64,000 nucleotides of DNA. It comes from Candidatus Poribacteria bacterium. GTDB taxonomy: Bacteria > Poribacteria > WGA-4E > WGA-3G. The translations under genes were made by a program, and so were the position numbers. The stretch is from positions 32,001-96,000 of the forward strand of contig OZ219750.1 of NCBI GenBank assembly GCA_964291315.2. Reading direction: 5' to 3'. The notes under the pieces were generated by a model that did no database searches, was not told the DNA's origin, and saw only the letters and a program-made list of their open reading frames with translations. Shown here piece by piece: positions 1 to 64,000 of this stretch. Every line of letters starts with the position of its first letter. Positions within the stretch are counted from its first letter, which is position 1.

Positions 1-2
1 TA

Positions 3-374
3 CGACATACGGGCAGCAGACTTGATATGCATCTCATTTTCGCCTTCTTGGTCGCACTGCATATTTTCTTGCTAGTGAGACGGGTCCTTGCAACGGAGAA
101 TACACCACTCGGAATTGGGCCGTCCATGCCGTTCTTCTTGCTCGGATTGCTTGCTGTACAGTTGCTGCTGGGCACAGGGGCATTTTTCGCAAAACTGACC
201 CCTTTCGGTGAAACGTTCGCAGCCGGACTTACGGTAACAATCACCACAGCGCATGTCGCTGTCGGCGCACTGATGTTAGTTACCAGCTTTGTTCTTACAC
301 TAAAGATTTTCAGATTTACTGATGCCTCTGACTCGATTGATGCGCCTGCAAATGGGGCATTCGTTACGGAATGA
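3..374 (+). CDS. ctaA: Heme A synthase (COX15/CtaA), C-terminal part, 5'-truncated by window edge
   Basis: Frame is open from base 3. Hydrophobic helices with QLLLG and TTAHVAVGAL motifs; lies directly upstream of ctaB. Confidence 0.8.
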   Translation, partial: RHTGSRLDMHLIFAFLVALHIFLLVRRVLATENTPLGIGPSMPFFLLGLLAVQLLLGTGAFFAKLTPFGETFAAGLTVTITTAHVAVGALMLVTSFVLTLKIFRFTDASDSIDAPANGAFVTE

Positions 375-384
375 GATAACGTTT

Positions 385-1308
385 ATGCGTTCAACATCGG
401 CAACCTTATCAGAGAATAGAAACACAGCAGACCCACCGGTGAAGCCTACGGACTTCGTGCAGCGGGCAGCTGACGTGATTGAACTGGTTAAACCGCGCTT
501 AGTGGTGATGATACTCATTACCACGGCTGCCGGCTTCTATCTCGGGGCACGGACGGTGGATTGGCTTTTATGTCTCCATACGCTTATCGGGGCTGGATTG
601 ACAGCAGCGGGGGTGTTGGGACTTAATCAGTATCTTGAACGTGGTGTAGATGCCCGGATGAAACGCACCCAGGAAAGACCGCTCCCTGACGGTAGAATGA
701 AACCGTTGACTGCGCTGCTCGTTGCTGCTGCTCTTACAGGAAGTGGGATGCTTTATCTAACTTTTATTGTCAATATACTGAGCGGTTTCGTCATTTCACT
801 GATAGTTGTGAGTTATCTGTTTATCTATACACCGCTCAAGCGGAAAACCTCCCTGTGTACGCTCATCGGAGCAGTACCGGGTGCTCTTCCTCCTGTTGTT
901 GGATGGGCTGCAGCACGAGGTTCACTGACAAGCGAAGCATGGGTGCTGTTTACGATACTCTTTTTGTGGCAGCTGCCGCATTCGCTTGCGATCGCCTATC
1001 TCTATCGCGAAGACTATGCAAAAGCAGGATTTCAGCTGTTGCCGGTTATACACCCGGATGGTGCCAGCACATGCCGACAAATTGTAATTAATTGTATTGC
1101 CCTCCTCGGAATCGGACTGCTGCCTGCGTTATACAATATGGCGGGTAGCGTCTACTTCTTCATTGCACTAGTATCTGGTTCGGCATTTCTGGGAGTCGGT
1201 ATCTATTTGGCACGCACGCGTTCGGTGAAAGCTGCACGCTACCTGTTATACGCATCATTGGTCTATCTACCGTTGGTATTTATCACAATGGCATTGGATA
1301 AAATTTAA
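385..1308 (+). CDS. ctaB: Protoheme IX farnesyltransferase (heme O synthase)
   Basis: LVKPR, NQYLERGVDARMKRTQERPLP, YTPLKRKT, WQLPH and YREDY motifs of the UbiA/CyoE family. Start chosen at ATG 385. Confidence 0.95.
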   Translation: MRSTSATLSENRNTADPPVKPTDFVQRAADVIELVKPRLVVMILITTAAGFYLGARTVDWLLCLHTLIGAGLTAAGVLGLNQYLERGVDARMKRTQERPLPDGRMKPLTALLVAAALTGSGMLYLTFIVNILSGFVISLIVVSYLFIYTPLKRKTSLCTLIGAVPGALPPVVGWAAARGSLTSEAWVLFTILFLWQLPHSLAIAYLYREDYAKAGFQLLPVIHPDGASTCRQIVINCIALLGIGLLPALYNMAGSVYFFIALVSGSAFLGVGIYLARTRSVKAARYLLYASLVYLPLVFITMALDKI

Positions 1309-1321
1309 GAACGGGCATGAA

Positions 1322-1573
1322 ATGACCTTATTTCAAACCTTTTTCTCATTCAAAGGTCGAATTAACCGTAAAAAATGGTAGCTAGGAAAGTTGGCGGCTT
1401 CGGTTTTGATACGTATCCCCGGCGGTGTTTTGGCAGCAATAGATGGGAATTTGGAAGAATTAGAATCTATTATGTCTTTAATCTTGTATGGGTTAGTGTT
1501 AGGGTTTGCCCCTTTGCTTTTCTATCTAATAGAAAAGAATTTTGGTGAAGCCCTTTGGGGACAACCTACAAAT
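1322..1573 (+). pseudogene. Degenerate duplicate of the DUF805 N-terminus with an in-frame TAG
   Basis: ATG 1322 reads MTLFQTFFSFKGRINRKKW*LGKLAASVL. DNA at about 1335-1450 nearly repeats about 1589-1705, where the equivalent codon is TGG. Confidence 0.65.
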
Positions 1574-1951
1574 ATGAAGGTTTGCCTCAAAATCTTGTTC
1601 TCATTTCAAGGTCGAATTAACCGTAAAAAATGGTGGTTAGGAAAGTTGGCGGCTTCGGTTTTGATATTTATCGCTGGTGTTGTTTTGGCAGCAACAGATT
1701 GGGATGCAGCTTCGGAAACATTATCTTTTATCCACATTCATATTTTCTTTTTTCCTATTTTCATTCTTTGTTGGTGTGCCCATTGGGCGCTAGACGTAAA
1801 ACGCTGGCATGACCGAGACAAATTAGGTTGGTGGGCACTCATTGGATTGATCCCGATTATTGGTAGTACCTGGATACTTATCGAATTAGGATTTTGCAGA
1901 GGAACAGACGGGCGAAATTGTTTTGGACCTGATCCATTGGAGTATTCATGA
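1574..1951 (+). CDS. DUF805 inner-membrane protein
   Basis: FSFQGRINRKKWW, VKRWHDRDK, LIPIIG and GTDGRNCFGPDP are classic DUF805 motifs. Confidence 0.85.
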   Translation: MKVCLKILFSFQGRINRKKWWLGKLAASVLIFIAGVVLAATDWDAASETLSFIHIHIFFFPIFILCWCAHWALDVKRWHDRDKLGWWALIGLIPIIGSTWILIELGFCRGTDGRNCFGPDPLEYS

Positions 1952-2202
1952 ACGCACCGGAGCATCGCAAGCGAAATCGTCGCCTCGGACTTATCTTATG
2001 TCTGCTATTTGTGGGTCTGTTTATTGTCGCAACGTCGGCAATTATTACGGGTAGCAAAGTGCCTCCCGGGGTTGAAGAGGCGATAGATAGCGTTCGCACG
2101 CCTGTTCTGGGCATGATCGGTTTGCTGTTGGTTATTGTGGCGGCTATTGAGATTGTCCATCGCATTGTAAAAAGTCGAGTACGTAAAGATGGTGCAGAAT
2201 AA
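1948..2202 (+). CDS. Small two-TM membrane protein in the cox operon
   Basis: Basic N-terminus plus two hydrophobic segments; overlaps the neighbouring genes. Confidence 0.6.
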   Translation: MNAPEHRKRNRRLGLILCLLFVGLFIVATSAIITGSKVPPGVEEAIDSVRTPVLGMIGLLLVIVAAIEIVHRIVKSRVRKDGAE

Positions 2203-2779
2203 CACAGGAATTCGTGAACGTCCCCCTTTGAATAATGCACGATTGGGCGTATTAGTCCTACTCGGTGCGGAGACAATGTTGTTCTCGGGGCTCATCGGGA
2301 CATTTCTGGTGTTTCGGGTCGGAAATGTTACCTGGCCTCCGCCGTCGCATCTCGGAATTGAGCTTCCACGCGTTGTAACTGGCATCAATACCATGTTGCT
2401 TCTACTGAGCGGTTATACAATGTTACAAGCGCACCGTGCGATTCGCGAAGACAGGGTGAAACAGCTTCGCAGTTGGTTATTGGTCACGGGGATGCTTGGG
2501 TTTCTCTTTCTTGGTGTTCAAGGAAGCGAATGGGTGCAACTCATTCGCAATGGGCTCACGCTCCAATCGGGCGTGTATGGCGGTATCTTCTATGTCCTCA
2601 TTGGATGCCATGCCGTTCATGTATTGACTGCTGTTATATGGCTCTTTATAGTCTTCGGTATGGCAGTGGCGGGGCGTTTTTCTGCTGAGGGCTATATCGG
2701 GGTTGATACCTGTACAATCTACTGGATTTTTGTTGTTGCTCTGTGGCCAATTCTGTATGTGTTGGTATATCTTTTGTAA
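2189..2779 (+). CDS. Heme-copper oxidase subunit III family protein (paralog 1)
   Basis: LGAETMLFSGL, FYVLIGCHAVHV and YWIFVVALW motifs. Confidence 0.9.
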   Translation: MVQNNTGIRERPPLNNARLGVLVLLGAETMLFSGLIGTFLVFRVGNVTWPPPSHLGIELPRVVTGINTMLLLLSGYTMLQAHRAIREDRVKQLRSWLLVTGMLGFLFLGVQGSEWVQLIRNGLTLQSGVYGGIFYVLIGCHAVHVLTAVIWLFIVFGMAVAGRFSAEGYIGVDTCTIYWIFVVALWPILYVLVYLL

Positions 2780-2802
2780 ACATCATGAGGAGGAATCGTA
2801 AA

Positions 2803-3111
2803 ATGCCAAGATCATTTTGGTACAGCTTGCGAGTCAAAACTTGTTACGCAACTGTACTATGGACTTCGATCTGGATACTCGTCTTGCTTATCGTCCCGGT
2901 ATCTCTTGAGGCATGTCCGGGCTGTAAAGAGCTTGATGATCCTATCAATAAAGGTTTTAATTGGAGTATCCTTTTTATGATGGCAATGCCGTTTGCGGTT
3001 TTCAGTCTTGTGGGCGGCACAATTTTTTTACATTGGAACGGTTATCGGTTATCGGTCATTGGGGGTCAGTTGAAGAAAGGTTTTCTGCGCATCAGAAATT
3101 TTCGTAACTGA
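2803..3111 (+). CDS. Small exported/membrane CxxC protein of the cox cluster
   Basis: Signal-like stretch ending LEA-CPGCK, then a GFNWSILFMMAMPF TM helix; RBS GAGGAGG upstream of ATG 2803. Confidence 0.6.
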   Translation: MPRSFWYSLRVKTCYATVLWTSIWILVLLIVPVSLEACPGCKELDDPINKGFNWSILFMMAMPFAVFSLVGGTIFLHWNGYRLSVIGGQLKKGFLRIRNFRN

Positions 3112-3133
3112 TGTCTAACAAGAAATAAAGGAG

Positions 3134-3793
3134 TTGAATATAGTGGAACACGCTACCACTTTAGATCATACGGAAGACGTATACGAACCTTCGCTTACGC
3201 CGGACAGCATGGGCAAACTCGGCATGTGGATTTTTCTCGTCGGGGATACGATGTCGTTTGGTGCATTGTTGGCGGCTTATGCGGCGCTTCGGGCAGGTGC
3301 CGGTGTCATCGGATGGGTTCCACCCAATGCGATCCTCGGCATTGAGCTAACAGCGTTTATGACGTTTCTATTGATATGCAGCAGTGTCACGATGGTAAAA
3401 GCATTGGAGTCCATTCAGAACGGTAATGTTTCGCGTATGTGTACCTTCTTGGCGTTAACAATCGCAGGAGGGGTGATATTTCTCGGACTACAGGTTTATG
3501 AATGGTATCAGCTGATTGATCACGGATTGACACTTACAAGTATTCCTGATAAAGGATTATCAGATGAAGCAATTAGTGGGTCAACGCTTTTTGGTCCTAC
3601 TTTCTACACCATCACAGGTTTTCATGGGCTGCACGTAACTGGTGGAGTCATTTATCTTGCAGTTATCTTGATACACGGCTTACGCGGCAGGTATACGGCT
3701 GAGTTTAACCATGAAGTCGAAATCGTTGGGCTCTATTGGCACTTTGTTGACCTTATCTGGATTATGGTCTTCACTTTCATCTACCTATTGTAG
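3134..3793 (+). CDS. ctaE: Cytochrome c oxidase subunit III (paralog 2)
   Basis: KLGMWIFL, FYTITGFHGLHV and GLYWHFVDLIW motifs; TTG start after AAGGAG. Confidence 0.92.
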   Translation: MNIVEHATTLDHTEDVYEPSLTPDSMGKLGMWIFLVGDTMSFGALLAAYAALRAGAGVIGWVPPNAILGIELTAFMTFLLICSSVTMVKALESIQNGNVSRMCTFLALTIAGGVIFLGLQVYEWYQLIDHGLTLTSIPDKGLSDEAISGSTLFGPTFYTITGFHGLHVTGGVIYLAVILIHGLRGRYTAEFNHEVEIVGLYWHFVDLIWIMVFTFIYLL

Positions 3794-3805
3794 GAGGAGA
3801 TAAAA

Positions 3806-4141
3806 ATGGCGCAGGATGGACACAAAGAACATCCAAAATACATGAATATTTTCTGGTGGCTGCTGGGGCTCACCGTTGCTGAGGTGGTTGCTGTAATGCC
3901 TGATTACGCTACTGTCCTGAAGGCTATATTGCTTATCGGGTTTGCATGTGCGAAGGCGATCTTGGTTGCGAATTATTTTATGCATCTGAAATTTGAAAAG
4001 AAAATATTGGCGGTTATCGTGGTAACGCCTTTCCTTATCTGTGTGCTTCTTGTTTTGGCGTTGATGCCGGATCTCACCTCAGATGCACGACACGAAGGGA
4101 TAGAGAGACCTGCGGAAGTCGTTGATACATCGGTTCACTAA
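3806..4141 (+). CDS. ctaF: Prokaryotic cytochrome c oxidase subunit IV
   Basis: KAILVANYFMHLKFE motif. Confidence 0.88.
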   Translation: MAQDGHKEHPKYMNIFWWLLGLTVAEVVAVMPDYATVLKAILLIGFACAKAILVANYFMHLKFEKKILAVIVVTPFLICVLLVLALMPDLTSDARHEGIERPAEVVDTSVH

Positions 4142-4143
4142 TT

Positions 4144-4785
4144 ATGGAAGTACAAACCAGCGATGCGAATGAAGTTAAACGGAAACTTGACAAAAGTACG
4201 CTCATCTGGGTGATGCTCGGTGTTATTATTGTTAGTGTTGCAGGTATTAATTTATGGTCAGCGTTTGACACAAAACAAGATGTGACGGCGGTCGAAGAAA
4301 CACCTGTTAGCGTACCAGACTTTAGCCTCACTGACCAGCGCGGAGAACCTTTGACCCTGGCTGATATGGTTGGGAAAGTCTGGATTGCCGATTTTATCTT
4401 TACCCATTGTGCAACAATTTGTCCTGCGATGACACAGGAAATGGTACGCCTCCAATCCGAGTTTGTTGGGGAACCTGTCTATTTCGTCTCCTTCTCTGTG
4501 GACCCTGAGCGTGATACTGTGGAGGTGCTCTCGCGCTATGCCAGAGCATACGGTGCTGATGATAGACGCTGGCGCTTTCTCACTGGCGAGAAGGAGGATA
4601 TTCATACATTAGCAAAAGAAGGTTTTAGCTTGGCCTCCGGGCATAAAGGAGGTGAAATCTTACATAGTAGGCGGTTTGTACTCGTAAGCTCGGATGGACA
4701 CATCTATGGCCGCTACGATAGCCGTAGCAAACCGGCGATGTTACGCCTACGGCGTGATGTTAACACGCTCCTCGGTAAAGGATAG
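4144..4785 (+). CDS. SCO1/SenC copper chaperone
   Basis: N-terminal TM, FIFTHCATICP (CxxxC), SVDPERDT, conserved His (ILHS). Confidence 0.93.
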   Translation: MEVQTSDANEVKRKLDKSTLIWVMLGVIIVSVAGINLWSAFDTKQDVTAVEETPVSVPDFSLTDQRGEPLTLADMVGKVWIADFIFTHCATICPAMTQEMVRLQSEFVGEPVYFVSFSVDPERDTVEVLSRYARAYGADDRRWRFLTGEKEDIHTLAKEGFSLASGHKGGEILHSRRFVLVSSDGHIYGRYDSRSKPAMLRLRRDVNTLLGKG

Positions 4786-4787
4786 AC

Positions 4788-5051
4788 GTGAGCTTCATAA
4801 TTTCTGTTGCTGCTTTTTTCGTACATTTCCCGTTCGGTTTTTTTCGCGTCCGTTTCAAGAAATTAAGTCGCCCGTGGAGTCGGTGTATTTACATTCCAAT
4901 CGTGATCAATATTGTCGTTCGTCGTTTTGTTCTTGATTGGGGGTGGCAAATGTCCATGGTTTATCTATGGCCGGCAACGTTGATTGCTCATGTGCTTGGT
5001 GGTTTTCTCGGCACTCGGTATAAAAAACCCAAAGATTCAGAAGGAGATTGA
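4788..5051 (+). CDS. Small membrane protein, function unknown
   Basis: 87-aa ORF in operon; HFPFGFFR...KLSRPW...IPIVI pattern. Confidence 0.6.
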   Translation: MSFIISVAAFFVHFPFGFFRVRFKKLSRPWSRCIYIPIVINIVVRRFVLDWGWQMSMVYLWPATLIAHVLGGFLGTRYKKPKDSEGD

Positions 5052-5092
5052 GTTCTTTTCTCCTAATTCTAAAATAAAAAATGAGGAAAAAG

Positions 5093-6994
5093 ATGATCAA
5101 GAAAATTTACGTCCCTGTTGACAATTCGGACTACTCGGATGCCAGTATCGGTTTAGCCGTTGAGCTCGCCAGGAAGTTTGGATCCCAATTGGTGGGTTCA
5201 CACGTTTACGCCGCGAAAATGCACGATGTTCGTTTTAAACAGATGGAATACACATTACCGGAGGAGTACCAGGATGAAGTTGAACTCGAAAAACAGCGCC
5301 GAATTCACGATACACTCATCACCATGGGATTGCAGCTGATCTCTGATTCTTATTTGGAGGTTATGAAGCAGAAGTGCAGTGAATTTGAAATCCCGTTTGA
5401 GGCGAAGATGCCCGAAGGCAAGCACTATATCAAACTCGTTGAAGACATCAAGGCAAACGATTATGATTTCGTAATTATGGGGGCTCTGGGTATGGGGGCG
5501 GTCAAGGATAGCCTCATTGGTGGTGTCTGTGAGCGAGTCGTCCGGCGTATTAATACCGATACACTTGTTGTCCGCGATCTCGGTCCCCTTGAATCACATG
5601 ATGGAAATATCCTTGTAGGTATTGATGGAAGTCCTGAATCTTTCTCAGGTTTGAAAACGGCTATCCAGCTCGGAAAGATGTTCAACAAACGGGTGGAAGC
5701 TGTAGGTGTCTATGATCCTTATCTCCACTATATCGTTTTTAATTCCGTCGTCAATGTACTTACGGAACGTGCAGCGCGTACCTTCAGGTTTAAAGAACAG
5801 GAGCAGCTTCACGAAGAGGTGATTGATACGGGGTTGGCGAAAATCTATCAATCCCATCTGGAGGTGGCGCGGTCGATCGCAAAAGAAGATCACGACTACT
5901 CGTTAAAAATTACGCTACTTGATGGAAAAGCCTACGAAAAGATTTTACAATACGTCCGCAAGACAAATCCTTGGCTTCTGGTCTTGGGAAGGATTGGTGT
6001 TCACTGTGAAGAGGATGCGGACATCGGTAGCACCGCTGAGAACCTGTTACGCCTTGCGCCTTGTAACCTCCTATTAGTCAGTCAACGCTATTTTCCACAG
6101 GTTGATGTAAAGGCCGAGGAAACACTCGTCTGGACGCAAGAAGCGTTGGATAGAATGGAGAAAGCCCCGCCTTTGGTCCGTGGCATAGCTAAAACAGCCG
6201 TTCATAGATTTGCTATAGAACGTGGACATTCCGTCATTACTGAGAGCGTTATTGACATGGCGATGGAGGCGATTATGCCACAGCGGGCATCTGAGCGCCT
6301 GACTCGCGTTGCAAAAGAGATTGCAGAGCAGGAGGTACTTGCGTCGGATGCTGTCCAAACCTACATCTGTGGTGAATGTGGTTACGCTGCACACAACCAG
6401 CAGCCCGTGCAGTGTCCTGTCTGTGGTACAGCGCCGGAACGTTTCCAGATGGTGGATAAAAGTTCTCTCCAAAATATTGCTATAGACGAAGGGGGCACTG
6501 CACAAGAAGAGACGTTTGATGGGGTGCGGCTCCACTGGTCAGAGCAGTCGAAAAAAGCACTCCGGCGGGTTCCGCGCGGTTATATGCGCAGGAACGTCAA
6601 GGCACGGATCGAAAAATCCGCACGTTCCCAAAAAATTGGAACGATCACCAATGATTTCGTAACCGAGATTATTAACGAAAGCATGGGTGAAGCCGCGGCG
6701 GTTCGTGAAGATGCCTCCGAACTCAGAGCAGTACGAACACGAGCTACGAATGCCGAAAGCAGTGCTGAAGTCCGGCAAGGTTTCGAAAGCCCATTACAAT
6801 GGACTCAGGAAGCTATTGATCGTTTGAACCTTGTTCCTGCTGGATTCATGCGGAATATTACTCAAGCTCGGATTGAACAGCGGGCACAAGAGAACAATTT
6901 TACCGAAGTTACGCTCGATTTTGCCGCTCGTGTCATTGAAGACGGCAGAAGCCTTGCTAATGAAGTGCTTGGCCAGTACTATCAACAGTCTTAA
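5093..6994 (+). CDS. Multidomain protein: USP-USP-PCP_red-rubredoxin-like-PCP_red-PCP_red
   Basis: Two USP domains (IYVPVDNS...GALGMG; ILVGIDGS...GRIG...GST), three WxxEA..R..xP..R..... PCP_red-like units, and a CGECG...CPVCG metal site. Confidence 0.85.
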   Translation: MIKKIYVPVDNSDYSDASIGLAVELARKFGSQLVGSHVYAAKMHDVRFKQMEYTLPEEYQDEVELEKQRRIHDTLITMGLQLISDSYLEVMKQKCSEFEIPFEAKMPEGKHYIKLVEDIKANDYDFVIMGALGMGAVKDSLIGGVCERVVRRINTDTLVVRDLGPLESHDGNILVGIDGSPESFSGLKTAIQLGKMFNKRVEAVGVYDPYLHYIVFNSVVNVLTERAARTFRFKEQEQLHEEVIDTGLAKIYQSHLEVARSIAKEDHDYSLKITLLDGKAYEKILQYVRKTNPWLLVLGRIGVHCEEDADIGSTAENLLRLAPCNLLLVSQRYFPQVDVKAEETLVWTQEALDRMEKAPPLVRGIAKTAVHRFAIERGHSVITESVIDMAMEAIMPQRASERLTRVAKEIAEQEVLASDAVQTYICGECGYAAHNQQPVQCPVCGTAPERFQMVDKSSLQNIAIDEGGTAQEETFDGVRLHWSEQSKKALRRVPRGYMRRNVKARIEKSARSQKIGTITNDFVTEIINESMGEAAAVREDASELRAVRTRATNAESSAEVRQGFESPLQWTQEAIDRLNLVPAGFMRNITQARIEQRAQENNFTEVTLDFAARVIEDGRSLANEVLGQYYQQS

Positions 6995-7183
6995 GAATAA
7001 GCACTCATCATTCATCTGTTAGAAAATACCGATCCGGACTATTTTCATGCAATGATAATGCTAAAGAATTAATCGGGCGCAGTGGCAAGGTCATAATAGC
7101 GATTTATGAATAGACGAAAGTGGCTGAAACTTCACAGACGCGTGAGGTTGCAACGGTATCGACTGAAAAAACGGAGGGGTATC

Positions 7184-8455
7184 ATGCAGCAGTCCTTAAG
7201 AAATACGTTAACACTTTTACTCACAGTCTTTGTCTTAGGAGGTTCCGTGTCTGCTGACAATTGGCATCAGTGGCGTGGGCCAAACAATGACGGTATCAGT
7301 CAGACGGCCGATGCTCCTATTCATTGGAGTCCAACCGAAAATGTCCAATGGCGTTTGCCCCTGCCGGGTGAAGCTGGTTCCACGCCTGTCGTTTGGGAAG
7401 ACAAGATTTTTCTCACCTCAGCGGAAGGCGACGCGCTTGTTTTGATATGTATCAGCACCGAGGGTGAAGAGCTCTGGAGAAAAACTATAGCACATGGGAA
7501 CAGAGTTGTCCGTGGCGGTGAAGGCAATTCCGCCGCCCCGTCCCCTGTAACTGACGGTGAACACGTCTGGGCATTCTTCGGCACTGGAGATCTGGTCTGT
7601 TATGACTTTCAAGGGAATCAAGTTTGGCACACCAATATTGCGAAGCGTTACGGCAGTTTCAATCTCTATTTTGTCATGGCAAGCACGCCACTGATTGACA
7701 AAGACCGGCTTTACATGCACCTCATCCACAGTAACGCATGGCTTGTGCTTGCGCTTGACAAAATGACAGGAGAACAGGTATGGAAGCATAACCGTAAAAG
7801 CGATGCAACCGAGGAGTGTGAACACGCCTACACTTCCCCTATCCTTTACCGCGACACGGAGCGTGAATATCTCATTGTACATGGTGCGGATTATGTGACA
7901 GCACACAGTCTGAGGGACGGCAGCGAAATCTGGCGATGTGGTGATCTGAATCCTAAAGAAAGTTATAACTATAGTCTCCGGTTCGTTGCCTCTCCAGTTG
8001 TGACAGAAGGACTCATCGTAGTTCCTTCGGCAAAAAACGGTCCCGTCGTCGGTATAGATCCCGCTGCGCAAGGCGATATCACGAACGGTAAGTGGCAACG
8101 TTGGAAGCTGCAACAGGGCACCCCGGACGTACCTTCTCCACTTATCTATGACGGTTTAGTCTATCTCTGTCGGGAAAACGGAGACCTGATATGTCTTGAT
8201 GCTGAAACCGGAAAGCAGCTCTATCGGGAGCGGACGCATCGGCATCGGCACCGTGCCTCACCTATCTATGCGAATGGGCATATTTATCTGACCTCTCGGG
8301 ATGGTGTTATCAACGTTGTGAAAGCGGGGCGTGAGTTTGAACTCGTTGCCAGCAATTTCATGGATGAGGTTATCGCTTCATCTCCGGTTATCACTAATCA
8401 AGCGCTCTATCTACGGACGTATCAGGCACTCTACGCGATTGGTGGGACAGAATGA
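7184..8455 (+). CDS. Exported PQQ-like beta-propeller (BamB-like repeat) protein
   Basis: Signal peptide followed by DNWHQWRGP, repeated SP / G...W propeller motifs; RBS GGAGGGG before ATG 7184. Confidence 0.88.
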   Translation: MQQSLRNTLTLLLTVFVLGGSVSADNWHQWRGPNNDGISQTADAPIHWSPTENVQWRLPLPGEAGSTPVVWEDKIFLTSAEGDALVLICISTEGEELWRKTIAHGNRVVRGGEGNSAAPSPVTDGEHVWAFFGTGDLVCYDFQGNQVWHTNIAKRYGSFNLYFVMASTPLIDKDRLYMHLIHSNAWLVLALDKMTGEQVWKHNRKSDATEECEHAYTSPILYRDTEREYLIVHGADYVTAHSLRDGSEIWRCGDLNPKESYNYSLRFVASPVVTEGLIVVPSAKNGPVVGIDPAAQGDITNGKWQRWKLQQGTPDVPSPLIYDGLVYLCRENGDLICLDAETGKQLYRERTHRHRHRASPIYANGHIYLTSRDGVINVVKAGREFELVASNFMDEVIASSPVITNQALYLRTYQALYAIGGTE

Positions 8456-9342
8456 AGACTTACAAAGAGTTGCCAAACGATGCTGGTTCTAACATTGTCG
8501 GACAAGTGACGGCGCAATCAAACCGTCTCCAAAAGCGACTTGCCTCTGTTAAACACACAGTTGCAATTATGAGTGGCAAGGGCGGGGTTGGTAAAAGTAC
8601 GCTCACCGCAAACCTTGCTTCTGCGCTCACACTCAAGGGTAATGCTGTCGGAGTCGTTGATGCGGACATCAACGGGCCGACACTTGCTAAAATGATGGGT
8701 GTCCGTAACGCAGCGCTTGCATATTCACAGAGTGGTGTTAAACCTGCTGTTACTGCCCTCGGCACCCGGTTGATCTCCATGGATTTGCTCTTGGCGGCAG
8801 ACGATACTCCAGTGGTTTGGAATGCCCAAACCCAAAAGGACGCATTTACATGGCGCAGCACAATGGAAGTCGGGGCACTCAGAGAGTTCATCGCCGATAC
8901 TGAATGGGGGGAATTAGATTACCTCCTGCTTGATCTACCGCCCGGCACTGATCGACTGCCAAATGTTGTGGAATTGATTCCTAACCTCGGTGGTATCGTT
9001 GTCGTAACTATTCCATCTGGCGTTTCACAATTCATTGTCAAAAAATCAGTGACAATGGCGAGAGATATTCTTAAGGTTTCAATTATCGGTGTTATCGAAA
9101 ATATGACTGCCTATGTTTGTCAACATTGTGGTAAAGAGGAGTCTCTCTTTGCCACTGCAGAGCCCCTTGACAGTGCGTTCCAACAGGTTCTCCTCAGTCG
9201 GGTTCCGTTTGATCCACGGCTCACCCGTAGCAGCGACGGTGGAACTTCGTATCTTAATGAATACCCAAATACTCCTGTGAGCAAAGCACTTCTGCAGGTG
9301 GCTGAAAAGATTCAAGCATTTTTTGAAGGAGAGAAAAAATGA
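8452..9342 (+). CDS. mrp: Mrp/ApbC/NBP35 Fe-S cluster carrier ATPase
   Basis: SGKGGVGKS, DADINGP, DLPPGT and ENM...CQHC motifs. Confidence 0.93.
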   Translation: MKTYKELPNDAGSNIVGQVTAQSNRLQKRLASVKHTVAIMSGKGGVGKSTLTANLASALTLKGNAVGVVDADINGPTLAKMMGVRNAALAYSQSGVKPAVTALGTRLISMDLLLAADDTPVVWNAQTQKDAFTWRSTMEVGALREFIADTEWGELDYLLLDLPPGTDRLPNVVELIPNLGGIVVVTIPSGVSQFIVKKSVTMARDILKVSIIGVIENMTAYVCQHCGKEESLFATAEPLDSAFQQVLLSRVPFDPRLTRSSDGGTSYLNEYPNTPVSKALLQVAEKIQAFFEGEKK

Positions 9343-9857
9343 AATTCCTATGTACAGATTGTGACACGGCGATGAAGTTTAAAAACGTAGCTCGCCCCGA
9401 TCAAGGTTCCGTGACAGCATTCTTTGAATGTCCGGACTGTTTTACAGAGATTGCTATGTTTCTGAATCCGTGGGAGACCCAAATGCTGAAATCATTAGAT
9501 CTCAAGCTTGGTGGTGCTGATGAAGCAGCACAGCCGATGCAGATGATTCGCTCCCAGTTAGGGACAGCAAAAACTGAATCCGTTTCGATAGAAGCAGGTT
9601 CCAATGAAGGCACTGAGGGTGGCAGATGTCCGTTTACTTCTACTATTTCGGATGCTCTTCAGGTGGAATCTGCCCCTGGAGAGCCAACGGGGCCCGTCTG
9701 GAGCGCGGAGGCTTTGGAACGCCTAGAGCGGATCCCCATTTTTGTTCGTCCCATGGCGAAAATGGGGATTGAGAGTTTTGCGAAAGAAAACGGACATGAT
9801 GAAATTACAGGTGAGGTCATGGAGGCCGCACGAGGCAACTTTCCTGTCCAATTCTAA
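9339..9857 (+). CDS. Zn/Fe-ribbon (2x CxxC) plus PCP_red domain protein
   Basis: CTDC...CPDC at the N-terminus, a central CPF, and C-terminal WSAEALERLERIPIFVRPMAK...FAKENG...IT. Confidence 0.8.
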   Translation: MKFLCTDCDTAMKFKNVARPDQGSVTAFFECPDCFTEIAMFLNPWETQMLKSLDLKLGGADEAAQPMQMIRSQLGTAKTESVSIEAGSNEGTEGGRCPFTSTISDALQVESAPGEPTGPVWSAEALERLERIPIFVRPMAKMGIESFAKENGHDEITGEVMEAARGNFPVQF

Positions 9858-10058
9858 TCCAAAATTAACAGCGGTTGTAGGGAAATCAAATCAACTTTTC
9901 CCTACACTGATTTTTCAAATCTTATCCTTCAAATCCTTCAGACCTTTACTAAATCCGAGAGTGCCTCTTTACAAATAATGTTTCGGGTGTTGTCGATAGA
10001 TGACACAAATACCTTTCAGTCTCAACAGCTATCAGAGTAGCGGTGCATACGTTATGAG

Positions 10059-10102
10059 AAATAAAGGGCAATGTGCTAAGTGCATTGCCCTTTATTTTTT
10101 TC
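10059..10102. terminator. Bidirectional intrinsic terminator
   Basis: AAATAAAGGGCAATG-loop-CATTGCCCTTTATTT followed by a T-run; lies between convergent genes. Confidence 0.85.
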
Positions 10103-10158
10103 GATCTATTTGATGCACAACAGCAAGTGGCGTTTTATAGTGCATTCACTGCCAATCG

Positions 10159-11352
10159 CTAATCTCCGATACCCAGTTTGTCGTTAATTTCTTTCTGATA
10201 GCCTTCTAGTTTGCAGTTCTCAATCTCTGCAATTGTCACGGGGCGGCCGAACCACCCGGATTCATACACCGCCATACAGATGGCTTGAGAGCGCATTCCT
10301 TCGATTGCATCCACTTCAGGTTTACTGTCGCTTCGGATTGCATCGGCGAAGTATTTCAATTCGATGGCGACGGTATCTTCGATACCAGCGGGGAAGTAGT
10401 ATTCCTGTTCTGCATCACTAAGACTCTCTGTAAATTCTGTCATTAGGTCGGCGTTAGAAATCGTTTCGCCGCTACGTGGCACTAATCCAAGGTTCCAATC
10501 TAGCGAACCTTCACTGCCGTAGAGAGTATGTTGACGAAAGCTGTGTCCTGGTGCGGAGCCGACCCATGTCCATTGTGCGGTAACGCCTTGTTCAAATTTG
10601 ATAGTAGCAATCATTGCATCTTCAACATCGACGGCGTAGCCGCCCTCTCTTTCTGCTGGGTTGTCGTAACGGAAGGGTTCATAAGCCTTATTAATAGCAT
10701 AAACCTCTTCGGCTTCCATGCCGAGAATGTACCGCATCAGGTCAGTGAAGTGGACTCCACCGTCTAATGCCCACCCGCCTCCTGCGTCCATTTTGAAGTT
10801 GCGCCAGCTCCATTTTCCCAAACCTTCGCCAACTTCTATCCAGAAGAACATTCGTGGGTCCCCGATACGGCCTTGCGCGATTGCCCAGCTTCGCGTGCGC
10901 TGGATGCGTGCTAGCCGATAATTTTCTGCAACGGAGATAATTTTATCGTTTCGGTCTGCAGCTTCCATCATCAATTTGCATGCGCGCATTGTAATACCGA
11001 AGGGCTTTTCAAGGATCACATGCTTTCCGGCATCGAGTGCGGGTACAGCGAGGGTGTGATGTGCACTGTGGAGTGCACAGATGTCAACACAAGTTAGCTC
11101 CGGGTGTTTCCCAAGCATTTCGTCAAGTTCGGTATAGACTGTGGGTTTTATTCCGCCTTGGAATGCGTATGCTTGATGTGCGCGTTCTTCGGCTCGTTCT
11201 TGTGCGATATCGCACGCTGCTACGATTTCGAAGTCTCTCAGGCCTTTAGACCAGAGTTCCTCGTAACCTTTCATGTGTGCGCCGGACATCCCGCCGCATC
11301 CTACTAAACCCATTTTAATTCGTTCTGCCATATCTGCCTCCTTCACTTCCAT
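10159..11352 (-). CDS. Gfo/Idh/MocA oxidoreductase
   Basis: GLVGCGG Rossmann motif, LEKP, DGGVHFTD. Confidence 0.92.
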   Translation of the reverse strand: MEVKEADMAERIKMGLVGCGGMSGAHMKGYEELWSKGLRDFEIVAACDIAQERAEERAHQAYAFQGGIKPTVYTELDEMLGKHPELTCVDICALHSAHHTLAVPALDAGKHVILEKPFGITMRACKLMMEAADRNDKIISVAENYRLARIQRTRSWAIAQGRIGDPRMFFWIEVGEGLGKWSWRNFKMDAGGGWALDGGVHFTDLMRYILGMEAEEVYAINKAYEPFRYDNPAEREGGYAVDVEDAMIATIKFEQGVTAQWTWVGSAPGHSFRQHTLYGSEGSLDWNLGLVPRSGETISNADLMTEFTESLSDAEQEYYFPAGIEDTVAIELKYFADAIRSDSKPEVDAIEGMRSQAICMAVYESGWFGRPVTIAEIENCKLEGYQKEINDKLGIGD

Positions 11353-11404
11353 TGTACACCTATGTTAGACTATGCGAAATTATATGTGATACAGAGAATA
11401 ATTG

Positions 11405-12058
11405 TCAATAATTTTTATTGTTTTTCTCTTTTGCCCATATAGTTGTTAATTTCTCTATAGGGTCAATCGCTTGTGGTTGGCCGCCTTCAATGTCGCTGAC
11501 GTATTCACCTTTGTAAAGGCGAACGTGGTCGAGCCAGACATCTGCTTTTTCTCCCCCCATAATGATACCGGCGCGTGAATTTACATCATCTACTGTCATT
11601 TTGAAGGTAATGAAGAATTCTTTCCATTCTTCAGTTAAACCGATTGCTTTTCTTGCATATTCATTCCATGGGGCTCCTTGATGGAGGATCCGCATTGTAA
11701 TGTTTCTCGGTTTTTCACTTTTTGCCCATAGATTGTAGGTATAGGTGGTGCGTTTTTCGAGGGTAAAAGGTTGCTGATAAAGTTGGATGTGTCCTAGGAT
11801 GCCTCCTGCTTTACTGATTTTGATATAGGCGGCTTTATTTCCTGCGATGGGTTCTGCTTTTTTCCGCTCGGTTTGGAAGGTCGCGGTGGCATCGGCGTGT
11901 GTCCAGTGGTGCCAGCTGTCGAGATTCAGGTCGAAATCACCGTTTTTGAGGATATTTTCGGGGAGTTCGGCAGTGTATCCGAGCGTTACTACTCCAAGCA
12001 GACCTATCAATAAGAGTAAACGACAGCTGTAAATCGGTGTTCGGTGTCTTATGTTCAT
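11405..12058 (-). CDS. Secreted CBM4/9-like carbohydrate-binding protein
   Basis: Signal peptide, NILKNGDFD, WLDHVRL, C-terminal IDPIEKLTTIW motif. Confidence 0.75.
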   Translation of the reverse strand: MNIRHRTPIYSCRLLLLIGLLGVVTLGYTAELPENILKNGDFDLNLDSWHHWTHADATATFQTERKKAEPIAGNKAAYIKISKAGGILGHIQLYQQPFTLEKRTTYTYNLWAKSEKPRNITMRILHQGAPWNEYARKAIGLTEEWKEFFITFKMTVDDVNSRAGIIMGGEKADVWLDHVRLYKGEYVSDIEGGQPQAIDPIEKLTTIWAKEKNNKNY

Positions 12059-12094
12059 CTGTGTTTTCCTTGTTTTTTATGTGTTGTGGTGCGT

Positions 12095-12130
12095 AAAAAA
12101 AGAAAAGGGTAGGTGTTGGGCCTACCCTTT
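12095..12130 (-). terminator. rRNA operon terminator
   Basis: AAAGGGTAGG/CCTACCCTTT stem with a U-tract on the minus strand just after the 5S gene. Confidence 0.85.
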
Positions 12131-12137
12131 AGATGGG

Positions 12138-12256
12138 TTCCCGGCAGCGACCTACTTTCCCGCGGGGTTGCCCCCGAAGTATCATCAGCGCTGAAGGGCT
12201 TAACTACCGTGTTCGGTATGGGGACGGGTGGTTCCCCTTCGCTGTAGCCACCGGAA
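12138..12256 (-). rRNA. rrf: 5S rRNA
   Basis: Conserved 5S sequence (CCGAACACGGTAGTTAAG...AGTAGGTCGCTGCC on the minus strand). Confidence 0.96.
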
Positions 12257-12360
12257 GTATTTTTGCGTGGCTCAGTATCAGTAGTGGTATGTAGTCTGAG
12301 CCGTTACAATAAAATTTGACAATTGCATATGTGTGAGGGATTTGGTAGAATAAAATTAAG

Positions 12361-15335
<2,975 letters not shown>

Positions 15336-15415
15336 GGTGATATTATTCTACCGATTTACCCTCTATATGCAATTGTCAAAGAACAACGCCTATGTGTCTT
15401 TATACATACAGGCGA

Positions 15416-15488
15416 TGGAGATGAGCGGAGTTGAACCGCTGACCTACTGCGTGCAAAGCAGTTGCTCTCCCAGCTGAGCTACACCCCC
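15416..15488 (-). tRNA. tRNA-Ala(UGC), CCA not encoded
   Basis: GGGGGTGTAGCTCAG...anticodon TGC...GTTCAACTCC...CATCTCCA cloverleaf. Confidence 0.95.
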
Positions 15489-15505
15489 GTGCGGTATGTT
15501 TTTTA

Positions 15506-15750
15506 AGTATACCACAACCATCATACGAAAGTCAAATTTATTTTTCAAAATCGCCTAACGGAGGGATCGCGCCTCCCTTTCGTTCCTATTTGAACGATTG
15601 GCGTGTAAGCAAAATTAAGTATACCACAAAAATCTGCCAATGTCAAATTTATTTTCAAAAATTTTACTGACTGCTTAGATTTTTGAACTTAACCTTTGCA
15701 ACGATATTAAGTATACAACATATTTCCGCCAATGTCAAATTTATTTTTTA
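15506..15750 (-). promoter_or_regulatory. Three tandem sigma70 promoters with AT-rich UP elements for the tRNA-23S-5S operon
   Basis: TTGACT-18-TATACT (15506-15535), TTGACA-17-TATACT (15618-15646) and TTGACA-17-TATACT (15710-15738), each preceded by AAAATAAAT. Confidence 0.85.
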
Positions 15751-15816
15751 TTTTTTTCGAATTACGGCACTTTGAACAGAGTAGGCTCTGTTAATTGCGC
15801 AATCAGCTCTTAGTTT

Positions 15817-17010
15817 TCAGTTATCCAGGTCATCAAGAGCCTCGTCAATGCTGGCTTTCAGATCCGCATCCCCAAGTTTATCAGCGATCCCTCGCGCGGT
15901 GTAGAGGTCCTGCATCGCCTCTGTCTCGCGATTTAGGTGTGCCTTCACATTTCCACGGATGTAGTATGCTGTGGCGAAATCAGGTTTTATGTGTATAGCG
16001 GCATCGTAGTCAGCAATAGCAGCAGAATATTCACCCAGCTGACGCTTCACATTTCCACGGAAGAAATATGCGTAGTCGTCGTCGGGTTTTATGCGTATAG
16101 CGGCATCGTAGTCAGCAATAGCAGCAGAATATTCACCCAGATAGTACTTAGCAAGTCCACGGCTGCTGTACGCGTAGCGGTCGTCGGGTTTTATGCGTAT
16201 AGCGGCATCGTAGTCAGCAATAGTAGCAGAATATTCACCCAACTCACGCTTCGCATATGCACGCGAGCGGTATGCGTCAGCGTTATTGGGGTCTATGTGT
16301 ATAGCCATGTTGTAATCATCAACCGCTCCTGCATAGTCTCCTAACTCTTCCTTCTGATTGCCTTGTTCTAAGTACGTCTCCGCGGATATGCCGGAACTGG
16401 CACTTGACAAAGTTCTCACTGGGCCTGCATCTTCAAGGAGCTGCCTGAGGAATTCGGAGGGAATCGCAAAGTTGAGGTTCTGCCCCGCTTCCATTATCCT
16501 GGACGAAACACCGATGACCTCACCACGCGCGTTCACAACCGGGCCTCCGCTACTCCCCGGTGAGATAGGGGCGGTCATCTGGAAATGGGTATCAGCAGCC
16601 CCGCGGCGTATGCTGCTGATAATGCCATCGGAGAACGTGCCTTCTAAACCCTTGGGGTTGCCACACACGTAAATTGTCTCGCCTATTCTCACGTTTTCGC
16701 TGTCTCCAAGCACAAGCTGTTTGACACCGGGCACTGTGATTTTTAGGAGTGCAAGGTCGTTTGCTTCGTCTGTTGCGACGACTCCTTCGATGGGGTGTTT
16801 TTCGGAGATTTCCTGCCCAACTAATTTTGCCGTGCCGAGCACCGTGTCTTGGATGACGTGGTAGTTGGTAGCGATGAGGTTTTGTTGGATGCAGAACCCG
16901 CTGCCGTGTCTGACAGGGGTGCCGGTTGCGTCCTGCATCTCTAGGGAGACGGTGGCAGCGAGGACTTTCTCTGCGATTTCCGGTGTAGTTTGTTCGAAAG
17001 CGGTATTCAT
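15817..17010 (-). CDS. Trypsin-like serine protease with C-terminal TPR repeats
   Basis: ATNYHV, DLALL and PGSSGGP catalytic triad motifs; 4-5 TPRs. Start at ATG 17010 is likely. Confidence 0.9.
   Translation of the reverse strand: MNTAFEQTTPEIAEKVLAATVSLEMQDATGTPVRHGSGFCIQQNLIATNYHVIQDTVLGTAKLVGQEISEKHPIEGVVATDEANDLALLKITVPGVKQLVLGDSENVRIGETIYVCGNPKGLEGTFSDGIISSIRRGAADTHFQMTAPISPGSSGGPVVNARGEVIGVSSRIMEAGQNLNFAIPSEFLRQLLEDAGPVRTLSSASSGISAETYLEQGNQKEELGDYAGAVDDYNMAIHIDPNNADAYRSRAYAKRELGEYSATIADYDAAIRIKPDDRYAYSSRGLAKYYLGEYSAAIADYDAAIRIKPDDDYAYFFRGNVKRQLGEYSAAIADYDAAIHIKPDFATAYYIRGNVKAHLNRETEAMQDLYTARGIADKLGDADLKASIDEALDDLDN
15975..16250. repeat. 102-bp tandem repeat encoding TPR units
   Basis: GTATAGCGGCATCGTAGTCAGCAATAG recurs at about 15993, 16095 and 16197. 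Confidence 0.9.
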
Positions 17011-17055
17011 ACGATTTTTCTGGCGGAACCCTTTTTTAGGCTTCTTATTAGAATT

Positions 17056-17131
17056 GCACAACTTGACAGATTATGCTACAGAAGACAAGCAATTGCAGTT
17101 TATGCTATGAAAGCACAACCTAACAGATTAT
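17056..17131. repeat. REP-like dispersed repeat (three degenerate copies)
   Basis: AACTTGACAGATTATGCTAC-like units, matching copies at about 45900 and 51462-51518. Confidence 0.6.
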
Positions 17132-18609
17132 GATGGGGAACGTCGTGTTCTCTGTCTCCGTCTCTGTTCTGTTAAAATGGGTAGCTTTTGCACTTTTTTG
17201 ATCCATCGCTGTGCTTTGGCGATGTTTGTGTCAAACGGTTCCATCATTTTAAAATATTCCGTATGGCCGGCGTAAATTTGATGCCAGTCGACGATACAAG
17301 GCATTCTATTTTGCGTGAGCGCACGCATCAGAAATGCTCGGACTTTTGCGCGCGTGTCTTGGGGGGCGTTATAGATGGCGTGTTCGATGCGTTCCTCGGT
17401 GATAACCCGTTCCATTTGCCCCTGCTCTTGAAGTGCGTAGTAAAGTCCGCTTTGCATGTCGATGTTATGGTATTCGAGGTCCTGACTTTTAAGCCAGGGG
17501 TCATCCCATTCGATTCCTTGTTCCACACGGAAAGTGTCGAGGAGCCATTTTTTGGCGGCCCAATCGACACGGGAGATAACGTTATGCCAGTGGTCTTCCA
17601 GGTCATCGAGAATGCTTTCCCAGGCGGAGAGTACCCATTGTGTTTCCTCATCTTGTTCGGTGATGACAGATTGGACGAAATGGAGGTATTCTCGCTGTAG
17701 GTCAATTGCTGAAATTGTTTTTCCAGAGCTCAGTGTGATTTTCCATTTAAAGGTTTTGTCGCGCGAGATATATCGAATTGCGCCTACTGGGTCGTAGAGA
17801 TCAAAGCCGGGCAGCGGCAGCTTTTCGCCATGTTCCTCATAAAAAATCTCGATTGCAGAGAGCAGGAGGGCAGTTGTGCCGACTTTGAGGGCGGTTGCGT
17901 GCTCGGACATATTAGAATCTCCGACGAGCAGATGGAGTCGCCGGTATTTTGTGTAATCACTGAGGGGTTCGTCTCTAGTATTGATAATTGATCGGCTGAA
18001 CTGGATCCATTCGTAGACTTCGGTGACGATATGGTCTGCGCGCTGTGAAATTTGATAGTACTGTTGGTCGTCGCTGTTGTTCTGCAAGTCTGTGAACTCA
18101 ACTATTTCATCGTAGGTGCCGACTCTCCCGGTCCCGGCATAAATTTGGCGGGTGACAAAAAATGGCACCAACGTTGGAATGACGACTCGATAGAACGGAA
18201 CTTCTCGCTTGATCTGAAAGTTTTCATGGCAGCCAAAAGTTGCTCCTGTAAAGTGATCTATATTGTTTTTGAAGAAGGCGGTGGGTAGTCCTGTATCGGC
18301 GAGGATGTTGTTGATGACTCGTTCGATAGCTTTGTCGTAAGCGACGAGATCGAAGAGTCCTGTACACTCGGGTGTAGCGTATTCGAGGTGCCCCATATCA
18401 ATATAGAGGCGCCCACCGTTGAAAAGGAATCCGCCGTTTCCGGGCGGTTCGCCCCAGTCGCGATAGTGAATGTCTCGGACTCCGAGTTCCAGTGCATCAA
18501 AGACGTAGTCCCTAACTCGTGCGGCGACTCCTTCAGAGGGGCCGCGTATTTGTTCGGCGCGGGTCAGGCATCCAAATTCAGTTTCGATTCCAAAAATTCT
18601 TTGCTTCAC
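17128..18609 (-). CDS. pafA: Pup/UBact-protein ligase
   Basis: RIFGIETEFG, NGGRLYID, EYATPEC, FGCHENF, NTRDEP and RRLH...GDSN motifs. Confidence 0.92.
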   Translation of the reverse strand: MKQRIFGIETEFGCLTRAEQIRGPSEGVAARVRDYVFDALELGVRDIHYRDWGEPPGNGGFLFNGGRLYIDMGHLEYATPECTGLFDLVAYDKAIERVINNILADTGLPTAFFKNNIDHFTGATFGCHENFQIKREVPFYRVVIPTLVPFFVTRQIYAGTGRVGTYDEIVEFTDLQNNSDDQQYYQISQRADHIVTEVYEWIQFSRSIINTRDEPLSDYTKYRRLHLLVGDSNMSEHATALKVGTTALLLSAIEIFYEEHGEKLPLPGFDLYDPVGAIRYISRDKTFKWKITLSSGKTISAIDLQREYLHFVQSVITEQDEETQWVLSAWESILDDLEDHWHNVISRVDWAAKKWLLDTFRVEQGIEWDDPWLKSQDLEYHNIDMQSGLYYALQEQGQMERVITEERIEHAIYNAPQDTRAKVRAFLMRALTQNRMPCIVDWHQIYAGHTEYFKMMEPFDTNIAKAQRWIKKVQKLPILTEQRRRQRTRRSPS

Positions 18610-18772
18610 AATTTGTACCCATTACAAGGATCTTAATCCCATTTCGCCATTTGCCTAATGAGATTAAGGTGAGGTTGGTGGGTTGTGCTGTGCTTCAGTC
18701 TGTATTTTGTGCGATATTATTTTTGAAGTTACTTCGGCAAGTTGCTTTTCGCGGTGTTGGCGTGCCTATATT

Positions 18773-19543
18773 TCATGGAAGTGCGGTTTCAATTTCTTCG
18801 GCGTTCAGCAATCGGAATTTGCTAGCACCGGCTTGTGTGGCTTCCAAAACCCCTGCTTCGATCTCCCCCTCTTCTCTTGCCATACTAATGATTTCGTGCA
18901 TCTGTTGGGTGTCTATCTGAGTATCTTCAAATTCCATACTCTCAGGTTCGCGCGAGCTTAATTCTTTGCCGACTGCCCAAGTTTCTAACCCTAATCGAAG
19001 TGCATCGGTCAAATCTCTGCCATCATTTAGGGTTGCGGTATCAAGATAATTTTGCATTCCTGTTTCGATGGTTTCGGTTCCGCCAATAACAGAGAAGACT
19101 GCATGGGTTCGGACATTGCCGTCATAGTTGATACAGGTAAACCGGTTTTGTTCTGAAGACTTTCCGAGTTCGGCGAGCAACATTTTAATGATATAGGCTT
19201 CACCCACGATGGATTCAAAAGCCTGCTTGAAGGTATGCGCTAAAACGAAGTTGGTCAATCGGTGTAGATTTACATCTTCGGTAGCGTTCTGGAAGCCTTG
19301 GACGCTGGCGGTATCGGTGACAAGCATCCGAAGTCGTTCAATATCGGCGGGGTGTCCAATTGCAGAGAGTGCAATTCGATCGTGTACCTCAAAAATTTTG
19401 CGTTGTCCTCTGCCGATAGTGAATAGCACCATGCCTTCGTCATAGGTAAGTCCAACAACGGGACTCCCGACACGAAGTTGGTCTTCAATGTAATCTCGCC
19501 TGTCCTGAATGGCTTCTATCCAGCGATAGGGTTCATCTCGCAT
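18773..19543 (-). CDS. prcA: 20S proteasome alpha subunit
   Basis: GSPVVGL, RKIFEVHDRIA and IEAGVLE motifs; position in the locus. Confidence 0.9.
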   Translation of the reverse strand: MRDEPYRWIEAIQDRRDYIEDQLRVGSPVVGLTYDEGMVLFTIGRGQRKIFEVHDRIALSAIGHPADIERLRMLVTDTASVQGFQNATEDVNLHRLTNFVLAHTFKQAFESIVGEAYIIKMLLAELGKSSEQNRFTCINYDGNVRTHAVFSVIGGTETIETGMQNYLDTATLNDGRDLTDALRLGLETWAVGKELSSREPESMEFEDTQIDTQQMHEIISMAREEGEIEAGVLEATQAGASKFRLLNAEEIETALP

Positions 19544-19671
19544 TTCTTAATTATGTGCCTCGCTATGATTGTAAAGATTGGGGCTATATGTTTTAGCACA
19601 ATCTATTGTGCGTTTTCGTTTTGCCAGGGTTGCTGAATGCTCTCCTACGAACTTATTTAGCGTTGTATATT

Positions 19672-20493
19672 TCAGATAGGGTCTGTCTCTGGCTGTGCCG
19701 CGGTGTAACATTCGGTAAGGTTCTCATCGGAGAGTGTTTCGACACCTCTGTGGGTAACGGTTTTGATAGTTGGGAAAATTTGTGCGCGTGCGTTGTACCC
19801 GCTAGTTGCTGCGTCATATTCGCTTGCGGTATCCAAGAGTCGTAAGATAGTGATTGTTGCTTGGCGCTCATCCATTTCTTGCAGCGGGGTTTCGCCGAAC
19901 CGTGATAGGTAGCGTAGGACCCCTCGAATCCAGATAGAACCAGAGCCTGTTGTGGCGAAATTGACGTTTTCAAAGTGTGCCCCGAGTGCGTCATAGAAGA
20001 AAATCTTGCCGCGGTTCTGTGCCTCAGGGGCATCTTGGAGGTAGAAGGCAAAGATCGGAATGACTCCTCCGATTCCTTGGAGTGCCATCGCCAGGTTATC
20101 ACGGATAAGCCGAGAAAGCATTCGGAGTTTGCCTTCGAGACTCAACTCTTGGAGCTGACTACGGCGGAAGTATTGAAACGAATGTTCAAGGATTCTAGCA
20201 ATCTCATAGGCAATGGCTGGTGATCCAGAAATAGCAAGCACGGAATACTTATCAATCTCTAATACTTTCTCGGCGCGATCATAGATAACAGCGGTACCAG
20301 CAGTGGCACGCCGATCGCCAGCAATCATGACCCCATCTCGGTAACGGAGGGCGACGACGGTAGTGCTATGCGCGATCTCTATATCCGCCTGATGCTGTGT
20401 TTCAGGAGTCAAACCTATCTGCAGCGGATAGTTTGCGTGTTGCAAGAGACTCAGAAAGTCTCCTTTATGGTTTATTGCGTTTTTAATTGGCAT
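19672..20493 (-). CDS. prcB: 20S proteasome beta subunit
   Basis: Propeptide followed by HS|TTVVAL, AGDRRATAG and TGSGS. Confidence 0.93.
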   Translation of the reverse strand: MPIKNAINHKGDFLSLLQHANYPLQIGLTPETQHQADIEIAHSTTVVALRYRDGVMIAGDRRATAGTAVIYDRAEKVLEIDKYSVLAISGSPAIAYEIARILEHSFQYFRRSQLQELSLEGKLRMLSRLIRDNLAMALQGIGGVIPIFAFYLQDAPEAQNRGKIFFYDALGAHFENVNFATTGSGSIWIRGVLRYLSRFGETPLQEMDERQATITILRLLDTASEYDAATSGYNARAQIFPTIKTVTHRGVETLSDENLTECYTAAQPETDPI

Positions 20494-20559
20494 CTTGATA
20501 TTAGCGAGGCTGAGAGGGTGGAAGGGAAAAATAGAGATAGACCTTCCACGCCTCGAATT

Positions 20560-20751
20560 TTATTCACCGGTTCTTTGCCGGTAGCGCCGAGATTGATCTT
20601 TGTCAACCCTTCGCATGCGTTTGAGTAGTTCTTGGGTATCGGGTCTGCTGATTTTCTGGCGTTTCGGTCCGTCACTGTCACCATCGTCTGGACCGATTGG
20701 CTTTGTCTCTTTCTGCTTGCGTTCAAGCTGGGAAATCAGTTTAGGGTCCAC
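20560..20751 (-). CDS. ubact: UBact, prokaryotic ubiquitin-like modifier
   Basis: 63-aa low-complexity protein ending LLKRMRRVD...RYRQRTGE, the R[TS]G[EQ] signature; lies between dop and prcB with an AGGAG RBS. Confidence 0.92.
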   Translation of the reverse strand: MDPKLISQLERKQKETKPIGPDDGDSDGPKRQKISRPDTQELLKRMRRVDKDQSRRYRQRTGE

Positions 20752-20909
20752 TTTACATCTCCTTTTTAGTAGTTGGACTTATGCACTAAAAGCCCGGTAG
20801 GTGTAATTTATACCTGGGGTTTTCCGCGGTTGGAAGGTGCCCCGGTCCTGCAGGGATAAATACCTGCCTCATAGCAAAATTTGCATATTGACACAATTTT
20901 GCGTAAGTT

Positions 20910-22430
20910 CTATTCTAGGAAGTGCAATTTTTTGATTAATGTTGCAACGTCTGGTGATTCATCGAGTGCTTTGTTATACTGATGTGCGATTTCTGCATCA
21001 GCGAGTGCGTTAAGATTAATTTCATGAATGCGTCCGTTGAGTGTGAAGGTAATACTATCCCACTGAATGGCTTTTATAGAGGTGCTGAATCGATCAACAG
21101 CGCGTCCCCGGAAATATGCGCGCGTGCCGGGGGGCGGATTGTGAAGGGCCTCGTCAATCTGATCTTCTGTGACAACCCGTCGCATCGGAAGCCCATAGTA
21201 TAGTCCTTCGTTTGGGTTGATGTTATGGTATTCCAAATCCAAACTTTGGAGCCACGGATTGCTCCAAGTGATTTTTTCTTCTTCCGCGAAGGTTTGTAGT
21301 AGCCACTTCTTCGCGACCCAGTCGAGCCGGTCAATGAGTGCCATTGGTTCTGTTTCAAGTTGGTTGAGCGTATTTTCCCATTCGGCAAGCACCCAGTCGG
21401 TTTCAAGTCCTGTCTCTTCTCCGAGGTGTTTTTGAGCAAGGGCGAGGTATTCGCGTTGATGGTCGATAGCGGACATCGTTCTACCGTCTGCTGTCATCAC
21501 TATCCAACGATATGTCTGATCGTGGGATATGGTTTTAACAGTATCAATTGGATTTGCGAGGCTTAGATTTTCGGGAATTTTATTTTGTTCAATCAATGTG
21601 ATAACGAGTGCAGTCGTCCCGACTTTGAGAGCGGTTGCGTACTCGGACATATTTGCGTCGCCAACGATTCCGTGGAGTCTACGATATTTCGCGGGGTCGG
21701 CGTGTGGTTCATCTCGTGTATTGACGATAGGTCGGTTATGCATTGTGTCGATGCTGGCTTCGACGTGAAAGAAATCTGCCCGTTGTGAGAGTTGATAGTG
21801 TCCTGGTGTTGCGAGTCCGGCTTCTGTTTCAATACCGATTTTTCCTGCGCCGGCGAAGATTTGGCGTGTAATGAAGAAAGGCATAATGCCCTGTTTGAGT
21901 TTTTCGAAGGGCACTGTGCGTGACATGAGATAATTGTCGTGGCATCCGTAGCTATGCCCGTGTAAATCGGTATTATTTTTGTAGAGCAGTACGCGCTTTC
22001 CAAGCTGCTGACTGCGTGTTTCGGCGCACCGTTGTAGGATACGTTCGCCGGCTTTATCGTGTGCAACGAGTTCAAAGAGGCTGCTGCATTCGGGTGTAGA
22101 ATATTCGGGGTGTGCATGGTCGTTGTAGAGGCGTGCTCCGTTGGCGAGGATGTGATCGCTCTTGATTTGGGCAAAAGAGAGGCGATTTTTTTTATTTTGT
22201 TCGCGATCGCGTGCTTCTTCTGTCTTTTCATCGGGATGGTTAGAAAGCGCGTTTACCCGAAAGCCGCGTTCATCTCGAAACGGGTCTTCTCCTCGGTAGT
22301 CCCAGATGGGTTGAAAATCTTCTTGGCGATAGCTTTTTATCAGCTCGATTGACTGTCTAACAGCATCAATGTTTGCTGTGTTTTCGAGTGTTATCCCATA
22401 TTCAGTTTCAATTCCAAAAAGTCTTTGCAT
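20910..22430 (-). CDS. dop: Depupylase/deamidase Dop
   Basis: GIETEYGI, NGARLYNDHAHPEYSTPEC and SYGCHDNY motifs; start at MQRLFG (22430). Confidence 0.92.
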   Translation of the reverse strand: MQRLFGIETEYGITLENTANIDAVRQSIELIKSYRQEDFQPIWDYRGEDPFRDERGFRVNALSNHPDEKTEEARDREQNKKNRLSFAQIKSDHILANGARLYNDHAHPEYSTPECSSLFELVAHDKAGERILQRCAETRSQQLGKRVLLYKNNTDLHGHSYGCHDNYLMSRTVPFEKLKQGIMPFFITRQIFAGAGKIGIETEAGLATPGHYQLSQRADFFHVEASIDTMHNRPIVNTRDEPHADPAKYRRLHGIVGDANMSEYATALKVGTTALVITLIEQNKIPENLSLANPIDTVKTISHDQTYRWIVMTADGRTMSAIDHQREYLALAQKHLGEETGLETDWVLAEWENTLNQLETEPMALIDRLDWVAKKWLLQTFAEEEKITWSNPWLQSLDLEYHNINPNEGLYYGLPMRRVVTEDQIDEALHNPPPGTRAYFRGRAVDRFSTSIKAIQWDSITFTLNGRIHEINLNALADAEIAHQYNKALDESPDVATLIKKLHFLE

Positions 22431-22566
22431 TTGGCTATAAGCAGTCGGTGGCCAGGGGGCAGTAGTGGTTTGTGGTGGTGACGTGTATTGCGTGTTTGCC
22501 ACAAACCACTTTTAACTGATAGTTGAAGAGCGAGGGCGGCTATTTTCTGGCGACCGATAATTCCTT

Positions 22567-24396
22567 CTAAATGACTCGTGATCCGGAGGTTCTGCGTTTC
22601 TCCTGTTTTTGAGTGTTGATAGGTGTAACCTTGACGACATTTGCGGGGTCGTAATCAAGGAGTTTGAGCCAATTTTCTGTAGCTTCTGTTGGTGGGAAGA
22701 TTTCACTTTCACTGTACTCGGCGGCAAGAGCGTCTAGCAGGTCTGCGCGTGAAATACCGTTCTCTTTCTCGGGGTTCTGAATTGCCCGTTTGAGTGCGGA
22801 TTCCTTGGCTCGTTGTACAATAGACTCGATAATTGCGCCGCTACAGAGATGCCCACGATAGAGGGTATCCCGTCTGCCGCTTCGGAGTGCGACTTCGAGG
22901 AATCGGTTTTCCTCGCTCTCACGGAACATTTCATCGACCACTTGTGCGATTAAGTCCTCGACTGCTTTTTCTGCGGGAATCAGGTCAGGTGCTGCGTCCG
23001 CTGGTTGTGCCTCATCTATAGGTTCGACGTGTTGATTAAGGCGGTCTTCTGAGGCAATCGGTAGTTCAGGTGTGAGGTAGATACGGAAAATGTCTTTCGC
23101 GGCGTTGACATCCGGGCGAGTCACTTTGATTTTTCTGTCGATACGTCCTGGGCGCAGTATAGCAGGATCAATTAAATCTGGTCGGTTTGTGGCGAGGATA
23201 ATAACGACATCTTGTAAAGATTCAATTCCATCCATTTCTGCGCAGAACATTGGAACGAGGGTATTAGAGATGCTATGGGATCTGAGGGCGCGTCGCGTGC
23301 CTAGAATAGATTCTGCTTCATCTATAAAGACGAACGCCAATTTTCCGTCTTCCTTTTTCTCGCGTGCGATCTGAAAAATCTCACGTACCTTGCGTTCGGA
23401 CTCGCCGAGCCACATGTTCAGGATTTCAGGTCCTTTGATGTGGAGAAAACAGCCTTGAATATCTTCGTTGCTTTCTTTGCGGAGTCGCTGTGTCAAATTA
23501 TAGGCAGTTGCCTTGCCGATGAGCGTTTTTCCACATCCTGGAGGTCCGTGTAGTAGGAATCCTTTTGGGGCACTGTATTGGAACCTTTCGAAAAGTTCAG
23601 GGTGCAGGATTGGGAGTTCGATTGTGTCCTTAATTTTTTGAATTGTTTCGTCTAGTCCGCCTACCTTTGACCAAGGTATATCAGGGACAGCCTCAAGTGC
23701 ATAAACATCTGTTTCTTTGGCAGCGAGATGTTCGAGGGCAACCCGGAAGTTGGGGTCAATGCGTACCTCGTCGCCGGGTTTAAGTTTAACATCGGTGAGG
23801 TCTGTGGAGCGTTGCAGGATAACAGATTGTGAGTTGAATTCTTGACCTGTGCGGAGGCGGCCGTCGGGCATGATGTCTATTATTTCTGTGATAGGACCGG
23901 CCTCGTTGTATCCGAGGTCTCCGACGACAACATATGCCTCGTTTAGCAGGACGCTGGATCCTTTTTTGAGGTTTTTCGGGTCTAGTTGTGTATCGAGATT
24001 GGCGTAGTATTCGGAGCCGCCGACGATGACACGGGCGATGTCCTCTTTAGGCAATCCGAGGAGCGTACCGATCCTGTTAGCAGGTGAGGTGAGTTTTTTG
24101 ATATGTGCCTCCATTTCGTCATGGATACGGAGTGCTTCTTCTTGAATTGCCTGAATTCTTTCCCGAAATTCCTCTTCATCATTGATGATAGAACGTCGAA
24201 GTTCAAGCAGCCAGCGGCGACGGGGGTCATCGACCGGGGTTTCTACGATAATGTGATGGATGAGCTGCAACGAATAACCGGAACTTGTTTCATCGTCTTC
24301 GGTGATGATTTCTTCCTCGATGTCGTCATGTTCACTAAACATATCGCGCGTGTCGGGGCTGTTGTCAGCAACTTTACGATTCTTCTTATCGTACAT
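22567..24396 (-). CDS. arc: Proteasome-associated AAA ATPase ARC/Mpa
   Basis: N-terminal coiled coil, OB domains, GPPGCGKT, FIDEAES, DPAILRPGRID. Confidence 0.93.
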   Translation of the reverse strand: MYDKKNRKVADNSPDTRDMFSEHDDIEEEIITEDDETSSGYSLQLIHHIIVETPVDDPRRRWLLELRRSIINDEEEFRERIQAIQEEALRIHDEMEAHIKKLTSPANRIGTLLGLPKEDIARVIVGGSEYYANLDTQLDPKNLKKGSSVLLNEAYVVVGDLGYNEAGPITEIIDIMPDGRLRTGQEFNSQSVILQRSTDLTDVKLKPGDEVRIDPNFRVALEHLAAKETDVYALEAVPDIPWSKVGGLDETIQKIKDTIELPILHPELFERFQYSAPKGFLLHGPPGCGKTLIGKATAYNLTQRLRKESNEDIQGCFLHIKGPEILNMWLGESERKVREIFQIAREKKEDGKLAFVFIDEAESILGTRRALRSHSISNTLVPMFCAEMDGIESLQDVVIILATNRPDLIDPAILRPGRIDRKIKVTRPDVNAAKDIFRIYLTPELPIASEDRLNQHVEPIDEAQPADAAPDLIPAEKAVEDLIAQVVDEMFRESEENRFLEVALRSGRRDTLYRGHLCSGAIIESIVQRAKESALKRAIQNPEKENGISRADLLDALAAEYSESEIFPPTEATENWLKLLDYDPANVVKVTPINTQKQEKRRTSGSRVI

Positions 24397-24754
24397 TTTG
24401 AATGCTCCTCAGACAGAAACGGATGACTTTACGATAGAGTTTACCACAGATTCCAGAATTTTGCGAGTCTTTTTTTCACTTGGCAAGCAGCAACGATTCT
24501 ACATTTCTGTCTGTTGTAGATGCTGCCTAAGCCGAGATTTCTATGATAATCTGCTATAGTTTAGCACGATCTCTAACAAAAACGCAAGGGAAAAGCGAAT
24601 TTGCTGGGGGTCAGTGGTTATTTGAATGCATATTGAGTACGGATAAGCTCTCGCTTACGTGCGTTTTTTTAGCGATGGGCAAATTTGCAGCGTAATTATA
24701 CAGTATTCTCACTCAGAAATCAATATTTTATCATATTGGCTTTGGAATTCGTTG

Positions 24755-25069
24755 TTAATTTTTTCTGGTTTTAAAAGAGTGTAAAAGGGTTTGTCTCTCC
24801 TCCCAATCCGGGAGGTATGCTGACATGAAGCTTTTGAAGAGTTTGCCGTGGTTTGGAACGAGGAGATGGACTAATTCATGAACAATGACGAATTCTGTCA
24901 ACGCTTTCGGTAGGTTAAGCAGCTCGGTGTTGAGCGTCAAGCGTCTATTGATTGATATAGATGCCCACTTTCTCCGCATCTGCCGGAGATGGATCTGCTG
25001 TACCTTCACATTGATGCGTTCTGCCCAGTAACACACCATGTCTCTTAATTCTGATCTGTGAGCGTTCAT
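24755..25069 (-). CDS. Short M48/DUF45 (YgjP-like) metallopeptidase associated with Type I R-M
   Basis: RKWAS and HELVH...PNH motifs; its ATG overlaps the hsdR TGA (ATGA). Confidence 0.85.
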   Translation of the reverse strand: MNAHRSELRDMVCYWAERINVKVQQIHLRQMRRKWASISINRRLTLNTELLNLPKALTEFVIVHELVHLLVPNHGKLFKSFMSAYLPDWEERQTLLHSFKTRKN

Positions 25070-27966
25070 ACGCGTTCTAACTTGAGCAATGTGTTTGTGG
25101 TTTCGATTAGGTTTTCCTTGCCGACTGTGGGTATGAGCGTGCGGTAGAGTGTGCCTCGCAATTCTTTTTCTTCGTGTGCATCCCACTGATAGTTTGGATA
25201 TTGTGTAAAGACTTGGTCAACAGCGCGTGCCTGTTCAGGCGTAATATCTTCTATTGCATTCTTGAGAACGGTATAAACGGCGTAGGTGTTTTCATCTAAG
25301 TCCATTTGTTTGCTTTCCCTAGCAGCTTGTGCGTACTCTTCGGCTAACCTTTTGAATTCAGCCAAGACATCTTGTGTGGTGAGTTGTCGGTTTTCATAAG
25401 CTTCTGTGACGGCTTCTGCGCGGTCGCCAATCGAGATCAGGAATGGCTTATGTTTGCCTTCATTTGCGACTGTTTGTTGCAATGCCTTCCGTAAGTTCTG
25501 AACTTTAACGGTATCGGATGTATTACTTTGCTCCATCTGCTGTAAGGTATCGTTGTGCAATTCGTAGACGGCATCGGGCAATTCAAATAGATGACTCTCC
25601 GTATGTGTTTGTAAGAGTTCCCGCGTTTTGGCGGTTAGTTCCTTATCAACATAAATACGTTCAGAATAAGCGTTACGGATGAGCCCGTAGAGGGTTGCAA
25701 GTGCCTGATAGTCTTTGATAAATGGGTGCAAGAAGGGATTAGGTGATAGGATGTCATAGAGATTCTGCATCGTTTTGAAAAATTTGAAAAAGGTTTCGCG
25801 TTTGTCTTTGTCATCGAAATGCTCAATTGCTTGCTCTTTTGCTTTATCATCCCACCCGGTAGTAAGAGGTAGGTATTCGACTGCATCCTCACAGATTCGC
25901 TTTGCGAAATCGGCTTTGAGTACGTCAATATTGCGAATTACACTTGTCACTTCATCGGAATCGAAGGCGAGAGCCTTCTCAAGGTTCTCGAAGATGCCGA
26001 CGAAGTCTAAGACGAAGCCTGCGGACTTTACCAAGCCTTCCGCGTCTTCATAAGGTCGGTTGACGCGTGCGATTGCCTGTAACAAAACGTGGTCGCGCAT
26101 CGGTTTATCGAGGTACATACAGTAGAGGATTGGTGCGTCAAAGCCGGTCAGCAATTTCTGGGTTACGATAAGGATTTTAGGGTTTTCGTTTTTGTTGATG
26201 AATTTTTTGCGGGTCTCTTTTTCTTCGTCTGCGGCGCGGTGATGTGTTTTTAGCTCCTCAGGGTCTTGATGATTCGGGGAATATACGACTTCCGAATATT
26301 CAGGGGGTATGTAGTTATCGAGTGCCTGCTTATACAAGACACACGCTTCTCGGTCTACAGCCACGAGGAACGCTTTGAAACCCATCGGTTCTACATTCTC
26401 GCGGAAATGTGTTGCGACGGCAGCAGCGATGCCGTTTATCCTGTCGGGGGCTTTTAGTATCGCCTTTAGCTGAACTGCTCGATCGAGGATTGCGTTGAGT
26501 TCTTCAAGGTTGCTCATCCCCTCGGCGATGGCGAGGTTTAGAAATTCGCGTTCTAATGTGTCCCGGTCGACGCGTAGGGCAGATGGTGCAAGGGCATAAT
26601 TGAGCGGTACGGTCGTGCCGTCTTCAATGGATTCGGTGATGGCGTATTTGTCGAGATAGCCTTGATCGTCATCCGTGCCGAAAACCTTGAATGTCCCCTC
26701 GCCTTTGGAGAGTTTGTCAATCGGTGTGCCGGTGAAACCGATATAGGTTGCGTTCGGTAGGGCTGCCATGAGATAGTTTCCGAAATCCCCGCCGGTGGTG
26801 CGGTGTGCTTCGTCGATGAGAATGACGACACTTTGGCGAGTGTTAAGGTTCGCTGGTCTTTTGTCGAACTTATGGATCATTGATACGATGAGGCCTCGGT
26901 AGTCGGAGACTAAGATCTGTTCAAGGGCCTCTTTGCTCTGTGCGATTTCAACTGTTGTAATGCCGTAGCCGGTGATGTTTTTAAAGAGTTGGCTCTCCAA
27001 TTCATTTCGATCGACGATCATCAGGACGGTGGGTTTTTCTGTCTGCTGTCCACTTCGTAGGAGACGGGAGGCGATGGTTATCATCGTGAGGGTTTTACCA
27101 CTGCCCTGTGTGTGCCAGACGAGTCCGCGCCGTTTATTGGGGTTATGTACTCGTTCAATGACTTTTTCGACTGCCCGGGTCTGGTGTTGCCGCAACACAA
27201 CTTTGTTGAGTTGGTCGTCTCTGTTCTGGAAGATGATTAAATGCTGTAACACTTTGAGGAAGCGTTCGCGGTCAAAGAAGGTTTTGACTTTCTGTTCGTA
27301 GCTATTTTGTAATCCGAGAATTCCGGTTGTGGAAGGAGCTTCGCCGGCTTTCCACTTAAACAAGCTTTTGCGGCTGGTATTCCACGTCACACTATAGAAA
27401 AAATCGAGCAGTTGTGTGACACCAAAGATTTGTGCGGTGGTGAACATTTCTGGGGTTTCACTGTGATAGCGGCGGATCTGCTCAACGCCGAGTGCTACGC
27501 CGTCCGGTCTGTTGGTGTTCTTCGTCTCAATAACTGCTACGGGGATTCCGTTAATGAGAAAGACGACATCGGCGCGGTTGCGGTGGACGGTGCCTTGTTG
27601 TTTCCATTCATCGGTTACATGGAATAGGTTTTTGTCCGGGGTATCGAAGTCAATTAGGGTAACGTTGCGATTGCGGTTCTGATTTTGAACGAAGGTTGAC
27701 TGTTCGCCGCGGAGCCATGAGAGTGCATCTCGGTTTCCTTCGAGGGTTGGTTTGAGGGTGCGCAGTTGCCGTATAACATTTGCACACTCGGCTTCGCTCA
27801 GGATGTTTTTGTTAAGTTTGATAAGTTGTGCTTGCAGGATATCGGTAAAATAGCGTTCGGTTTCTCCGCGGCGCATACGCTTGGCTGCTGGTTGAGAAAT
27901 AGACTGCCAGCCGATGTCATCAGCATATTTTAGCAAAGGTTTCTGCACTGCGGAACGTTCAGACAT
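25066..27966 (-). CDS. hsdR: Type I restriction enzyme R subunit
   Basis: Nuclease motif ADVV...IETK, QGSGKT, DEAH, FTGTP, TGFDAP, QAIARVNR. Confidence 0.96.
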   Translation of the reverse strand: MSERSAVQKPLLKYADDIGWQSISQPAAKRMRRGETERYFTDILQAQLIKLNKNILSEAECANVIRQLRTLKPTLEGNRDALSWLRGEQSTFVQNQNRNRNVTLIDFDTPDKNLFHVTDEWKQQGTVHRNRADVVFLINGIPVAVIETKNTNRPDGVALGVEQIRRYHSETPEMFTTAQIFGVTQLLDFFYSVTWNTSRKSLFKWKAGEAPSTTGILGLQNSYEQKVKTFFDRERFLKVLQHLIIFQNRDDQLNKVVLRQHQTRAVEKVIERVHNPNKRRGLVWHTQGSGKTLTMITIASRLLRSGQQTEKPTVLMIVDRNELESQLFKNITGYGITTVEIAQSKEALEQILVSDYRGLIVSMIHKFDKRPANLNTRQSVVILIDEAHRTTGGDFGNYLMAALPNATYIGFTGTPIDKLSKGEGTFKVFGTDDDQGYLDKYAITESIEDGTTVPLNYALAPSALRVDRDTLEREFLNLAIAEGMSNLEELNAILDRAVQLKAILKAPDRINGIAAAVATHFRENVEPMGFKAFLVAVDREACVLYKQALDNYIPPEYSEVVYSPNHQDPEELKTHHRAADEEKETRKKFINKNENPKILIVTQKLLTGFDAPILYCMYLDKPMRDHVLLQAIARVNRPYEDAEGLVKSAGFVLDFVGIFENLEKALAFDSDEVTSVIRNIDVLKADFAKRICEDAVEYLPLTTGWDDKAKEQAIEHFDDKDKRETFFKFFKTMQNLYDILSPNPFLHPFIKDYQALATLYGLIRNAYSERIYVDKELTAKTRELLQTHTESHLFELPDAVYELHNDTLQQMEQSNTSDTVKVQNLRKALQQTVANEGKHKPFLISIGDRAEAVTEAYENRQLTTQDVLAEFKRLAEEYAQAARESKQMDLDENTYAVYTVLKNAIEDITPEQARAVDQVFTQYPNYQWDAHEEKELRGTLYRTLIPTVGKENLIETTNTLLKLERV

Positions 27967-28006
27967 AATGGCATCAACATCGGACGTGCAAAGTTTTTCA
28001 TGTTTT

Positions 28007-28585
28007 TTAGTTAGGGAATGTTACGCGTGTGTAGATATCCTGCAAAGCCAATTTGCATTTGATCGCGTTGAGCATCAGAACATCTTCAGGCGTGTGAAAT
28101 GTTTTTGCCGCCCACTGTGCCTCAACAAGCCGAAAATGTTCAACGTGAATCCTGTCTTGTGAAACGAGAATATATTCTTGCAAGGACGCGAGTTCTTGAT
28201 AATATAGGAATTTCTCGCCTCTGTCATAAGCTTCGGTTGAGGGTGAAAGTACTTCTACGATTAGGATAGGATTGAGGAGCGTATCAAAAACATTGTCCTC
28301 AAAATGAGGTTTACCGCAAATAACTGCGACATCTGGATAGAAGTAAGAACCTGTGGAACTTGTGCGGACGCGCATATCGGCACTGTAGATTTCACAACCG
28401 TATTTTCTTAATTGGAGATTAAGTGCTGTGGTTATATCCACTGTGATAAGATTATGGGCTCGACTTGCGTCGGACATTGCGAATAGTTCTCCGTGGCTGT
28501 ACTCGCTTTTATGTATAGCGCGACGTTCCGAGGCGAGGTATGCCTCAGGGGTAATGTAGGTATCGGTTGCTGTGACAGATGGCAT
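28007..28585 (-). CDS. Uma2 family PD-(D/E)XK endonuclease
   Basis: EYSHGELFAM, YPDV and VEVLSPST motifs. Confidence 0.9.
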   Translation of the reverse strand: MPSVTATDTYITPEAYLASERRAIHKSEYSHGELFAMSDASRAHNLITVDITTALNLQLRKYGCEIYSADMRVRTSSTGSYFYPDVAVICGKPHFEDNVFDTLLNPILIVEVLSPSTEAYDRGEKFLYYQELASLQEYILVSQDRIHVEHFRLVEAQWAAKTFHTPEDVLMLNAIKCKLALQDIYTRVTFPN

Positions 28586-28614
28586 GTTTCTATCTCCACG
28601 AATCTGTTTTTTTA

Positions 28615-28643
28615 ATTATAGCATTTGATGGACAAAATCGCAA
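28615..28643 (-). promoter_or_regulatory. Sigma70 promoter for uma2-hsdR-M48
   Basis: TTGCGA-17-TATAAT with extended -10 TG. Confidence 0.6.
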
Positions 28644-28698
28644 GGATGTGTAAAGACGCTGTTAATTATCTGGCTATCGGATTATCAATACTGTTGCA

Positions 28699-29937
28699 TT
28701 AATTTAGTTTGGGCTCTAAAGCATCAATGAGTGGGACAGCGGAGCGTTGTCCTGTCATTAATTCGTCAAGCATGGCGTGAAAGAGCTCATCGAGGTATTG
28801 TGTTTCTTGTTCGAGGGCTGCTATTTTTTTGTCAATTGCCCGGAACACATCGGTAATGGCGCGCTGTTCACGGAGTGGCGGAAGGGGAAAAGTGAATTTT
28901 CTCAAAGAGTTCCAGGTCGTTCTTGGATGATTTACTCCTCCTGTGGTTGCTATCGCGTAACGAATGAGGGATTGGGTATGGAGAAGATAGACTAAAAATA
29001 TCGGAATTGTTTTTGAGTTTGCGGTGACCACAAGAATATCGGTAGAACAAATTCCCTCCATTTCAGCAAGGATAGCCTTATCTAAATATGGTCGTAATTT
29101 TCCATACAGAACGTCATTGGGATAAAAATAATGTTTTGCACTTTTTACAAATGAGGCTTTTCCCCAACGTTGCAGTAAGCTTAAACCTGAGTCAATATGC
29201 TCAAGTCCGACATAATTAGAATTAGGACTATCTTTTGGATTGATATGTTTACGTCTTAAATCAGCTATTTCTTTCAGTTGGATTACTTCCCAGCTCTCAG
29301 GAATTTTGCCAATTTCCGTTTCTTTACGAGGTTCGTTCTTCGTGCCGTGTGAGAAGAGGTAATCTATCAGTGCAGCTTTGCGTTCGCGTTCTAATGTGAT
29401 TTCGCGTTGTCGGGTAATCTTTGCTTGTTGGATCGTTTGTAGGACGTGGGCGATGGCGCGTTGTTCGGGGAGTGGGGGTAGGGGCACTGCCATATTTTTT
29501 ACATTGGTCGCAGTAATCGCGGGTAGGGCGCCTGGGTTTGAAAGATCGGCTAAATCAATAAATTCAAACCAATACAGCAAATAATAAGGAATACATGATT
29601 TGTGATCCTGAATCGTTACTCCCATGACATTATTATCTACCAAACTGCTACAAGATAGTATACGTTTCTTATTGGTATAAATGGCCCCGCCTACTTTTGG
29701 AAAAATTACTGTATCTTTTGGAAATAATTTTGCTTTAAGTATTTTAACCGTATCTTCGTCTACGTAGTTATTCGATGTGTGCATTACAGTTTCGTTACCT
29801 GTTAGGTTCATGTCTGAAACTTTGTAAAACGGATATTTTCCTATTGTATTGCCTTGATGCACTTTCGGGAATGCTGATCCCGCACGAACGTTAGCAATCT
29901 TCTTTAATGAAATGAGCTTTCCATGTTCACACATCAC
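28699..29937 (-). CDS. hsdS: Type I R-M specificity subunit
   Basis: Two TRDs, each followed by PLPPLxEQRAI; central IGKIPESW. Confidence 0.93.
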   Translation of the reverse strand: MMCEHGKLISLKKIANVRAGSAFPKVHQGNTIGKYPFYKVSDMNLTGNETVMHTSNNYVDEDTVKILKAKLFPKDTVIFPKVGGAIYTNKKRILSCSSLVDNNVMGVTIQDHKSCIPYYLLYWFEFIDLADLSNPGALPAITATNVKNMAVPLPPLPEQRAIAHVLQTIQQAKITRQREITLERERKAALIDYLFSHGTKNEPRKETEIGKIPESWEVIQLKEIADLRRKHINPKDSPNSNYVGLEHIDSGLSLLQRWGKASFVKSAKHYFYPNDVLYGKLRPYLDKAILAEMEGICSTDILVVTANSKTIPIFLVYLLHTQSLIRYAIATTGGVNHPRTTWNSLRKFTFPLPPLREQRAITDVFRAIDKKIAALEQETQYLDELFHAMLDELMTGQRSAVPLIDALEPKLN

Positions 29938-30297
29938 AAACCTCCTGAGACTTTTAGGTATGACGATACACTTTTACCTCATGAAAATACTTATAAGGAT
30001 CATCTGGATTTCGTGAGGTTTGACAGCCTTCTCCGCATATTACCCGCCCGAATAAACAATGACACTTTAAAAGCTTATTGCTTATCAGGGCTATTTATGA
30101 TACCCCACGTTGCCACCTATTGCTAGTTAAAAATGTTACGGGTGTAACAAGGTGCTCTGTTTTTTCGCTTTCCGCTGTGAAAAATGTTGTGGAACGGGTA
30201 ACGTTTTAATGCCAGTGAACTTTGGAGCAGCATACAAGCTGTCAAAATATTTATATCCGCGCCGTTAGACTCATTGTATGTTAACTTGAGTTCGTTG

Positions 30298-30654
30298 TTA
30301 AAGCGGAATGTAAATAATTTGATCAATATATTCATCTTCGTCAGATGCTCCAGCGATGAGGATCAGCTGTTCGATGATCAATCTGATTGATACTTTGCGA
30401 TTAATTGTGAAAATGCCAGGAACATGATGTCCGGCTGCCAGATGGTCAGAGAGGTGTTTAGGCATACTTTTTCGATTGTTTGTTATTAAGATAAATTGGT
30501 TCTGTTCACACCACTCTAAGATTTTTGGATCTGAGGTGCCTTTCACAGGAGCTCTTTCCTCTCCGATCATCAAGACCGTTAAAGATGGTTCAAAGTCCAG
30601 CAATTGCGTGCGATAAATTCTAGGCAAATTTTCATCTATCAGATACCGACGCAT
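30298..30654 (-). CDS. DUF5615 PIN-like (VapC45-like) toxin
   Basis: YLIDENL, GTSDPKIL, LITNNRK and HVPGI motifs. Confidence 0.85.
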   Translation of the reverse strand: MRRYLIDENLPRIYRTQLLDFEPSLTVLMIGEERAPVKGTSDPKILEWCEQNQFILITNNRKSMPKHLSDHLAAGHHVPGIFTINRKVSIRLIIEQLILIAGASDEDEYIDQIIYIPL

Positions 30655-30788
30655 CTTTATCCTTGTCTGTTTTTGGATAGAGGTTGCTGGGCTGCCCGTT
30701 TTTGGCGGATCTGGTGTGAATTATTAGAAGCATCTTTCCTTTCTGCTATAAGTTCATGCAGGCGAGCAGCCCTAGAAGGCGTTTTTTT

Positions 30789-33700
30789 CTACCCCGCCTG
30801 TTCCGTTGGGCGATATTTTAGATAATCATCCAAATATGCTCCAACTTCTTCTTGATTTTGAAGATAATATAGGATCGTTGCGTAAACTTGTTCTAGTGTG
30901 AGTGTATAGTAGTGATCAGCGATGACCACTGGAGTTTTACTAGCGTGAATGTACTCGCAGAGGATAGTTTCAATACCTACCCGTGTTCCTTTAAGACGAA
31001 TATCATCTTCTGCCAAAAATTCAAAATTATTTTCAAGGGGGCAGATCTGTCGAAAATCCTGGATCCGTTTGAGAATACTGTTTTTAGTCGGTAAAAAAAG
31101 TATGTACCTATTTTGAATTCGGGACTCAAGTTGCTTCAATATCGTGTGTGTATTCCGTCCAAATGTAAGTCCGGTTAATAATCCTAACGTCAAGAATTCT
31201 TTTTGCCTGAAAAGGGCTGACGTGTCCCAAAGTTTAAAGAGAAAATCAGCTGTAACGTCTAATGCCGAATTTAAATTCATTCGTTCTGCTCCTAAGGCAA
31301 GCATAAAGCTGTTGTAAGGTTCGAGGAGTGTCCAGTTTGCTCGTTTTGCAATTTCCAATAGTAGGTCAGCATCGAACGCTGTATGATAGTAGCGAGAACA
31401 GACCAACTTTATGGTCATCTCATCGTAGTCAACTTTATCTAGGAGTTTTTGCTTAACGCAATGTTCCAGTAAAACTTGTGTCCACACACCGTCAATTTGA
31501 AAGTTGGTTGCTGTCTCCTTATTGAAATTTGTTTTTGCATAATGTCTGAGGTGTCCATCGTCCGAAAAAAGTAAGTGCCCTGGCTGGCTTGCAAGAAGGA
31601 TAGTGTCAAGGAAATGTTGTTGTAGCCTAGAATTGAGTTCTCTCCTGCGTAATTGGTTTATCTCTAAACCGACAGTGGCTTGCCCAATTTCACAGTTCTT
31701 TCTAATCCAATCAGTAATTTTTTTTAGATATTCTATTCCGTGTTTCGTTTCCTCAGGGTTGATAATTTGTTTTACATACCGATTTCCTTTTTTCCCAACT
31801 ATCATTCCCTCGCGCTTAGACCACATTCCCTCTCTTTCACTGATGATACGCTGTAATTCATCAATAGTCGATTGGGCAATGCAGAGCTTTCCAAAGGTGT
31901 CGACCACAATATTTGCTGCATCCAAACAGTGTAAAGTAATTAAGGAAATAATATCTACAACAAGTTTAAGGTTGTGTTGATTAAGTAGGCTAAGGGCATT
32001 ATTTCTTTCCTCAGTATTCCCTATGCTACACCTAATCCCTAATTTTGGGTTAGCCATCAGTGAACTCCATGTATCTAAACTATTACCACCGGCTAAGTTT
32101 GTAAAGAAACCGATTGTAAGGTATTTGTCCTGATATAGTTCTTCAATTTGGCGTATGATCTCGTATTGCTGATCAACCTTGTCTAACATTGGTCGAAATC
32201 TTTCTTTGTCATCGATTTCTGAAGAATCGTCTAGTTTAACTGTTTCCATACCTTCGTCCGTTGGGAACAGATGTTCGTATTTACGCAAACTCTCTTGATA
32301 GGCATAAGAGAATTTACTTTTGATACCAAGGATTTCTACAGTCTTTTTCCCTATTCTTACTACGACATTCTTCTGTTTTTTGAGTAATTTTTGAACGAGA
32401 GGGTCCTTCATATCGCGTTCATTACGTGTGATATCTGCATCATCACGTTCTTCAATGATATACCAGTCTTGATCGGAGATGTTGATTTGGACAGCTGTGT
32501 CTTTTTCTACTTGAGTAGGGTTTAGTATCTCACGGATTTCCTTTTCGACCGAATGGAAAACGGAGATATATTTAAGATGGGCATCAGGTTCATTGTAACG
32601 CATTCTACGCACTTCATACATGATTTTGAGTGCTTTTTGCGGTTTACTCTTTTGATGTAATAAGGCTAATTGGAAGGATCCTTCTAAAGGAAGCTCCTTA
32701 AGGAACGAAAAATTCTTGGAATCAGGGAGACTTTCCAACACATTATCAACTTCAGCCATTTTATTAGAACGAAAAAGGACCATTCCGAGGCGGATTTGCA
32801 TATCATAATCGGTTGGGAATTTGTTTAGATACTCTTTACATACCGTTTCGGCTTGTTTCATATCGCCAATTTCTTCATAAATCACGACTTCCATTACGGA
32901 AACGTTTTCAAGTGGTCCATATTTCTCGCGAAGTTTCTGACATATCCTAAGGGCTTTCGCAATTTCGCCGGAATTATAATAACTTTGCACTAACCATTGT
33001 GTCAATTGGGAGTTCTGATTTGTGTCGGCAATTTTTTCGTAGAGCGTTGCGGCTTCTTTAAATTGTTCGTGAATAAAAAGTTCTGCAGCTAATTCCACTA
33101 TTTCTAAGAAATCCTTGCTGTCTAACGTATAATTATATGCTTCTATAAGATGGGAAATAGCTTCGTCATTTTTCTTCTTCTTACTAGAAATTAAGGCAGC
33201 ATTAATAAGATTTAATACGCTTGTTGGAGAAGATTTTAGCATGGGGGTTAGTATTAGTTCGGCCTCTTTAATGCGTTCTGCGGCAATATGAACACGAACG
33301 AGCCAGCATTTTGCCTTGTCCTGTAATTCAGAAGAGGGGTTCGTCTTTAATAATGCATCAAGCTTTGTTATTGCTTCATCATAGCGTTTATCTGCGAAAA
33401 GAATATTGGCAACCAGTATCTGAGCCTCATAGATTTCTGGTTGGGATTGAATCTTTTCCAGAAAATCAATTGCCCTTTTTCGATCGCCTTGCTCAAATGC
33501 CAACAATGATCTATTTCTTAATAGCATAGAGTGGGCAGGTTCAATTTCTATAGCTGTGTCAAGGTCTTTAATTGCTGCTTCCGTCCTACCAAGAAGTTGT
33601 AATGCGGTACTCCTATTAATGATCCAGTCTGCCCGAGCAGTCCGTAACTCAGTGTCAGCGACACAATCCCATGCTGCCGATAGAAGTTCAACCGCTCGGT

Positions 33701-35036
33701 CTAATTGTTCCTCTTGCGAAGCGTCAATCTGCTGAGTGCACATATTAACATGATCCGCTAGTACCTGTTCAATCAAGATTGTAGCTAAGGAGGCTTTAAA
33801 AACGGGGGGATCTCCTTTTTCTACCGTGGTTTTCCCCCATTTTTTCGCCTCTTCAAAATTCCTACGTTGTTTTGCTAGGTTGCTGATGGCGGAGGCAATT
33901 TGTGGGCTATCTCGTAGATAGTCAGGCACTTTAGCAATTACTTCTGCAAGTGGTTCTTTCTCGGCAGAAATTCCCACAAGAATAGCGTAGGCATGTGTAT
34001 TTGCAGGATTTTTTTCTAGTGTCTGTTTTGCGTATTTTTCTGCATTTTCGGGATCTCCAAGTAATAGATGTGCCAAAGCCCGATTAGAAAGTGCACTTTC
34101 GTCCTCAGGATTATATTGAAATGCCTTAAGTAGCAATTTTGCTGATTCTTGTTCGTTATTAAGAGCGAGCTGAGCTGCTGCCATATTTGTTAAAATGCTA
34201 AACTTAAGACCCTCCGAAGCTCTTGCTCCGATACGTTTGTTTAGAATTTTTAATAATTCAAAAGCAGTCGTAGGTTTATGACTCTTAATTAATTCTTGTG
34301 CATTGCCTATTTCTGTTTGGTGTTCTTTTGCAACTTCGATTTCTACTAAATTGGAGATATTTACATCGAATTGAGATTTAACTTTGCTGACTAGATCTAA
34401 AGTGGCTTGTGTCTTTTGCTTAATCTCAACAGTATCATCCTTAATTTTTTCGGTGTCGCTTTTGATGGCTTGGATGTCTTGAGTTAAACGTTCATTAACT
34501 TCTAACTGCACTTGTTCAATTTTTTGCCAAAAGTCCTTTAGTCTGGAATTTAGGTTTGCTTGCTCAGTCGTCGTGTCTTGAATAAGCTCAAGTACAACTT
34601 GATTAAATGCTTCTTGTTTAAGCGAAAGTTGTTTATAAAAGTCAATAATTGCTCTTTCAATAATAGGGCGAATTCTTCGTTCAAAATCTGTTTTCGTTAA
34701 TGAATGATTAGGGACGATAAGACAATAGTGAAAGAGCGTTGTGATTTTCGCTATTTTTTCACTTTCATTTAATTGTGTGAATTGAACTTCATCAACATCC
34801 TTAAGTGAAGCAATAATTTTGTCAAGCTCGGCAGTATCTACATCAACCTTTTTTGGATCTGTCAGATCTGCGAAGTCAGATGCGTGTTGGTTCACTGCTT
34901 CAACAAAAGACTTTTTGAAAAGCTTTTCTGCCGTAGTTTTGTGGGAACGTTTGAGAGCAAAATTAATACCATCAACGATAGAAAATCCGGTCCCTATGAT
35001 ATTGTAAACCGAGAATGCTAAATTGAGTATTTCCAT
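30789..35036 (-). CDS. 1415-aa protein: helical NTD-coiled coil-TPR array-GreA/B-C-like-PIN, fused to C-terminal DUF433
   Basis: Many TPRs; VEKDTAV...DPLVQKLL...VEILGIKSKF; PIN acidic motifs LVVD, IDE, FLD and SDD; last ~82 aa FLAEDDIRLKGTRVGIETIL...LEQVYATILYY match DUF433. Confidence 0.8.
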   Translation of the reverse strand: MEILNLAFSVYNIIGTGFSIVDGINFALKRSHKTTAEKLFKKSFVEAVNQHASDFADLTDPKKVDVDTAELDKIIASLKDVDEVQFTQLNESEKIAKITTLFHYCLIVPNHSLTKTDFERRIRPIIERAIIDFYKQLSLKQEAFNQVVLELIQDTTTEQANLNSRLKDFWQKIEQVQLEVNERLTQDIQAIKSDTEKIKDDTVEIKQKTQATLDLVSKVKSQFDVNISNLVEIEVAKEHQTEIGNAQELIKSHKPTTAFELLKILNKRIGARASEGLKFSILTNMAAAQLALNNEQESAKLLLKAFQYNPEDESALSNRALAHLLLGDPENAEKYAKQTLEKNPANTHAYAILVGISAEKEPLAEVIAKVPDYLRDSPQIASAISNLAKQRRNFEEAKKWGKTTVEKGDPPVFKASLATILIEQVLADHVNMCTQQIDASQEEQLDRAVELLSAAWDCVADTELRTARADWIINRSTALQLLGRTEAAIKDLDTAIEIEPAHSMLLRNRSLLAFEQGDRKRAIDFLEKIQSQPEIYEAQILVANILFADKRYDEAITKLDALLKTNPSSELQDKAKCWLVRVHIAAERIKEAELILTPMLKSSPTSVLNLINAALISSKKKKNDEAISHLIEAYNYTLDSKDFLEIVELAAELFIHEQFKEAATLYEKIADTNQNSQLTQWLVQSYYNSGEIAKALRICQKLREKYGPLENVSVMEVVIYEEIGDMKQAETVCKEYLNKFPTDYDMQIRLGMVLFRSNKMAEVDNVLESLPDSKNFSFLKELPLEGSFQLALLHQKSKPQKALKIMYEVRRMRYNEPDAHLKYISVFHSVEKEIREILNPTQVEKDTAVQINISDQDWYIIEERDDADITRNERDMKDPLVQKLLKKQKNVVVRIGKKTVEILGIKSKFSYAYQESLRKYEHLFPTDEGMETVKLDDSSEIDDKERFRPMLDKVDQQYEIIRQIEELYQDKYLTIGFFTNLAGGNSLDTWSSLMANPKLGIRCSIGNTEERNNALSLLNQHNLKLVVDIISLITLHCLDAANIVVDTFGKLCIAQSTIDELQRIISEREGMWSKREGMIVGKKGNRYVKQIINPEETKHGIEYLKKITDWIRKNCEIGQATVGLEINQLRRRELNSRLQQHFLDTILLASQPGHLLFSDDGHLRHYAKTNFNKETATNFQIDGVWTQVLLEHCVKQKLLDKVDYDEMTIKLVCSRYYHTAFDADLLLEIAKRANWTLLEPYNSFMLALGAERMNLNSALDVTADFLFKLWDTSALFRQKEFLTLGLLTGLTFGRNTHTILKQLESRIQNRYILFLPTKNSILKRIQDFRQICPLENNFEFLAEDDIRLKGTRVGIETILCEYIHASKTPVVIADHYYTLTLEQVYATILYYLQNQEEVGAYLDDYLKYRPTEQAG

Positions 35037-35098
35037 CGATCTTCATCTCCTATCAGGGTTCTGTTTGATGTATGTTCACCCAATGATGTGCTTTTGTT

Positions 35099-35127
35099 AT
35101 TATAGTATATTTACGCGATTAGGTCAA
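35099..35127 (-). promoter_or_regulatory. Near-consensus sigma70 promoter for the TPR-PIN cassette
   Basis: TTGACC-17-TATAAT, with AGGAG RBS downstream. Confidence 0.75.
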
Positions 35128-35212
35128 GGCTTAGGAACCCGCACACGGAGGCATTTTATTTCTCTATTACAAATTTTTAGTAGTTTGTGCTACAAAAGTC
35201 TGCCTCAAGTTA

Positions 35213-36835
35213 CTAGAGTCCGAGTTGTGTTAATATTTCTTCTAAAGTTTTATCTGCCTGTTTACGGGCGTTGCGTGCTTCTGTTAAGTCTGCCAGAATT
35301 TCATTCACGGGTCGGTGTTCTATCTTGTCGCCTACATCTACGGATTGTGAAGGACTCAGGTTGTAATCATTTTTTTTTGCATCTTCTAGTGTGATAATGT
35401 TGCTCAACTTTTCGCGGATTTCCCACGCTTGGTAGACTTCTGTTGCAACGTTGATACCATCATCGGTCAGGATATTTTTCGGGTCGCCTTTCACAAAATG
35501 TTTGGAGAGGTTGATGAGCAGGATCTGGTTTTGGCGTTCCGGGGGTTTGCTGTGTTTCAGGAGCAAGACAATGCCGGGTGCGCTGGTATTATAAAACAGG
35601 TTCTCGGGTAGGAGGATTACGGCTTCGATGAGGTCTTCCTCAACAAATTTTTTACGAAGGTCGCGCTCCCGATGGGTCTGTTGACTCCCGGATCCGCGGG
35701 AAACTGCCCCGGTATCTAAGACAATTGCGGCGTGCCCGTCTTCTTTGAGAGAGGCGTGGATATGTTGCACCCATGCCCAGTCTGCGGATGAAGTTGGGGC
35801 AGCTCCGTACGTGAAACGTTTATAGGGGTCATTTGTGTAAAAAGAATTGTCGTACCCATCTTGATTCCACATAGGATTGGCAACGACATAGTCAAAACGT
35901 TGTAGCGTTGCGTTGTTTGTGAGAAAATGTGGATTACGGAAGGTATCACCGATACGGAATTCTGCGCCGATGAAATCGTGCAGGAAGGCGTTCATCTTTG
36001 CCATGGCGTAGGTTGTTGGTGTGAGCTCTTGCCCATAGATTTGTGGTGCCTGTCCTTTTTTATCGGGGTGATTCTGCTCAAAGAGGAGGCGTGGTTTGAT
36101 GAGCAAGCCTCCTGAGCCGCATGCTGGGTCATAGATAGTAGTGTACGGTTTGGGATTAAGGATGCGGGCCATGAGCCATCCGACCTCTTTAGGTGTATAG
36201 AATTCGCCTGCGCTCTGTCCTTGTCCTTCAGCGAATTTTCGAAGTAGGTATTCATAGGCGCGTCCGAGAATATCAGGTTCTGTGTCTTGCAATCCGAGTC
36301 GGTGTTGACTTATGACCTCAATGAGTTTTTCGAGTCGGTCGTCGTCAAGGATGCGCTGCCCGCTTTGCCGTTCGTTGAAATCCTCTACATCAAGGACACC
36401 TTGGAGTCTTGGGTTGAAATGTGTGGCTTGCCGCATGGCATCTGTAACAAATTCGCCTAAGTGACCATCTGCGGGATGGTTTCGGAGTGCTTCCCAACGG
36501 TATTGCTGCGGAATGTAAAAACGGACGATGGGCGAACGGTTATTCTTTAGCGCGTCCTTGTGATCGGCTTTGATAATGTCGTGTGTGAGTGCTTCGTCTC
36601 CTAATTCTTCAACCTGTTTTGCGAATTCGTCATCGAAAACATCGGAGAGACGTTTATAGAAGATGAGCGGCAGAATGAAGTCCTTGAATTTCGGTGCATC
36701 GGTTGTGCCACGAATGACACAAGCAGCATCCCATAACCAGTTTTCGAGAGTGGATATATCCAAGTGTTCTTTGTTCTTAGGTAGGTGCGGGGATGGGGTT
36801 TGGCTTGTGTCTGGTATAGGGTTCTTTTTTGGCAA
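35213..36835 (-). CDS. hsdM: Type I R-M N6-adenine methyltransferase
   Basis: LWDAAC, GEFYTP, DPACGSGG, and catalytic-motif variant NPMW. Confidence 0.95.
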   Translation of the reverse strand: MPKKNPIPDTSQTPSPHLPKNKEHLDISTLENWLWDAACVIRGTTDAPKFKDFILPLIFYKRLSDVFDDEFAKQVEELGDEALTHDIIKADHKDALKNNRSPIVRFYIPQQYRWEALRNHPADGHLGEFVTDAMRQATHFNPRLQGVLDVEDFNERQSGQRILDDDRLEKLIEVISQHRLGLQDTEPDILGRAYEYLLRKFAEGQGQSAGEFYTPKEVGWLMARILNPKPYTTIYDPACGSGGLLIKPRLLFEQNHPDKKGQAPQIYGQELTPTTYAMAKMNAFLHDFIGAEFRIGDTFRNPHFLTNNATLQRFDYVVANPMWNQDGYDNSFYTNDPYKRFTYGAAPTSSADWAWVQHIHASLKEDGHAAIVLDTGAVSRGSGSQQTHRERDLRKKFVEEDLIEAVILLPENLFYNTSAPGIVLLLKHSKPPERQNQILLINLSKHFVKGDPKNILTDDGINVATEVYQAWEIREKLSNIITLEDAKKNDYNLSPSQSVDVGDKIEHRPVNEILADLTEARNARKQADKTLEEILTQLGL

Positions 36836-37073
36836 TTGGGGGTTCCTTTATGAAATCGGATTTGTGTTACTTTATCATAAATTGGTTTGTGTTTCAAGTG
36901 TTTTTGGATCTATTTTGGGGGACCCCGCCTTCTATATTCCCCTTTTCAATGAAAGAAGTGAGCTTCGGCTCGCGGCTTGCTCATGAAATATGAGATCTGG
37001 ATCGAGTGATTAACTTGACGTGTATCATACCACATGTTAGGATAGTGGCAAAGTAGGAAGAGGAGACGGCAAT

Positions 37074-38849
37074 ATGACACTGATATCTATGTTAGAGCAT
37101 TCGATCCATCACTACGGCAGTAAACCGGCGTTGGCGCACAAACCTAAAGGTGGCACTTATCAAGATATTTCTTACGCGAAATTCGGTGAATGGGTGAGTG
37201 CCTTTGGCAGCGGGTTGAAGACTTTAGGGGTGCAAAAGGGTGATCGGGTGGCGCTCTTGTCCGAGAACCGCCCTGAGTGGGCAATTACCGACTTCGGCAG
37301 TCTGAAAGTGGGGGCGGTAACTGTACCAATGTTCTCAACGCTGACTTCGGCACAGGTCGGCTACATTCTAAATGACTCTGGGGCAAAAGTCTTATGTGTT
37401 TCTACGGAATCCCAATTGGACAAGGCGCTTTCAATCCGAGATGAGATGCCGGCTCTTGAACACGTAATTGTTTTTGATCCGATTGAAGGTCAGGCCCCGG
37501 AAAGTGTTATCCAATTTGAGGAAATCTGTAGTCGTGATGAAGGAGCGGTTGCTAGCGAGGAAATCAGGTTAAAAGAAGATGACATCGCAACGATTATCTA
37601 CACGTCTGGTACAACGGGCAATCCGAAGGGCGTTATGCTGACGCATGCGAATTTTATTTCAAACCTACAAGCGTGTAAATCGCTTATTGAGGTGTGTGAC
37701 ACGGATGTGTTGTTATCGTTTCTTCCATTATCGCATGTTTTTGAACGGCTCGGTGGACATTACGTACCCCTGTTTTCTGGTGCACAGGTGGCTTATGCGG
37801 AAAGTACTTTTACAGTCGCACGAAACATGCAGGAAGTTTCTCCAACAGTGATGTTGAGTGTGCCGCGTCTCTATGAGACGATGCACGACAGGGTGCTAAG
37901 TGCTGTGCAGGCAGGTTCACCCCTGAGACAGAAAATTTTCCGTTGGGGTGTCTCTGTCGGCTCAGCGGTGAGTTCAGCGATTCAGCAGGGCAAAAAACCG
38001 TCCGCAATCTTACGCTTGCAACAGGGCATTGCGGATAAGCTTGTCTTTGCGAAGTTGAAGGCAGCGACGGGCGGCAGACTCCGGTTTTTCGTTTCAGGTG
38101 GTGCAGCGTTGCCGCAAGCGATTGCTGAATTTTTCCATGCAGCGGGTATCTTAATTCTGGAGGGTTACGGCTTAACGGAAACCTCACCTGTTATTAGCCT
38201 GAACCACCCGGCGAAATGGAAGTTCGGCACTGTCGGTGTGCCGGTGCCAGGTGTGGAAGTGAAGATCGCTAAAGATGGCGAGATTTTAACACGGGGTCCA
38301 CATGTCATGAAAGGGTATTTCAACAACGAGGCTGCGACAGCAGAGGTCATCGATTCAGATGGATGGTTTCACACGGGAGACATCGGTTTGATTGACAGAG
38401 ATGGCTTCATTAAAATTACCGATAGAAAGAAGAATATTATTGTACTTTCAAACGGGAAGAATGTGGCCCCGCAACCGATAGAGAGTGAGCTGGTGCAAAG
38501 CCGTTTTATCAGTCAGATTATGTTGATAGGCAATGAGCGTAAAAATCTTGCAGCGCTGATTGTTCCGAATTTTGATGCACTCAAGGCGTGGGCATCTGAA
38601 AATGATGTTGAAAGGACAGACCCTTCAGAAATGCTCAAGACGAGGGACATCCAACAGCTTATTCAACGAGAGATTCGGAGTCGCTTGACGAATTTTTCAG
38701 ACTTTGAACAGGTCCGACGGTTTACACTACTTGAAAAGGAATTTTCGCAGGAAGCAGATGAGATGACACCTACCCTGAAGTTGAAGCGGAACGTCATTAT
38801 GAAAAAGTATAGGGACGTGATAGAGGCGATGTATCAGGAGGATGCTTAA
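37074..38849 (+). CDS. fadD: Long-chain fatty-acid-CoA ligase
   Basis: YTSGTTGNPKG, GYGLTE and TGDIG motifs; promoter TTGACG-17-TAGGAT at 37015-37043. Confidence 0.93.
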   Translation: MTLISMLEHSIHHYGSKPALAHKPKGGTYQDISYAKFGEWVSAFGSGLKTLGVQKGDRVALLSENRPEWAITDFGSLKVGAVTVPMFSTLTSAQVGYILNDSGAKVLCVSTESQLDKALSIRDEMPALEHVIVFDPIEGQAPESVIQFEEICSRDEGAVASEEIRLKEDDIATIIYTSGTTGNPKGVMLTHANFISNLQACKSLIEVCDTDVLLSFLPLSHVFERLGGHYVPLFSGAQVAYAESTFTVARNMQEVSPTVMLSVPRLYETMHDRVLSAVQAGSPLRQKIFRWGVSVGSAVSSAIQQGKKPSAILRLQQGIADKLVFAKLKAATGGRLRFFVSGGAALPQAIAEFFHAAGILILEGYGLTETSPVISLNHPAKWKFGTVGVPVPGVEVKIAKDGEILTRGPHVMKGYFNNEAATAEVIDSDGWFHTGDIGLIDRDGFIKITDRKKNIIVLSNGKNVAPQPIESELVQSRFISQIMLIGNERKNLAALIVPNFDALKAWASENDVERTDPSEMLKTRDIQQLIQREIRSRLTNFSDFEQVRRFTLLEKEFSQEADEMTPTLKLKRNVIMKKYRDVIEAMYQEDA

Positions 38850-38931
38850 GCAAGTTTTGATCATGTGTTTTTAACATAGAGAACAGACACGAAGCTTGGA
38901 AGTTGAGTAGCTGGTGCAAGTGCTATCGGAG

Positions 38932-39930
38932 TTACAGACCTCTCTCACGGGGGGCCATCACGATGAGTCCATCTTTGATTGTTTCAATTGTGACCGGTGT
39001 TTCGCACATGGGTTCGCCGTCAGCATAGAGCAGTAGCGGTGTCTCCGATTCAATTGTTAAAGTCGGAGATCTGTGTATAGAGACGGCAGGGTGTGAAACG
39101 TGTCCGCCCCAGAAGAGCGTTACTAAGAGCCGCAACACCGTCAGCGAGGAAACGGGACGGATAATGCAGACATCGAAAAGTCCGTCGTTGATTTGTGCGT
39201 TCGGGACGATCTGAAATCCGCCGCCATATCGGCTTGTGATGCCGGTAGCGGTAAGAAGGATTTCTCCGTTGTGAGTACCGAATTCACCTTCGAGACGCAC
39301 AACCGGGGGTTCGTAGTAAAATAGGGTTTCTACAGCAGCATAAGCATAGGATGTTGCGCCTGCAAACACGGGAGTTCCCTTTGAAGCGCGGCGACTCACT
39401 TCAGCGTCATAACCACAGGTGGCAATTGTGGTGAAATAGCATCCTGTAGGCTCTGCCTGATAGCTGGTAACCGGCGGGTGATTGCGGGTATTCTGATAGC
39501 TGACCGCAGATGGTTGACTGCTATGTTCTTGGGGGCTGATTGCTGCCTGATAGCAGCGTCCGAGATCTACGTGGATAGGGGTGTGGGATAAAAGGGTTTG
39601 GATTGCTGCCTCTGGCTTCAGTGGCACCCCGATAGCAGCTGCGAAGTCATTGCCGCGCCCACATGGTAGGACTCCGAGAATCACGTCTGGCAGGGTCGCT
39701 ATGCCGTTCACCACTTCATGAAGCGTCCCGTCGCCGCCGCAAGCGATTATGAATCTCACGCCATCGCAGGCGGCTTCGTGTGCTAAACGTTTGGCATCGC
39801 CAGAGTCTGAAGTGAATACCAATTGCCCGTGCTGTCCGGATTCAGTGAGCGCGGTGTATGCTTGTTCAGCAATGGTTTTTGATCTGCCTTTACCAGAGAT
39901 TGGGTTTGCGATCAAGATGAAGTCATTCAT
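38932..39930 (-). CDS. Diacylglycerol/lipid kinase family (YegS/BmrU-like)
   Basis: NPISG, GGDGT, GRGNDFA and DGE motifs; carries a ~33-aa low-complexity insertion. Confidence 0.9.
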   Translation of the reverse strand: MNDFILIANPISGKGRSKTIAEQAYTALTESGQHGQLVFTSDSGDAKRLAHEAACDGVRFIIACGGDGTLHEVVNGIATLPDVILGVLPCGRGNDFAAAIGVPLKPEAAIQTLLSHTPIHVDLGRCYQAAISPQEHSSQPSAVSYQNTRNHPPVTSYQAEPTGCYFTTIATCGYDAEVSRRASKGTPVFAGATSYAYAAVETLFYYEPPVVRLEGEFGTHNGEILLTATGITSRYGGGFQIVPNAQINDGLFDVCIIRPVSSLTVLRLLVTLFWGGHVSHPAVSIHRSPTLTIESETPLLLYADGEPMCETPVTIETIKDGLIVMAPRERGL

Positions 39931-39967
39931 AGGTGTTAATTGTTGTTGGTTTTGAGCGAACGCAAAA

Positions 39968-42900
39968 CTATTTGATCACAGCGATTTTCCCGACCTTTTT
40001 TAGCGTATCAAATTCCAGGACGTAGATATAGATGCCGCTTGAGACATCTGCGGTACTGTTGCTTGTGAGCCACCATTCTTTCCGGTTGTAATCCTGTTCG
40101 GTTACATTCAATGTCTCAAGCAATACCCCGTTGGTATCGAAGAGTTGGATACGGGTACCGATGGGCAGTTTGTCGAAAGTAATTGCGCCTTTGTCAACAG
40201 TGTTCGGGCGCACTGGATTTGGATAGACCCGTGCCTGTTTGAGATCAGAGACTGTGTCTGTAACAGTAAAAGGTATTTCAAGGGGGCGCGTGGCGGCACG
40301 GATAGGGTTATCATCAAGATCGGTTACATTAGAAACGGTAATCTCATACGCGTCTGTTTTAGCGGTCAAGGGTTGCCTGAAGTGTGTCAGGAATTTGCGT
40401 GCGTCAAACGTTAATAAGGCTCGTGTGCCCTCTCGATCGCGGATGGCGGACACCGGGGTTACACCGTCAATCCGCTTTGCGACGCGGAGGACATAACGGT
40501 TTTCGTTGCCGATTCCAAAGTTCATTGGTCGATCAAATGTAAGCATCACCCAGATATTTTCCTGTAGGGGGTCAGCGTGAATGTCAACTTGAGGTTCGGC
40601 TTGTAGGGTCGGTATCTTTTCTCCCGGGGAGAGATAAAGGGCCCGAATTAACTGCGGTGGTTTCCGCGGTGTTGCAGAAACAGGAGCAGTGTGCTGCGTT
40701 TCAGTATCGGCATCGAGCTGTGCAGTGAGCGTGTACCAGTAGGTATTGTCTTTTGTTACACGCCGATCAATGAACCGTGGGGTAGTGAGGTTTTCGGCGA
40801 TTTTCTGAAATTCGCTATAAGGCGGTGCTTTTTCCTTTCTACCTTGTGCGCGATAGACAGTGAAACGGAGGGATGTCTCAAGCTGCTCTGGGCTGTTTGT
40901 GTCGTCTAGCTGAGCGTTCCATGTAACCTGTACTGCCTTTTCTGTTAAAGGTCGGGCTTCAATGTGCCAGGGCTTGATCACATCAAGCGAATCAGGCTGT
41001 GTTGCAAAGATAGATTCACATCGATAAATTCCATTTTCAAGGTTAACATAGAATTCGTTAAAGCCGTTCTGATTGAGTTCAGCTGTTAGAAGTGCTGGGG
41101 TCTGTTCTATCCTTCGGTGCCAGACGGGCAGCAACATTGTGCCGTTCCATCTCATAACATAGAGGTTCGGATATGTTGCAACGATGAGTTCATTATCGCC
41201 GTCTTGATTGAAATCTGCGATTGTGAGGCTATTTCCACTCCGGTGGTGCAGTGCGACAGCGGCAGCGGCATCTCGTGTCTCGTCTGATAGTGCTGCGTAT
41301 CCGTTTGGTGTGTGCGTAAAAACAAAAAACTTCCAGAGAAGTGGGCCGGATGAAGAGCGTGTGTGTAGTGCGAGGCTCCCGCCGATCACGAACTCAGGTT
41401 TGCCATCTCCAGTGAGATCCCCTGAAGCGAATTGCGTGATGTTTTTGAGTGGGAGCTGTGTTTGCCATTCCATGCGGAAGGTGTTGCGGGTAGAGGTAGA
41501 CTCATAAAGGAATATCTCGCCTTCGCTGTCGCCTGTTACTAGTTCTGTGCGTCCATCGGCATCGAAATCGGCAATAGCAAAGGTTTTAGCAAAGACATTA
41601 GCGCCGCGGGTTTCGTTAAGTAGTGCAGCTTTCTCGACGTGGGTATTTGTGGTTGGATCGTATTCAAAAACGAGGAGTCGGTCGTTGTTGTTGTCTGCGC
41701 CGATAATTTCTTTTTGTCCATCACGATCTAAGTCTCCAATCGTAGCGCAGGAGAGAAAAGGTGATTCCCAGATAATCTGATTTGGATATCCGCGTGGTGC
41801 TGTGCTCTCGATGAGAAAGGTCCGCTCATCGTCGGTAGCAAGGACTTCGAGGAGGGCATCACCGTCTGTGTCATCTACGGTCCATGTGATGAACTTTTCC
41901 AAATTAGAGAGGCCATCTAGACTTTCAAAAGCGTGTGCCAATTCATATTTACCGGTGGGGAGTTGTTCGTAGATTGCAAAGATAGCAGCTTGTAATTCTG
42001 TGTGGGGTTCTGTTTCTGAGTTGAGGGGGCTGCCAATGATTTCCAATAGACCGTCAGCATCAAAGTCGGATGTGACACTTGCGATGCGGAGTGGTGGTAT
42101 GTCCAGCGGTATCACAGCGAACCCGTTCGGTGAGATATATCCCCCGGTGACATCAATATTGTAAAAGTCCCCGTTGTTGTCCGCTTTTCCTTTGAGGTTT
42201 GTCGTGTTGACAGCCTCAACGAAAAATTGGTAAGTTCCGGTTTCCAAGCCTAAAGCGAGGAAGTGTTCTACTCCGAGGTCAGTAATCGGAACAGATGCAA
42301 AGGGTGCGCCGGTTCCTTTACGTTTGTAATAGAGGGTATTCTGTGTAACGTCATCCGTTGCCCAAGTGAGTACCGTCAGTCCGCGGTTACCGTAGAGCGT
42401 TTGGGTTGCCGTGAGTGAGCTAATATGTGGCGGAGTGCGGTCTACACTCAGCACAACTTGGTCGTGTGTTTTTTGTCCGTCTGTAGCTGTTGTTGTTAGA
42501 CGGAGGGTGTAGATACCTTCTGGGACGGTTGTAGTATCCCATACGGTCAGGGTCTCACGGATTTTCTGTGTCGTGGAGTCTTGGGTGAAAGGCGTAAATT
42601 TAGTTGGCAGAGTGGATTGCCCGTAACTGAGCTGCCATGAATGGAATTTGTAACCTCCTGCTGTGCCGATGACGGTGATAGAATCTGCACCGCCGCTATT
42701 AGTTTCGGGAGCGAAAATGCGTGCTTGCAATGCGCTGCTGGCGAGGAGCGCGCGGCCGGCGCTGATATTTCCCGCACCGACGAATTTTTCATCCAATTGA
42801 GTGCTATTTGCTCGGTAGATTGGGTGAGCGGTGTTAATGAGTATTTGCCGGACTTCCTCCTGCGTTAGCCCGGGTCGTTTCGCGAGCATTAGTGCTGCAA

Positions 42901-44104
42901 CGCCAGCGACGTGGGGGGCGGCCATCGAGGTTCCAGTGAGCCGGCGATATTGGTTATTAATTTGTGTGCTGAGAATCACATTGCCCGGTGCTCCGATGTC
43001 TATAGAGGCCCCGAAGTTGGATTGGTAGAACCGCTGCTGATTCTGATCGGTAGATGCGACAGCGATGACCTTACGATAGGCAGCGGGGAAGATTGTCTGC
43101 GGTTTTTGGCCGTTGCCTGCAGCAGCCACCAATATCACGCCGCATGCGTAGGCATAATCGATTGCATTTTGAATAACAAAAGAGCGCTGTTCACTTCCCC
43201 AGCTCATGTTGATGACGCTTGCGCCGTTGTCTGCGGCATAAACGATTGCAGCGGCGGAGTCATCGTCCTGCATTCGTGAACTGCCCCCGAGTGAAAGTCC
43301 GGCGCGTATCGCCATAAGTGGACATTTCCAAGCCACGCCTGCAATGCCGATGCCATTGTCGGGCATCGCGCCGGCAATACCAGCAACGTGTGTGCCGTGT
43401 CCGGTTTCATCAATCGGCTCGTTATCACCTCCAATATAATCGCCTTCTGCTTGTAAGTTGGGGGCATCGGTAAAATCCCAGCCGTAGATATCGTCGATGT
43501 AGCCGTTGCCATCGTCGTCGAGTCGGTTTTCTGGAACTTCTCCCGGGTTTATCCACACTTTAGGTGCCAAATCGTCGTGTTTGTAATCGATGCCGGAGTC
43601 TATGATAGCGATGACGACTTTTCGGTTTCCTTTTTCAATTGCCCATGCTTGTGGCAGTTTCATCAGGGGCAGACTCCACTGCTCGGGATATTTGGGATCG
43701 TTTGGAACAACAACGTTCGCTAACGTAGGACGGAGGTAATTATACTCGACAGCCTCAACGAAAGGGCTCTGTTCATAGGCAGCTTTCAAGGCTTCAAGCG
43801 GAGCGTCGGTGGCGAAACGCAACAGATAGATACGTTTCAGGTTAGGATTGAGCGATGGGTGTGCGAGGTAAGGGAACAAAGGGTAAAGCGATTCCACCTT
43901 ATGTTGTACATGCATTGCGGCGATCGGGGCGTTGGCGTGCAACGACTCAACATCGGCTGCTGCGTCTGGTGTCAAACGAATCAAGAGTTCACCGGGGGTG
44001 ATTTGAGCGGTGAGGTTTGTTAACTGCAGATCTTCTGGAGCAGCATCGGTGTTAACGTGACTCAATAGCAGGATGCACAAAGCTAGGATTCTAAGGTATC
44101 TCAT
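39968..44104 (-). CDS. Secreted S8 subtilase with FG-GAP-like repeats, FN3-like region and T9SS/FlgD-like C-terminal domain
   Basis: IDSG, HGTHVAG and GTSMAAPHVAG motifs; DFDADG repeats; C-terminal VYPNP...SSGIYIY...GKIAVIK. Confidence 0.9.
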   Translation of the reverse strand: MRYLRILALCILLLSHVNTDAAPEDLQLTNLTAQITPGELLIRLTPDAAADVESLHANAPIAAMHVQHKVESLYPLFPYLAHPSLNPNLKRIYLLRFATDAPLEALKAAYEQSPFVEAVEYNYLRPTLANVVVPNDPKYPEQWSLPLMKLPQAWAIEKGNRKVVIAIIDSGIDYKHDDLAPKVWINPGEVPENRLDDDGNGYIDDIYGWDFTDAPNLQAEGDYIGGDNEPIDETGHGTHVAGIAGAMPDNGIGIAGVAWKCPLMAIRAGLSLGGSSRMQDDDSAAAIVYAADNGASVINMSWGSEQRSFVIQNAIDYAYACGVILVAAAGNGQKPQTIFPAAYRKVIAVASTDQNQQRFYQSNFGASIDIGAPGNVILSTQINNQYRRLTGTSMAAPHVAGVAALMLAKRPGLTQEEVRQILINTAHPIYRANSTQLDEKFVGAGNISAGRALLASSALQARIFAPETNSGGADSITVIGTAGGYKFHSWQLSYGQSTLPTKFTPFTQDSTTQKIRETLTVWDTTTVPEGIYTLRLTTTATDGQKTHDQVVLSVDRTPPHISSLTATQTLYGNRGLTVLTWATDDVTQNTLYYKRKGTGAPFASVPITDLGVEHFLALGLETGTYQFFVEAVNTTNLKGKADNNGDFYNIDVTGGYISPNGFAVIPLDIPPLRIASVTSDFDADGLLEIIGSPLNSETEPHTELQAAIFAIYEQLPTGKYELAHAFESLDGLSNLEKFITWTVDDTDGDALLEVLATDDERTFLIESTAPRGYPNQIIWESPFLSCATIGDLDRDGQKEIIGADNNNDRLLVFEYDPTTNTHVEKAALLNETRGANVFAKTFAIADFDADGRTELVTGDSEGEIFLYESTSTRNTFRMEWQTQLPLKNITQFASGDLTGDGKPEFVIGGSLALHTRSSSGPLLWKFFVFTHTPNGYAALSDETRDAAAAVALHHRSGNSLTIADFNQDGDNELIVATYPNLYVMRWNGTMLLPVWHRRIEQTPALLTAELNQNGFNEFYVNLENGIYRCESIFATQPDSLDVIKPWHIEARPLTEKAVQVTWNAQLDDTNSPEQLETSLRFTVYRAQGRKEKAPPYSEFQKIAENLTTPRFIDRRVTKDNTYWYTLTAQLDADTETQHTAPVSATPRKPPQLIRALYLSPGEKIPTLQAEPQVDIHADPLQENIWVMLTFDRPMNFGIGNENRYVLRVAKRIDGVTPVSAIRDREGTRALLTFDARKFLTHFRQPLTAKTDAYEITVSNVTDLDDNPIRAATRPLEIPFTVTDTVSDLKQARVYPNPVRPNTVDKGAITFDKLPIGTRIQLFDTNGVLLETLNVTEQDYNRKEWWLTSNSTADVSSGIYIYVLEFDTLKKVGKIAVIK

Positions 44105-44238
44105 ACAGAAGGTATTTGAGAGAGCAAGGTGCTACTTTTGTATCTTAAGGTCTCCCTGCTTATGTCATCCTACAAGTTCAAAAGTTTCAGAGGCTGGACT
44201 GATGACGAGGTTCCAGCTAGGTCGGTTCCATGATGGCG

Positions 44239-45405
44239 TTATTCGAAGAGCTGAAGCTCGCCGTTTTTGACGATAAGTACAATCGGGTCGTATATTGCTT
44301 CACCGTTGGTGTCGAAAGAGAAATTGCCCAAAATCGTGGGTAAATCTGTCGTTTGTCGCAGAGCATCACGAATGGCGGATGCATCTGTGGATTGTGCGTT
44401 TGCAATTGCGTTGGCGAGAATAGAGAGAGTAGCGTATGATTGTGCTGCCCAAGGTTTAGGTTCAATGCCGTATTTCGCTCGATAATTCTCGACGAATGCT
44501 TGGTTTCCGGGTGTGTTGGACAGCCTCGACCATCCTACAAAAGTTATTGCGCCCTCGGCGGCAGCTCCTACTTTTTGTACTTCGCTTCTTGTCAAATCTG
44601 GAACGATAAGGTGAACGGTATGAGGTATTCCGATGTCTCGTGCTTGAACGATAATCTGCACCATTTCCGGTGTCAGTGCAGAGATAAAGAGTGCTTCGGG
44701 TGCCATATTCATGATATTGGTTAATTGCTGAGAGAAATCAGTATCGCCGGCGTGGAAGGTTTCTGCCGTCAGAATCTCGACGTTGCTTATTCCAAGTGCT
44801 TTTGTTATTTCCTCGTTGCTACTCGTGGCGTAGGTATCAGAGGCATCATATATCGTTGCTACTTTTTGATAGCCTAGTTTTTCTTGTGTTACCATCACGC
44901 CACTGGGATTCAGTAGGTTTGTGGCAAGCCCGGCGCGGAAGATATAGTCTCCGAGTGTGCTCAAACCTGCGGCGGAGGAGAGCGAATCAAAAGCGACCAC
45001 GCTATTCTCTTGGGCAACCGGGAAAACAGCCTCGGAATGCATTGAAATACCAATCCCGACGATGACGGGTAAGCCCTGGTTTACCAATTTCTGGACAGCT
45101 GCGATCCCGCCTTCTAACGTGCTTTGCGTGTCTACGGTGGTGAATATGAGGTTTGCATCGCTGATCATATTAATTTCTTCTAGTGCCAATTCAAAGCCGC
45201 GTTGCATTGGGAGTCCATACGGTTCAGCAAATGGTCCTGTCAAAGGTACCGCCATACCGATGGGCATTTCTTCGGTCATCGTTTGAGGCGCCACCGTTTT
45301 GTCATCCGGCAGCATCGGAGCGATTTTTTCGCAACTGGTAAGTCCTATAACTAAAGCACCAACTGCGACCACAAACGCAAATGTTGCCATTTTCCAAAGG
45401 TACAT
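44239..45405 (-). CDS. Branched-chain amino-acid-type ABC substrate-binding lipoprotein (no transporter genes adjacent)
   Basis: Lipobox LTSC, PLTG, GFELALEEIN, DTDFS, FSFDTNG. Confidence 0.88.
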   Translation of the reverse strand: MYLWKMATFAFVVAVGALVIGLTSCEKIAPMLPDDKTVAPQTMTEEMPIGMAVPLTGPFAEPYGLPMQRGFELALEEINMISDANLIFTTVDTQSTLEGGIAAVQKLVNQGLPVIVGIGISMHSEAVFPVAQENSVVAFDSLSSAAGLSTLGDYIFRAGLATNLLNPSGVMVTQEKLGYQKVATIYDASDTYATSSNEEITKALGISNVEILTAETFHAGDTDFSQQLTNIMNMAPEALFISALTPEMVQIIVQARDIGIPHTVHLIVPDLTRSEVQKVGAAAEGAITFVGWSRLSNTPGNQAFVENYRAKYGIEPKPWAAQSYATLSILANAIANAQSTDASAIRDALRQTTDLPTILGNFSFDTNGEAIYDPIVLIVKNGELQLFE

Positions 45406-45584
45406 GTTGAATCTCCTTTATTGTGAAGTAGTAAGTGTAAGAGAAATATCACTCTTGACCTATTCCGTTGTTGTCAGAGAGAGCGAATTTTGCATCAAAC
45501 CCGTATTGATATTCCAAAACCGTTTTGAAAATTGGATACTGTCAGGTAATCTCCTGATGCAAAGGGGCAATCGTTGTCTATTAC

Positions 45585-45745
45585 ATGATACCCACCACGG
45601 ATAAGCTCCGCGTGCTTCTTACGGTCTTTTAGACACCTGACTCGATATGAGCCCCGGAAAGGGTGCGCATTTATCGAGTCTACATAGGTCTCGTTGATAC
45701 AAGACACAAGGGGAATACCGCCGCTCCGACTCTAGGGTTGAATAA
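45585..45745 (-). ncRNA. Structured element resembling an IS200/IS605 right end / TnpB omegaRNA, with no tnpB
   Basis: Nested stems (GACTCGATA/TATCGAGTC). Minus strand ends GAAG-CACGCGGA-GCTTA-TCCGTGGTG-GGTATCAT. Confidence 0.4.
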
Positions 45746-46164
45746 CCTATCCTGATACCTCTATATTTCTATCTTTCGCTCATAACAAACAGAAACAATG
45801 CTATAATAACGCGAGCTTGATAATATTTGGCTTCTCTTTGGATAAAGAGAAGCCTTTACAGAACCGAACAGGTTGTGCAAGAAGCGTTGAAGGGGCAGAG
45901 ACTGACAGTCTATGCTACAAGTGCCTTGCAGAGGAACTGAACAAGCTATAGGACAGCTCTAAGTCTTTTTTCAAACCGATGTTATAATAAAGTATAACAC
46001 ATTTTATAGCGTTTCTCACGTTTATTTGACAACCGCCCGAAAGAACAAGGTTCGAGCCAAGCCCAGAATTTAGGATTGTTAAGTAGTTCGGTTCATAGTT
46101 AGAAACTATTGTCAATCGAAAAATCGTTATCGATTATCAGAGAAAGTGTTCCGTCGGAGTTGGG

Positions 46165-47094
46165 TTAAAATACGTGCAATACTTCTGTGGTTTTATCGTT
46201 AACAATTGCGATTGCGATATTTCCTCGGGTGTGATTAGAGAAGGTGATGACCCATGCGAACCCGTGAAAGGTTGAATAGGCGTGGAGGTTGCTTTGACCG
46301 GTTAAGGCTGCTTTGACTCGGGTATCTAATTTTGCTACTTCAAGGACTGTGTCGGATTTTTGCTGCGGAGAAAGGGCTTGAGTTGCAAGCGAATCCGATA
46401 TCTGTGCACCTTTGTCGATCTCTGGCGGCAATATTTGGGGTTTTTGCTGTGCGATCCTTCTAAGCCGGAGTGCCTGTCGGCGATATGCGTCTTGGTGTTT
46501 CTGATAATCCTTAAGTCCGTAGGCAATTGGAATCTTTTCATATTGTGTTGCGCACATCTCTGCCGCATCCGCTTCGAGTTGAAGCATTTTCACATAATCG
46601 CCTTTCTGTTGCGCTAACTCGCGTTGTTTTCTGAAGAAAGTTGGATAGATACCAAATTCGTAAAACCGATTCGGATAGCGAGGTAGCCATGTTGTGATAA
46701 ATTTTTTGATGTTTTCAGATTCGATGTCTAGTTGCAAAAGAATGTCTGGATCACAAAGCGTTCCTACAAGCTTCTGCCGGGCGATTTCGGCGCGTGTGCG
46801 GTGAAATCGATGTTGTGCCTGAATTTCTTGTGCTTCTTTCTTTGCTCGCACCGTCCATTTCTTGTATCCATGTTGGACGTAGTAGTCGTGTGCGATCTTG
46901 TTCATCGGAACGGAGATGCGTTTAAGGCAGTCAGCAGCGGCTTCGTGCCAGAGCGCGAGCTTGGCGTAGTCACCAGACTGTGTATAGCGCGTAATAAAGA
47001 GCTCTGCGGTGGCTGCCCCTTGAAGAACTGCAAGGCATGGTTCCACAAAGCTGAGAGAAATCGGTAGAAGTGATAGAACGAGAACTCTTATCAT
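46165..47094 (-). CDS. Secreted hypothetical helical protein with an internal repeat
   Basis: Signal peptide; QSGDYAKL..EAAAD and QKGDYVKM..EADAAE repeat pair. Confidence 0.7.
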   Translation of the reverse strand: MIRVLVLSLLPISLSFVEPCLAVLQGAATAELFITRYTQSGDYAKLALWHEAAADCLKRISVPMNKIAHDYYVQHGYKKWTVRAKKEAQEIQAQHRFHRTRAEIARQKLVGTLCDPDILLQLDIESENIKKFITTWLPRYPNRFYEFGIYPTFFRKQRELAQQKGDYVKMLQLEADAAEMCATQYEKIPIAYGLKDYQKHQDAYRRQALRLRRIAQQKPQILPPEIDKGAQISDSLATQALSPQQKSDTVLEVAKLDTRVKAALTGQSNLHAYSTFHGFAWVITFSNHTRGNIAIAIVNDKTTEVLHVF

Positions 47095-48221
47095 TGCAAC
47101 ATGAATCGGACGTTTCCGGAGAAGGTTTCATCCGGGGCCAGCACAATCACTCCTGCAGGAATCTCCTTTGCTTCTAAATTGATGGCATCGGTTGGACATG
47201 TATAAGGTTCAAAACAGATAGCGTCTCTACCGGGGGGTGTGTAGACAACAAGCTCTCTGAATATTGCCTCTGATTCCATTACTAATGTGTGTCCGGTGTC
47301 TTTATTTTCGATGAGGCATCTACTTACGCCATCAACGAGTTGCACATCTGTAAAGACATGATCTAGTTTTAGTTTTCCGAACGGTTGTCCTTTGCGTAAA
47401 TCGAGCGTTCCAGTGACTGCCTGCTGTCTGCCGGTTGGAATGAGGAGGTCATCTAATTCCCAGTACTGAGCGGCGGGCACGGTAATCAATGCCTCTGCTG
47501 CATTCGCTGTTCCGGTCAAGTTTGTACGAAAATAGGGGTGGATACCGAATCCCATTGGCATATTCTGGTCGCCTATATTTTTGATGGAGATTCCCATCGT
47601 TAGTATAGCGTCTCTGAGGGTGTAGGTAACCTCAATTTTAAAAGGGAAAGGATATTGGCGAATGACATCTGGAAAATCTTGGGAGTTCAGCGAGCATATC
47701 AATGTTGCGCTATTCTCATCAGCGGTGTATTTATCGACATGATAGGGTAAATTTAAGAGTAAACCGTGGATTGTTGTCGGAGATTCGGGTGCCTTGTCAA
47801 ACTGATAGGTTTTTCCTTCAAACCGCCATCTGCCGTTTCGTATTCGGTTGGGGAACGGAAACAGGATTGGGTTGCCGTAAGCAGTGGGACGTTGCTTTAA
47901 GGTAGCGAGGTCTGGCGGTGAGTCTATCAGGTGGATCCACTTTCCGTTATCTGCTACTTTAAAGAGGTAGCAATTATTTCCGAGCTCTGGCAGAATCTCA
48001 GCGAAGGCTTTTCCATTTTGCTGGATGCGGTAGATCTGATATTTTGAGATCGGGGTGTCAATCGTTTCTGTTGTGACTGAATACGTTGTGTTTGTCATTG
48101 TTTCCTCTCTATCGGCGTCTGCAAGCATGGTTGAAAGCAGGAGAACCACACAAATTATTCGAACGTGGGGTGTGTGTTTCCAAATGCTTCGAGATTGCGG
48201 GAGAAAAAGCGTATTAACCAT
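47091..48221 (-). CDS. Aldose 1-epimerase family protein
   Basis: LFPFPNRI, IHG, GIHPYF and ICFEP motifs; start uncertain. Confidence 0.9.
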   Translation of the reverse strand: MVNTLFLPQSRSIWKHTPHVRIICVVLLLSTMLADADREETMTNTTYSVTTETIDTPISKYQIYRIQQNGKAFAEILPELGNNCYLFKVADNGKWIHLIDSPPDLATLKQRPTAYGNPILFPFPNRIRNGRWRFEGKTYQFDKAPESPTTIHGLLLNLPYHVDKYTADENSATLICSLNSQDFPDVIRQYPFPFKIEVTYTLRDAILTMGISIKNIGDQNMPMGFGIHPYFRTNLTGTANAAEALITVPAAQYWELDDLLIPTGRQQAVTGTLDLRKGQPFGKLKLDHVFTDVQLVDGVSRCLIENKDTGHTLVMESEAIFRELVVYTPPGRDAICFEPYTCPTDAINLEAKEIPAGVIVLAPDETFSGNVRFMLQ

Positions 48222-51200
48222 TGTTTTTACCTTGTAAAGGGACGGGAGTCCCAGAATTTAACGACAATTCCGGCAAGCTTTTAACAATCTCCACCGTTTT
48301 TAGGCTAATAGTGATAACGCGCGCCACTAAATCCACAATATACCGCGGCGCATCCGCACAATTCGGATCGGTAACCAGCCCGCTCCGACTGTGCGTCTTC
48401 ACACAATACTGATCTATCACCCACTCCAAAGCTGAACGAGTGCCTAACCGATACGCAAACGCCTCGGCAGGAATTCCTTCCAACGTCAAGAACTCGTTAT
48501 ATATCAACTGTGTTTTGTCTTTGGACAGCTTCATTTTCTCCACGCGCCAATTGAGCGGCACCTCGGGGTTCTGAATCAATTTGAGATCTTCATATTCGGG
48601 TTGAGATTCGTAGTTAACGTGGAGGTCTGCGAGTTGTGCGCCTGCGGTAGCGAACGCCCAGAAGTCTGCAGCGAAGGGGATGTGCGGCAGATCGCGCTTG
48701 AGGTTCGCCTCGTATCTCTCTCGGTAGTCAGGGTGATGCAGGAGTCCATAGGTATAGTGGAAGATGTCCCACTTGCTGATGGTATCGTCTTTGTAGTGTG
48801 AGCGGAAATGTGCCAATGCCCAATCGGTGATATTTTCGCGGCGATTTGCGCCGTCTTCGTCATAGGTGTAGAACGGGAAACATTGGGTATCGCCTGTGAT
48901 ATGGATATCTGGAATTGCATCAACTATTAGCGTACGGAAAGATGAGTTGGTGCCCGGACAGCTGACACAGATCACCTGATTTTCTGCCTCTGTCTCTAGT
49001 GTTGGGAATATCACATACTGCTGGTAGCGTTCCTCATTCCAGAAATCATCAAAGTAGAGATATTTTTGGCAAAATGGGCGATACAACGCGTTCCGAAAGT
49101 GACTATCCTCGTAGATGCTTAGCTCCAATTTCTTCAGTAACTTCTTCGTTTGGCGACTCCACTTGATACGTGGATCGGTTGTATCAATGAAACGCTCAAC
49201 CGGGGCATTCGGATCATGCCTTCGCTTCCTGTCAACTGCGGTGTTGTATATCTCAATAAATGTGCGGACGCGCTCTTGTAGCACTGTCAGATCAGAGGCG
49301 TATACTAAACTGTCTCTGCTGGTAGAAACACCACAAGAGTAAAGATTAAAAATCGTCGCTCCATCCGTGCTCTTCTTACTTTTTACTGCTTTTGTGCCCA
49401 TGGGAACGAAGGTCTCAAACTCAGGACGGAGCCCTTCCGTGAGCCAGGTATGCCGCGCATCTAACACCGCTTGCTTCAACGGAACATTTGTATAGTCGCT
49501 GAACTCGACCAAAAGATCCTGCTTCTCCCGAGATTTCATATAGTCTTCGACAGCATAGAGCCAAACCTCCGCAGGTGCAGCGGGCAGTCCAGCCTTTTTG
49601 ATGAAGAAACTGATACCGACACCCACCCGGATCTGATCTTCAAAAACATTGCCGCCCTCTTTTCGGCGGCGCTCGCCCGAGGTGCGGGCATCGCCTTTCA
49701 TGTTAATATGATAAATCTTAGTGAAGTCTTGTGCCAAGTGTTTTCGCATTCCATCAAACGCAATCCTGTCCAAGAAGCTGTTGTTTGTCACAAGTGCCAC
49801 GATGCCCTCTGCTCCAATCCGGTCCGAGGCCCAGCGGATCGCCTTCACATACGGATCGTAGAGCTTATTTCGGTTCTGTGCCGCGGAGTCTGTGACATAC
49901 GTCTCCGCAACGCGCGCGTCCATGAGCGGATGCTTCCTATTCTTGTTGTTATCGTTCTCATTCTTCTGCCCGGCGTTGTAGGGCGGATTGCCGATCACTA
50001 CGAACATGTCCGCTGACTTCTGCTGCAGCACCCGCTCCGTGTTTTCACGCGTGAAGAGCTCTCCCTGCTCCTGCTCAAGCAGCTCAAATGTGTCTGCTAG
50101 CACGATACCCTCAAACGGCAGATACGCACCCGTCCGACGGAAGTATTCCTGCTCAATGTTCAGACTGGCGATATAATACGGTAAAAGCATCACCTCATTG
50201 CAGTGGAGTTCGGGCGGAGTGGCGGTGTATTTTCGCTCCAGTGAGATCGGATCGAGTGCCTGCATCAGCCGCACGATGAAGTTGCCGGTGCCGACAAACG
50301 GGTCTATGATATGTACACCGCTATCCGACAGCGAACGATCAAACTCGGTTTTCAAAATGTGTTGCACGCTGTTGACCATGAAATCCACGATCGGCTGCGG
50401 GGTATAGACGATGCCGTGTGTGTCGGCTGTATCTTCGGAGAACCCTTGAAAGAACTGCTCATAGAACGTATTGAGGAAGTGCTGTTTCTGTGAGAAGTCT
50501 TTGCAGAATAGCGCCGCTTGTTCAATAGCGCTGTAGAAACGATCTAAGGGAGCGAGAAACACATCCCGGCTGAACGCTCTATGGATCAGTTTATCCACCA
50601 CGTTTTCAATCTCGCGTGCGATGATGTTCCGGCGCGTGAAATCAGAGTTGTTAAAGACGGTGCGGAAGATGCGTTCGGTGAGGATGTGTTGGATCAGCAT
50701 CTCCTCGACCTCACCGTGTGAGAGCTCTGGATTGATCGCCGTGCGACAGGTCTCATAAAAGCTGGCAAATGCGGCTTGGAACGCTGTATCCGCCGTGTGC
50801 TGCTCGTCTATGAGCTCCTTCAACTTGCCTGCGAGGGCCGGCACGTGTTCTTTGAAGTCGTTGACAACCGACTGCCAATTTTCCAATGCCGGTGGCACAT
50901 AAGCGAACAGACATTCAAGAGCGGAGATCAGTCCTGCAGCGTTGCGGATGTCGCTGTCTAAGGCGACCTGTCCGTTCTGATACAAAATAGCGCGCTGTGG
51001 GTTCTGGAACAGGATGTTGTCTAGCGGATACCCCGCCGCGCGTTTCTCCTCAACGGCTTTAGGGAGATCGTCATCTATATCTTTTGCCTCCCAATAAGCG
51101 ATCGGCAGGCTATATTCATCCAAGATTGCGCCGTCAATCACGATGCGGTTTCCGTTGGGGGCGTGCATCTGATATTGCGGGATGAGTGTCGCTTCCACCT

Positions 51201-51342
51201 GCTTCGCGCAAGTATCGAGCAAGAAGGCGAACGGATTGCTAACGGCACCCTCGTGCGTTGCCTTGTGCTGGTCGTATGCTTGCAGTGTGGCGTAATAGTC
51301 GCGGATCGGCTTGTGGGTAGGTTTGAGTTTGAGTTGTGACAT
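48214..51342 (-). CDS. Single-chain R-M enzyme (nuclease-MTase-Type ISP C-terminal TRD), no helicase
   Basis: N-terminal ID...WEAKD, VYTPQPIVDF, DPFVGTG, GNPPY, and C-terminal YRPF...RSALEWVIDQY. Confidence 0.85.
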   Translation of the reverse strand: MSQLKLKPTHKPIRDYYATLQAYDQHKATHEGAVSNPFAFLLDTCAKQVEATLIPQYQMHAPNGNRIVIDGAILDEYSLPIAYWEAKDIDDDLPKAVEEKRAAGYPLDNILFQNPQRAILYQNGQVALDSDIRNAAGLISALECLFAYVPPALENWQSVVNDFKEHVPALAGKLKELIDEQHTADTAFQAAFASFYETCRTAINPELSHGEVEEMLIQHILTERIFRTVFNNSDFTRRNIIAREIENVVDKLIHRAFSRDVFLAPLDRFYSAIEQAALFCKDFSQKQHFLNTFYEQFFQGFSEDTADTHGIVYTPQPIVDFMVNSVQHILKTEFDRSLSDSGVHIIDPFVGTGNFIVRLMQALDPISLERKYTATPPELHCNEVMLLPYYIASLNIEQEYFRRTGAYLPFEGIVLADTFELLEQEQGELFTRENTERVLQQKSADMFVVIGNPPYNAGQKNENDNNKNRKHPLMDARVAETYVTDSAAQNRNKLYDPYVKAIRWASDRIGAEGIVALVTNNSFLDRIAFDGMRKHLAQDFTKIYHINMKGDARTSGERRRKEGGNVFEDQIRVGVGISFFIKKAGLPAAPAEVWLYAVEDYMKSREKQDLLVEFSDYTNVPLKQAVLDARHTWLTEGLRPEFETFVPMGTKAVKSKKSTDGATIFNLYSCGVSTSRDSLVYASDLTVLQERVRTFIEIYNTAVDRKRRHDPNAPVERFIDTTDPRIKWSRQTKKLLKKLELSIYEDSHFRNALYRPFCQKYLYFDDFWNEERYQQYVIFPTLETEAENQVICVSCPGTNSSFRTLIVDAIPDIHITGDTQCFPFYTYDEDGANRRENITDWALAHFRSHYKDDTISKWDIFHYTYGLLHHPDYRERYEANLKRDLPHIPFAADFWAFATAGAQLADLHVNYESQPEYEDLKLIQNPEVPLNWRVEKMKLSKDKTQLIYNEFLTLEGIPAEAFAYRLGTRSALEWVIDQYCVKTHSRSGLVTDPNCADAPRYIVDLVARVITISLKTVEIVKSLPELSLNSGTPVPLQGKNNG

Positions 51343-51461
51343 ACGCATATAATAGCAGGTCTCGGAATAGAACGCAACAGGAAAATCAGGGCTCTCACAC
51401 AACCTAAATGAAGATGCACAGGAAACCACCAGCCTATTCTACAAGACAACGAAGAGGTGCA

Positions 51462-51518
51462 AACTGACAGGTTAGGCTACAAGGGTAGAAGATGCCCGGA
51501 CTGACAGCCTATGCTACC
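51462..51518. repeat. REP-like dispersed repeat (two copies)
   Basis: ACTGACAGGTTAGGCTAC and ACTGACAGCCTATGCTAC; also ACTGACAGTCTATGCTAC at 45901. Confidence 0.65.
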
Positions 51519-51586
51519 AGCTCGGAGTTGGTGCGCCAGTGCATACCAGGGTGTAGCACCTCTCGAAAGATTAAAGAGATAAGTTC

Positions 51587-52918
51587 TTAGTAGCGCGCCC
51601 ACTGCCATAGCTGTCTTAAGGTGGGGCGTTTGCCATACATGAGAATTCCTATTCGATAGATTTTTCCGCTCATGAGCATGACAAGCACGACAGTGAGGCA
51701 CACCGCTGAGATGTTGAGTAGAATTTCCCATAAAGGTGGCATCAGCACATTGATGCGCATGAACATAAGGATCGGGGAGAAAAAAGGGACATGTGAGAGC
51801 AGTACACTGAGTGTAGAATCTGGGATTCTAAACAATTGGAACATCAGTATAAATGGTACAACGATGAGCATCGCGAGGGGTGCTCCTGTCTGCTGTGCTT
51901 CTTCCTCGCTGCCACAAATCGCGCCGACGACGGCATAGAGCGTGGAGTACATAAAGAAACCGATAATGAAATAGACAAAGAAGTAGGCGAGTACCTCGGT
52001 GCTACTTGCTTTAACGGTATCAATTACTTGGAGGATCTGCGCCGGTAGATTCTCAACGCCAAAGAGGTGCAACAGTGGGTTTATATTCATGATTAACACG
52101 ACTCCGAAGAGCACCCAGATAGCAAACATCGTCAAACAGACGGAACAGACCCCGACGAGTTTGCCAAGTAGGAGTTGATACGGTTTTATAGATGAAACGA
52201 TCACCTCCACAATTCGGGTTGTTTTTTCCTCTAGGACGCTCCGCATAATGGAGTTTGCATAGATGATGACGGACATATAAAGCACGAAAACTAGGAGGTA
52301 TCCGAGTCCGATCCGCGCTCCTGTCTCTATAGGGCTTTCGACTTCTGTGCCGCCTGTGTCTCCTTTGCTGCTTTTAACAGCGTAAGCGTTGAATGTGACG
52401 GAGCGCATGAGTTGTCTGAGTTCTCGTTGGGAGTAACCGCTATCTGCAAATCGCTTGTTGCGGACGCTATCGGAAATAATGTGATGGATTGCTCTTTGCA
52501 TCTCGAAATTCGTTACTGTTCTGGCGTAGAAACGGACCTCGGCGTTTTCAAAAACATCTTTTGGGATTACAAGATAGGCGTAAAGTTGCTTTGTGTTGAC
52601 GCGTTCTCTGAGTCTATCCTCTGATTCCGCCGTAGCCTCAGGCTCCTCAATGAGTTGATAGACGAGTTTGCCCTTATGCTGAAAGGTGGGATGCTGGGCG
52701 ACGGCTGCTTGCATCTGTGCGAAGATTTGACGCGTCTCGTCAATTACTGCAAGTTTCCTGATCTCTGTGGTTTTACTTTCCATGACTGCGAGTAGGCTTG
52801 ATACCAACGCTAGGGTGCACATCAAAACTGGCATGAGAAATAGAGCGATAATAAACCCTTTAGATTTAACGCGCGTCATGTATTCACGTTTGATGACGGT
52901 GACAATTTTATTCGGCAT
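51587..52918 (-). CDS. ABC-2 type exporter permease (NatB-like)
   Basis: KREYMTRVKSKGF, EEKTTRIVEV and GILMYGK motifs. Confidence 0.9.
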   Translation of the reverse strand: MPNKIVTVIKREYMTRVKSKGFIIALFLMPVLMCTLALVSSLLAVMESKTTEIRKLAVIDETRQIFAQMQAAVAQHPTFQHKGKLVYQLIEEPEATAESEDRLRERVNTKQLYAYLVIPKDVFENAEVRFYARTVTNFEMQRAIHHIISDSVRNKRFADSGYSQRELRQLMRSVTFNAYAVKSSKGDTGGTEVESPIETGARIGLGYLLVFVLYMSVIIYANSIMRSVLEEKTTRIVEVIVSSIKPYQLLLGKLVGVCSVCLTMFAIWVLFGVVLIMNINPLLHLFGVENLPAQILQVIDTVKASSTEVLAYFFVYFIIGFFMYSTLYAVVGAICGSEEEAQQTGAPLAMLIVVPFILMFQLFRIPDSTLSVLLSHVPFFSPILMFMRINVLMPPLWEILLNISAVCLTVVLVMLMSGKIYRIGILMYGKRPTLRQLWQWARY

Positions 52919-53831
52919 CTTGAGTTTTTCCTCCTTGTGCTTCAACACTTCGGACGAAAATTTCGTGTAATGTTGGTTCTACTAATTCGAACCGTGTTAT
53001 ATTGACCCGTTTTTCAATTAGTTCTTGAAGCAGGGGGCGGTAGTCTTCCGGATCCTTCAATTTGAGCTCGGCGTATTGCCCGAAATCGTTGAGTCCGTGA
53101 ATCCAGTTGGAGTTGTGCATGGGTTCAAGGCTACCTATGTATTCAATCTCGACAGAATTTTTGCCGAAGGTGCGTTTCACAGTGCGAAGTTCATCTTCAA
53201 TCAATACCTTGCCTTGATGAATGAGGCAGATACGGTCGCATAGTTTTTCTACCTGCTCCATGACGTGGGTTGAGAAGATAATTGTACTGCCGTCTTCACG
53301 TAGTTCAAGCATCAAATCTTTGAGGAGCGTCATGTTAATCGGGTCTAGCCCTGAAAACGGTTCATCAAGAATGATGAGATCGGGTTTATGAATGACGGTA
53401 GTGATGAATTGGATTTTTTGAGCCATGCCCTTGGAGAGTTCATCAACCCGTTTATTTTCCCACTCCGAGAGTTGCATTTTGGTCAGCCATTTTTCGATGT
53501 CGCGGAGGGCCTGCTTTCTGTGTACCCCTTTCAGTTCAGCGATAAAAAGAATAACATCCCGCACCTTCATTTTGCGGTACAGGCCGCGTTCCTCAGGAAG
53601 GTACCCAATCCGATCCAAGAAATCTCGAACGTGGAGATTCCCGTTGAAGATAATAGTCCCGGTATCTGGGGCGATAATATCCATTATCATTCGAAGTGTT
53701 GTTGTTTTTCCTGCACCGTTGGGTCCTAGAAGCCCGTATATACTTCCTTTCTGAATACTGAAGGAGATATCTGAAACGGCTGTGAAGTCGCCGAATTTCT
53801 TGTGGACATTTTCGATTTGGAGGAGTTGCAT
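52908..53831 (-). CDS. ABC transporter ATP-binding protein (NatA-like)
   Basis: GPNGAGKT, LSKGM and DEPFSGLDP motifs. Confidence 0.93.
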   Translation of the reverse strand: MQLLQIENVHKKFGDFTAVSDISFSIQKGSIYGLLGPNGAGKTTTLRMIMDIIAPDTGTIIFNGNLHVRDFLDRIGYLPEERGLYRKMKVRDVILFIAELKGVHRKQALRDIEKWLTKMQLSEWENKRVDELSKGMAQKIQFITTVIHKPDLIILDEPFSGLDPINMTLLKDLMLELREDGSTIIFSTHVMEQVEKLCDRICLIHQGKVLIEDELRTVKRTFGKNSVEIEYIGSLEPMHNSNWIHGLNDFGQYAELKLKDPEDYRPLLQELIEKRVNITRFELVEPTLHEIFVRSVEAQGGKTQDAE

Positions 53832-53987
53832 CTTTTTGGCTCCGAAATTTCATAGAGGCGTTGGGTTTCAGACTCGTTCGATCCAAGCGACGCAGCAAAC
53901 TAGAGAAGGGGCTATATCTGAATTTCTAAGTGATAGTATAACGTATTTACAATCTCCGGGGCAACCTATAGAGAATGCCAAACGGGT

Positions 53988-55166
53988 TTAGTCAATAATC
54001 GCCTGATACGTTAACACACGAAATTGGGCGTGGAATGGCGAGTCGCCGATCAGTTGTGTCATCAGCAGGCCGATCAGCTTTTCGACGGGATCAATCCAGA
54101 ATATAGTGCTTGCGAGGCCTCCCCAATTGTAGGTTCCTAAGGAGCCGAGGCTGTTTGTTTCAGCGACATTCGTGACAACGGCGAATCCGAGTCCAAAACC
54201 GCATCCTGTTCTTTCGAGAGGTTGCCAATCTTGGGAAATGTGATTCATTCGGATTAGTTCGACGGTTTTTCTTCCAAGGATTCGCTCGCCGTCGAGTTCG
54301 CCATCGTTAAGCAACATCTGGCAGAACCGGAGATAATCAGCAGCTGTTGATTGGAGTCCAGCGCCGCCGGAGTGGAAAAAACTCAGAGAGCTGCTTGAAA
54401 CAGGGGCTTTTTCAATGACCTGAATGCCCCCGCAGTCTGCTGGTTCGTATAAAGTCATGTATCTATGAGCCTTTTCGTGCGGCACTGAGAAGGCGGTATC
54501 GTTCATCTGTAATGGATTTAAAATACGGGTCTTCAAAAATTCTTCAAACGGCATTCCTGATACAACTTCCACGAGGTGACCGAGTACGTCGGTAGACATC
54601 CCATAGTTCCAAGCGCTCCCCGGGTGACAAAAAAGCGGTATCTGTCCGAGTTCTTGCGCCATGTATGCAAGGTTTCCGCCGTAGAAATTAGCGTTTCGGT
54701 ATCGCTGATGAATGGGATGGTCTCCATCTCCGTCGTAAATAAGCCCGGAGGTGTGTGTGAGCAGGTGCTTTATTGTGATTTCGGTTTCTGCGTCAACGAT
54801 ATCGGTCCCGTTTTCCGTGTAAACCTGCATCTCTTTAAAAGTAGGAATAAATTCGGAGACGGGTGTGGTGAGTTGAAAATGTCCTTTTTCGTAGAGCATC
54901 ATCACAGCGATGCTGGTAATCGGTTTCGTCATTGAGTAAATTCGGAAGATAGTATCAAACTCTATCGGTTTGGTGGCAGCGATATCCTGCATGCCGAATT
55001 TTTCAAAATGGACGAGTCTACCTTCACGGGCTATCATTGTGAGTGCGCCGGGAATTTTTCCGTCGTCAACCCAACGTTGCATGACGGGTGCAATACGCCC
55101 GAGTCGTGCTGTTGAGATGCCGACATTTTCAGGGACTGCTCTCGGTAGTCCTTCATATGATGTCAT
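53988..55166 (-). CDS. Serine hydrolase, beta-lactamase class C family (copy 3)
   Basis: SMTK, LLTHTSG, WNYG and WGG motifs; RBS before ATG 55166. Confidence 0.9.
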   Translation of the reverse strand: MTSYEGLPRAVPENVGISTARLGRIAPVMQRWVDDGKIPGALTMIAREGRLVHFEKFGMQDIAATKPIEFDTIFRIYSMTKPITSIAVMMLYEKGHFQLTTPVSEFIPTFKEMQVYTENGTDIVDAETEITIKHLLTHTSGLIYDGDGDHPIHQRYRNANFYGGNLAYMAQELGQIPLFCHPGSAWNYGMSTDVLGHLVEVVSGMPFEEFLKTRILNPLQMNDTAFSVPHEKAHRYMTLYEPADCGGIQVIEKAPVSSSSLSFFHSGGAGLQSTAADYLRFCQMLLNDGELDGERILGRKTVELIRMNHISQDWQPLERTGCGFGLGFAVVTNVAETNSLGSLGTYNWGGLASTIFWIDPVEKLIGLLMTQLIGDSPFHAQFRVLTYQAIID

Positions 55167-55299
55167 TAGGAACTCCTTTTTCTGGCTGTTGGTTCTCGGC
55201 ACTCCGTAAGAGGTTTATGGCGGCAGCGCTTGTGATATCCACTAAGTCTTGCTGTACGCTAAGAGTAGAGTGCAGCTGATGGCTATTCTGCCGATGCAT

Positions 55300-56484
55300 T
55301 TATTCTGTAAGTGCTTGATAGGTTAAAGTCCGAAATTGGGCATGGAATGGACAGTCTGCATTCACCAATTGCGTCATGAGAATAGCAATTAATTCCTCCA
55401 TAGGGTCGATCCAAAACGTGGTGCTTGCCATGCCGCTCCAGCTACAAGTTCCTATAGAACCGAGGCTGTATGTGTCAGCGACATCAGTGATAACGGAAAA
55501 CCCAAGCCCGAAGCCGGTCCCTGTTCTTTCAGGGGCTAACCACTCGGGTGGAACGTGACTCATCTTGATAAGTTCGGTGGTTTTTTTGCCGAGGAGTCGC
55601 GTACCGTCGAGTTCTCCGTTGTTGAGTACCGTTTGACAAAAACGGAGGTAATCGGCGGCGGTAGATTGTAGCCCTCCGCCTCCGGAATGGAAAAAGCTCA
55701 GGGGGCCGGTTGCAGCGTGGACCTTCTCAATTTGCTTAAGACGGCTGCCCTTTCCATATTGATATATCTTTGAATATCGATCTGCATTTTCAACCCGCAC
55801 GGAAAAACCGGTGTCGTGCATGCCCAATGGGTCAAAAATACGGGTTTTCAAAAACGTCTCAAACGGCATCCCAGATACGACCTGTACAAGGTAGCCGAGT
55901 ACGTCGGTAGACATACCGTACTTCCATGCGCTGCCGGGCTGGTGAATGAGAGGAATGCCGCCAAGTTTTTCTATCATGTTCGCGAGGTCACCGCCATAGA
56001 GATCCGCATCTTCATATTGCTGATCGATGGGGTGGTCATCTGTATCACTGCTATAGATAAGTCCGGTGGTATGCGTCAATAGGTGTTTTATTGTCACCTC
56101 GCGTTCTGCATCGACAATATCCGTTCCGTTTTTTGTATAAACCTTCATATCTTTGAAGGCTGGAACGAATTCGGAAACGGGTGTGGTGAGTTGAAAGTGG
56201 CCTTCTTCATAGAGCATCATCACGGCGATGCTGGTAATTGGTTTCGTCATCGAGTAGAGGCGAAAGATGGTGTCAAATTCTATCGATTTGGCGGCGGCGA
56301 TATCCTGCATGCCGAATTTTTCAAAATGGACGAGTTTGCCTGCACGGGCGATCATCGTCAATGCGCATGGGATTTTTCCATTATCAACATAGCCTTGCAT
56401 GATGGGTGCAATACGTTCCAGTCGTGTTGCTGACATGCCTACATCTTCGGGGACTGCTCGCGGTAGTCCTTCATATATTGCCAT
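55300..56484 (-). CDS. Serine hydrolase, beta-lactamase class C family (copy 2)
   Basis: SMTK, WKYG and WSG motifs. Confidence 0.9.
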   Translation of the reverse strand: MAIYEGLPRAVPEDVGMSATRLERIAPIMQGYVDNGKIPCALTMIARAGKLVHFEKFGMQDIAAAKSIEFDTIFRLYSMTKPITSIAVMMLYEEGHFQLTTPVSEFVPAFKDMKVYTKNGTDIVDAEREVTIKHLLTHTTGLIYSSDTDDHPIDQQYEDADLYGGDLANMIEKLGGIPLIHQPGSAWKYGMSTDVLGYLVQVVSGMPFETFLKTRIFDPLGMHDTGFSVRVENADRYSKIYQYGKGSRLKQIEKVHAATGPLSFFHSGGGGLQSTAADYLRFCQTVLNNGELDGTRLLGKKTTELIKMSHVPPEWLAPERTGTGFGLGFSVITDVADTYSLGSIGTCSWSGMASTTFWIDPMEELIAILMTQLVNADCPFHAQFRTLTYQALTE

Positions 56485-56613
56485 TGGAGGCTCCTTTTTA
56501 TCGGTTTTCAGTGTCCTCTAAGAGTTCTGAGTGGTCGGTAGTTTGCAATATCTACGTCCCGTTTTCTGTTCGTTAAGTGTAAGCCTCGATTGACTGCTGG
56601 AAGTCGATAACGA

Positions 56614-57843
56614 CTATTCAATCAATGCCTGATAAGTTAGCTCTTTAAACTGTTGCTGGAAAGGGTAAGGATTGTTGTGAATTTGGGTCATCAGCAGCCC
56701 GATCAATTCGTTTTGGGGATCAATCCAGAAGAGGGTAGCAGCGGCACCGCCCCAACTGAAACTCCCCACGGACTCGGGCGTGTCTTTCTCAGTTTCGTCA
56801 GTTTTGTCATTTGTCTTGTGGGTATCAGTAACGATGGAGAAACCGAGTCCGAACCAGTTGTCGTGATGCGGATACCGCATGAGCTCGACGGTTTCTTCGG
56901 TTAATATCCTGACCCCGTCGAGTTCGCCTCCGTTGAGCAGCATTTGAGAAAAGCGCATAAAATCTGCGGCGGTTGAGACAAGTCCTCCGCCGCCGGAGGG
57001 GAAGTAAGTGAACGTGCCGTCTGCGTCTGCTTTCTGTTCGATTAGTTTGAGTCCTTGCTCTTTTGTAGCACGATATAGAGCTGCAAACCTATTTCGCTTT
57101 TCTGATGGTACCGAGAATGCGGTGTCTACCATGCCGAGGGGTTGAAAAATACGTGTTTGAAGAAATTTCTCGAACGGCATTCCGGATACCACTTCTACAA
57201 GGTAGCCGAGTACATCCGTGGAGACTCCGTATGTCCATTTTTCGCCGGGTTCGTGAACGAGGGGGATGTTGCTGAGTGTTTTTGCCATATCCGCCAAGGT
57301 TGCATGGGCTTCAGACGTTTTCAGCGCCTTATAGCGTTCATCAACCGGTTTATTGCCCCAGCCGTAAGTAAATCCGGCGGTGTGCATGAGGAGGTGCTGG
57401 ATGCTTATCTTTTTTTTAGCATCAAAGATTTCTGTTTGTTCTTTATTATAGACCTTCATGTTTTCAAATTCGGGGAGGAATTTGGAAATCGGTGTGTTAA
57501 GCTGAAAGTGGCCTTCTTCATAGAGCATCATCACGGCGACACTGGTAATCGGTTTTGACATGGAATAGATGCGGAAGATGGTGTCTGCTGCGATGGGCTT
57601 ATTATTTTCGATATCTTGCATGCCGAGGGTTTCAAAATGGGCAATTTTTCCGCGTCTGGCTATGACTGTCAGAAACCCGGGTAGATTTTCCTTGTCAACG
57701 TATTCTTGCATGACAGGTCGGATGCGTTCGAGGCGTTCGGTAGAAAAGCCAATCTGTTCGGGGGGTGCCAGGGGAAGTCCTTGTCCAGATGCGAGTGTCG
57801 TGACAAGGCAAAGTAGTAAGGGTAGGTACAATATTTTTTTCAA
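56614..57843 (-). CDS. Exported serine hydrolase, beta-lactamase class C family (copy 1)
   Basis: Signal peptide; SMSK, WTYG and WGG motifs. Confidence 0.9.
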   Translation of the reverse strand: MKKILYLPLLLCLVTTLASGQGLPLAPPEQIGFSTERLERIRPVMQEYVDKENLPGFLTVIARRGKIAHFETLGMQDIENNKPIAADTIFRIYSMSKPITSVAVMMLYEEGHFQLNTPISKFLPEFENMKVYNKEQTEIFDAKKKISIQHLLMHTAGFTYGWGNKPVDERYKALKTSEAHATLADMAKTLSNIPLVHEPGEKWTYGVSTDVLGYLVEVVSGMPFEKFLQTRIFQPLGMVDTAFSVPSEKRNRFAALYRATKEQGLKLIEQKADADGTFTYFPSGGGGLVSTAADFMRFSQMLLNGGELDGVRILTEETVELMRYPHHDNWFGLGFSIVTDTHKTNDKTDETEKDTPESVGSFSWGGAAATLFWIDPQNELIGLLMTQIHNNPYPFQQQFKELTYQALIE

Positions 57844-57945
57844 TCTGTGCTCCTTTTTGTGCGCCGCGAGTCAGTCAATTGGTCCTGGTTAGGACTGCTG
57901 GCAGTCGAATTCACGTTGTTGTAATCGGTTATGTCCCTTTAAAAA

Positions 57946-58761
57946 CTATGGAGTCTGTTTAAGGTATCCCCAGTGCGTCGTGAGTTTGCTGCCGGGTTCG
58001 ACGCTGAGAATGGCAGCCAGACCGGTGTCCATAGCCTCCTGGATTTCGGCCTCGGTTCGTGCGGTATTCGAGATGCGTATCTCTTCAATAATGCCTTTCA
58101 AACCGTTTGGGTTATCGAGATTTGGCACGCCGATTGTGATAGGATCTTGGCTCTGAAAGGTTTGGTCATTGGGTGCCTCGGTTTCCAGTTCTCCATCAAC
58201 ATAGACGCGTCCGATCTTACCGTCATAAGTGAAAGCGAGATGATGCCACTTGTTGTCGGTGATCTCGGTTGTACCAGCGATAGAGAATCCGCATGCTGCA
58301 TTGGCTCCGATTTCTGCATGCATCACGCTTGTATCAAGATGGACCCAGATGCCGTAGTTACGGTTGGTGCAGCCTGCCTGCTGTTTGCAAATTATTCCTT
58401 GCCATTTGCCTGTTGCTTCTTCAATCTTTACCCACGTTTCAATGCTGATCTCTTCTATCTCCAATTTTTTGGTAGAGTCCACGACGATGTAGCCGTCGGT
58501 GTCGCCGGGGAACTCTAGGCCCGTCCCAAATTTTCCTTTAACCCACTTAGGATTTCCTGCAAATTCGCCATCATGGCCGTTGCCGGAGGCATCTTTCACC
58601 ACCTTTCCGGCTCCTTCTTCGAAAAGCCAGACGGCCACAGTGTGTTTATCAACTGCTGCCTCTGTGTGTATACCGGTGTGAATAAGGGTGACAACCGTAA
58701 TCGCAATTAAGAGATGCAAGAGGTTATAGAAAGATTTTGTATCGGTGATATAGAGCGTCAT
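57946..58761 (-). CDS. Secreted LamG/concanavalin-like domain protein
   Basis: WLFEEG..DASGNG, WHHLAFTYDG, C-terminal VEPGSKLTTHWGYLK. Confidence 0.88.
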   Translation of the reverse strand: MTLYITDTKSFYNLLHLLIAITVVTLIHTGIHTEAAVDKHTVAVWLFEEGAGKVVKDASGNGHDGEFAGNPKWVKGKFGTGLEFPGDTDGYIVVDSTKKLEIEEISIETWVKIEEATGKWQGIICKQQAGCTNRNYGIWVHLDTSVMHAEIGANAACGFSIAGTTEITDNKWHHLAFTYDGKIGRVYVDGELETEAPNDQTFQSQDPITIGVPNLDNPNGLKGIIEEIRISNTARTEAEIQEAMDTGLAAILSVEPGSKLTTHWGYLKQTP

Positions 58762-58921
58762 TTTATCCAGTTTCCCCTCCTCTATTTTCTGCTCTATTCT
58801 ATCAGAAAACGATTTTTAAAGTCAAATGTTTTGGCAGAATTATCGGTCTGTAGCGTGGTAGGTGTCTTCTACTGTGCTTTGGGGTGGATCGAGTCAAACG
58901 AGAGGATCGAGGGCAGTTGTG

Positions 58922-59488
58922 CTATATCTGTTTGCGTTTGTTAAATTGGTTCATGGCTGTTAGGATGTCGGTTGTGACAAAGGTTTCGATAGCGTCGACG
59001 GCTCGATGGATAGTCGATTGGATTTCTATTGCCTCGGTTTCCGAAAATTCTGTGAGGACGTAATCTGTCAAATCACCAATGGGTTCACCAATACCGATGC
59101 GTAGGCGTGGGAACTGGTTTGTTCCTAAGTGATGGATGATAGACTTCATCCCTTTCTGGCCGCCGTGGCTGCCCTTCTGGCGTATCCGGAGTCGCCCAAT
59201 CTCTAGATGAATATCATCGTAGATAACACAGAGTTGTGAGAGAGGCACCCCAAATTGCTCGACGAGGGCGGCAACGGCGATACCACTCTTGTTCATATAG
59301 GTCATCGGTTTTGCGAGAATAATTGGTGTGTCGCGCCATGTTGTTTGCAAAACGATCGATTTACAAAGCGATGCTTGTCGATTAGATTGCATCTCTCCAT
59401 GGAGTGCATCGATGACGCGAAAACCGACGTTGTGTTTGGTGTGCTGGTAGCGCAGCCCGGGATTACCGAGCCCGACGATGAGTTTCAT
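58922..59488 (-). CDS. pth: Peptidyl-tRNA hydrolase
   Basis: LIVGLGNPG, TKHNVGF, KPMTYMN and RLRIGIG motifs. Confidence 0.96.
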   Translation of the reverse strand: MKLIVGLGNPGLRYQHTKHNVGFRVIDALHGEMQSNRQASLCKSIVLQTTWRDTPIILAKPMTYMNKSGIAVAALVEQFGVPLSQLCVIYDDIHLEIGRLRIRQKGSHGGQKGMKSIIHHLGTNQFPRLRIGIGEPIGDLTDYVLTEFSETEAIEIQSTIHRAVDAIETFVTTDILTAMNQFNKRKQI

Positions 59489-59535
59489 TTTTATGTGTGG
59501 CTGTTTGCGAGTTGATAACCGATTTGTCGCAAACC

Positions 59536-60171
59536 TCAATCGAAAATATGTAGTGGACGTGAAAGGTTAAGATGCCCCGCAAGGGTCTTGACTTGGTTGC
59601 CATCAATTAGAATTTGAACTTCCTTAATGTCGTTTGGGAATGCATCGAAGACGGTCTTAAGGATCGCCATAACGGTTAACTTCTCGGCGGTGGTGCCCCC
59701 GATATGCCCGTCAGCGAGCTGTCTTGAGAAATCCAAGTAGGCGGTCTGGTGGCTGTCAATGTAGGCTTCGTTGAGGCGTGTGCTGCGTGGAATAGGGTTT
59801 CTGAAATTAGGAGGTGTTTCTTGTATTAGCGCCTTGATCACTTGGTTCAGGCGTTCGGTGGTTTCGACGACAAGCCGTCTTTCGACTTTAACGGGAACAA
59901 GCGTGCTTGCAGTTGGGGGGATAAGGAACAGATTGAGTTGCTGAGGGGGTGGCATCGTGTTCGAAGGATTCGCAGCGACAGGTAACGGAGGTGGTGCAAC
60001 CGAGATTGCGGTCTGTTTCGATTGTTCAATCAGATATAGTGTCAAGGCGAGACAGACAAAGACAACAAAAAAGGTTATTCCCCAAATGACGAAGATTCTC
60101 GAAAAGCCGGCATTGCTGTTATATTTCACTGCTTTGTCCGTGTTATAGCTTATCGGTTTGTCGTAGCTCAA
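59536..60171 (-). CDS. GerMN domain membrane protein
   Basis: N-terminal TM, AYLDFS, VQILIDG..TLAGH. Confidence 0.85.
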   Translation of the reverse strand: MSYDKPISYNTDKAVKYNSNAGFSRIFVIWGITFFVVFVCLALTLYLIEQSKQTAISVAPPPLPVAANPSNTMPPPQQLNLFLIPPTASTLVPVKVERRLVVETTERLNQVIKALIQETPPNFRNPIPRSTRLNEAYIDSHQTAYLDFSRQLADGHIGGTTAEKLTVMAILKTVFDAFPNDIKEVQILIDGNQVKTLAGHLNLSRPLHIFD

Positions 60172-60179
60172 TAGGTATT

Positions 60180-61400
60180 TTATTGTTCTGATCTTGTTGG
60201 TGGAACGGATTGGTTCACAGAGGAAACGTAATGCTGAATAGCGCGGGTGATGGCTTGCGCGATGCTAGCCGTGTAGTCAGCATTAGAGAGTTTCCTTAAA
60301 TCCTCGGCATTAGAAAGATAACCGATTTCCAGAACGACAGCGGGTGTAAAGATATCAGATAAAGTAGTCAGGGGTAGTTCGGTAATCGGGATAGGTGTCT
60401 CTGTTAGGAAATTGAGTTCTGTCTGCAAGACAGCTGCGAAGTCGCGGCTCTGTTTTAAAAAATTGGCTTGGGCGAGGAATTTCAATCTTTGTCCTGGAGG
60501 TGCCTGCCCGCTGCCCCTCCGGAATCGGAGGTGTCCTTTAGGGTTATTGAGGTAAATCTTGATACCTTTTTCATGGGATGAAAAAGAGGTGTTGCAGTGT
60601 AGACTGAGAAAGAGTCTGCCTTGGTTTCGATTCGCAACTTGAATCCGTTCGAAGTGTGTTTTTTGGGTGTCTGTCTGCCGTGTGAGGTAAACCTGCATTT
60701 CTTGTTGTTTACTGAGCTGTTGTATCCGTTTTGCGAGTGCGAGGACGATGTCTTTTTCGAGGATCCCGGTGTTGCCTTCACATCCGCTGTCATCTGGGCC
60801 GCCGTGTCCGGGGTCGATAATGATTGCCCAATTCTGGGCGCGGACTGCTACCGTGGGGTCCGAATTTTCTTTAGGTCTCATCTGGATCCTACGGAGGCTT
60901 GGATTGTAGATGACTTCCACATTATTGAAAAGTGGCAAGAGTTGGGTGAAGAAAGCGATAGGTAACATCGGCTGCTGTCGAATGATTATCGGAGCCGTTG
61001 AGAGGGTAATTTTGTTGCCCCCTGGGTCGATGTTAATTGTTGGATTGTCCATTTGTACGCGAATCCGCTTGTCTCTGATGGTGAGAGTCAGTCGTTTTCG
61101 CGGGTGGTTATACTGATGCGTCATTGCCGGATCAAGTACGTGTTTCACGGCATCAATGGAAAGGTAGACTTCCCCATCGTTGAGTCGGATAGGCACTTCT
61201 GCAACGGTCTTCCCATCAGCATCAATAAAATGAGCGTAGGGTTCTTGGGCAATACTGTTGAGTGCAAGAGTCCAAGCGAGAAGGCCGAAGAAAAGTGAGT
61301 AAACAGTCGGGCTGGACGCTATATGGAGCAAAGGTCTCCTATTCACGGGTACTGCTTGTCGCTTCTGTGTATGGGCGGTGTTATGTTTACCCTTCGTCAT
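60180..61400 (-). CDS. N-acetylmuramoyl-L-alanine amidase (Amidase_3)
   Basis: IDPGHGG, EKD, SLHCN and VLEIGY motifs; start at about 61400 (longer ORF overlaps rplY). Confidence 0.88.
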   Translation of the reverse strand: MTKGKHNTAHTQKRQAVPVNRRPLLHIASSPTVYSLFFGLLAWTLALNSIAQEPYAHFIDADGKTVAEVPIRLNDGEVYLSIDAVKHVLDPAMTHQYNHPRKRLTLTIRDKRIRVQMDNPTINIDPGGNKITLSTAPIIIRQQPMLPIAFFTQLLPLFNNVEVIYNPSLRRIQMRPKENSDPTVAVRAQNWAIIIDPGHGGPDDSGCEGNTGILEKDIVLALAKRIQQLSKQQEMQVYLTRQTDTQKTHFERIQVANRNQGRLFLSLHCNTSFSSHEKGIKIYLNNPKGHLRFRRGSGQAPPGQRLKFLAQANFLKQSRDFAAVLQTELNFLTETPIPITELPLTTLSDIFTPAVVLEIGYLSNAEDLRKLSNADYTASIAQAITRAIQHYVSSVNQSVPPTRSEQ

Positions 61401-62061
61401 TGTCCTGCCTACGGGAAATAACTTCTGGTTCCGTGGGCTCTTCAGTCGTTTCTTCGCCTTCTCCCTCACCCGCTTCACCTTCTGCTTCTTCAGTTTCAAG
61501 TTGGATACGAGGTTGGCTCACTGTGGCAATAGTCCGTTGGAAATCGTCTATAATCTCAACGTCAGGACCGAGGTTTAAATCAGCGACCTGAACAACCTCG
61601 CCTATTTCCAATTCCCTGACATCGATAGAGATCTCAGTGGGAAGTTGCATAGGCAGGCAATGAAGAGTCACTTGTCGGAGCAATAATTCGAGTACGCCTC
61701 CATCTTGGACACCAGCGGGGCTGCCTACCAGAACCACGGGTACAGACGAAGTCACAGGTTCATCCAGTGAAATTCTGATAAAATCGGCATGAACGAGTTC
61801 TTGTTTGTCTACCGGGTCACGTTGGATTTCTTTGATAATGACCGTTTCGGTGTTACTTCCCTCGATTTCCATATTGATGATAACATTTTCGCCGTATGTG
61901 CGTAGGAATTGTTTAAAGGTTCGCGTGCTGAGTCGGATCGGCAATGTCTCTTGTGTGCGTCCGTAGAGGATTGCTGGAAATTCGCCTTCACGTCGAAGGG
62001 CTCGTGAGCTGCTCTTTCCGAAAGTGTTGCGTAGTTGCCCCTCTAATTTTGCTTGTTGCAT
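61387..62061 (-). CDS. rplY: 50S ribosomal protein L25/Ctc
   Basis: GKSSSRALRREG.PAILYG, HADF, acidic tail. Confidence 0.95.
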   Translation of the reverse strand: MQQAKLEGQLRNTFGKSSSRALRREGEFPAILYGRTQETLPIRLSTRTFKQFLRTYGENVIINMEIEGSNTETVIIKEIQRDPVDKQELVHADFIRISLDEPVTSSVPVVLVGSPAGVQDGGVLELLLRQVTLHCLPMQLPTEISIDVRELEIGEVVQVADLNLGPDVEIIDDFQRTIATVSQPRIQLETEEAEGEAGEGEGEETTEEPTEPEVISRRQDNDEG

Positions 62062-62213
62062 TTTTCTTTTCCATTCAGTGGTTATCAGTTATCGGTTAAG
62101 AGATTTCTCTGTGAGAATTCACTACTTTCTGATGTGCTACGTATGTTGGCAGTAATTACTAGTTATTGCAAAAGCGGTTTTGATCTGATAGCCGACAGTT
62201 TTAAAAAAGGAGG

Positions 62214-62285
62214 CAGGGCGGGTAGGATTCGAACCTACGCATGCAGGTTCCAAAGACCTGTGCCTTACCGCTTGGCCACCGCCCT
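62214..62285 (-). tRNA. tRNA-Gln(UUG), CCA not encoded
   Basis: AGGGCGGTGGCCAAGCGGTAAGGC...TTG...GGTTCGAATCC cloverleaf. Confidence 0.94.
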
Positions 62286-62293
62286 TTACGTTA

Positions 62294-63172
62294 TTAATAT
62301 ACATACACACCGACTGGGCTGGTTATCGTGGATGTGCAAAAACTGGCTGCAGGTTTGAAGTATGATTCGCTCCGCTGTGCGGTATCCGCATCATGCATGA
62401 GAGCGAACAGGGTAGCCCCGCTTCCTGACATCAATGCTCCATAACATCCAGGCTGCGTAGAAAGTTCATTTTTTAGCGCGAAAATCTCAGGATGTTGGGA
62501 AAAGGCTGGCACTTCAAGCAGGTTATAAAGATTTTCCCCGGTGCCAACGATATCCCCCTTCTCGATGTGATTCTTTATAATTATACATGTTTTTCCACGC
62601 CTTGTCAAGGGAAAATTTAGATTTCTAAAAACCGTTGCTGTTGAAATTTGAATGCCGGGGTTTAAAAGTAGGATAGATACATTAGAAAGCAGGGGGATCG
62701 GTGTAAGTCGATCGCCGATGCCGAGTCCTAGTGCGGCGCCGCCGTGCAGGCAAAACGGCACATCTGCGCCCAATTTTCCCCCGAGTTGCATGAGGCTCTG
62801 CTGTGTGAGCCCGAGTTCAAAAAGTTGGTTTATGCCGTGTAGAACAGCAGCTGCATTCGCGCTGCCTCCTGCGAGGCCGGCTGCGACAGGTATCCGTTTG
62901 TAGATGTCAATTGTGATGCCTCCGATACCGCCGACTGCGTCGCTAAGTTGCTGTGCTGCACGCGCTGCAAGATTGCGGGAGTCCGTTGGGACGTTTGGAT
63001 GTTCACAGTGAACTGTCACCCGTTTTGATGCCTGTTTGCGAATGATGACATCATCGTGCAATCGGATGGAGTGGAAGATTGTTTCGAGGGTGTGATAGCC
63101 GTCTTGGCGTTTTCCGACTACATCCAAGTAGAGATTGATTTTCGCATGTGAACGCAGGCGTATATCTTGCAT
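62294..63172 (-). CDS. ispE: 4-diphosphocytidyl-2-C-methyl-D-erythritol kinase
   Basis: AKINLYL, PVAAGLAGGS, GADVPF and MSGSG motifs. Confidence 0.96.
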   Translation of the reverse strand: MQDIRLRSHAKINLYLDVVGKRQDGYHTLETIFHSIRLHDDVIIRKQASKRVTVHCEHPNVPTDSRNLAARAAQQLSDAVGGIGGITIDIYKRIPVAAGLAGGSANAAAVLHGINQLFELGLTQQSLMQLGGKLGADVPFCLHGGAALGLGIGDRLTPIPLLSNVSILLLNPGIQISTATVFRNLNFPLTRRGKTCIIIKNHIEKGDIVGTGENLYNLLEVPAFSQHPEIFALKNELSTQPGCYGALMSGSGATLFALMHDADTAQRSESYFKPAASFCTSTITSPVGVYVY

Positions 63173-63183
63173 GATTCTATATG

Positions 63184-63999
63184 CTATTGCGCTAGTTCGG
63201 AGAGTGGGATAATATCGATGTCTTCGCCGAGAAAGGGGTCTAGATTGAATTTACTGTCCTTAATTTCGACATTCAGTTGAACTTTGGCAATTTTGACAGC
63301 GACCCGTGTTTGTTCGAGGGGGCGTTCAATTTGGACGTTGTGTGCTCGGAGGATACCGCCTACCTCGCGATAATCGGAGAAGGCGGCGTGCTGTTGTAGG
63401 GTTCCATTTTCATCGTAGATATTCCACGCGGTGACCCGCGGTTCGTTGTCGCGGATAAGGATAGTAAGAGTCTCAACATGTCCTTCTTGAGCGCCGGTGC
63501 GTCTTATGTTAAACTTCGCCCCAGAACTTTCGATAGATATAAATTCATCGGTCCGCCCGTCAAGGAACGGGTTGGCGAAAATAGCGCTTAGTACGTCTGA
63601 TACCCGGAGGTCGATGCCGAAAATCTCTTGCAATGCCCCGTCAGACAGTGGCCCGAGGTAGGCTTTTTGCTCATTCAGCAGGGCAAGCATGAACTGATTT
63701 TCGTCTTGATTGGCGATCGCTACCCCGCGGGGTTCATTAAGGGGTCCTAATGCTTGAATCTGGAGCAATTCCCCACCGTTCTCGGATTTCTTATACCATA
63801 ACAGCTCTCGGATTTCCTCGCTTCGGTTGCGTTCCTCAATTGTTACCATCATCCGCGTTATTTTTAAGGAGCCTGTCAGGTCGTACCTGGCTTGCAGTGT
63901 GTTGAGAATGACATCTAATTCTGCGCGCGTTGCTGGCGAGAGCTCAACGCTTTTCGTACTGCTCCAACAGCCAAAGAGAGCAGTAAAGAGAAGACAGAA
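63184..63999 (-). CDS. LolA/LolB-fold-like lipoprotein, 5'-truncated by window edge
   Basis: Frame stays open to the window end (FCLLFTALFGCWSS, lipobox LFGC); sits in the lolB position upstream of ispE. Confidence 0.6.
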   Translation of the reverse strand, partial: FCLLFTALFGCWSSTKSVELSPATRAELDVILNTLQARYDLTGSLKITRMMVTIEERNRSEEIRELLWYKKSENGGELLQIQALGPLNEPRGVAIANQDENQFMLALLNEQKAYLGPLSDGALQEIFGIDLRVSDVLSAIFANPFLDGRTDEFISIESSGAKFNIRRTGAQEGHVETLTILIRDNEPRVTAWNIYDENGTLQQHAAFSDYREVGGILRAHNVQIERPLEQTRVAVKIAKVQLNVEIKDSKFNLDPFLGEDIDIIPLSELAQ

Positions 64000-64000
64000 A

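Follow-up and report, generated by a model that had tools for sequence, protein, structure and literature searches.

[quoted passage not shown]

In Candidatus Poribacteria, a protein of the TPR-GreAB-C-PIN (TGP) type ends in a VapB-type antitoxin domain (DUF433/COG2442), and its gene is followed by a DUF5615 gene for a putative toxin, the two together lying inside a Type I restriction-modification (R-M) operon. The copy described here was found in a window of 64,000 nucleotides (contig OZ219750.1 of assembly GCA_964291315.2, positions 32,001 to 96,000), from whose first letter all positions below are counted. The fusion is conserved within the phylum, has a single origin, remains coupled to its toxin gene, is linked to R-M genes and is under purifying selection. 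As the initial annotation of this DNA had supposed, a fusion of the two parts appears to be new: no description of one was found in the literature searched, and DUF433, COG2442 and DUF5615 have 0 occurrences in the main text and 8 supplementary files of the article on TGP conflict systems (Kaur, Iyer, Burroughs and Aravind 2021, eLife, PMC8195603). We read the two genes as a defence cassette, inserted in the R-M operon, in which a toxin tethered to a sensor would serve abortive infection. To this reading we give an even chance; sensing, toxin release and an antiphage effect are the parts of it that we infer.

Layout of the fusion gene

The fusion protein is encoded by 1415 codons free of further stops (Table 1), in a stretch that is markedly AT-rich (GC 0.388 over 30298-35127 vs 0.472 for the window), as had been noted for this 4.2-kb gene from the start. 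From N- to C-terminus it consists of a helical N-domain, a coiled coil, a TPR array, a GreA/B-C-like domain, a PIN domain, a helical domain and DUF433. The PIN-TPR-GreABC family PF20698, a single copy in the genome, matches the protein well above threshold (E 1e-24, 87.8 bits vs a cut-off of 27.8), and coincides with the PIN domain that the initial annotation had placed at about 31540-31970. The acidic residues pointed out there are conserved in 51-57 of 57 relatives (alignment A2): D1028 in 56 and D1160 in 57, with Asp at position 1059 in 51 (Glu in 5), at position 1144 in 54 (Glu in 2) and at position 1159 in 55 (Glu in 2). N-terminal to the PIN domain, several TPR families score above their own Pfam cut-offs. 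Between the TPR array and the PIN domain sits the GreA/B C-terminal-like domain, first marked at 32310-32510 (aa 842-909). Its sequence match is weak (NCBIfam GreA, aa 810-905, E 0.033), and the assignment is made by structure: the AF2 model of aa 790-1415 (pLDDT 85.4) has beta strands in this region, and in a Foldseek search of the PDB its top matches were GreA (1grj; prob 1.00, E 0.06) and the PIN protein 1v8p (prob 0.99, E 0.3), the GreA/B-C-like region also matching 2pn0 (prob 0.99).

The N-terminal domain, whose helices and coiled coil had been anticipated together with the long TPR array, opens with hydrophobic, Gly-rich helices, which are followed by a helical globule (aa 36-138) and then, over aa 159-251, by a long coiled coil; it is conserved among relatives (alignment A1). 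In Pfam, in the PDB by Foldseek and in VIA wide it matches no named TGP effector family. Indeed, Pfam gave no family match at all, Foldseek of the AF2 model against the PDB gave nothing at E<=0.001, and VIA wide returned generic coiled-coil matches only (Z<=7.3), while Atlas scored 0.76 in both runs with no identifying match and a sequence search of the PDB yielded a chance-level match only. It is only an idea that the first ~30 residues, hydrophobic and Gly-rich, may resemble the N-terminal helix of Bell/HeLo pore formers, a likeness suggested by the preprint on Bab/Agp (bioRxiv 10.1101/2024.11.07.622273).

Upstream of the gene, the near-consensus promoter reported earlier is found again as a putative site defined by its consensus match. 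PADLOC had no match, and no model, for either the fusion protein or the DUF5615 protein. The embedding in Type I R-M genes holds as well, with hsdM, hsdS and hsdR all present and the fusion and toxin genes between hsdM and hsdS.

Table 1. Features of the cassette and its surroundings (positions in the window)
Feature	Position	Strand	Basis and remarks
YgjP-like gene	24755-25186		after hsdR
hsdR (restriction subunit)	25066..27966	-	HSDR_N with SWI2_SNF2, ResIII
Uma2 gene	28007-28585		between hsdS and hsdR
hsdS (specificity subunit)	28699..29937	-	Methylase_S
DUF5615 (Mut7-C-type PIN-like) putative toxin gene (P0002)	30298..30654	-	118 aa; Pfam PF18480
Antitoxin-tail remnant, now spacer	30655..30788	-	43 codons open in frame; TAA 2 nt before toxin ATG
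Premature TAG	30789..30791	-	Tyr codon (TAC or TAT) in relatives
TGP-DUF433 fusion gene (P0001)	30789..35036	-	1415 aa; ORF, Pfam, NCBIfam, homologue search, AF2, Foldseek
Fused DUF433 (VapB-type antitoxin) core	30792..31034	-	aa 1335-1415; Pfam, six-frame search, stand-alone antitoxins, complex model
C-terminal helical domain of TGP core	31035..31481	-	aa 1186-1334; endpoint of unfused relatives, AF2
PIN domain, TGP family	31533..31961	-	aa 1026-1168; Pfam PF20698, acidic residues retained
GreA/B-C-like beta domain	32316..32498	-	aa 847-907; NCBIfam, AF2, Foldseek
TPR array	32748..34181	-	aa 286-763; Pfam TPR_19, TPR_2, TPR_16, TPR_14, ANAPC3, others
N-terminal domain	34272..35036	-	aa 1-255; AF2 model, pLDDT 69
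Promoter-like TTGACC-17-TATAAT (putative)	35099..35127	-	11/12 consensus matches; ~60 nt upstream of ATG, inside the 176-nt hsdM-TGP spacer
hsdM (Type I methylase)	35213..36835	-	N6_Mtase with HsdM_N

Conservation, origin and restriction-modification linkage

The fusion is present in ~47 of 176 Candidatus Poribacteria genomes, that of the window included, when full-length, N-truncated and internally deleted forms are taken together. By our own classification of the genome-search rows, 33 are full-length fused forms, in 29 other genomes, and the same search gave 3 N-truncated forms (534-535 aa), 15 internally deleted ones and one of 599 aa. Long homologues at E<=1e-3 number 324; among the 120 of these that were listed, most are 1448-1475 aa long, and identity is 75-81% over 98-100% of aa 1000-1415. 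Other proteins combining PIN-TPR-GreABC with DUF433, for which a search had been suggested, thus occur in dozens of Poribacteria genomes, and because of this conservation a misassembly or a fusion unique to this assembly, raised as a concern by the initial annotation, is ruled out. Internally deleted forms without TPR, Gre and PIN regions are very common, most of the listed proteins of 455-482 aa being of this kind as well, which shows that antitoxin and toxin are kept when the sensor is lost.

The alignments show a clean junction, at which the end of a TGP gene meets the start of a whole VapB-type antitoxin gene: unfused relatives end at ~aa 1330, and stand-alone antitoxins align from their start. 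In the TGP tree, 19 fused rows are separated from 10 unfused and split rows at an SH-aLRT of 100; in the antitoxin+toxin tree, 26 fused rows fall on one side of a branch with a support of 86. Both trees fit a single fusion event. In two genomes (L056 and L057), TGP, DUF433 and DUF5615 are encoded by three separate genes, the only separate antitoxin genes seen, and since the TGP as well as the TA parts of both fall outside the fused clade, they represent a second, independent juxtaposition of the two systems.

The toxin gene follows the fusion in 27 of 29 loci of relatives, and 14 of 17 loci have 2 nt between the fusion stop and the toxin ATG, the other 3 having 8 nt, as in stand-alone pairs. 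The fusion is under purifying selection, with dN/dS values of 0.16-0.28 for the fused DUF433, 0.16-0.18 for the TGP PIN domain and 0.33 for the N-domain of full-length forms.

Type I or Eco57I-like R-M genes adjoin 14 of 18 full-length fusion loci, 4 of 18 having no R-M neighbour, and no Hsd matches were found within ~3-4 kb flanks of unfused TGP genes. An hsdM 3' repeat flanks the cassette in relatives; none was found flanking the cassette of the window itself. The syntenic relative L049 has an intact cassette beside fragmented hsdM and hsdR genes. Stand-alone DUF433/DUF5615 pairs of the same lineage (L085, L086, L087, L089, L092 and L093) also adjoin Eco57I-like R-M genes, and this counts in favour of the main alternative to a sensor-tethered toxin, namely that DUF433/DUF5615 would be a selfish element stabilising R-M-linked cassettes. 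The fusion would then do no more than weld the antidote to the adjacent TGP gene and so prevent loss of the cassette, without any signal from sensor to toxin. Deletion derivatives that drop sensor parts and retain antitoxin and toxin, and a cassette that outlasts its decayed R-M locus, also speak for such addiction, and it has been noted that TA systems may be clustered with defence islands and lend them stability (Matelska et al. 2017, PMC5499597). However, two diverged clades have both retained the fused state, with purifying selection on every domain, and the N-domain is constrained in internally deleted forms (dN/dS 0.32) to much the same degree as in full-length ones. In addition, an independent TGP-TA juxtaposition exists, and a stabiliser would not need a covalent linkage. 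We regard addiction or stabilisation by itself as a rather unlikely account of the cassette.

The antitoxin-toxin pair and the premature stop codon

The initial annotation had recognised an in-frame DUF433 domain at about 30789-31040 with no ATG of its own, and this assignment stands. Pfam DUF433 (PF04255) scores just below its cut-off of 23.6 bits in a scan of the whole protein (aa 1347-1391, 22.6 bits) and above it in a six-frame search of the genome over the same stretch (28 bits); L080, the one stand-alone antitoxin scanned, passes with 34.5 bits. The domain is in frame with the 1334-aa upstream part, can be aligned with stand-alone antitoxins starting at about residue 3 of these, and is 64-76% identical to those of the same phylum, whose toxins are in turn 63-80% identical to the protein encoded here. 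The view, put forward earlier, that DUF433 and DUF5615 together form a TA pair is supported. The toxin gene, expected directly behind the fusion, is there and intact, with a PF18480 score of 31 bits vs a cut-off of 23.8. By sequence or profile search of the PDB, the toxin has no solved relative; the C-terminal 245 aa of the fusion protein likewise had none by sequence, and the DUF433 profile (A4) gave a weak match only (2ga1, E 0.088).

Modelling of the window's DUF433 (aa 1326-1415) together with the DUF5615 protein, a check that had been proposed, supports binding between the two. The complex reached an ipSAE of 0.80 vs 0.00 for the best of 3 controls, a score that expresses the model's own confidence and is not a measurement. 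Of 80 solved complexes, 58 attain the mark against which it is read, as do 2 of 110 mismatched pairs, a calibration that is only rough here, where our own alignments were used. Runs agreed in at least 82% of contacts, with partner pLDDT of at least 90. In the model, the invariant KGTR loop of DUF433 (aa 1349-1352) lies inside the acidic pocket of the toxin, and the predicted contacts join antitoxin aa 1350-1354 to toxin residues D7, E8 and N9, residues 38-40, D42 and N59/N60. Toxin residues D7, E8 and D42 are invariant, and D70 is found in 31 of 34 sequences. At position 60, which we take to be the third acidic position in the typical motif of PIN/DUF5615 proteins, 30 of 34 sequences carry Asn and the other 4 Asp; catalysis by the toxin is for this reason only putative.

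The copy in the window differs from its relatives in one respect that is a new observation: a premature TAG removes the conserved antitoxin tail of 43-50 aa. The antitoxin portion makes up the last ~130 residues of a ~1470-aa protein in relatives and 81 residues in the window, where the TAG lies 134 nt from the toxin ATG, without an abutting stop and start. A sequencing error is rejected as its source, since the TAG is found in contigs of three runs of one study (X1-X3) and again in a second study, where a 151-nt piece carries it (X4). With its conserved tail lost to the nonsense codon, the local copy may be altered in its regulation.

It might be asked whether the cassette of the window's genome is a decaying remnant in which the nonsense codon starts the loss of function. 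The TAG is real and common to strains, the tail stretch behind it is the most diverged among the aligned tails, and strain X3, one of two sequenced strain variants, carries 3 frame-breaking indels confined to that stretch and a G102E change at a nearly invariant position of the toxin. However, the 1415 codons before the TAG are still open, the toxin gene is undamaged, and the predicted toxin interface falls within the DUF433 core that is retained. Moreover, a natural relative (L048; likewise P0097 and P0099) has lost the conserved tail motif by in-frame deletion and has kept the toxin gene. Decay is, in our judgement, distinctly improbable.

It is very unlikely that the fused DUF433 serves the large protein itself, whether by binding DNA and autoregulating the cassette promoter or by inhibiting the TGP PIN domain in cis, with the DUF5615 gene as a leftover: DUF433 domains do partner PIN-like nucleases, the TGP protein has a PIN domain of its own, and VapB10 (COG2442) binds its own promoter and activates transcription (PMC3834315), but the toxin gene is kept in nearly all loci with TA-type 2-nt spacing and an invariant acidic triad, the complex model docks the DUF433 loop into the DUF5615 pocket, and the linker before DUF433 has a pLDDT <50 in the AF2 model, so that there is no confident docking of DUF433 onto the TGP core.

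Relation to known systems and proposed working

TGP conflict systems, as described in the accessible text of PMC8195603, are encoded by genes that mostly stand alone, have few neighbours conserved and vary at the N-terminus. The protein described here shares their core of TPR array, GreA/B-C and special PIN domain (PF20698) with a variable N-domain in front, and differs from them, as far as that text goes, by its complete C-terminal antitoxin, its coupled downstream toxin gene and its R-M linkage. The closest experimental case is Bab/Agp of E. coli ECOR25 (bioRxiv 10.1101/2024.11.07.622273), in which abortive infection against phage T5 depends on the TGP protein Agp and mutations in GreA/B-C abolish defence. 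Agp uses an amyloid motif at its N-terminus to signal to a pore-forming Bell-like protein, whose gene is adjacent. By this description, a TGP protein controls a small neighbouring killer protein and requires its GreA/B-C domain; in our case the link would instead be a C-terminal antitoxin domain and the partner a PIN-like nuclease.

On the side of the TA pair, VapBC10 of Synechocystis (PIN-COG2442) is a working system whose antitoxin is degraded by ClpXP (PMC3834315). In both it and VapB45/PIN_10 (PMC5499597), as in the fused cassettes of relatives, a DUF433 antitoxin precedes a small PIN-like toxin, stop and start lying almost next to each other; in the available text of these articles, however, the antitoxin is small and separate, whereas here it is the end of a large sensor protein. 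In Belliella baltica, a DUF433-PIN_10 pair lies in an hsdM-hsdS-GmrSD operon (Matelska et al. 2017, PMC5499597), that is, the same type of pair inside a Type I R-M operon, with no TGP protein or fusion reported for Belliella in the portion of the article at hand, which also states that no direct interaction between TA and R-M systems had been shown.

We propose that gene 1 would act as a sensor, the TGP family being proposed phage sensors with experimental support in one case, and that its C-terminus would be a complete VapB-type antitoxin for the Mut7-C-type PIN-like toxin encoded by gene 2. The antitoxin domain would tether the toxin to the sensor and block it through the KGTR loop in the acidic pocket. 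Once TPR/GreA/B-C has sensed an infection, the toxin would be freed by a conformational change, by oligomerisation or by proteolysis of the antitoxin moiety, and may then cleave RNA and cause cell arrest or death, as a second line behind restriction. The initial annotation had similarly suggested that a phage protein, the state of RNA polymerase or inhibition of R-M is sensed and toxin release follows, which we likewise infer by analogy. The proposal is tempered by the common sensor-less deletion derivatives, by the decayed hsd genes beside the intact cassette in L049, and by the lost tail in the window. PrrC anticodon nuclease is a latent back-up nuclease encoded inside the EcoprrI Type I R-M locus, and CapRel is a fused sensor-TA protein whose antitoxin moiety doubles as part of the phage sensor; the resemblance to both is one of logic only.

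More tentatively, and as a rather doubtful extension, a TGP phage sensor may have acquired a type II antitoxin that serves it as a built-in adaptor, making a VapC-like toxin its releasable effector, with the cassette travelling between R-M operons on copies of the methylase-gene 3' end and firing when restriction fails. If this is true, it would be a natural case, caught in the act, of free TA pairs being wired into immune sensing. How phages trigger toxin-antitoxin pairs is open for most families, as is the way in which TGP proteins execute defence, and the conserved covalent TGP-antitoxin fusion would provide a Rosetta-stone link, with the prediction that sensing and toxin release are joined by a direct physical path. 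The natural series of separate genes, fusion and sensor-less deletion forms would offer ready-made controls, and would also display how sponge symbionts swap defence cassettes at the 3' end of methylase genes of R-M systems.

Architecture of the fused protein and its putative toxin partner

In the window's fused gene, a protein of the TGP family (TPR array, GreA/B-C segment and PIN domain) runs on in frame into DUF433, a VapB-type antitoxin part, and is followed by the gene of a putative DUF5615 toxin, P0002. The coordinates that the initial annotation had given for these features were all borne out to within a few codons, and the domain-by-domain family and structure searches that it had proposed recovered the TPR, Gre, PIN and DUF433 parts and left the N-terminal domain without a match. 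The acidic residues that it had described as kept in the PIN domain are retained in 51-57 of 57 aligned relatives, and the in-frame DUF433 stretch reaches 28 bits, above the cut-off, in a six-frame genome search. An AlphaFold2 model spanning aa 790-1415 (pLDDT 85.4) places a small beta domain (aa 847-907), a low-confidence linker and a helical segment ahead of the PIN alpha/beta domain, which is followed by a helical domain (aa 1186-1337), another low-confidence linker and the DUF433 helices. GreA is among the top PDB matches of this model (1grj, prob 1.00, E 0.06; 2pn0, prob 0.99), as is the PIN protein 1v8p (prob 0.99); the proposed GreA/B-C-like segment is thereby recovered by structure, its NCBIfam profile match being weak (E 0.033). 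The first 255 aa are modelled as a conserved helical domain with a long coiled coil (pLDDT 69), to which no family or fold could be assigned from family, PDB sequence or structure searches. C-terminal additions to the TGP core also occur elsewhere, given that P0186, a distant TGP protein of 1508 aa with an N-terminal PNP_UDP_1 domain, ends in an Ada zinc-binding domain.

The DUF5615 gene comes next in 27 of 29 relatives' loci, the exceptions being one contig end and one true absence, and stop and ATG stand 2 nt apart at 14 of 17 loci and 8 nt apart at the other three. Four residues (D7, E8, D42, T58) are invariant in 34 toxins; position 60, which we take to be the third acidic position of the usual PIN/DUF5615 motif, has Asn in 30 of them and Asp in the other 4. 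The complex prediction suggested by the initial annotation, run with the window's own DUF433 part (aa 1326-1415) and P0002, supports binding, with an ipSAE of 0.80 versus 0.00 for the best of three controls, at least 82% contact agreement between runs and a pLDDT of at least 90 for the partner. Of 80 solved complexes 58 attained that ipSAE mark, as did 2 of 110 mismatched pairs; these counts apply only approximately in this case, as our own alignments were used. In the model, the invariant KGTR loop (aa 1349-1352), together with adjoining residues, contacts toxin residues 7-9, 38-40, 42 and 59-60. Neither sequence nor profile searches turned up a solved structure related to the toxin, and the sole match for DUF433 was weak, so the score seems unlikely to reflect memory of a known complex; it expresses the model's own confidence rather than a measurement.

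Coordinates of the features discussed (window positions unless a protein or an L-numbered locus from another genome is named)
Feature	Position	Strand	Length	Remark
Fused TGP-DUF433 gene	30789-35036	minus	1415 aa	
Promoter-like TTGACC-17-TATAAT	60 nt upstream of ATG			consensus match only
TPR array	aa 286-763, fused protein			Pfam
Family-specific PIN (PF20698)	aa 1026-1168, fused protein			Pfam, E 1e-24
DUF433	aa 1347-1391, fused protein			Pfam 22.6 bits, slightly below 23.6 cut-off
DUF5615 gene (P0002)	30298-30654		118 aa	Pfam 31 bits; downstream of fused gene
Uma2-family gene	28007-28585			between hsdS and hsdR
Pup-proteasome cluster	15817-24396			
Type ISP gene	48214-51429		1071 aa	
S8 subtilase	39968-44104		1378 aa	FG-GAP repeats; weak Por_Secre_tail sorting-domain match
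hsdM 3'-end copies	L040:7231-7413, 12398-12580			
hsdM 3'-end copies	L043:7192-7364, 12590-12762			
hsdM 3'-end copies	L047:7427-7590, 12597-12760, 16269-16432			
1382-1489-aa ORF	L043:12780-16925; L045:12668-17128; L046:12752-17188; L048:12589-17055			also in L062, L069
Derivative of ~477 aa	L058:3836-5266			example from L058-L063
Internally deleted form with toxin	L069:5302-7095		597 aa	

Distribution, origin and a premature stop

Candidatus Poribacteria are sponge symbionts, and the fusion is found in about 47 of the 176 genomes of the phylum that were searched, the window's own included. The search for further proteins with both TGP and DUF433 thus turned up many, and a fusion unique to this assembly, or an artefact, is ruled out by that conservation. 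Sorted by open-frame length and query range, the rows comprise full-length fused forms with 71-79% identity over aa 1001-1415 (1411-1484 aa; 26 rows, 25 genomes) or 56-57% identity (1444-1456 aa; 7 rows), forms with PIN, helical domain and DUF433 only (534-535 aa; 3 rows), internally deleted forms in which aa 1-209 are joined to aa 1221-1408 (15 rows; 469-481 aa in 13, 315 and 340 aa in the other two) and one internally deleted row of 599 aa with the toxin also in frame. A protein search with aa 1000-1415 returned 324 long proteins at E<=1e-3, and the 120 matches listed of these share 75-81% identity over 98-100% of the query, most being 1448-1475 aa; the internally deleted form is plentiful in the protein collection too, at 455-482 aa in most of 120 matches listed. 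Against a library of representatives at 50% identity, just 4 of the best 150 matches extend into the DUF433 part, and the remaining full-length relatives (28-53% identity) stop at about aa 1330 with a C-terminus of their own, which makes the fusion the mark of one narrow clade within the large TGP family.

The derivative of about 477 aa in L058-L063 has no TPR, Gre or PIN part and consists of the N-domain (aa 1-209), a short pre-PIN piece, the helical domain and DUF433. It is conserved, keeps the toxin gene, lies directly downstream of hsdM in five of the six loci (L058-L062) and is under purifying selection (dN/dS 0.28-0.43). At L069, in one genome only, N-domain, antitoxin and toxin share one frame and hence one predicted protein, a single case seen in assembly sequence alone.

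Unfused Poribacteria TGP proteins stop at the point where DUF433 starts in the fusion, and stand-alone antitoxins of the phylum (127-132 aa, 64-76% identity to the fused part) align with it from about the third residue through the tail end, each with a toxin gene, 63-80% identical to P0002, 2 nt past its stop; this indicates that two complete genes were joined cleanly, end to start. Quick trees, in which kin are not independent, separate 19 fused from 10 unfused or split rows by the TGP part (SH-aLRT 100), and within the 71-79% clade the window branches off first (support 83). In the tree from the short antitoxin+toxin alignment, a branch (support 86) has the 26 fused rows together on one of its sides; the internally deleted forms nest within the 71-79% clade, and the 56-57% clade takes in the 534-aa forms. 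At L056 and L057, TGP, antitoxin and toxin are three separate genes, the first two parted by a real stop, a spacer of about 60 nt and the antitoxin's own ATG; since both the TGP and the TA parts branch apart from the fused clade, the juxtaposition has, on these trees, arisen at least twice. Pairwise dN/dS (Nei-Gojobori, own script) stays within 0.16-0.43 in all regions of all forms; the fused DUF433 has 0.16-0.28, and the N-domain has 0.32 in internally deleted and 0.33 in full-length forms.

The window copy itself ends early. Relatives extend 43-50 aa past its stop through a nearly invariant EEYEKNPPPG..RLR.L.AE segment, the Tyr codon of which is TAG in the window; behind it the old frame stays open for 43 further codons, ending with TAA 2 nt ahead of the toxin ATG. 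The data of two studies contain the TAG, one in contigs from three of its runs and the other in a piece of 151 nt. The strain variant in run X3, about 2% diverged, retains the TAG; its three frame-breaking indels all fall within the 134 nt that follow the stop, and the coding parts compared have none. The stop is thus real, and the antitoxin tail in this lineage is, by the pattern of indels, no longer coding. The truncation breaks the 2-nt coupling of stop and ATG. It need not abolish neutralisation, as the predicted toxin interface lies wholly inside the retained DUF433 core and L048 (also P0097 and P0099) has an in-frame deletion of the tail motif with the toxin gene still present.

Restriction-modification linkage and possible cassette exchange

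The embedding in Type I R-M that had been described holds: the fused gene and DUF5615 gene lie between hsdM and hsdS, followed by Uma2, hsdR and a YgjP-like gene. GC content is 0.388 in the cassette versus 0.472 in the window, and the reported near-consensus promoter is present as a consensus match. The Uma2-family gene, a putative restriction endonuclease, also occurs in L058 and L063. Directly beyond the operon lies a Pup-proteasome cluster of two Pup-ligase family genes, two proteasome subunit genes, an ARC/Mpa-type AAA ATPase (syntenic in L049) and a trypsin-TPR protein. A second R-M-type gene of the window combines Type ISP coupler, N6 methylase and Type_ISP_C specificity domains, and an S8 subtilase is also encoded (table).

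Across 18 full-length fused loci with 20 kb surroundings, hsdM is directly upstream in 9 (in L049 fragmented along with hsdR) and an Eco57I-like gene of ~990-1035 aa in 4 (a fragment in L051); one has only a short hsdS-like gene and hsdR fragments, and no R-M neighbour was found in 4. Of the seven internally deleted loci whose surroundings were examined, five (L058-L062) have hsdM directly upstream, and the other two have hsdS, Uma2 and hsdR fragments only, all downstream (L063), or hsdM about 2.3 kb upstream (L069). The Eco57I-like gene is likewise a neighbour of the 534-aa forms, of the split form L056 and of six stand-alone TA pairs, which indicates an R-M linkage older than the fusion.

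Direct repeats of 164-183 nt (84-88% identity, about 5.2-5.4 kb apart), which are copies of the hsdM 3' end, flank the cassette in L040, L043 and L047. All such copies in these loci share 70-88% identity, and in L047 they also bracket a second cassette, of a C5 methylase and a HATPase_c_3 protein. These repeats suggest that cassettes are exchanged by recombination at the methylase gene end; none was found around the cassette in the window. Repeated fragments of the Eco57I-like gene's 3' end occur in L064 and L068. Several relatives carry, between toxin gene and hsdS, a 1382-1489-aa ORF that is absent from the window, 54-74% identical among its loci and without a Pfam match at E<=1e-5.

A proposed sensor with an attached antitoxin

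The TGP core was defined computationally, with variable N-terminal effectors, and proposed to sense virus-hijacked RNA polymerase and cleave its transcripts (PMC8195603). For one family member, Agp, a requirement in abortive infection against phage T5 is reported, a defence that needs the GreA/B-C domain (bioRxiv 10.1101/2024.11.07.622273). Likewise, PIN-COG2442 pairs are described as functional TA systems, with ClpXP removing the antitoxin (PMC3834315), and a DUF433-PIN_10 pair was noted within an hsdM-hsdS operon (PMC5499597). The terms DUF433, COG2442 and DUF5615 are absent from the TGP-defining paper and the eight supplementary files of it examined, and literature searches by the name of the architecture, by DUF433 together with DUF5615 and by GreAB and TPR conflict systems yielded no paper. 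Within that literature, which excludes preprint supplements, the TGP-DUF433 fusion is undescribed, in line with the initial annotation; each part was already known.

Combined, the sensor and TA papers make a toxin held by the sensor and released on infection the most likely reading, to which we would give an even chance. Its main rival, that the DUF433/DUF5615 pair only stabilises R-M-linked cassettes, is supported by the common sensor-less derivatives and by L049, where hsdM and hsdR are fragmented at a fused locus, whereas purifying selection on all parts of the fusion and the repeated TGP-TA juxtaposition speak against it, and we consider it rather improbable. If the toxin is indeed held by the sensor, the fused antitoxin part would keep it on the TGP protein, and infection would set it free.
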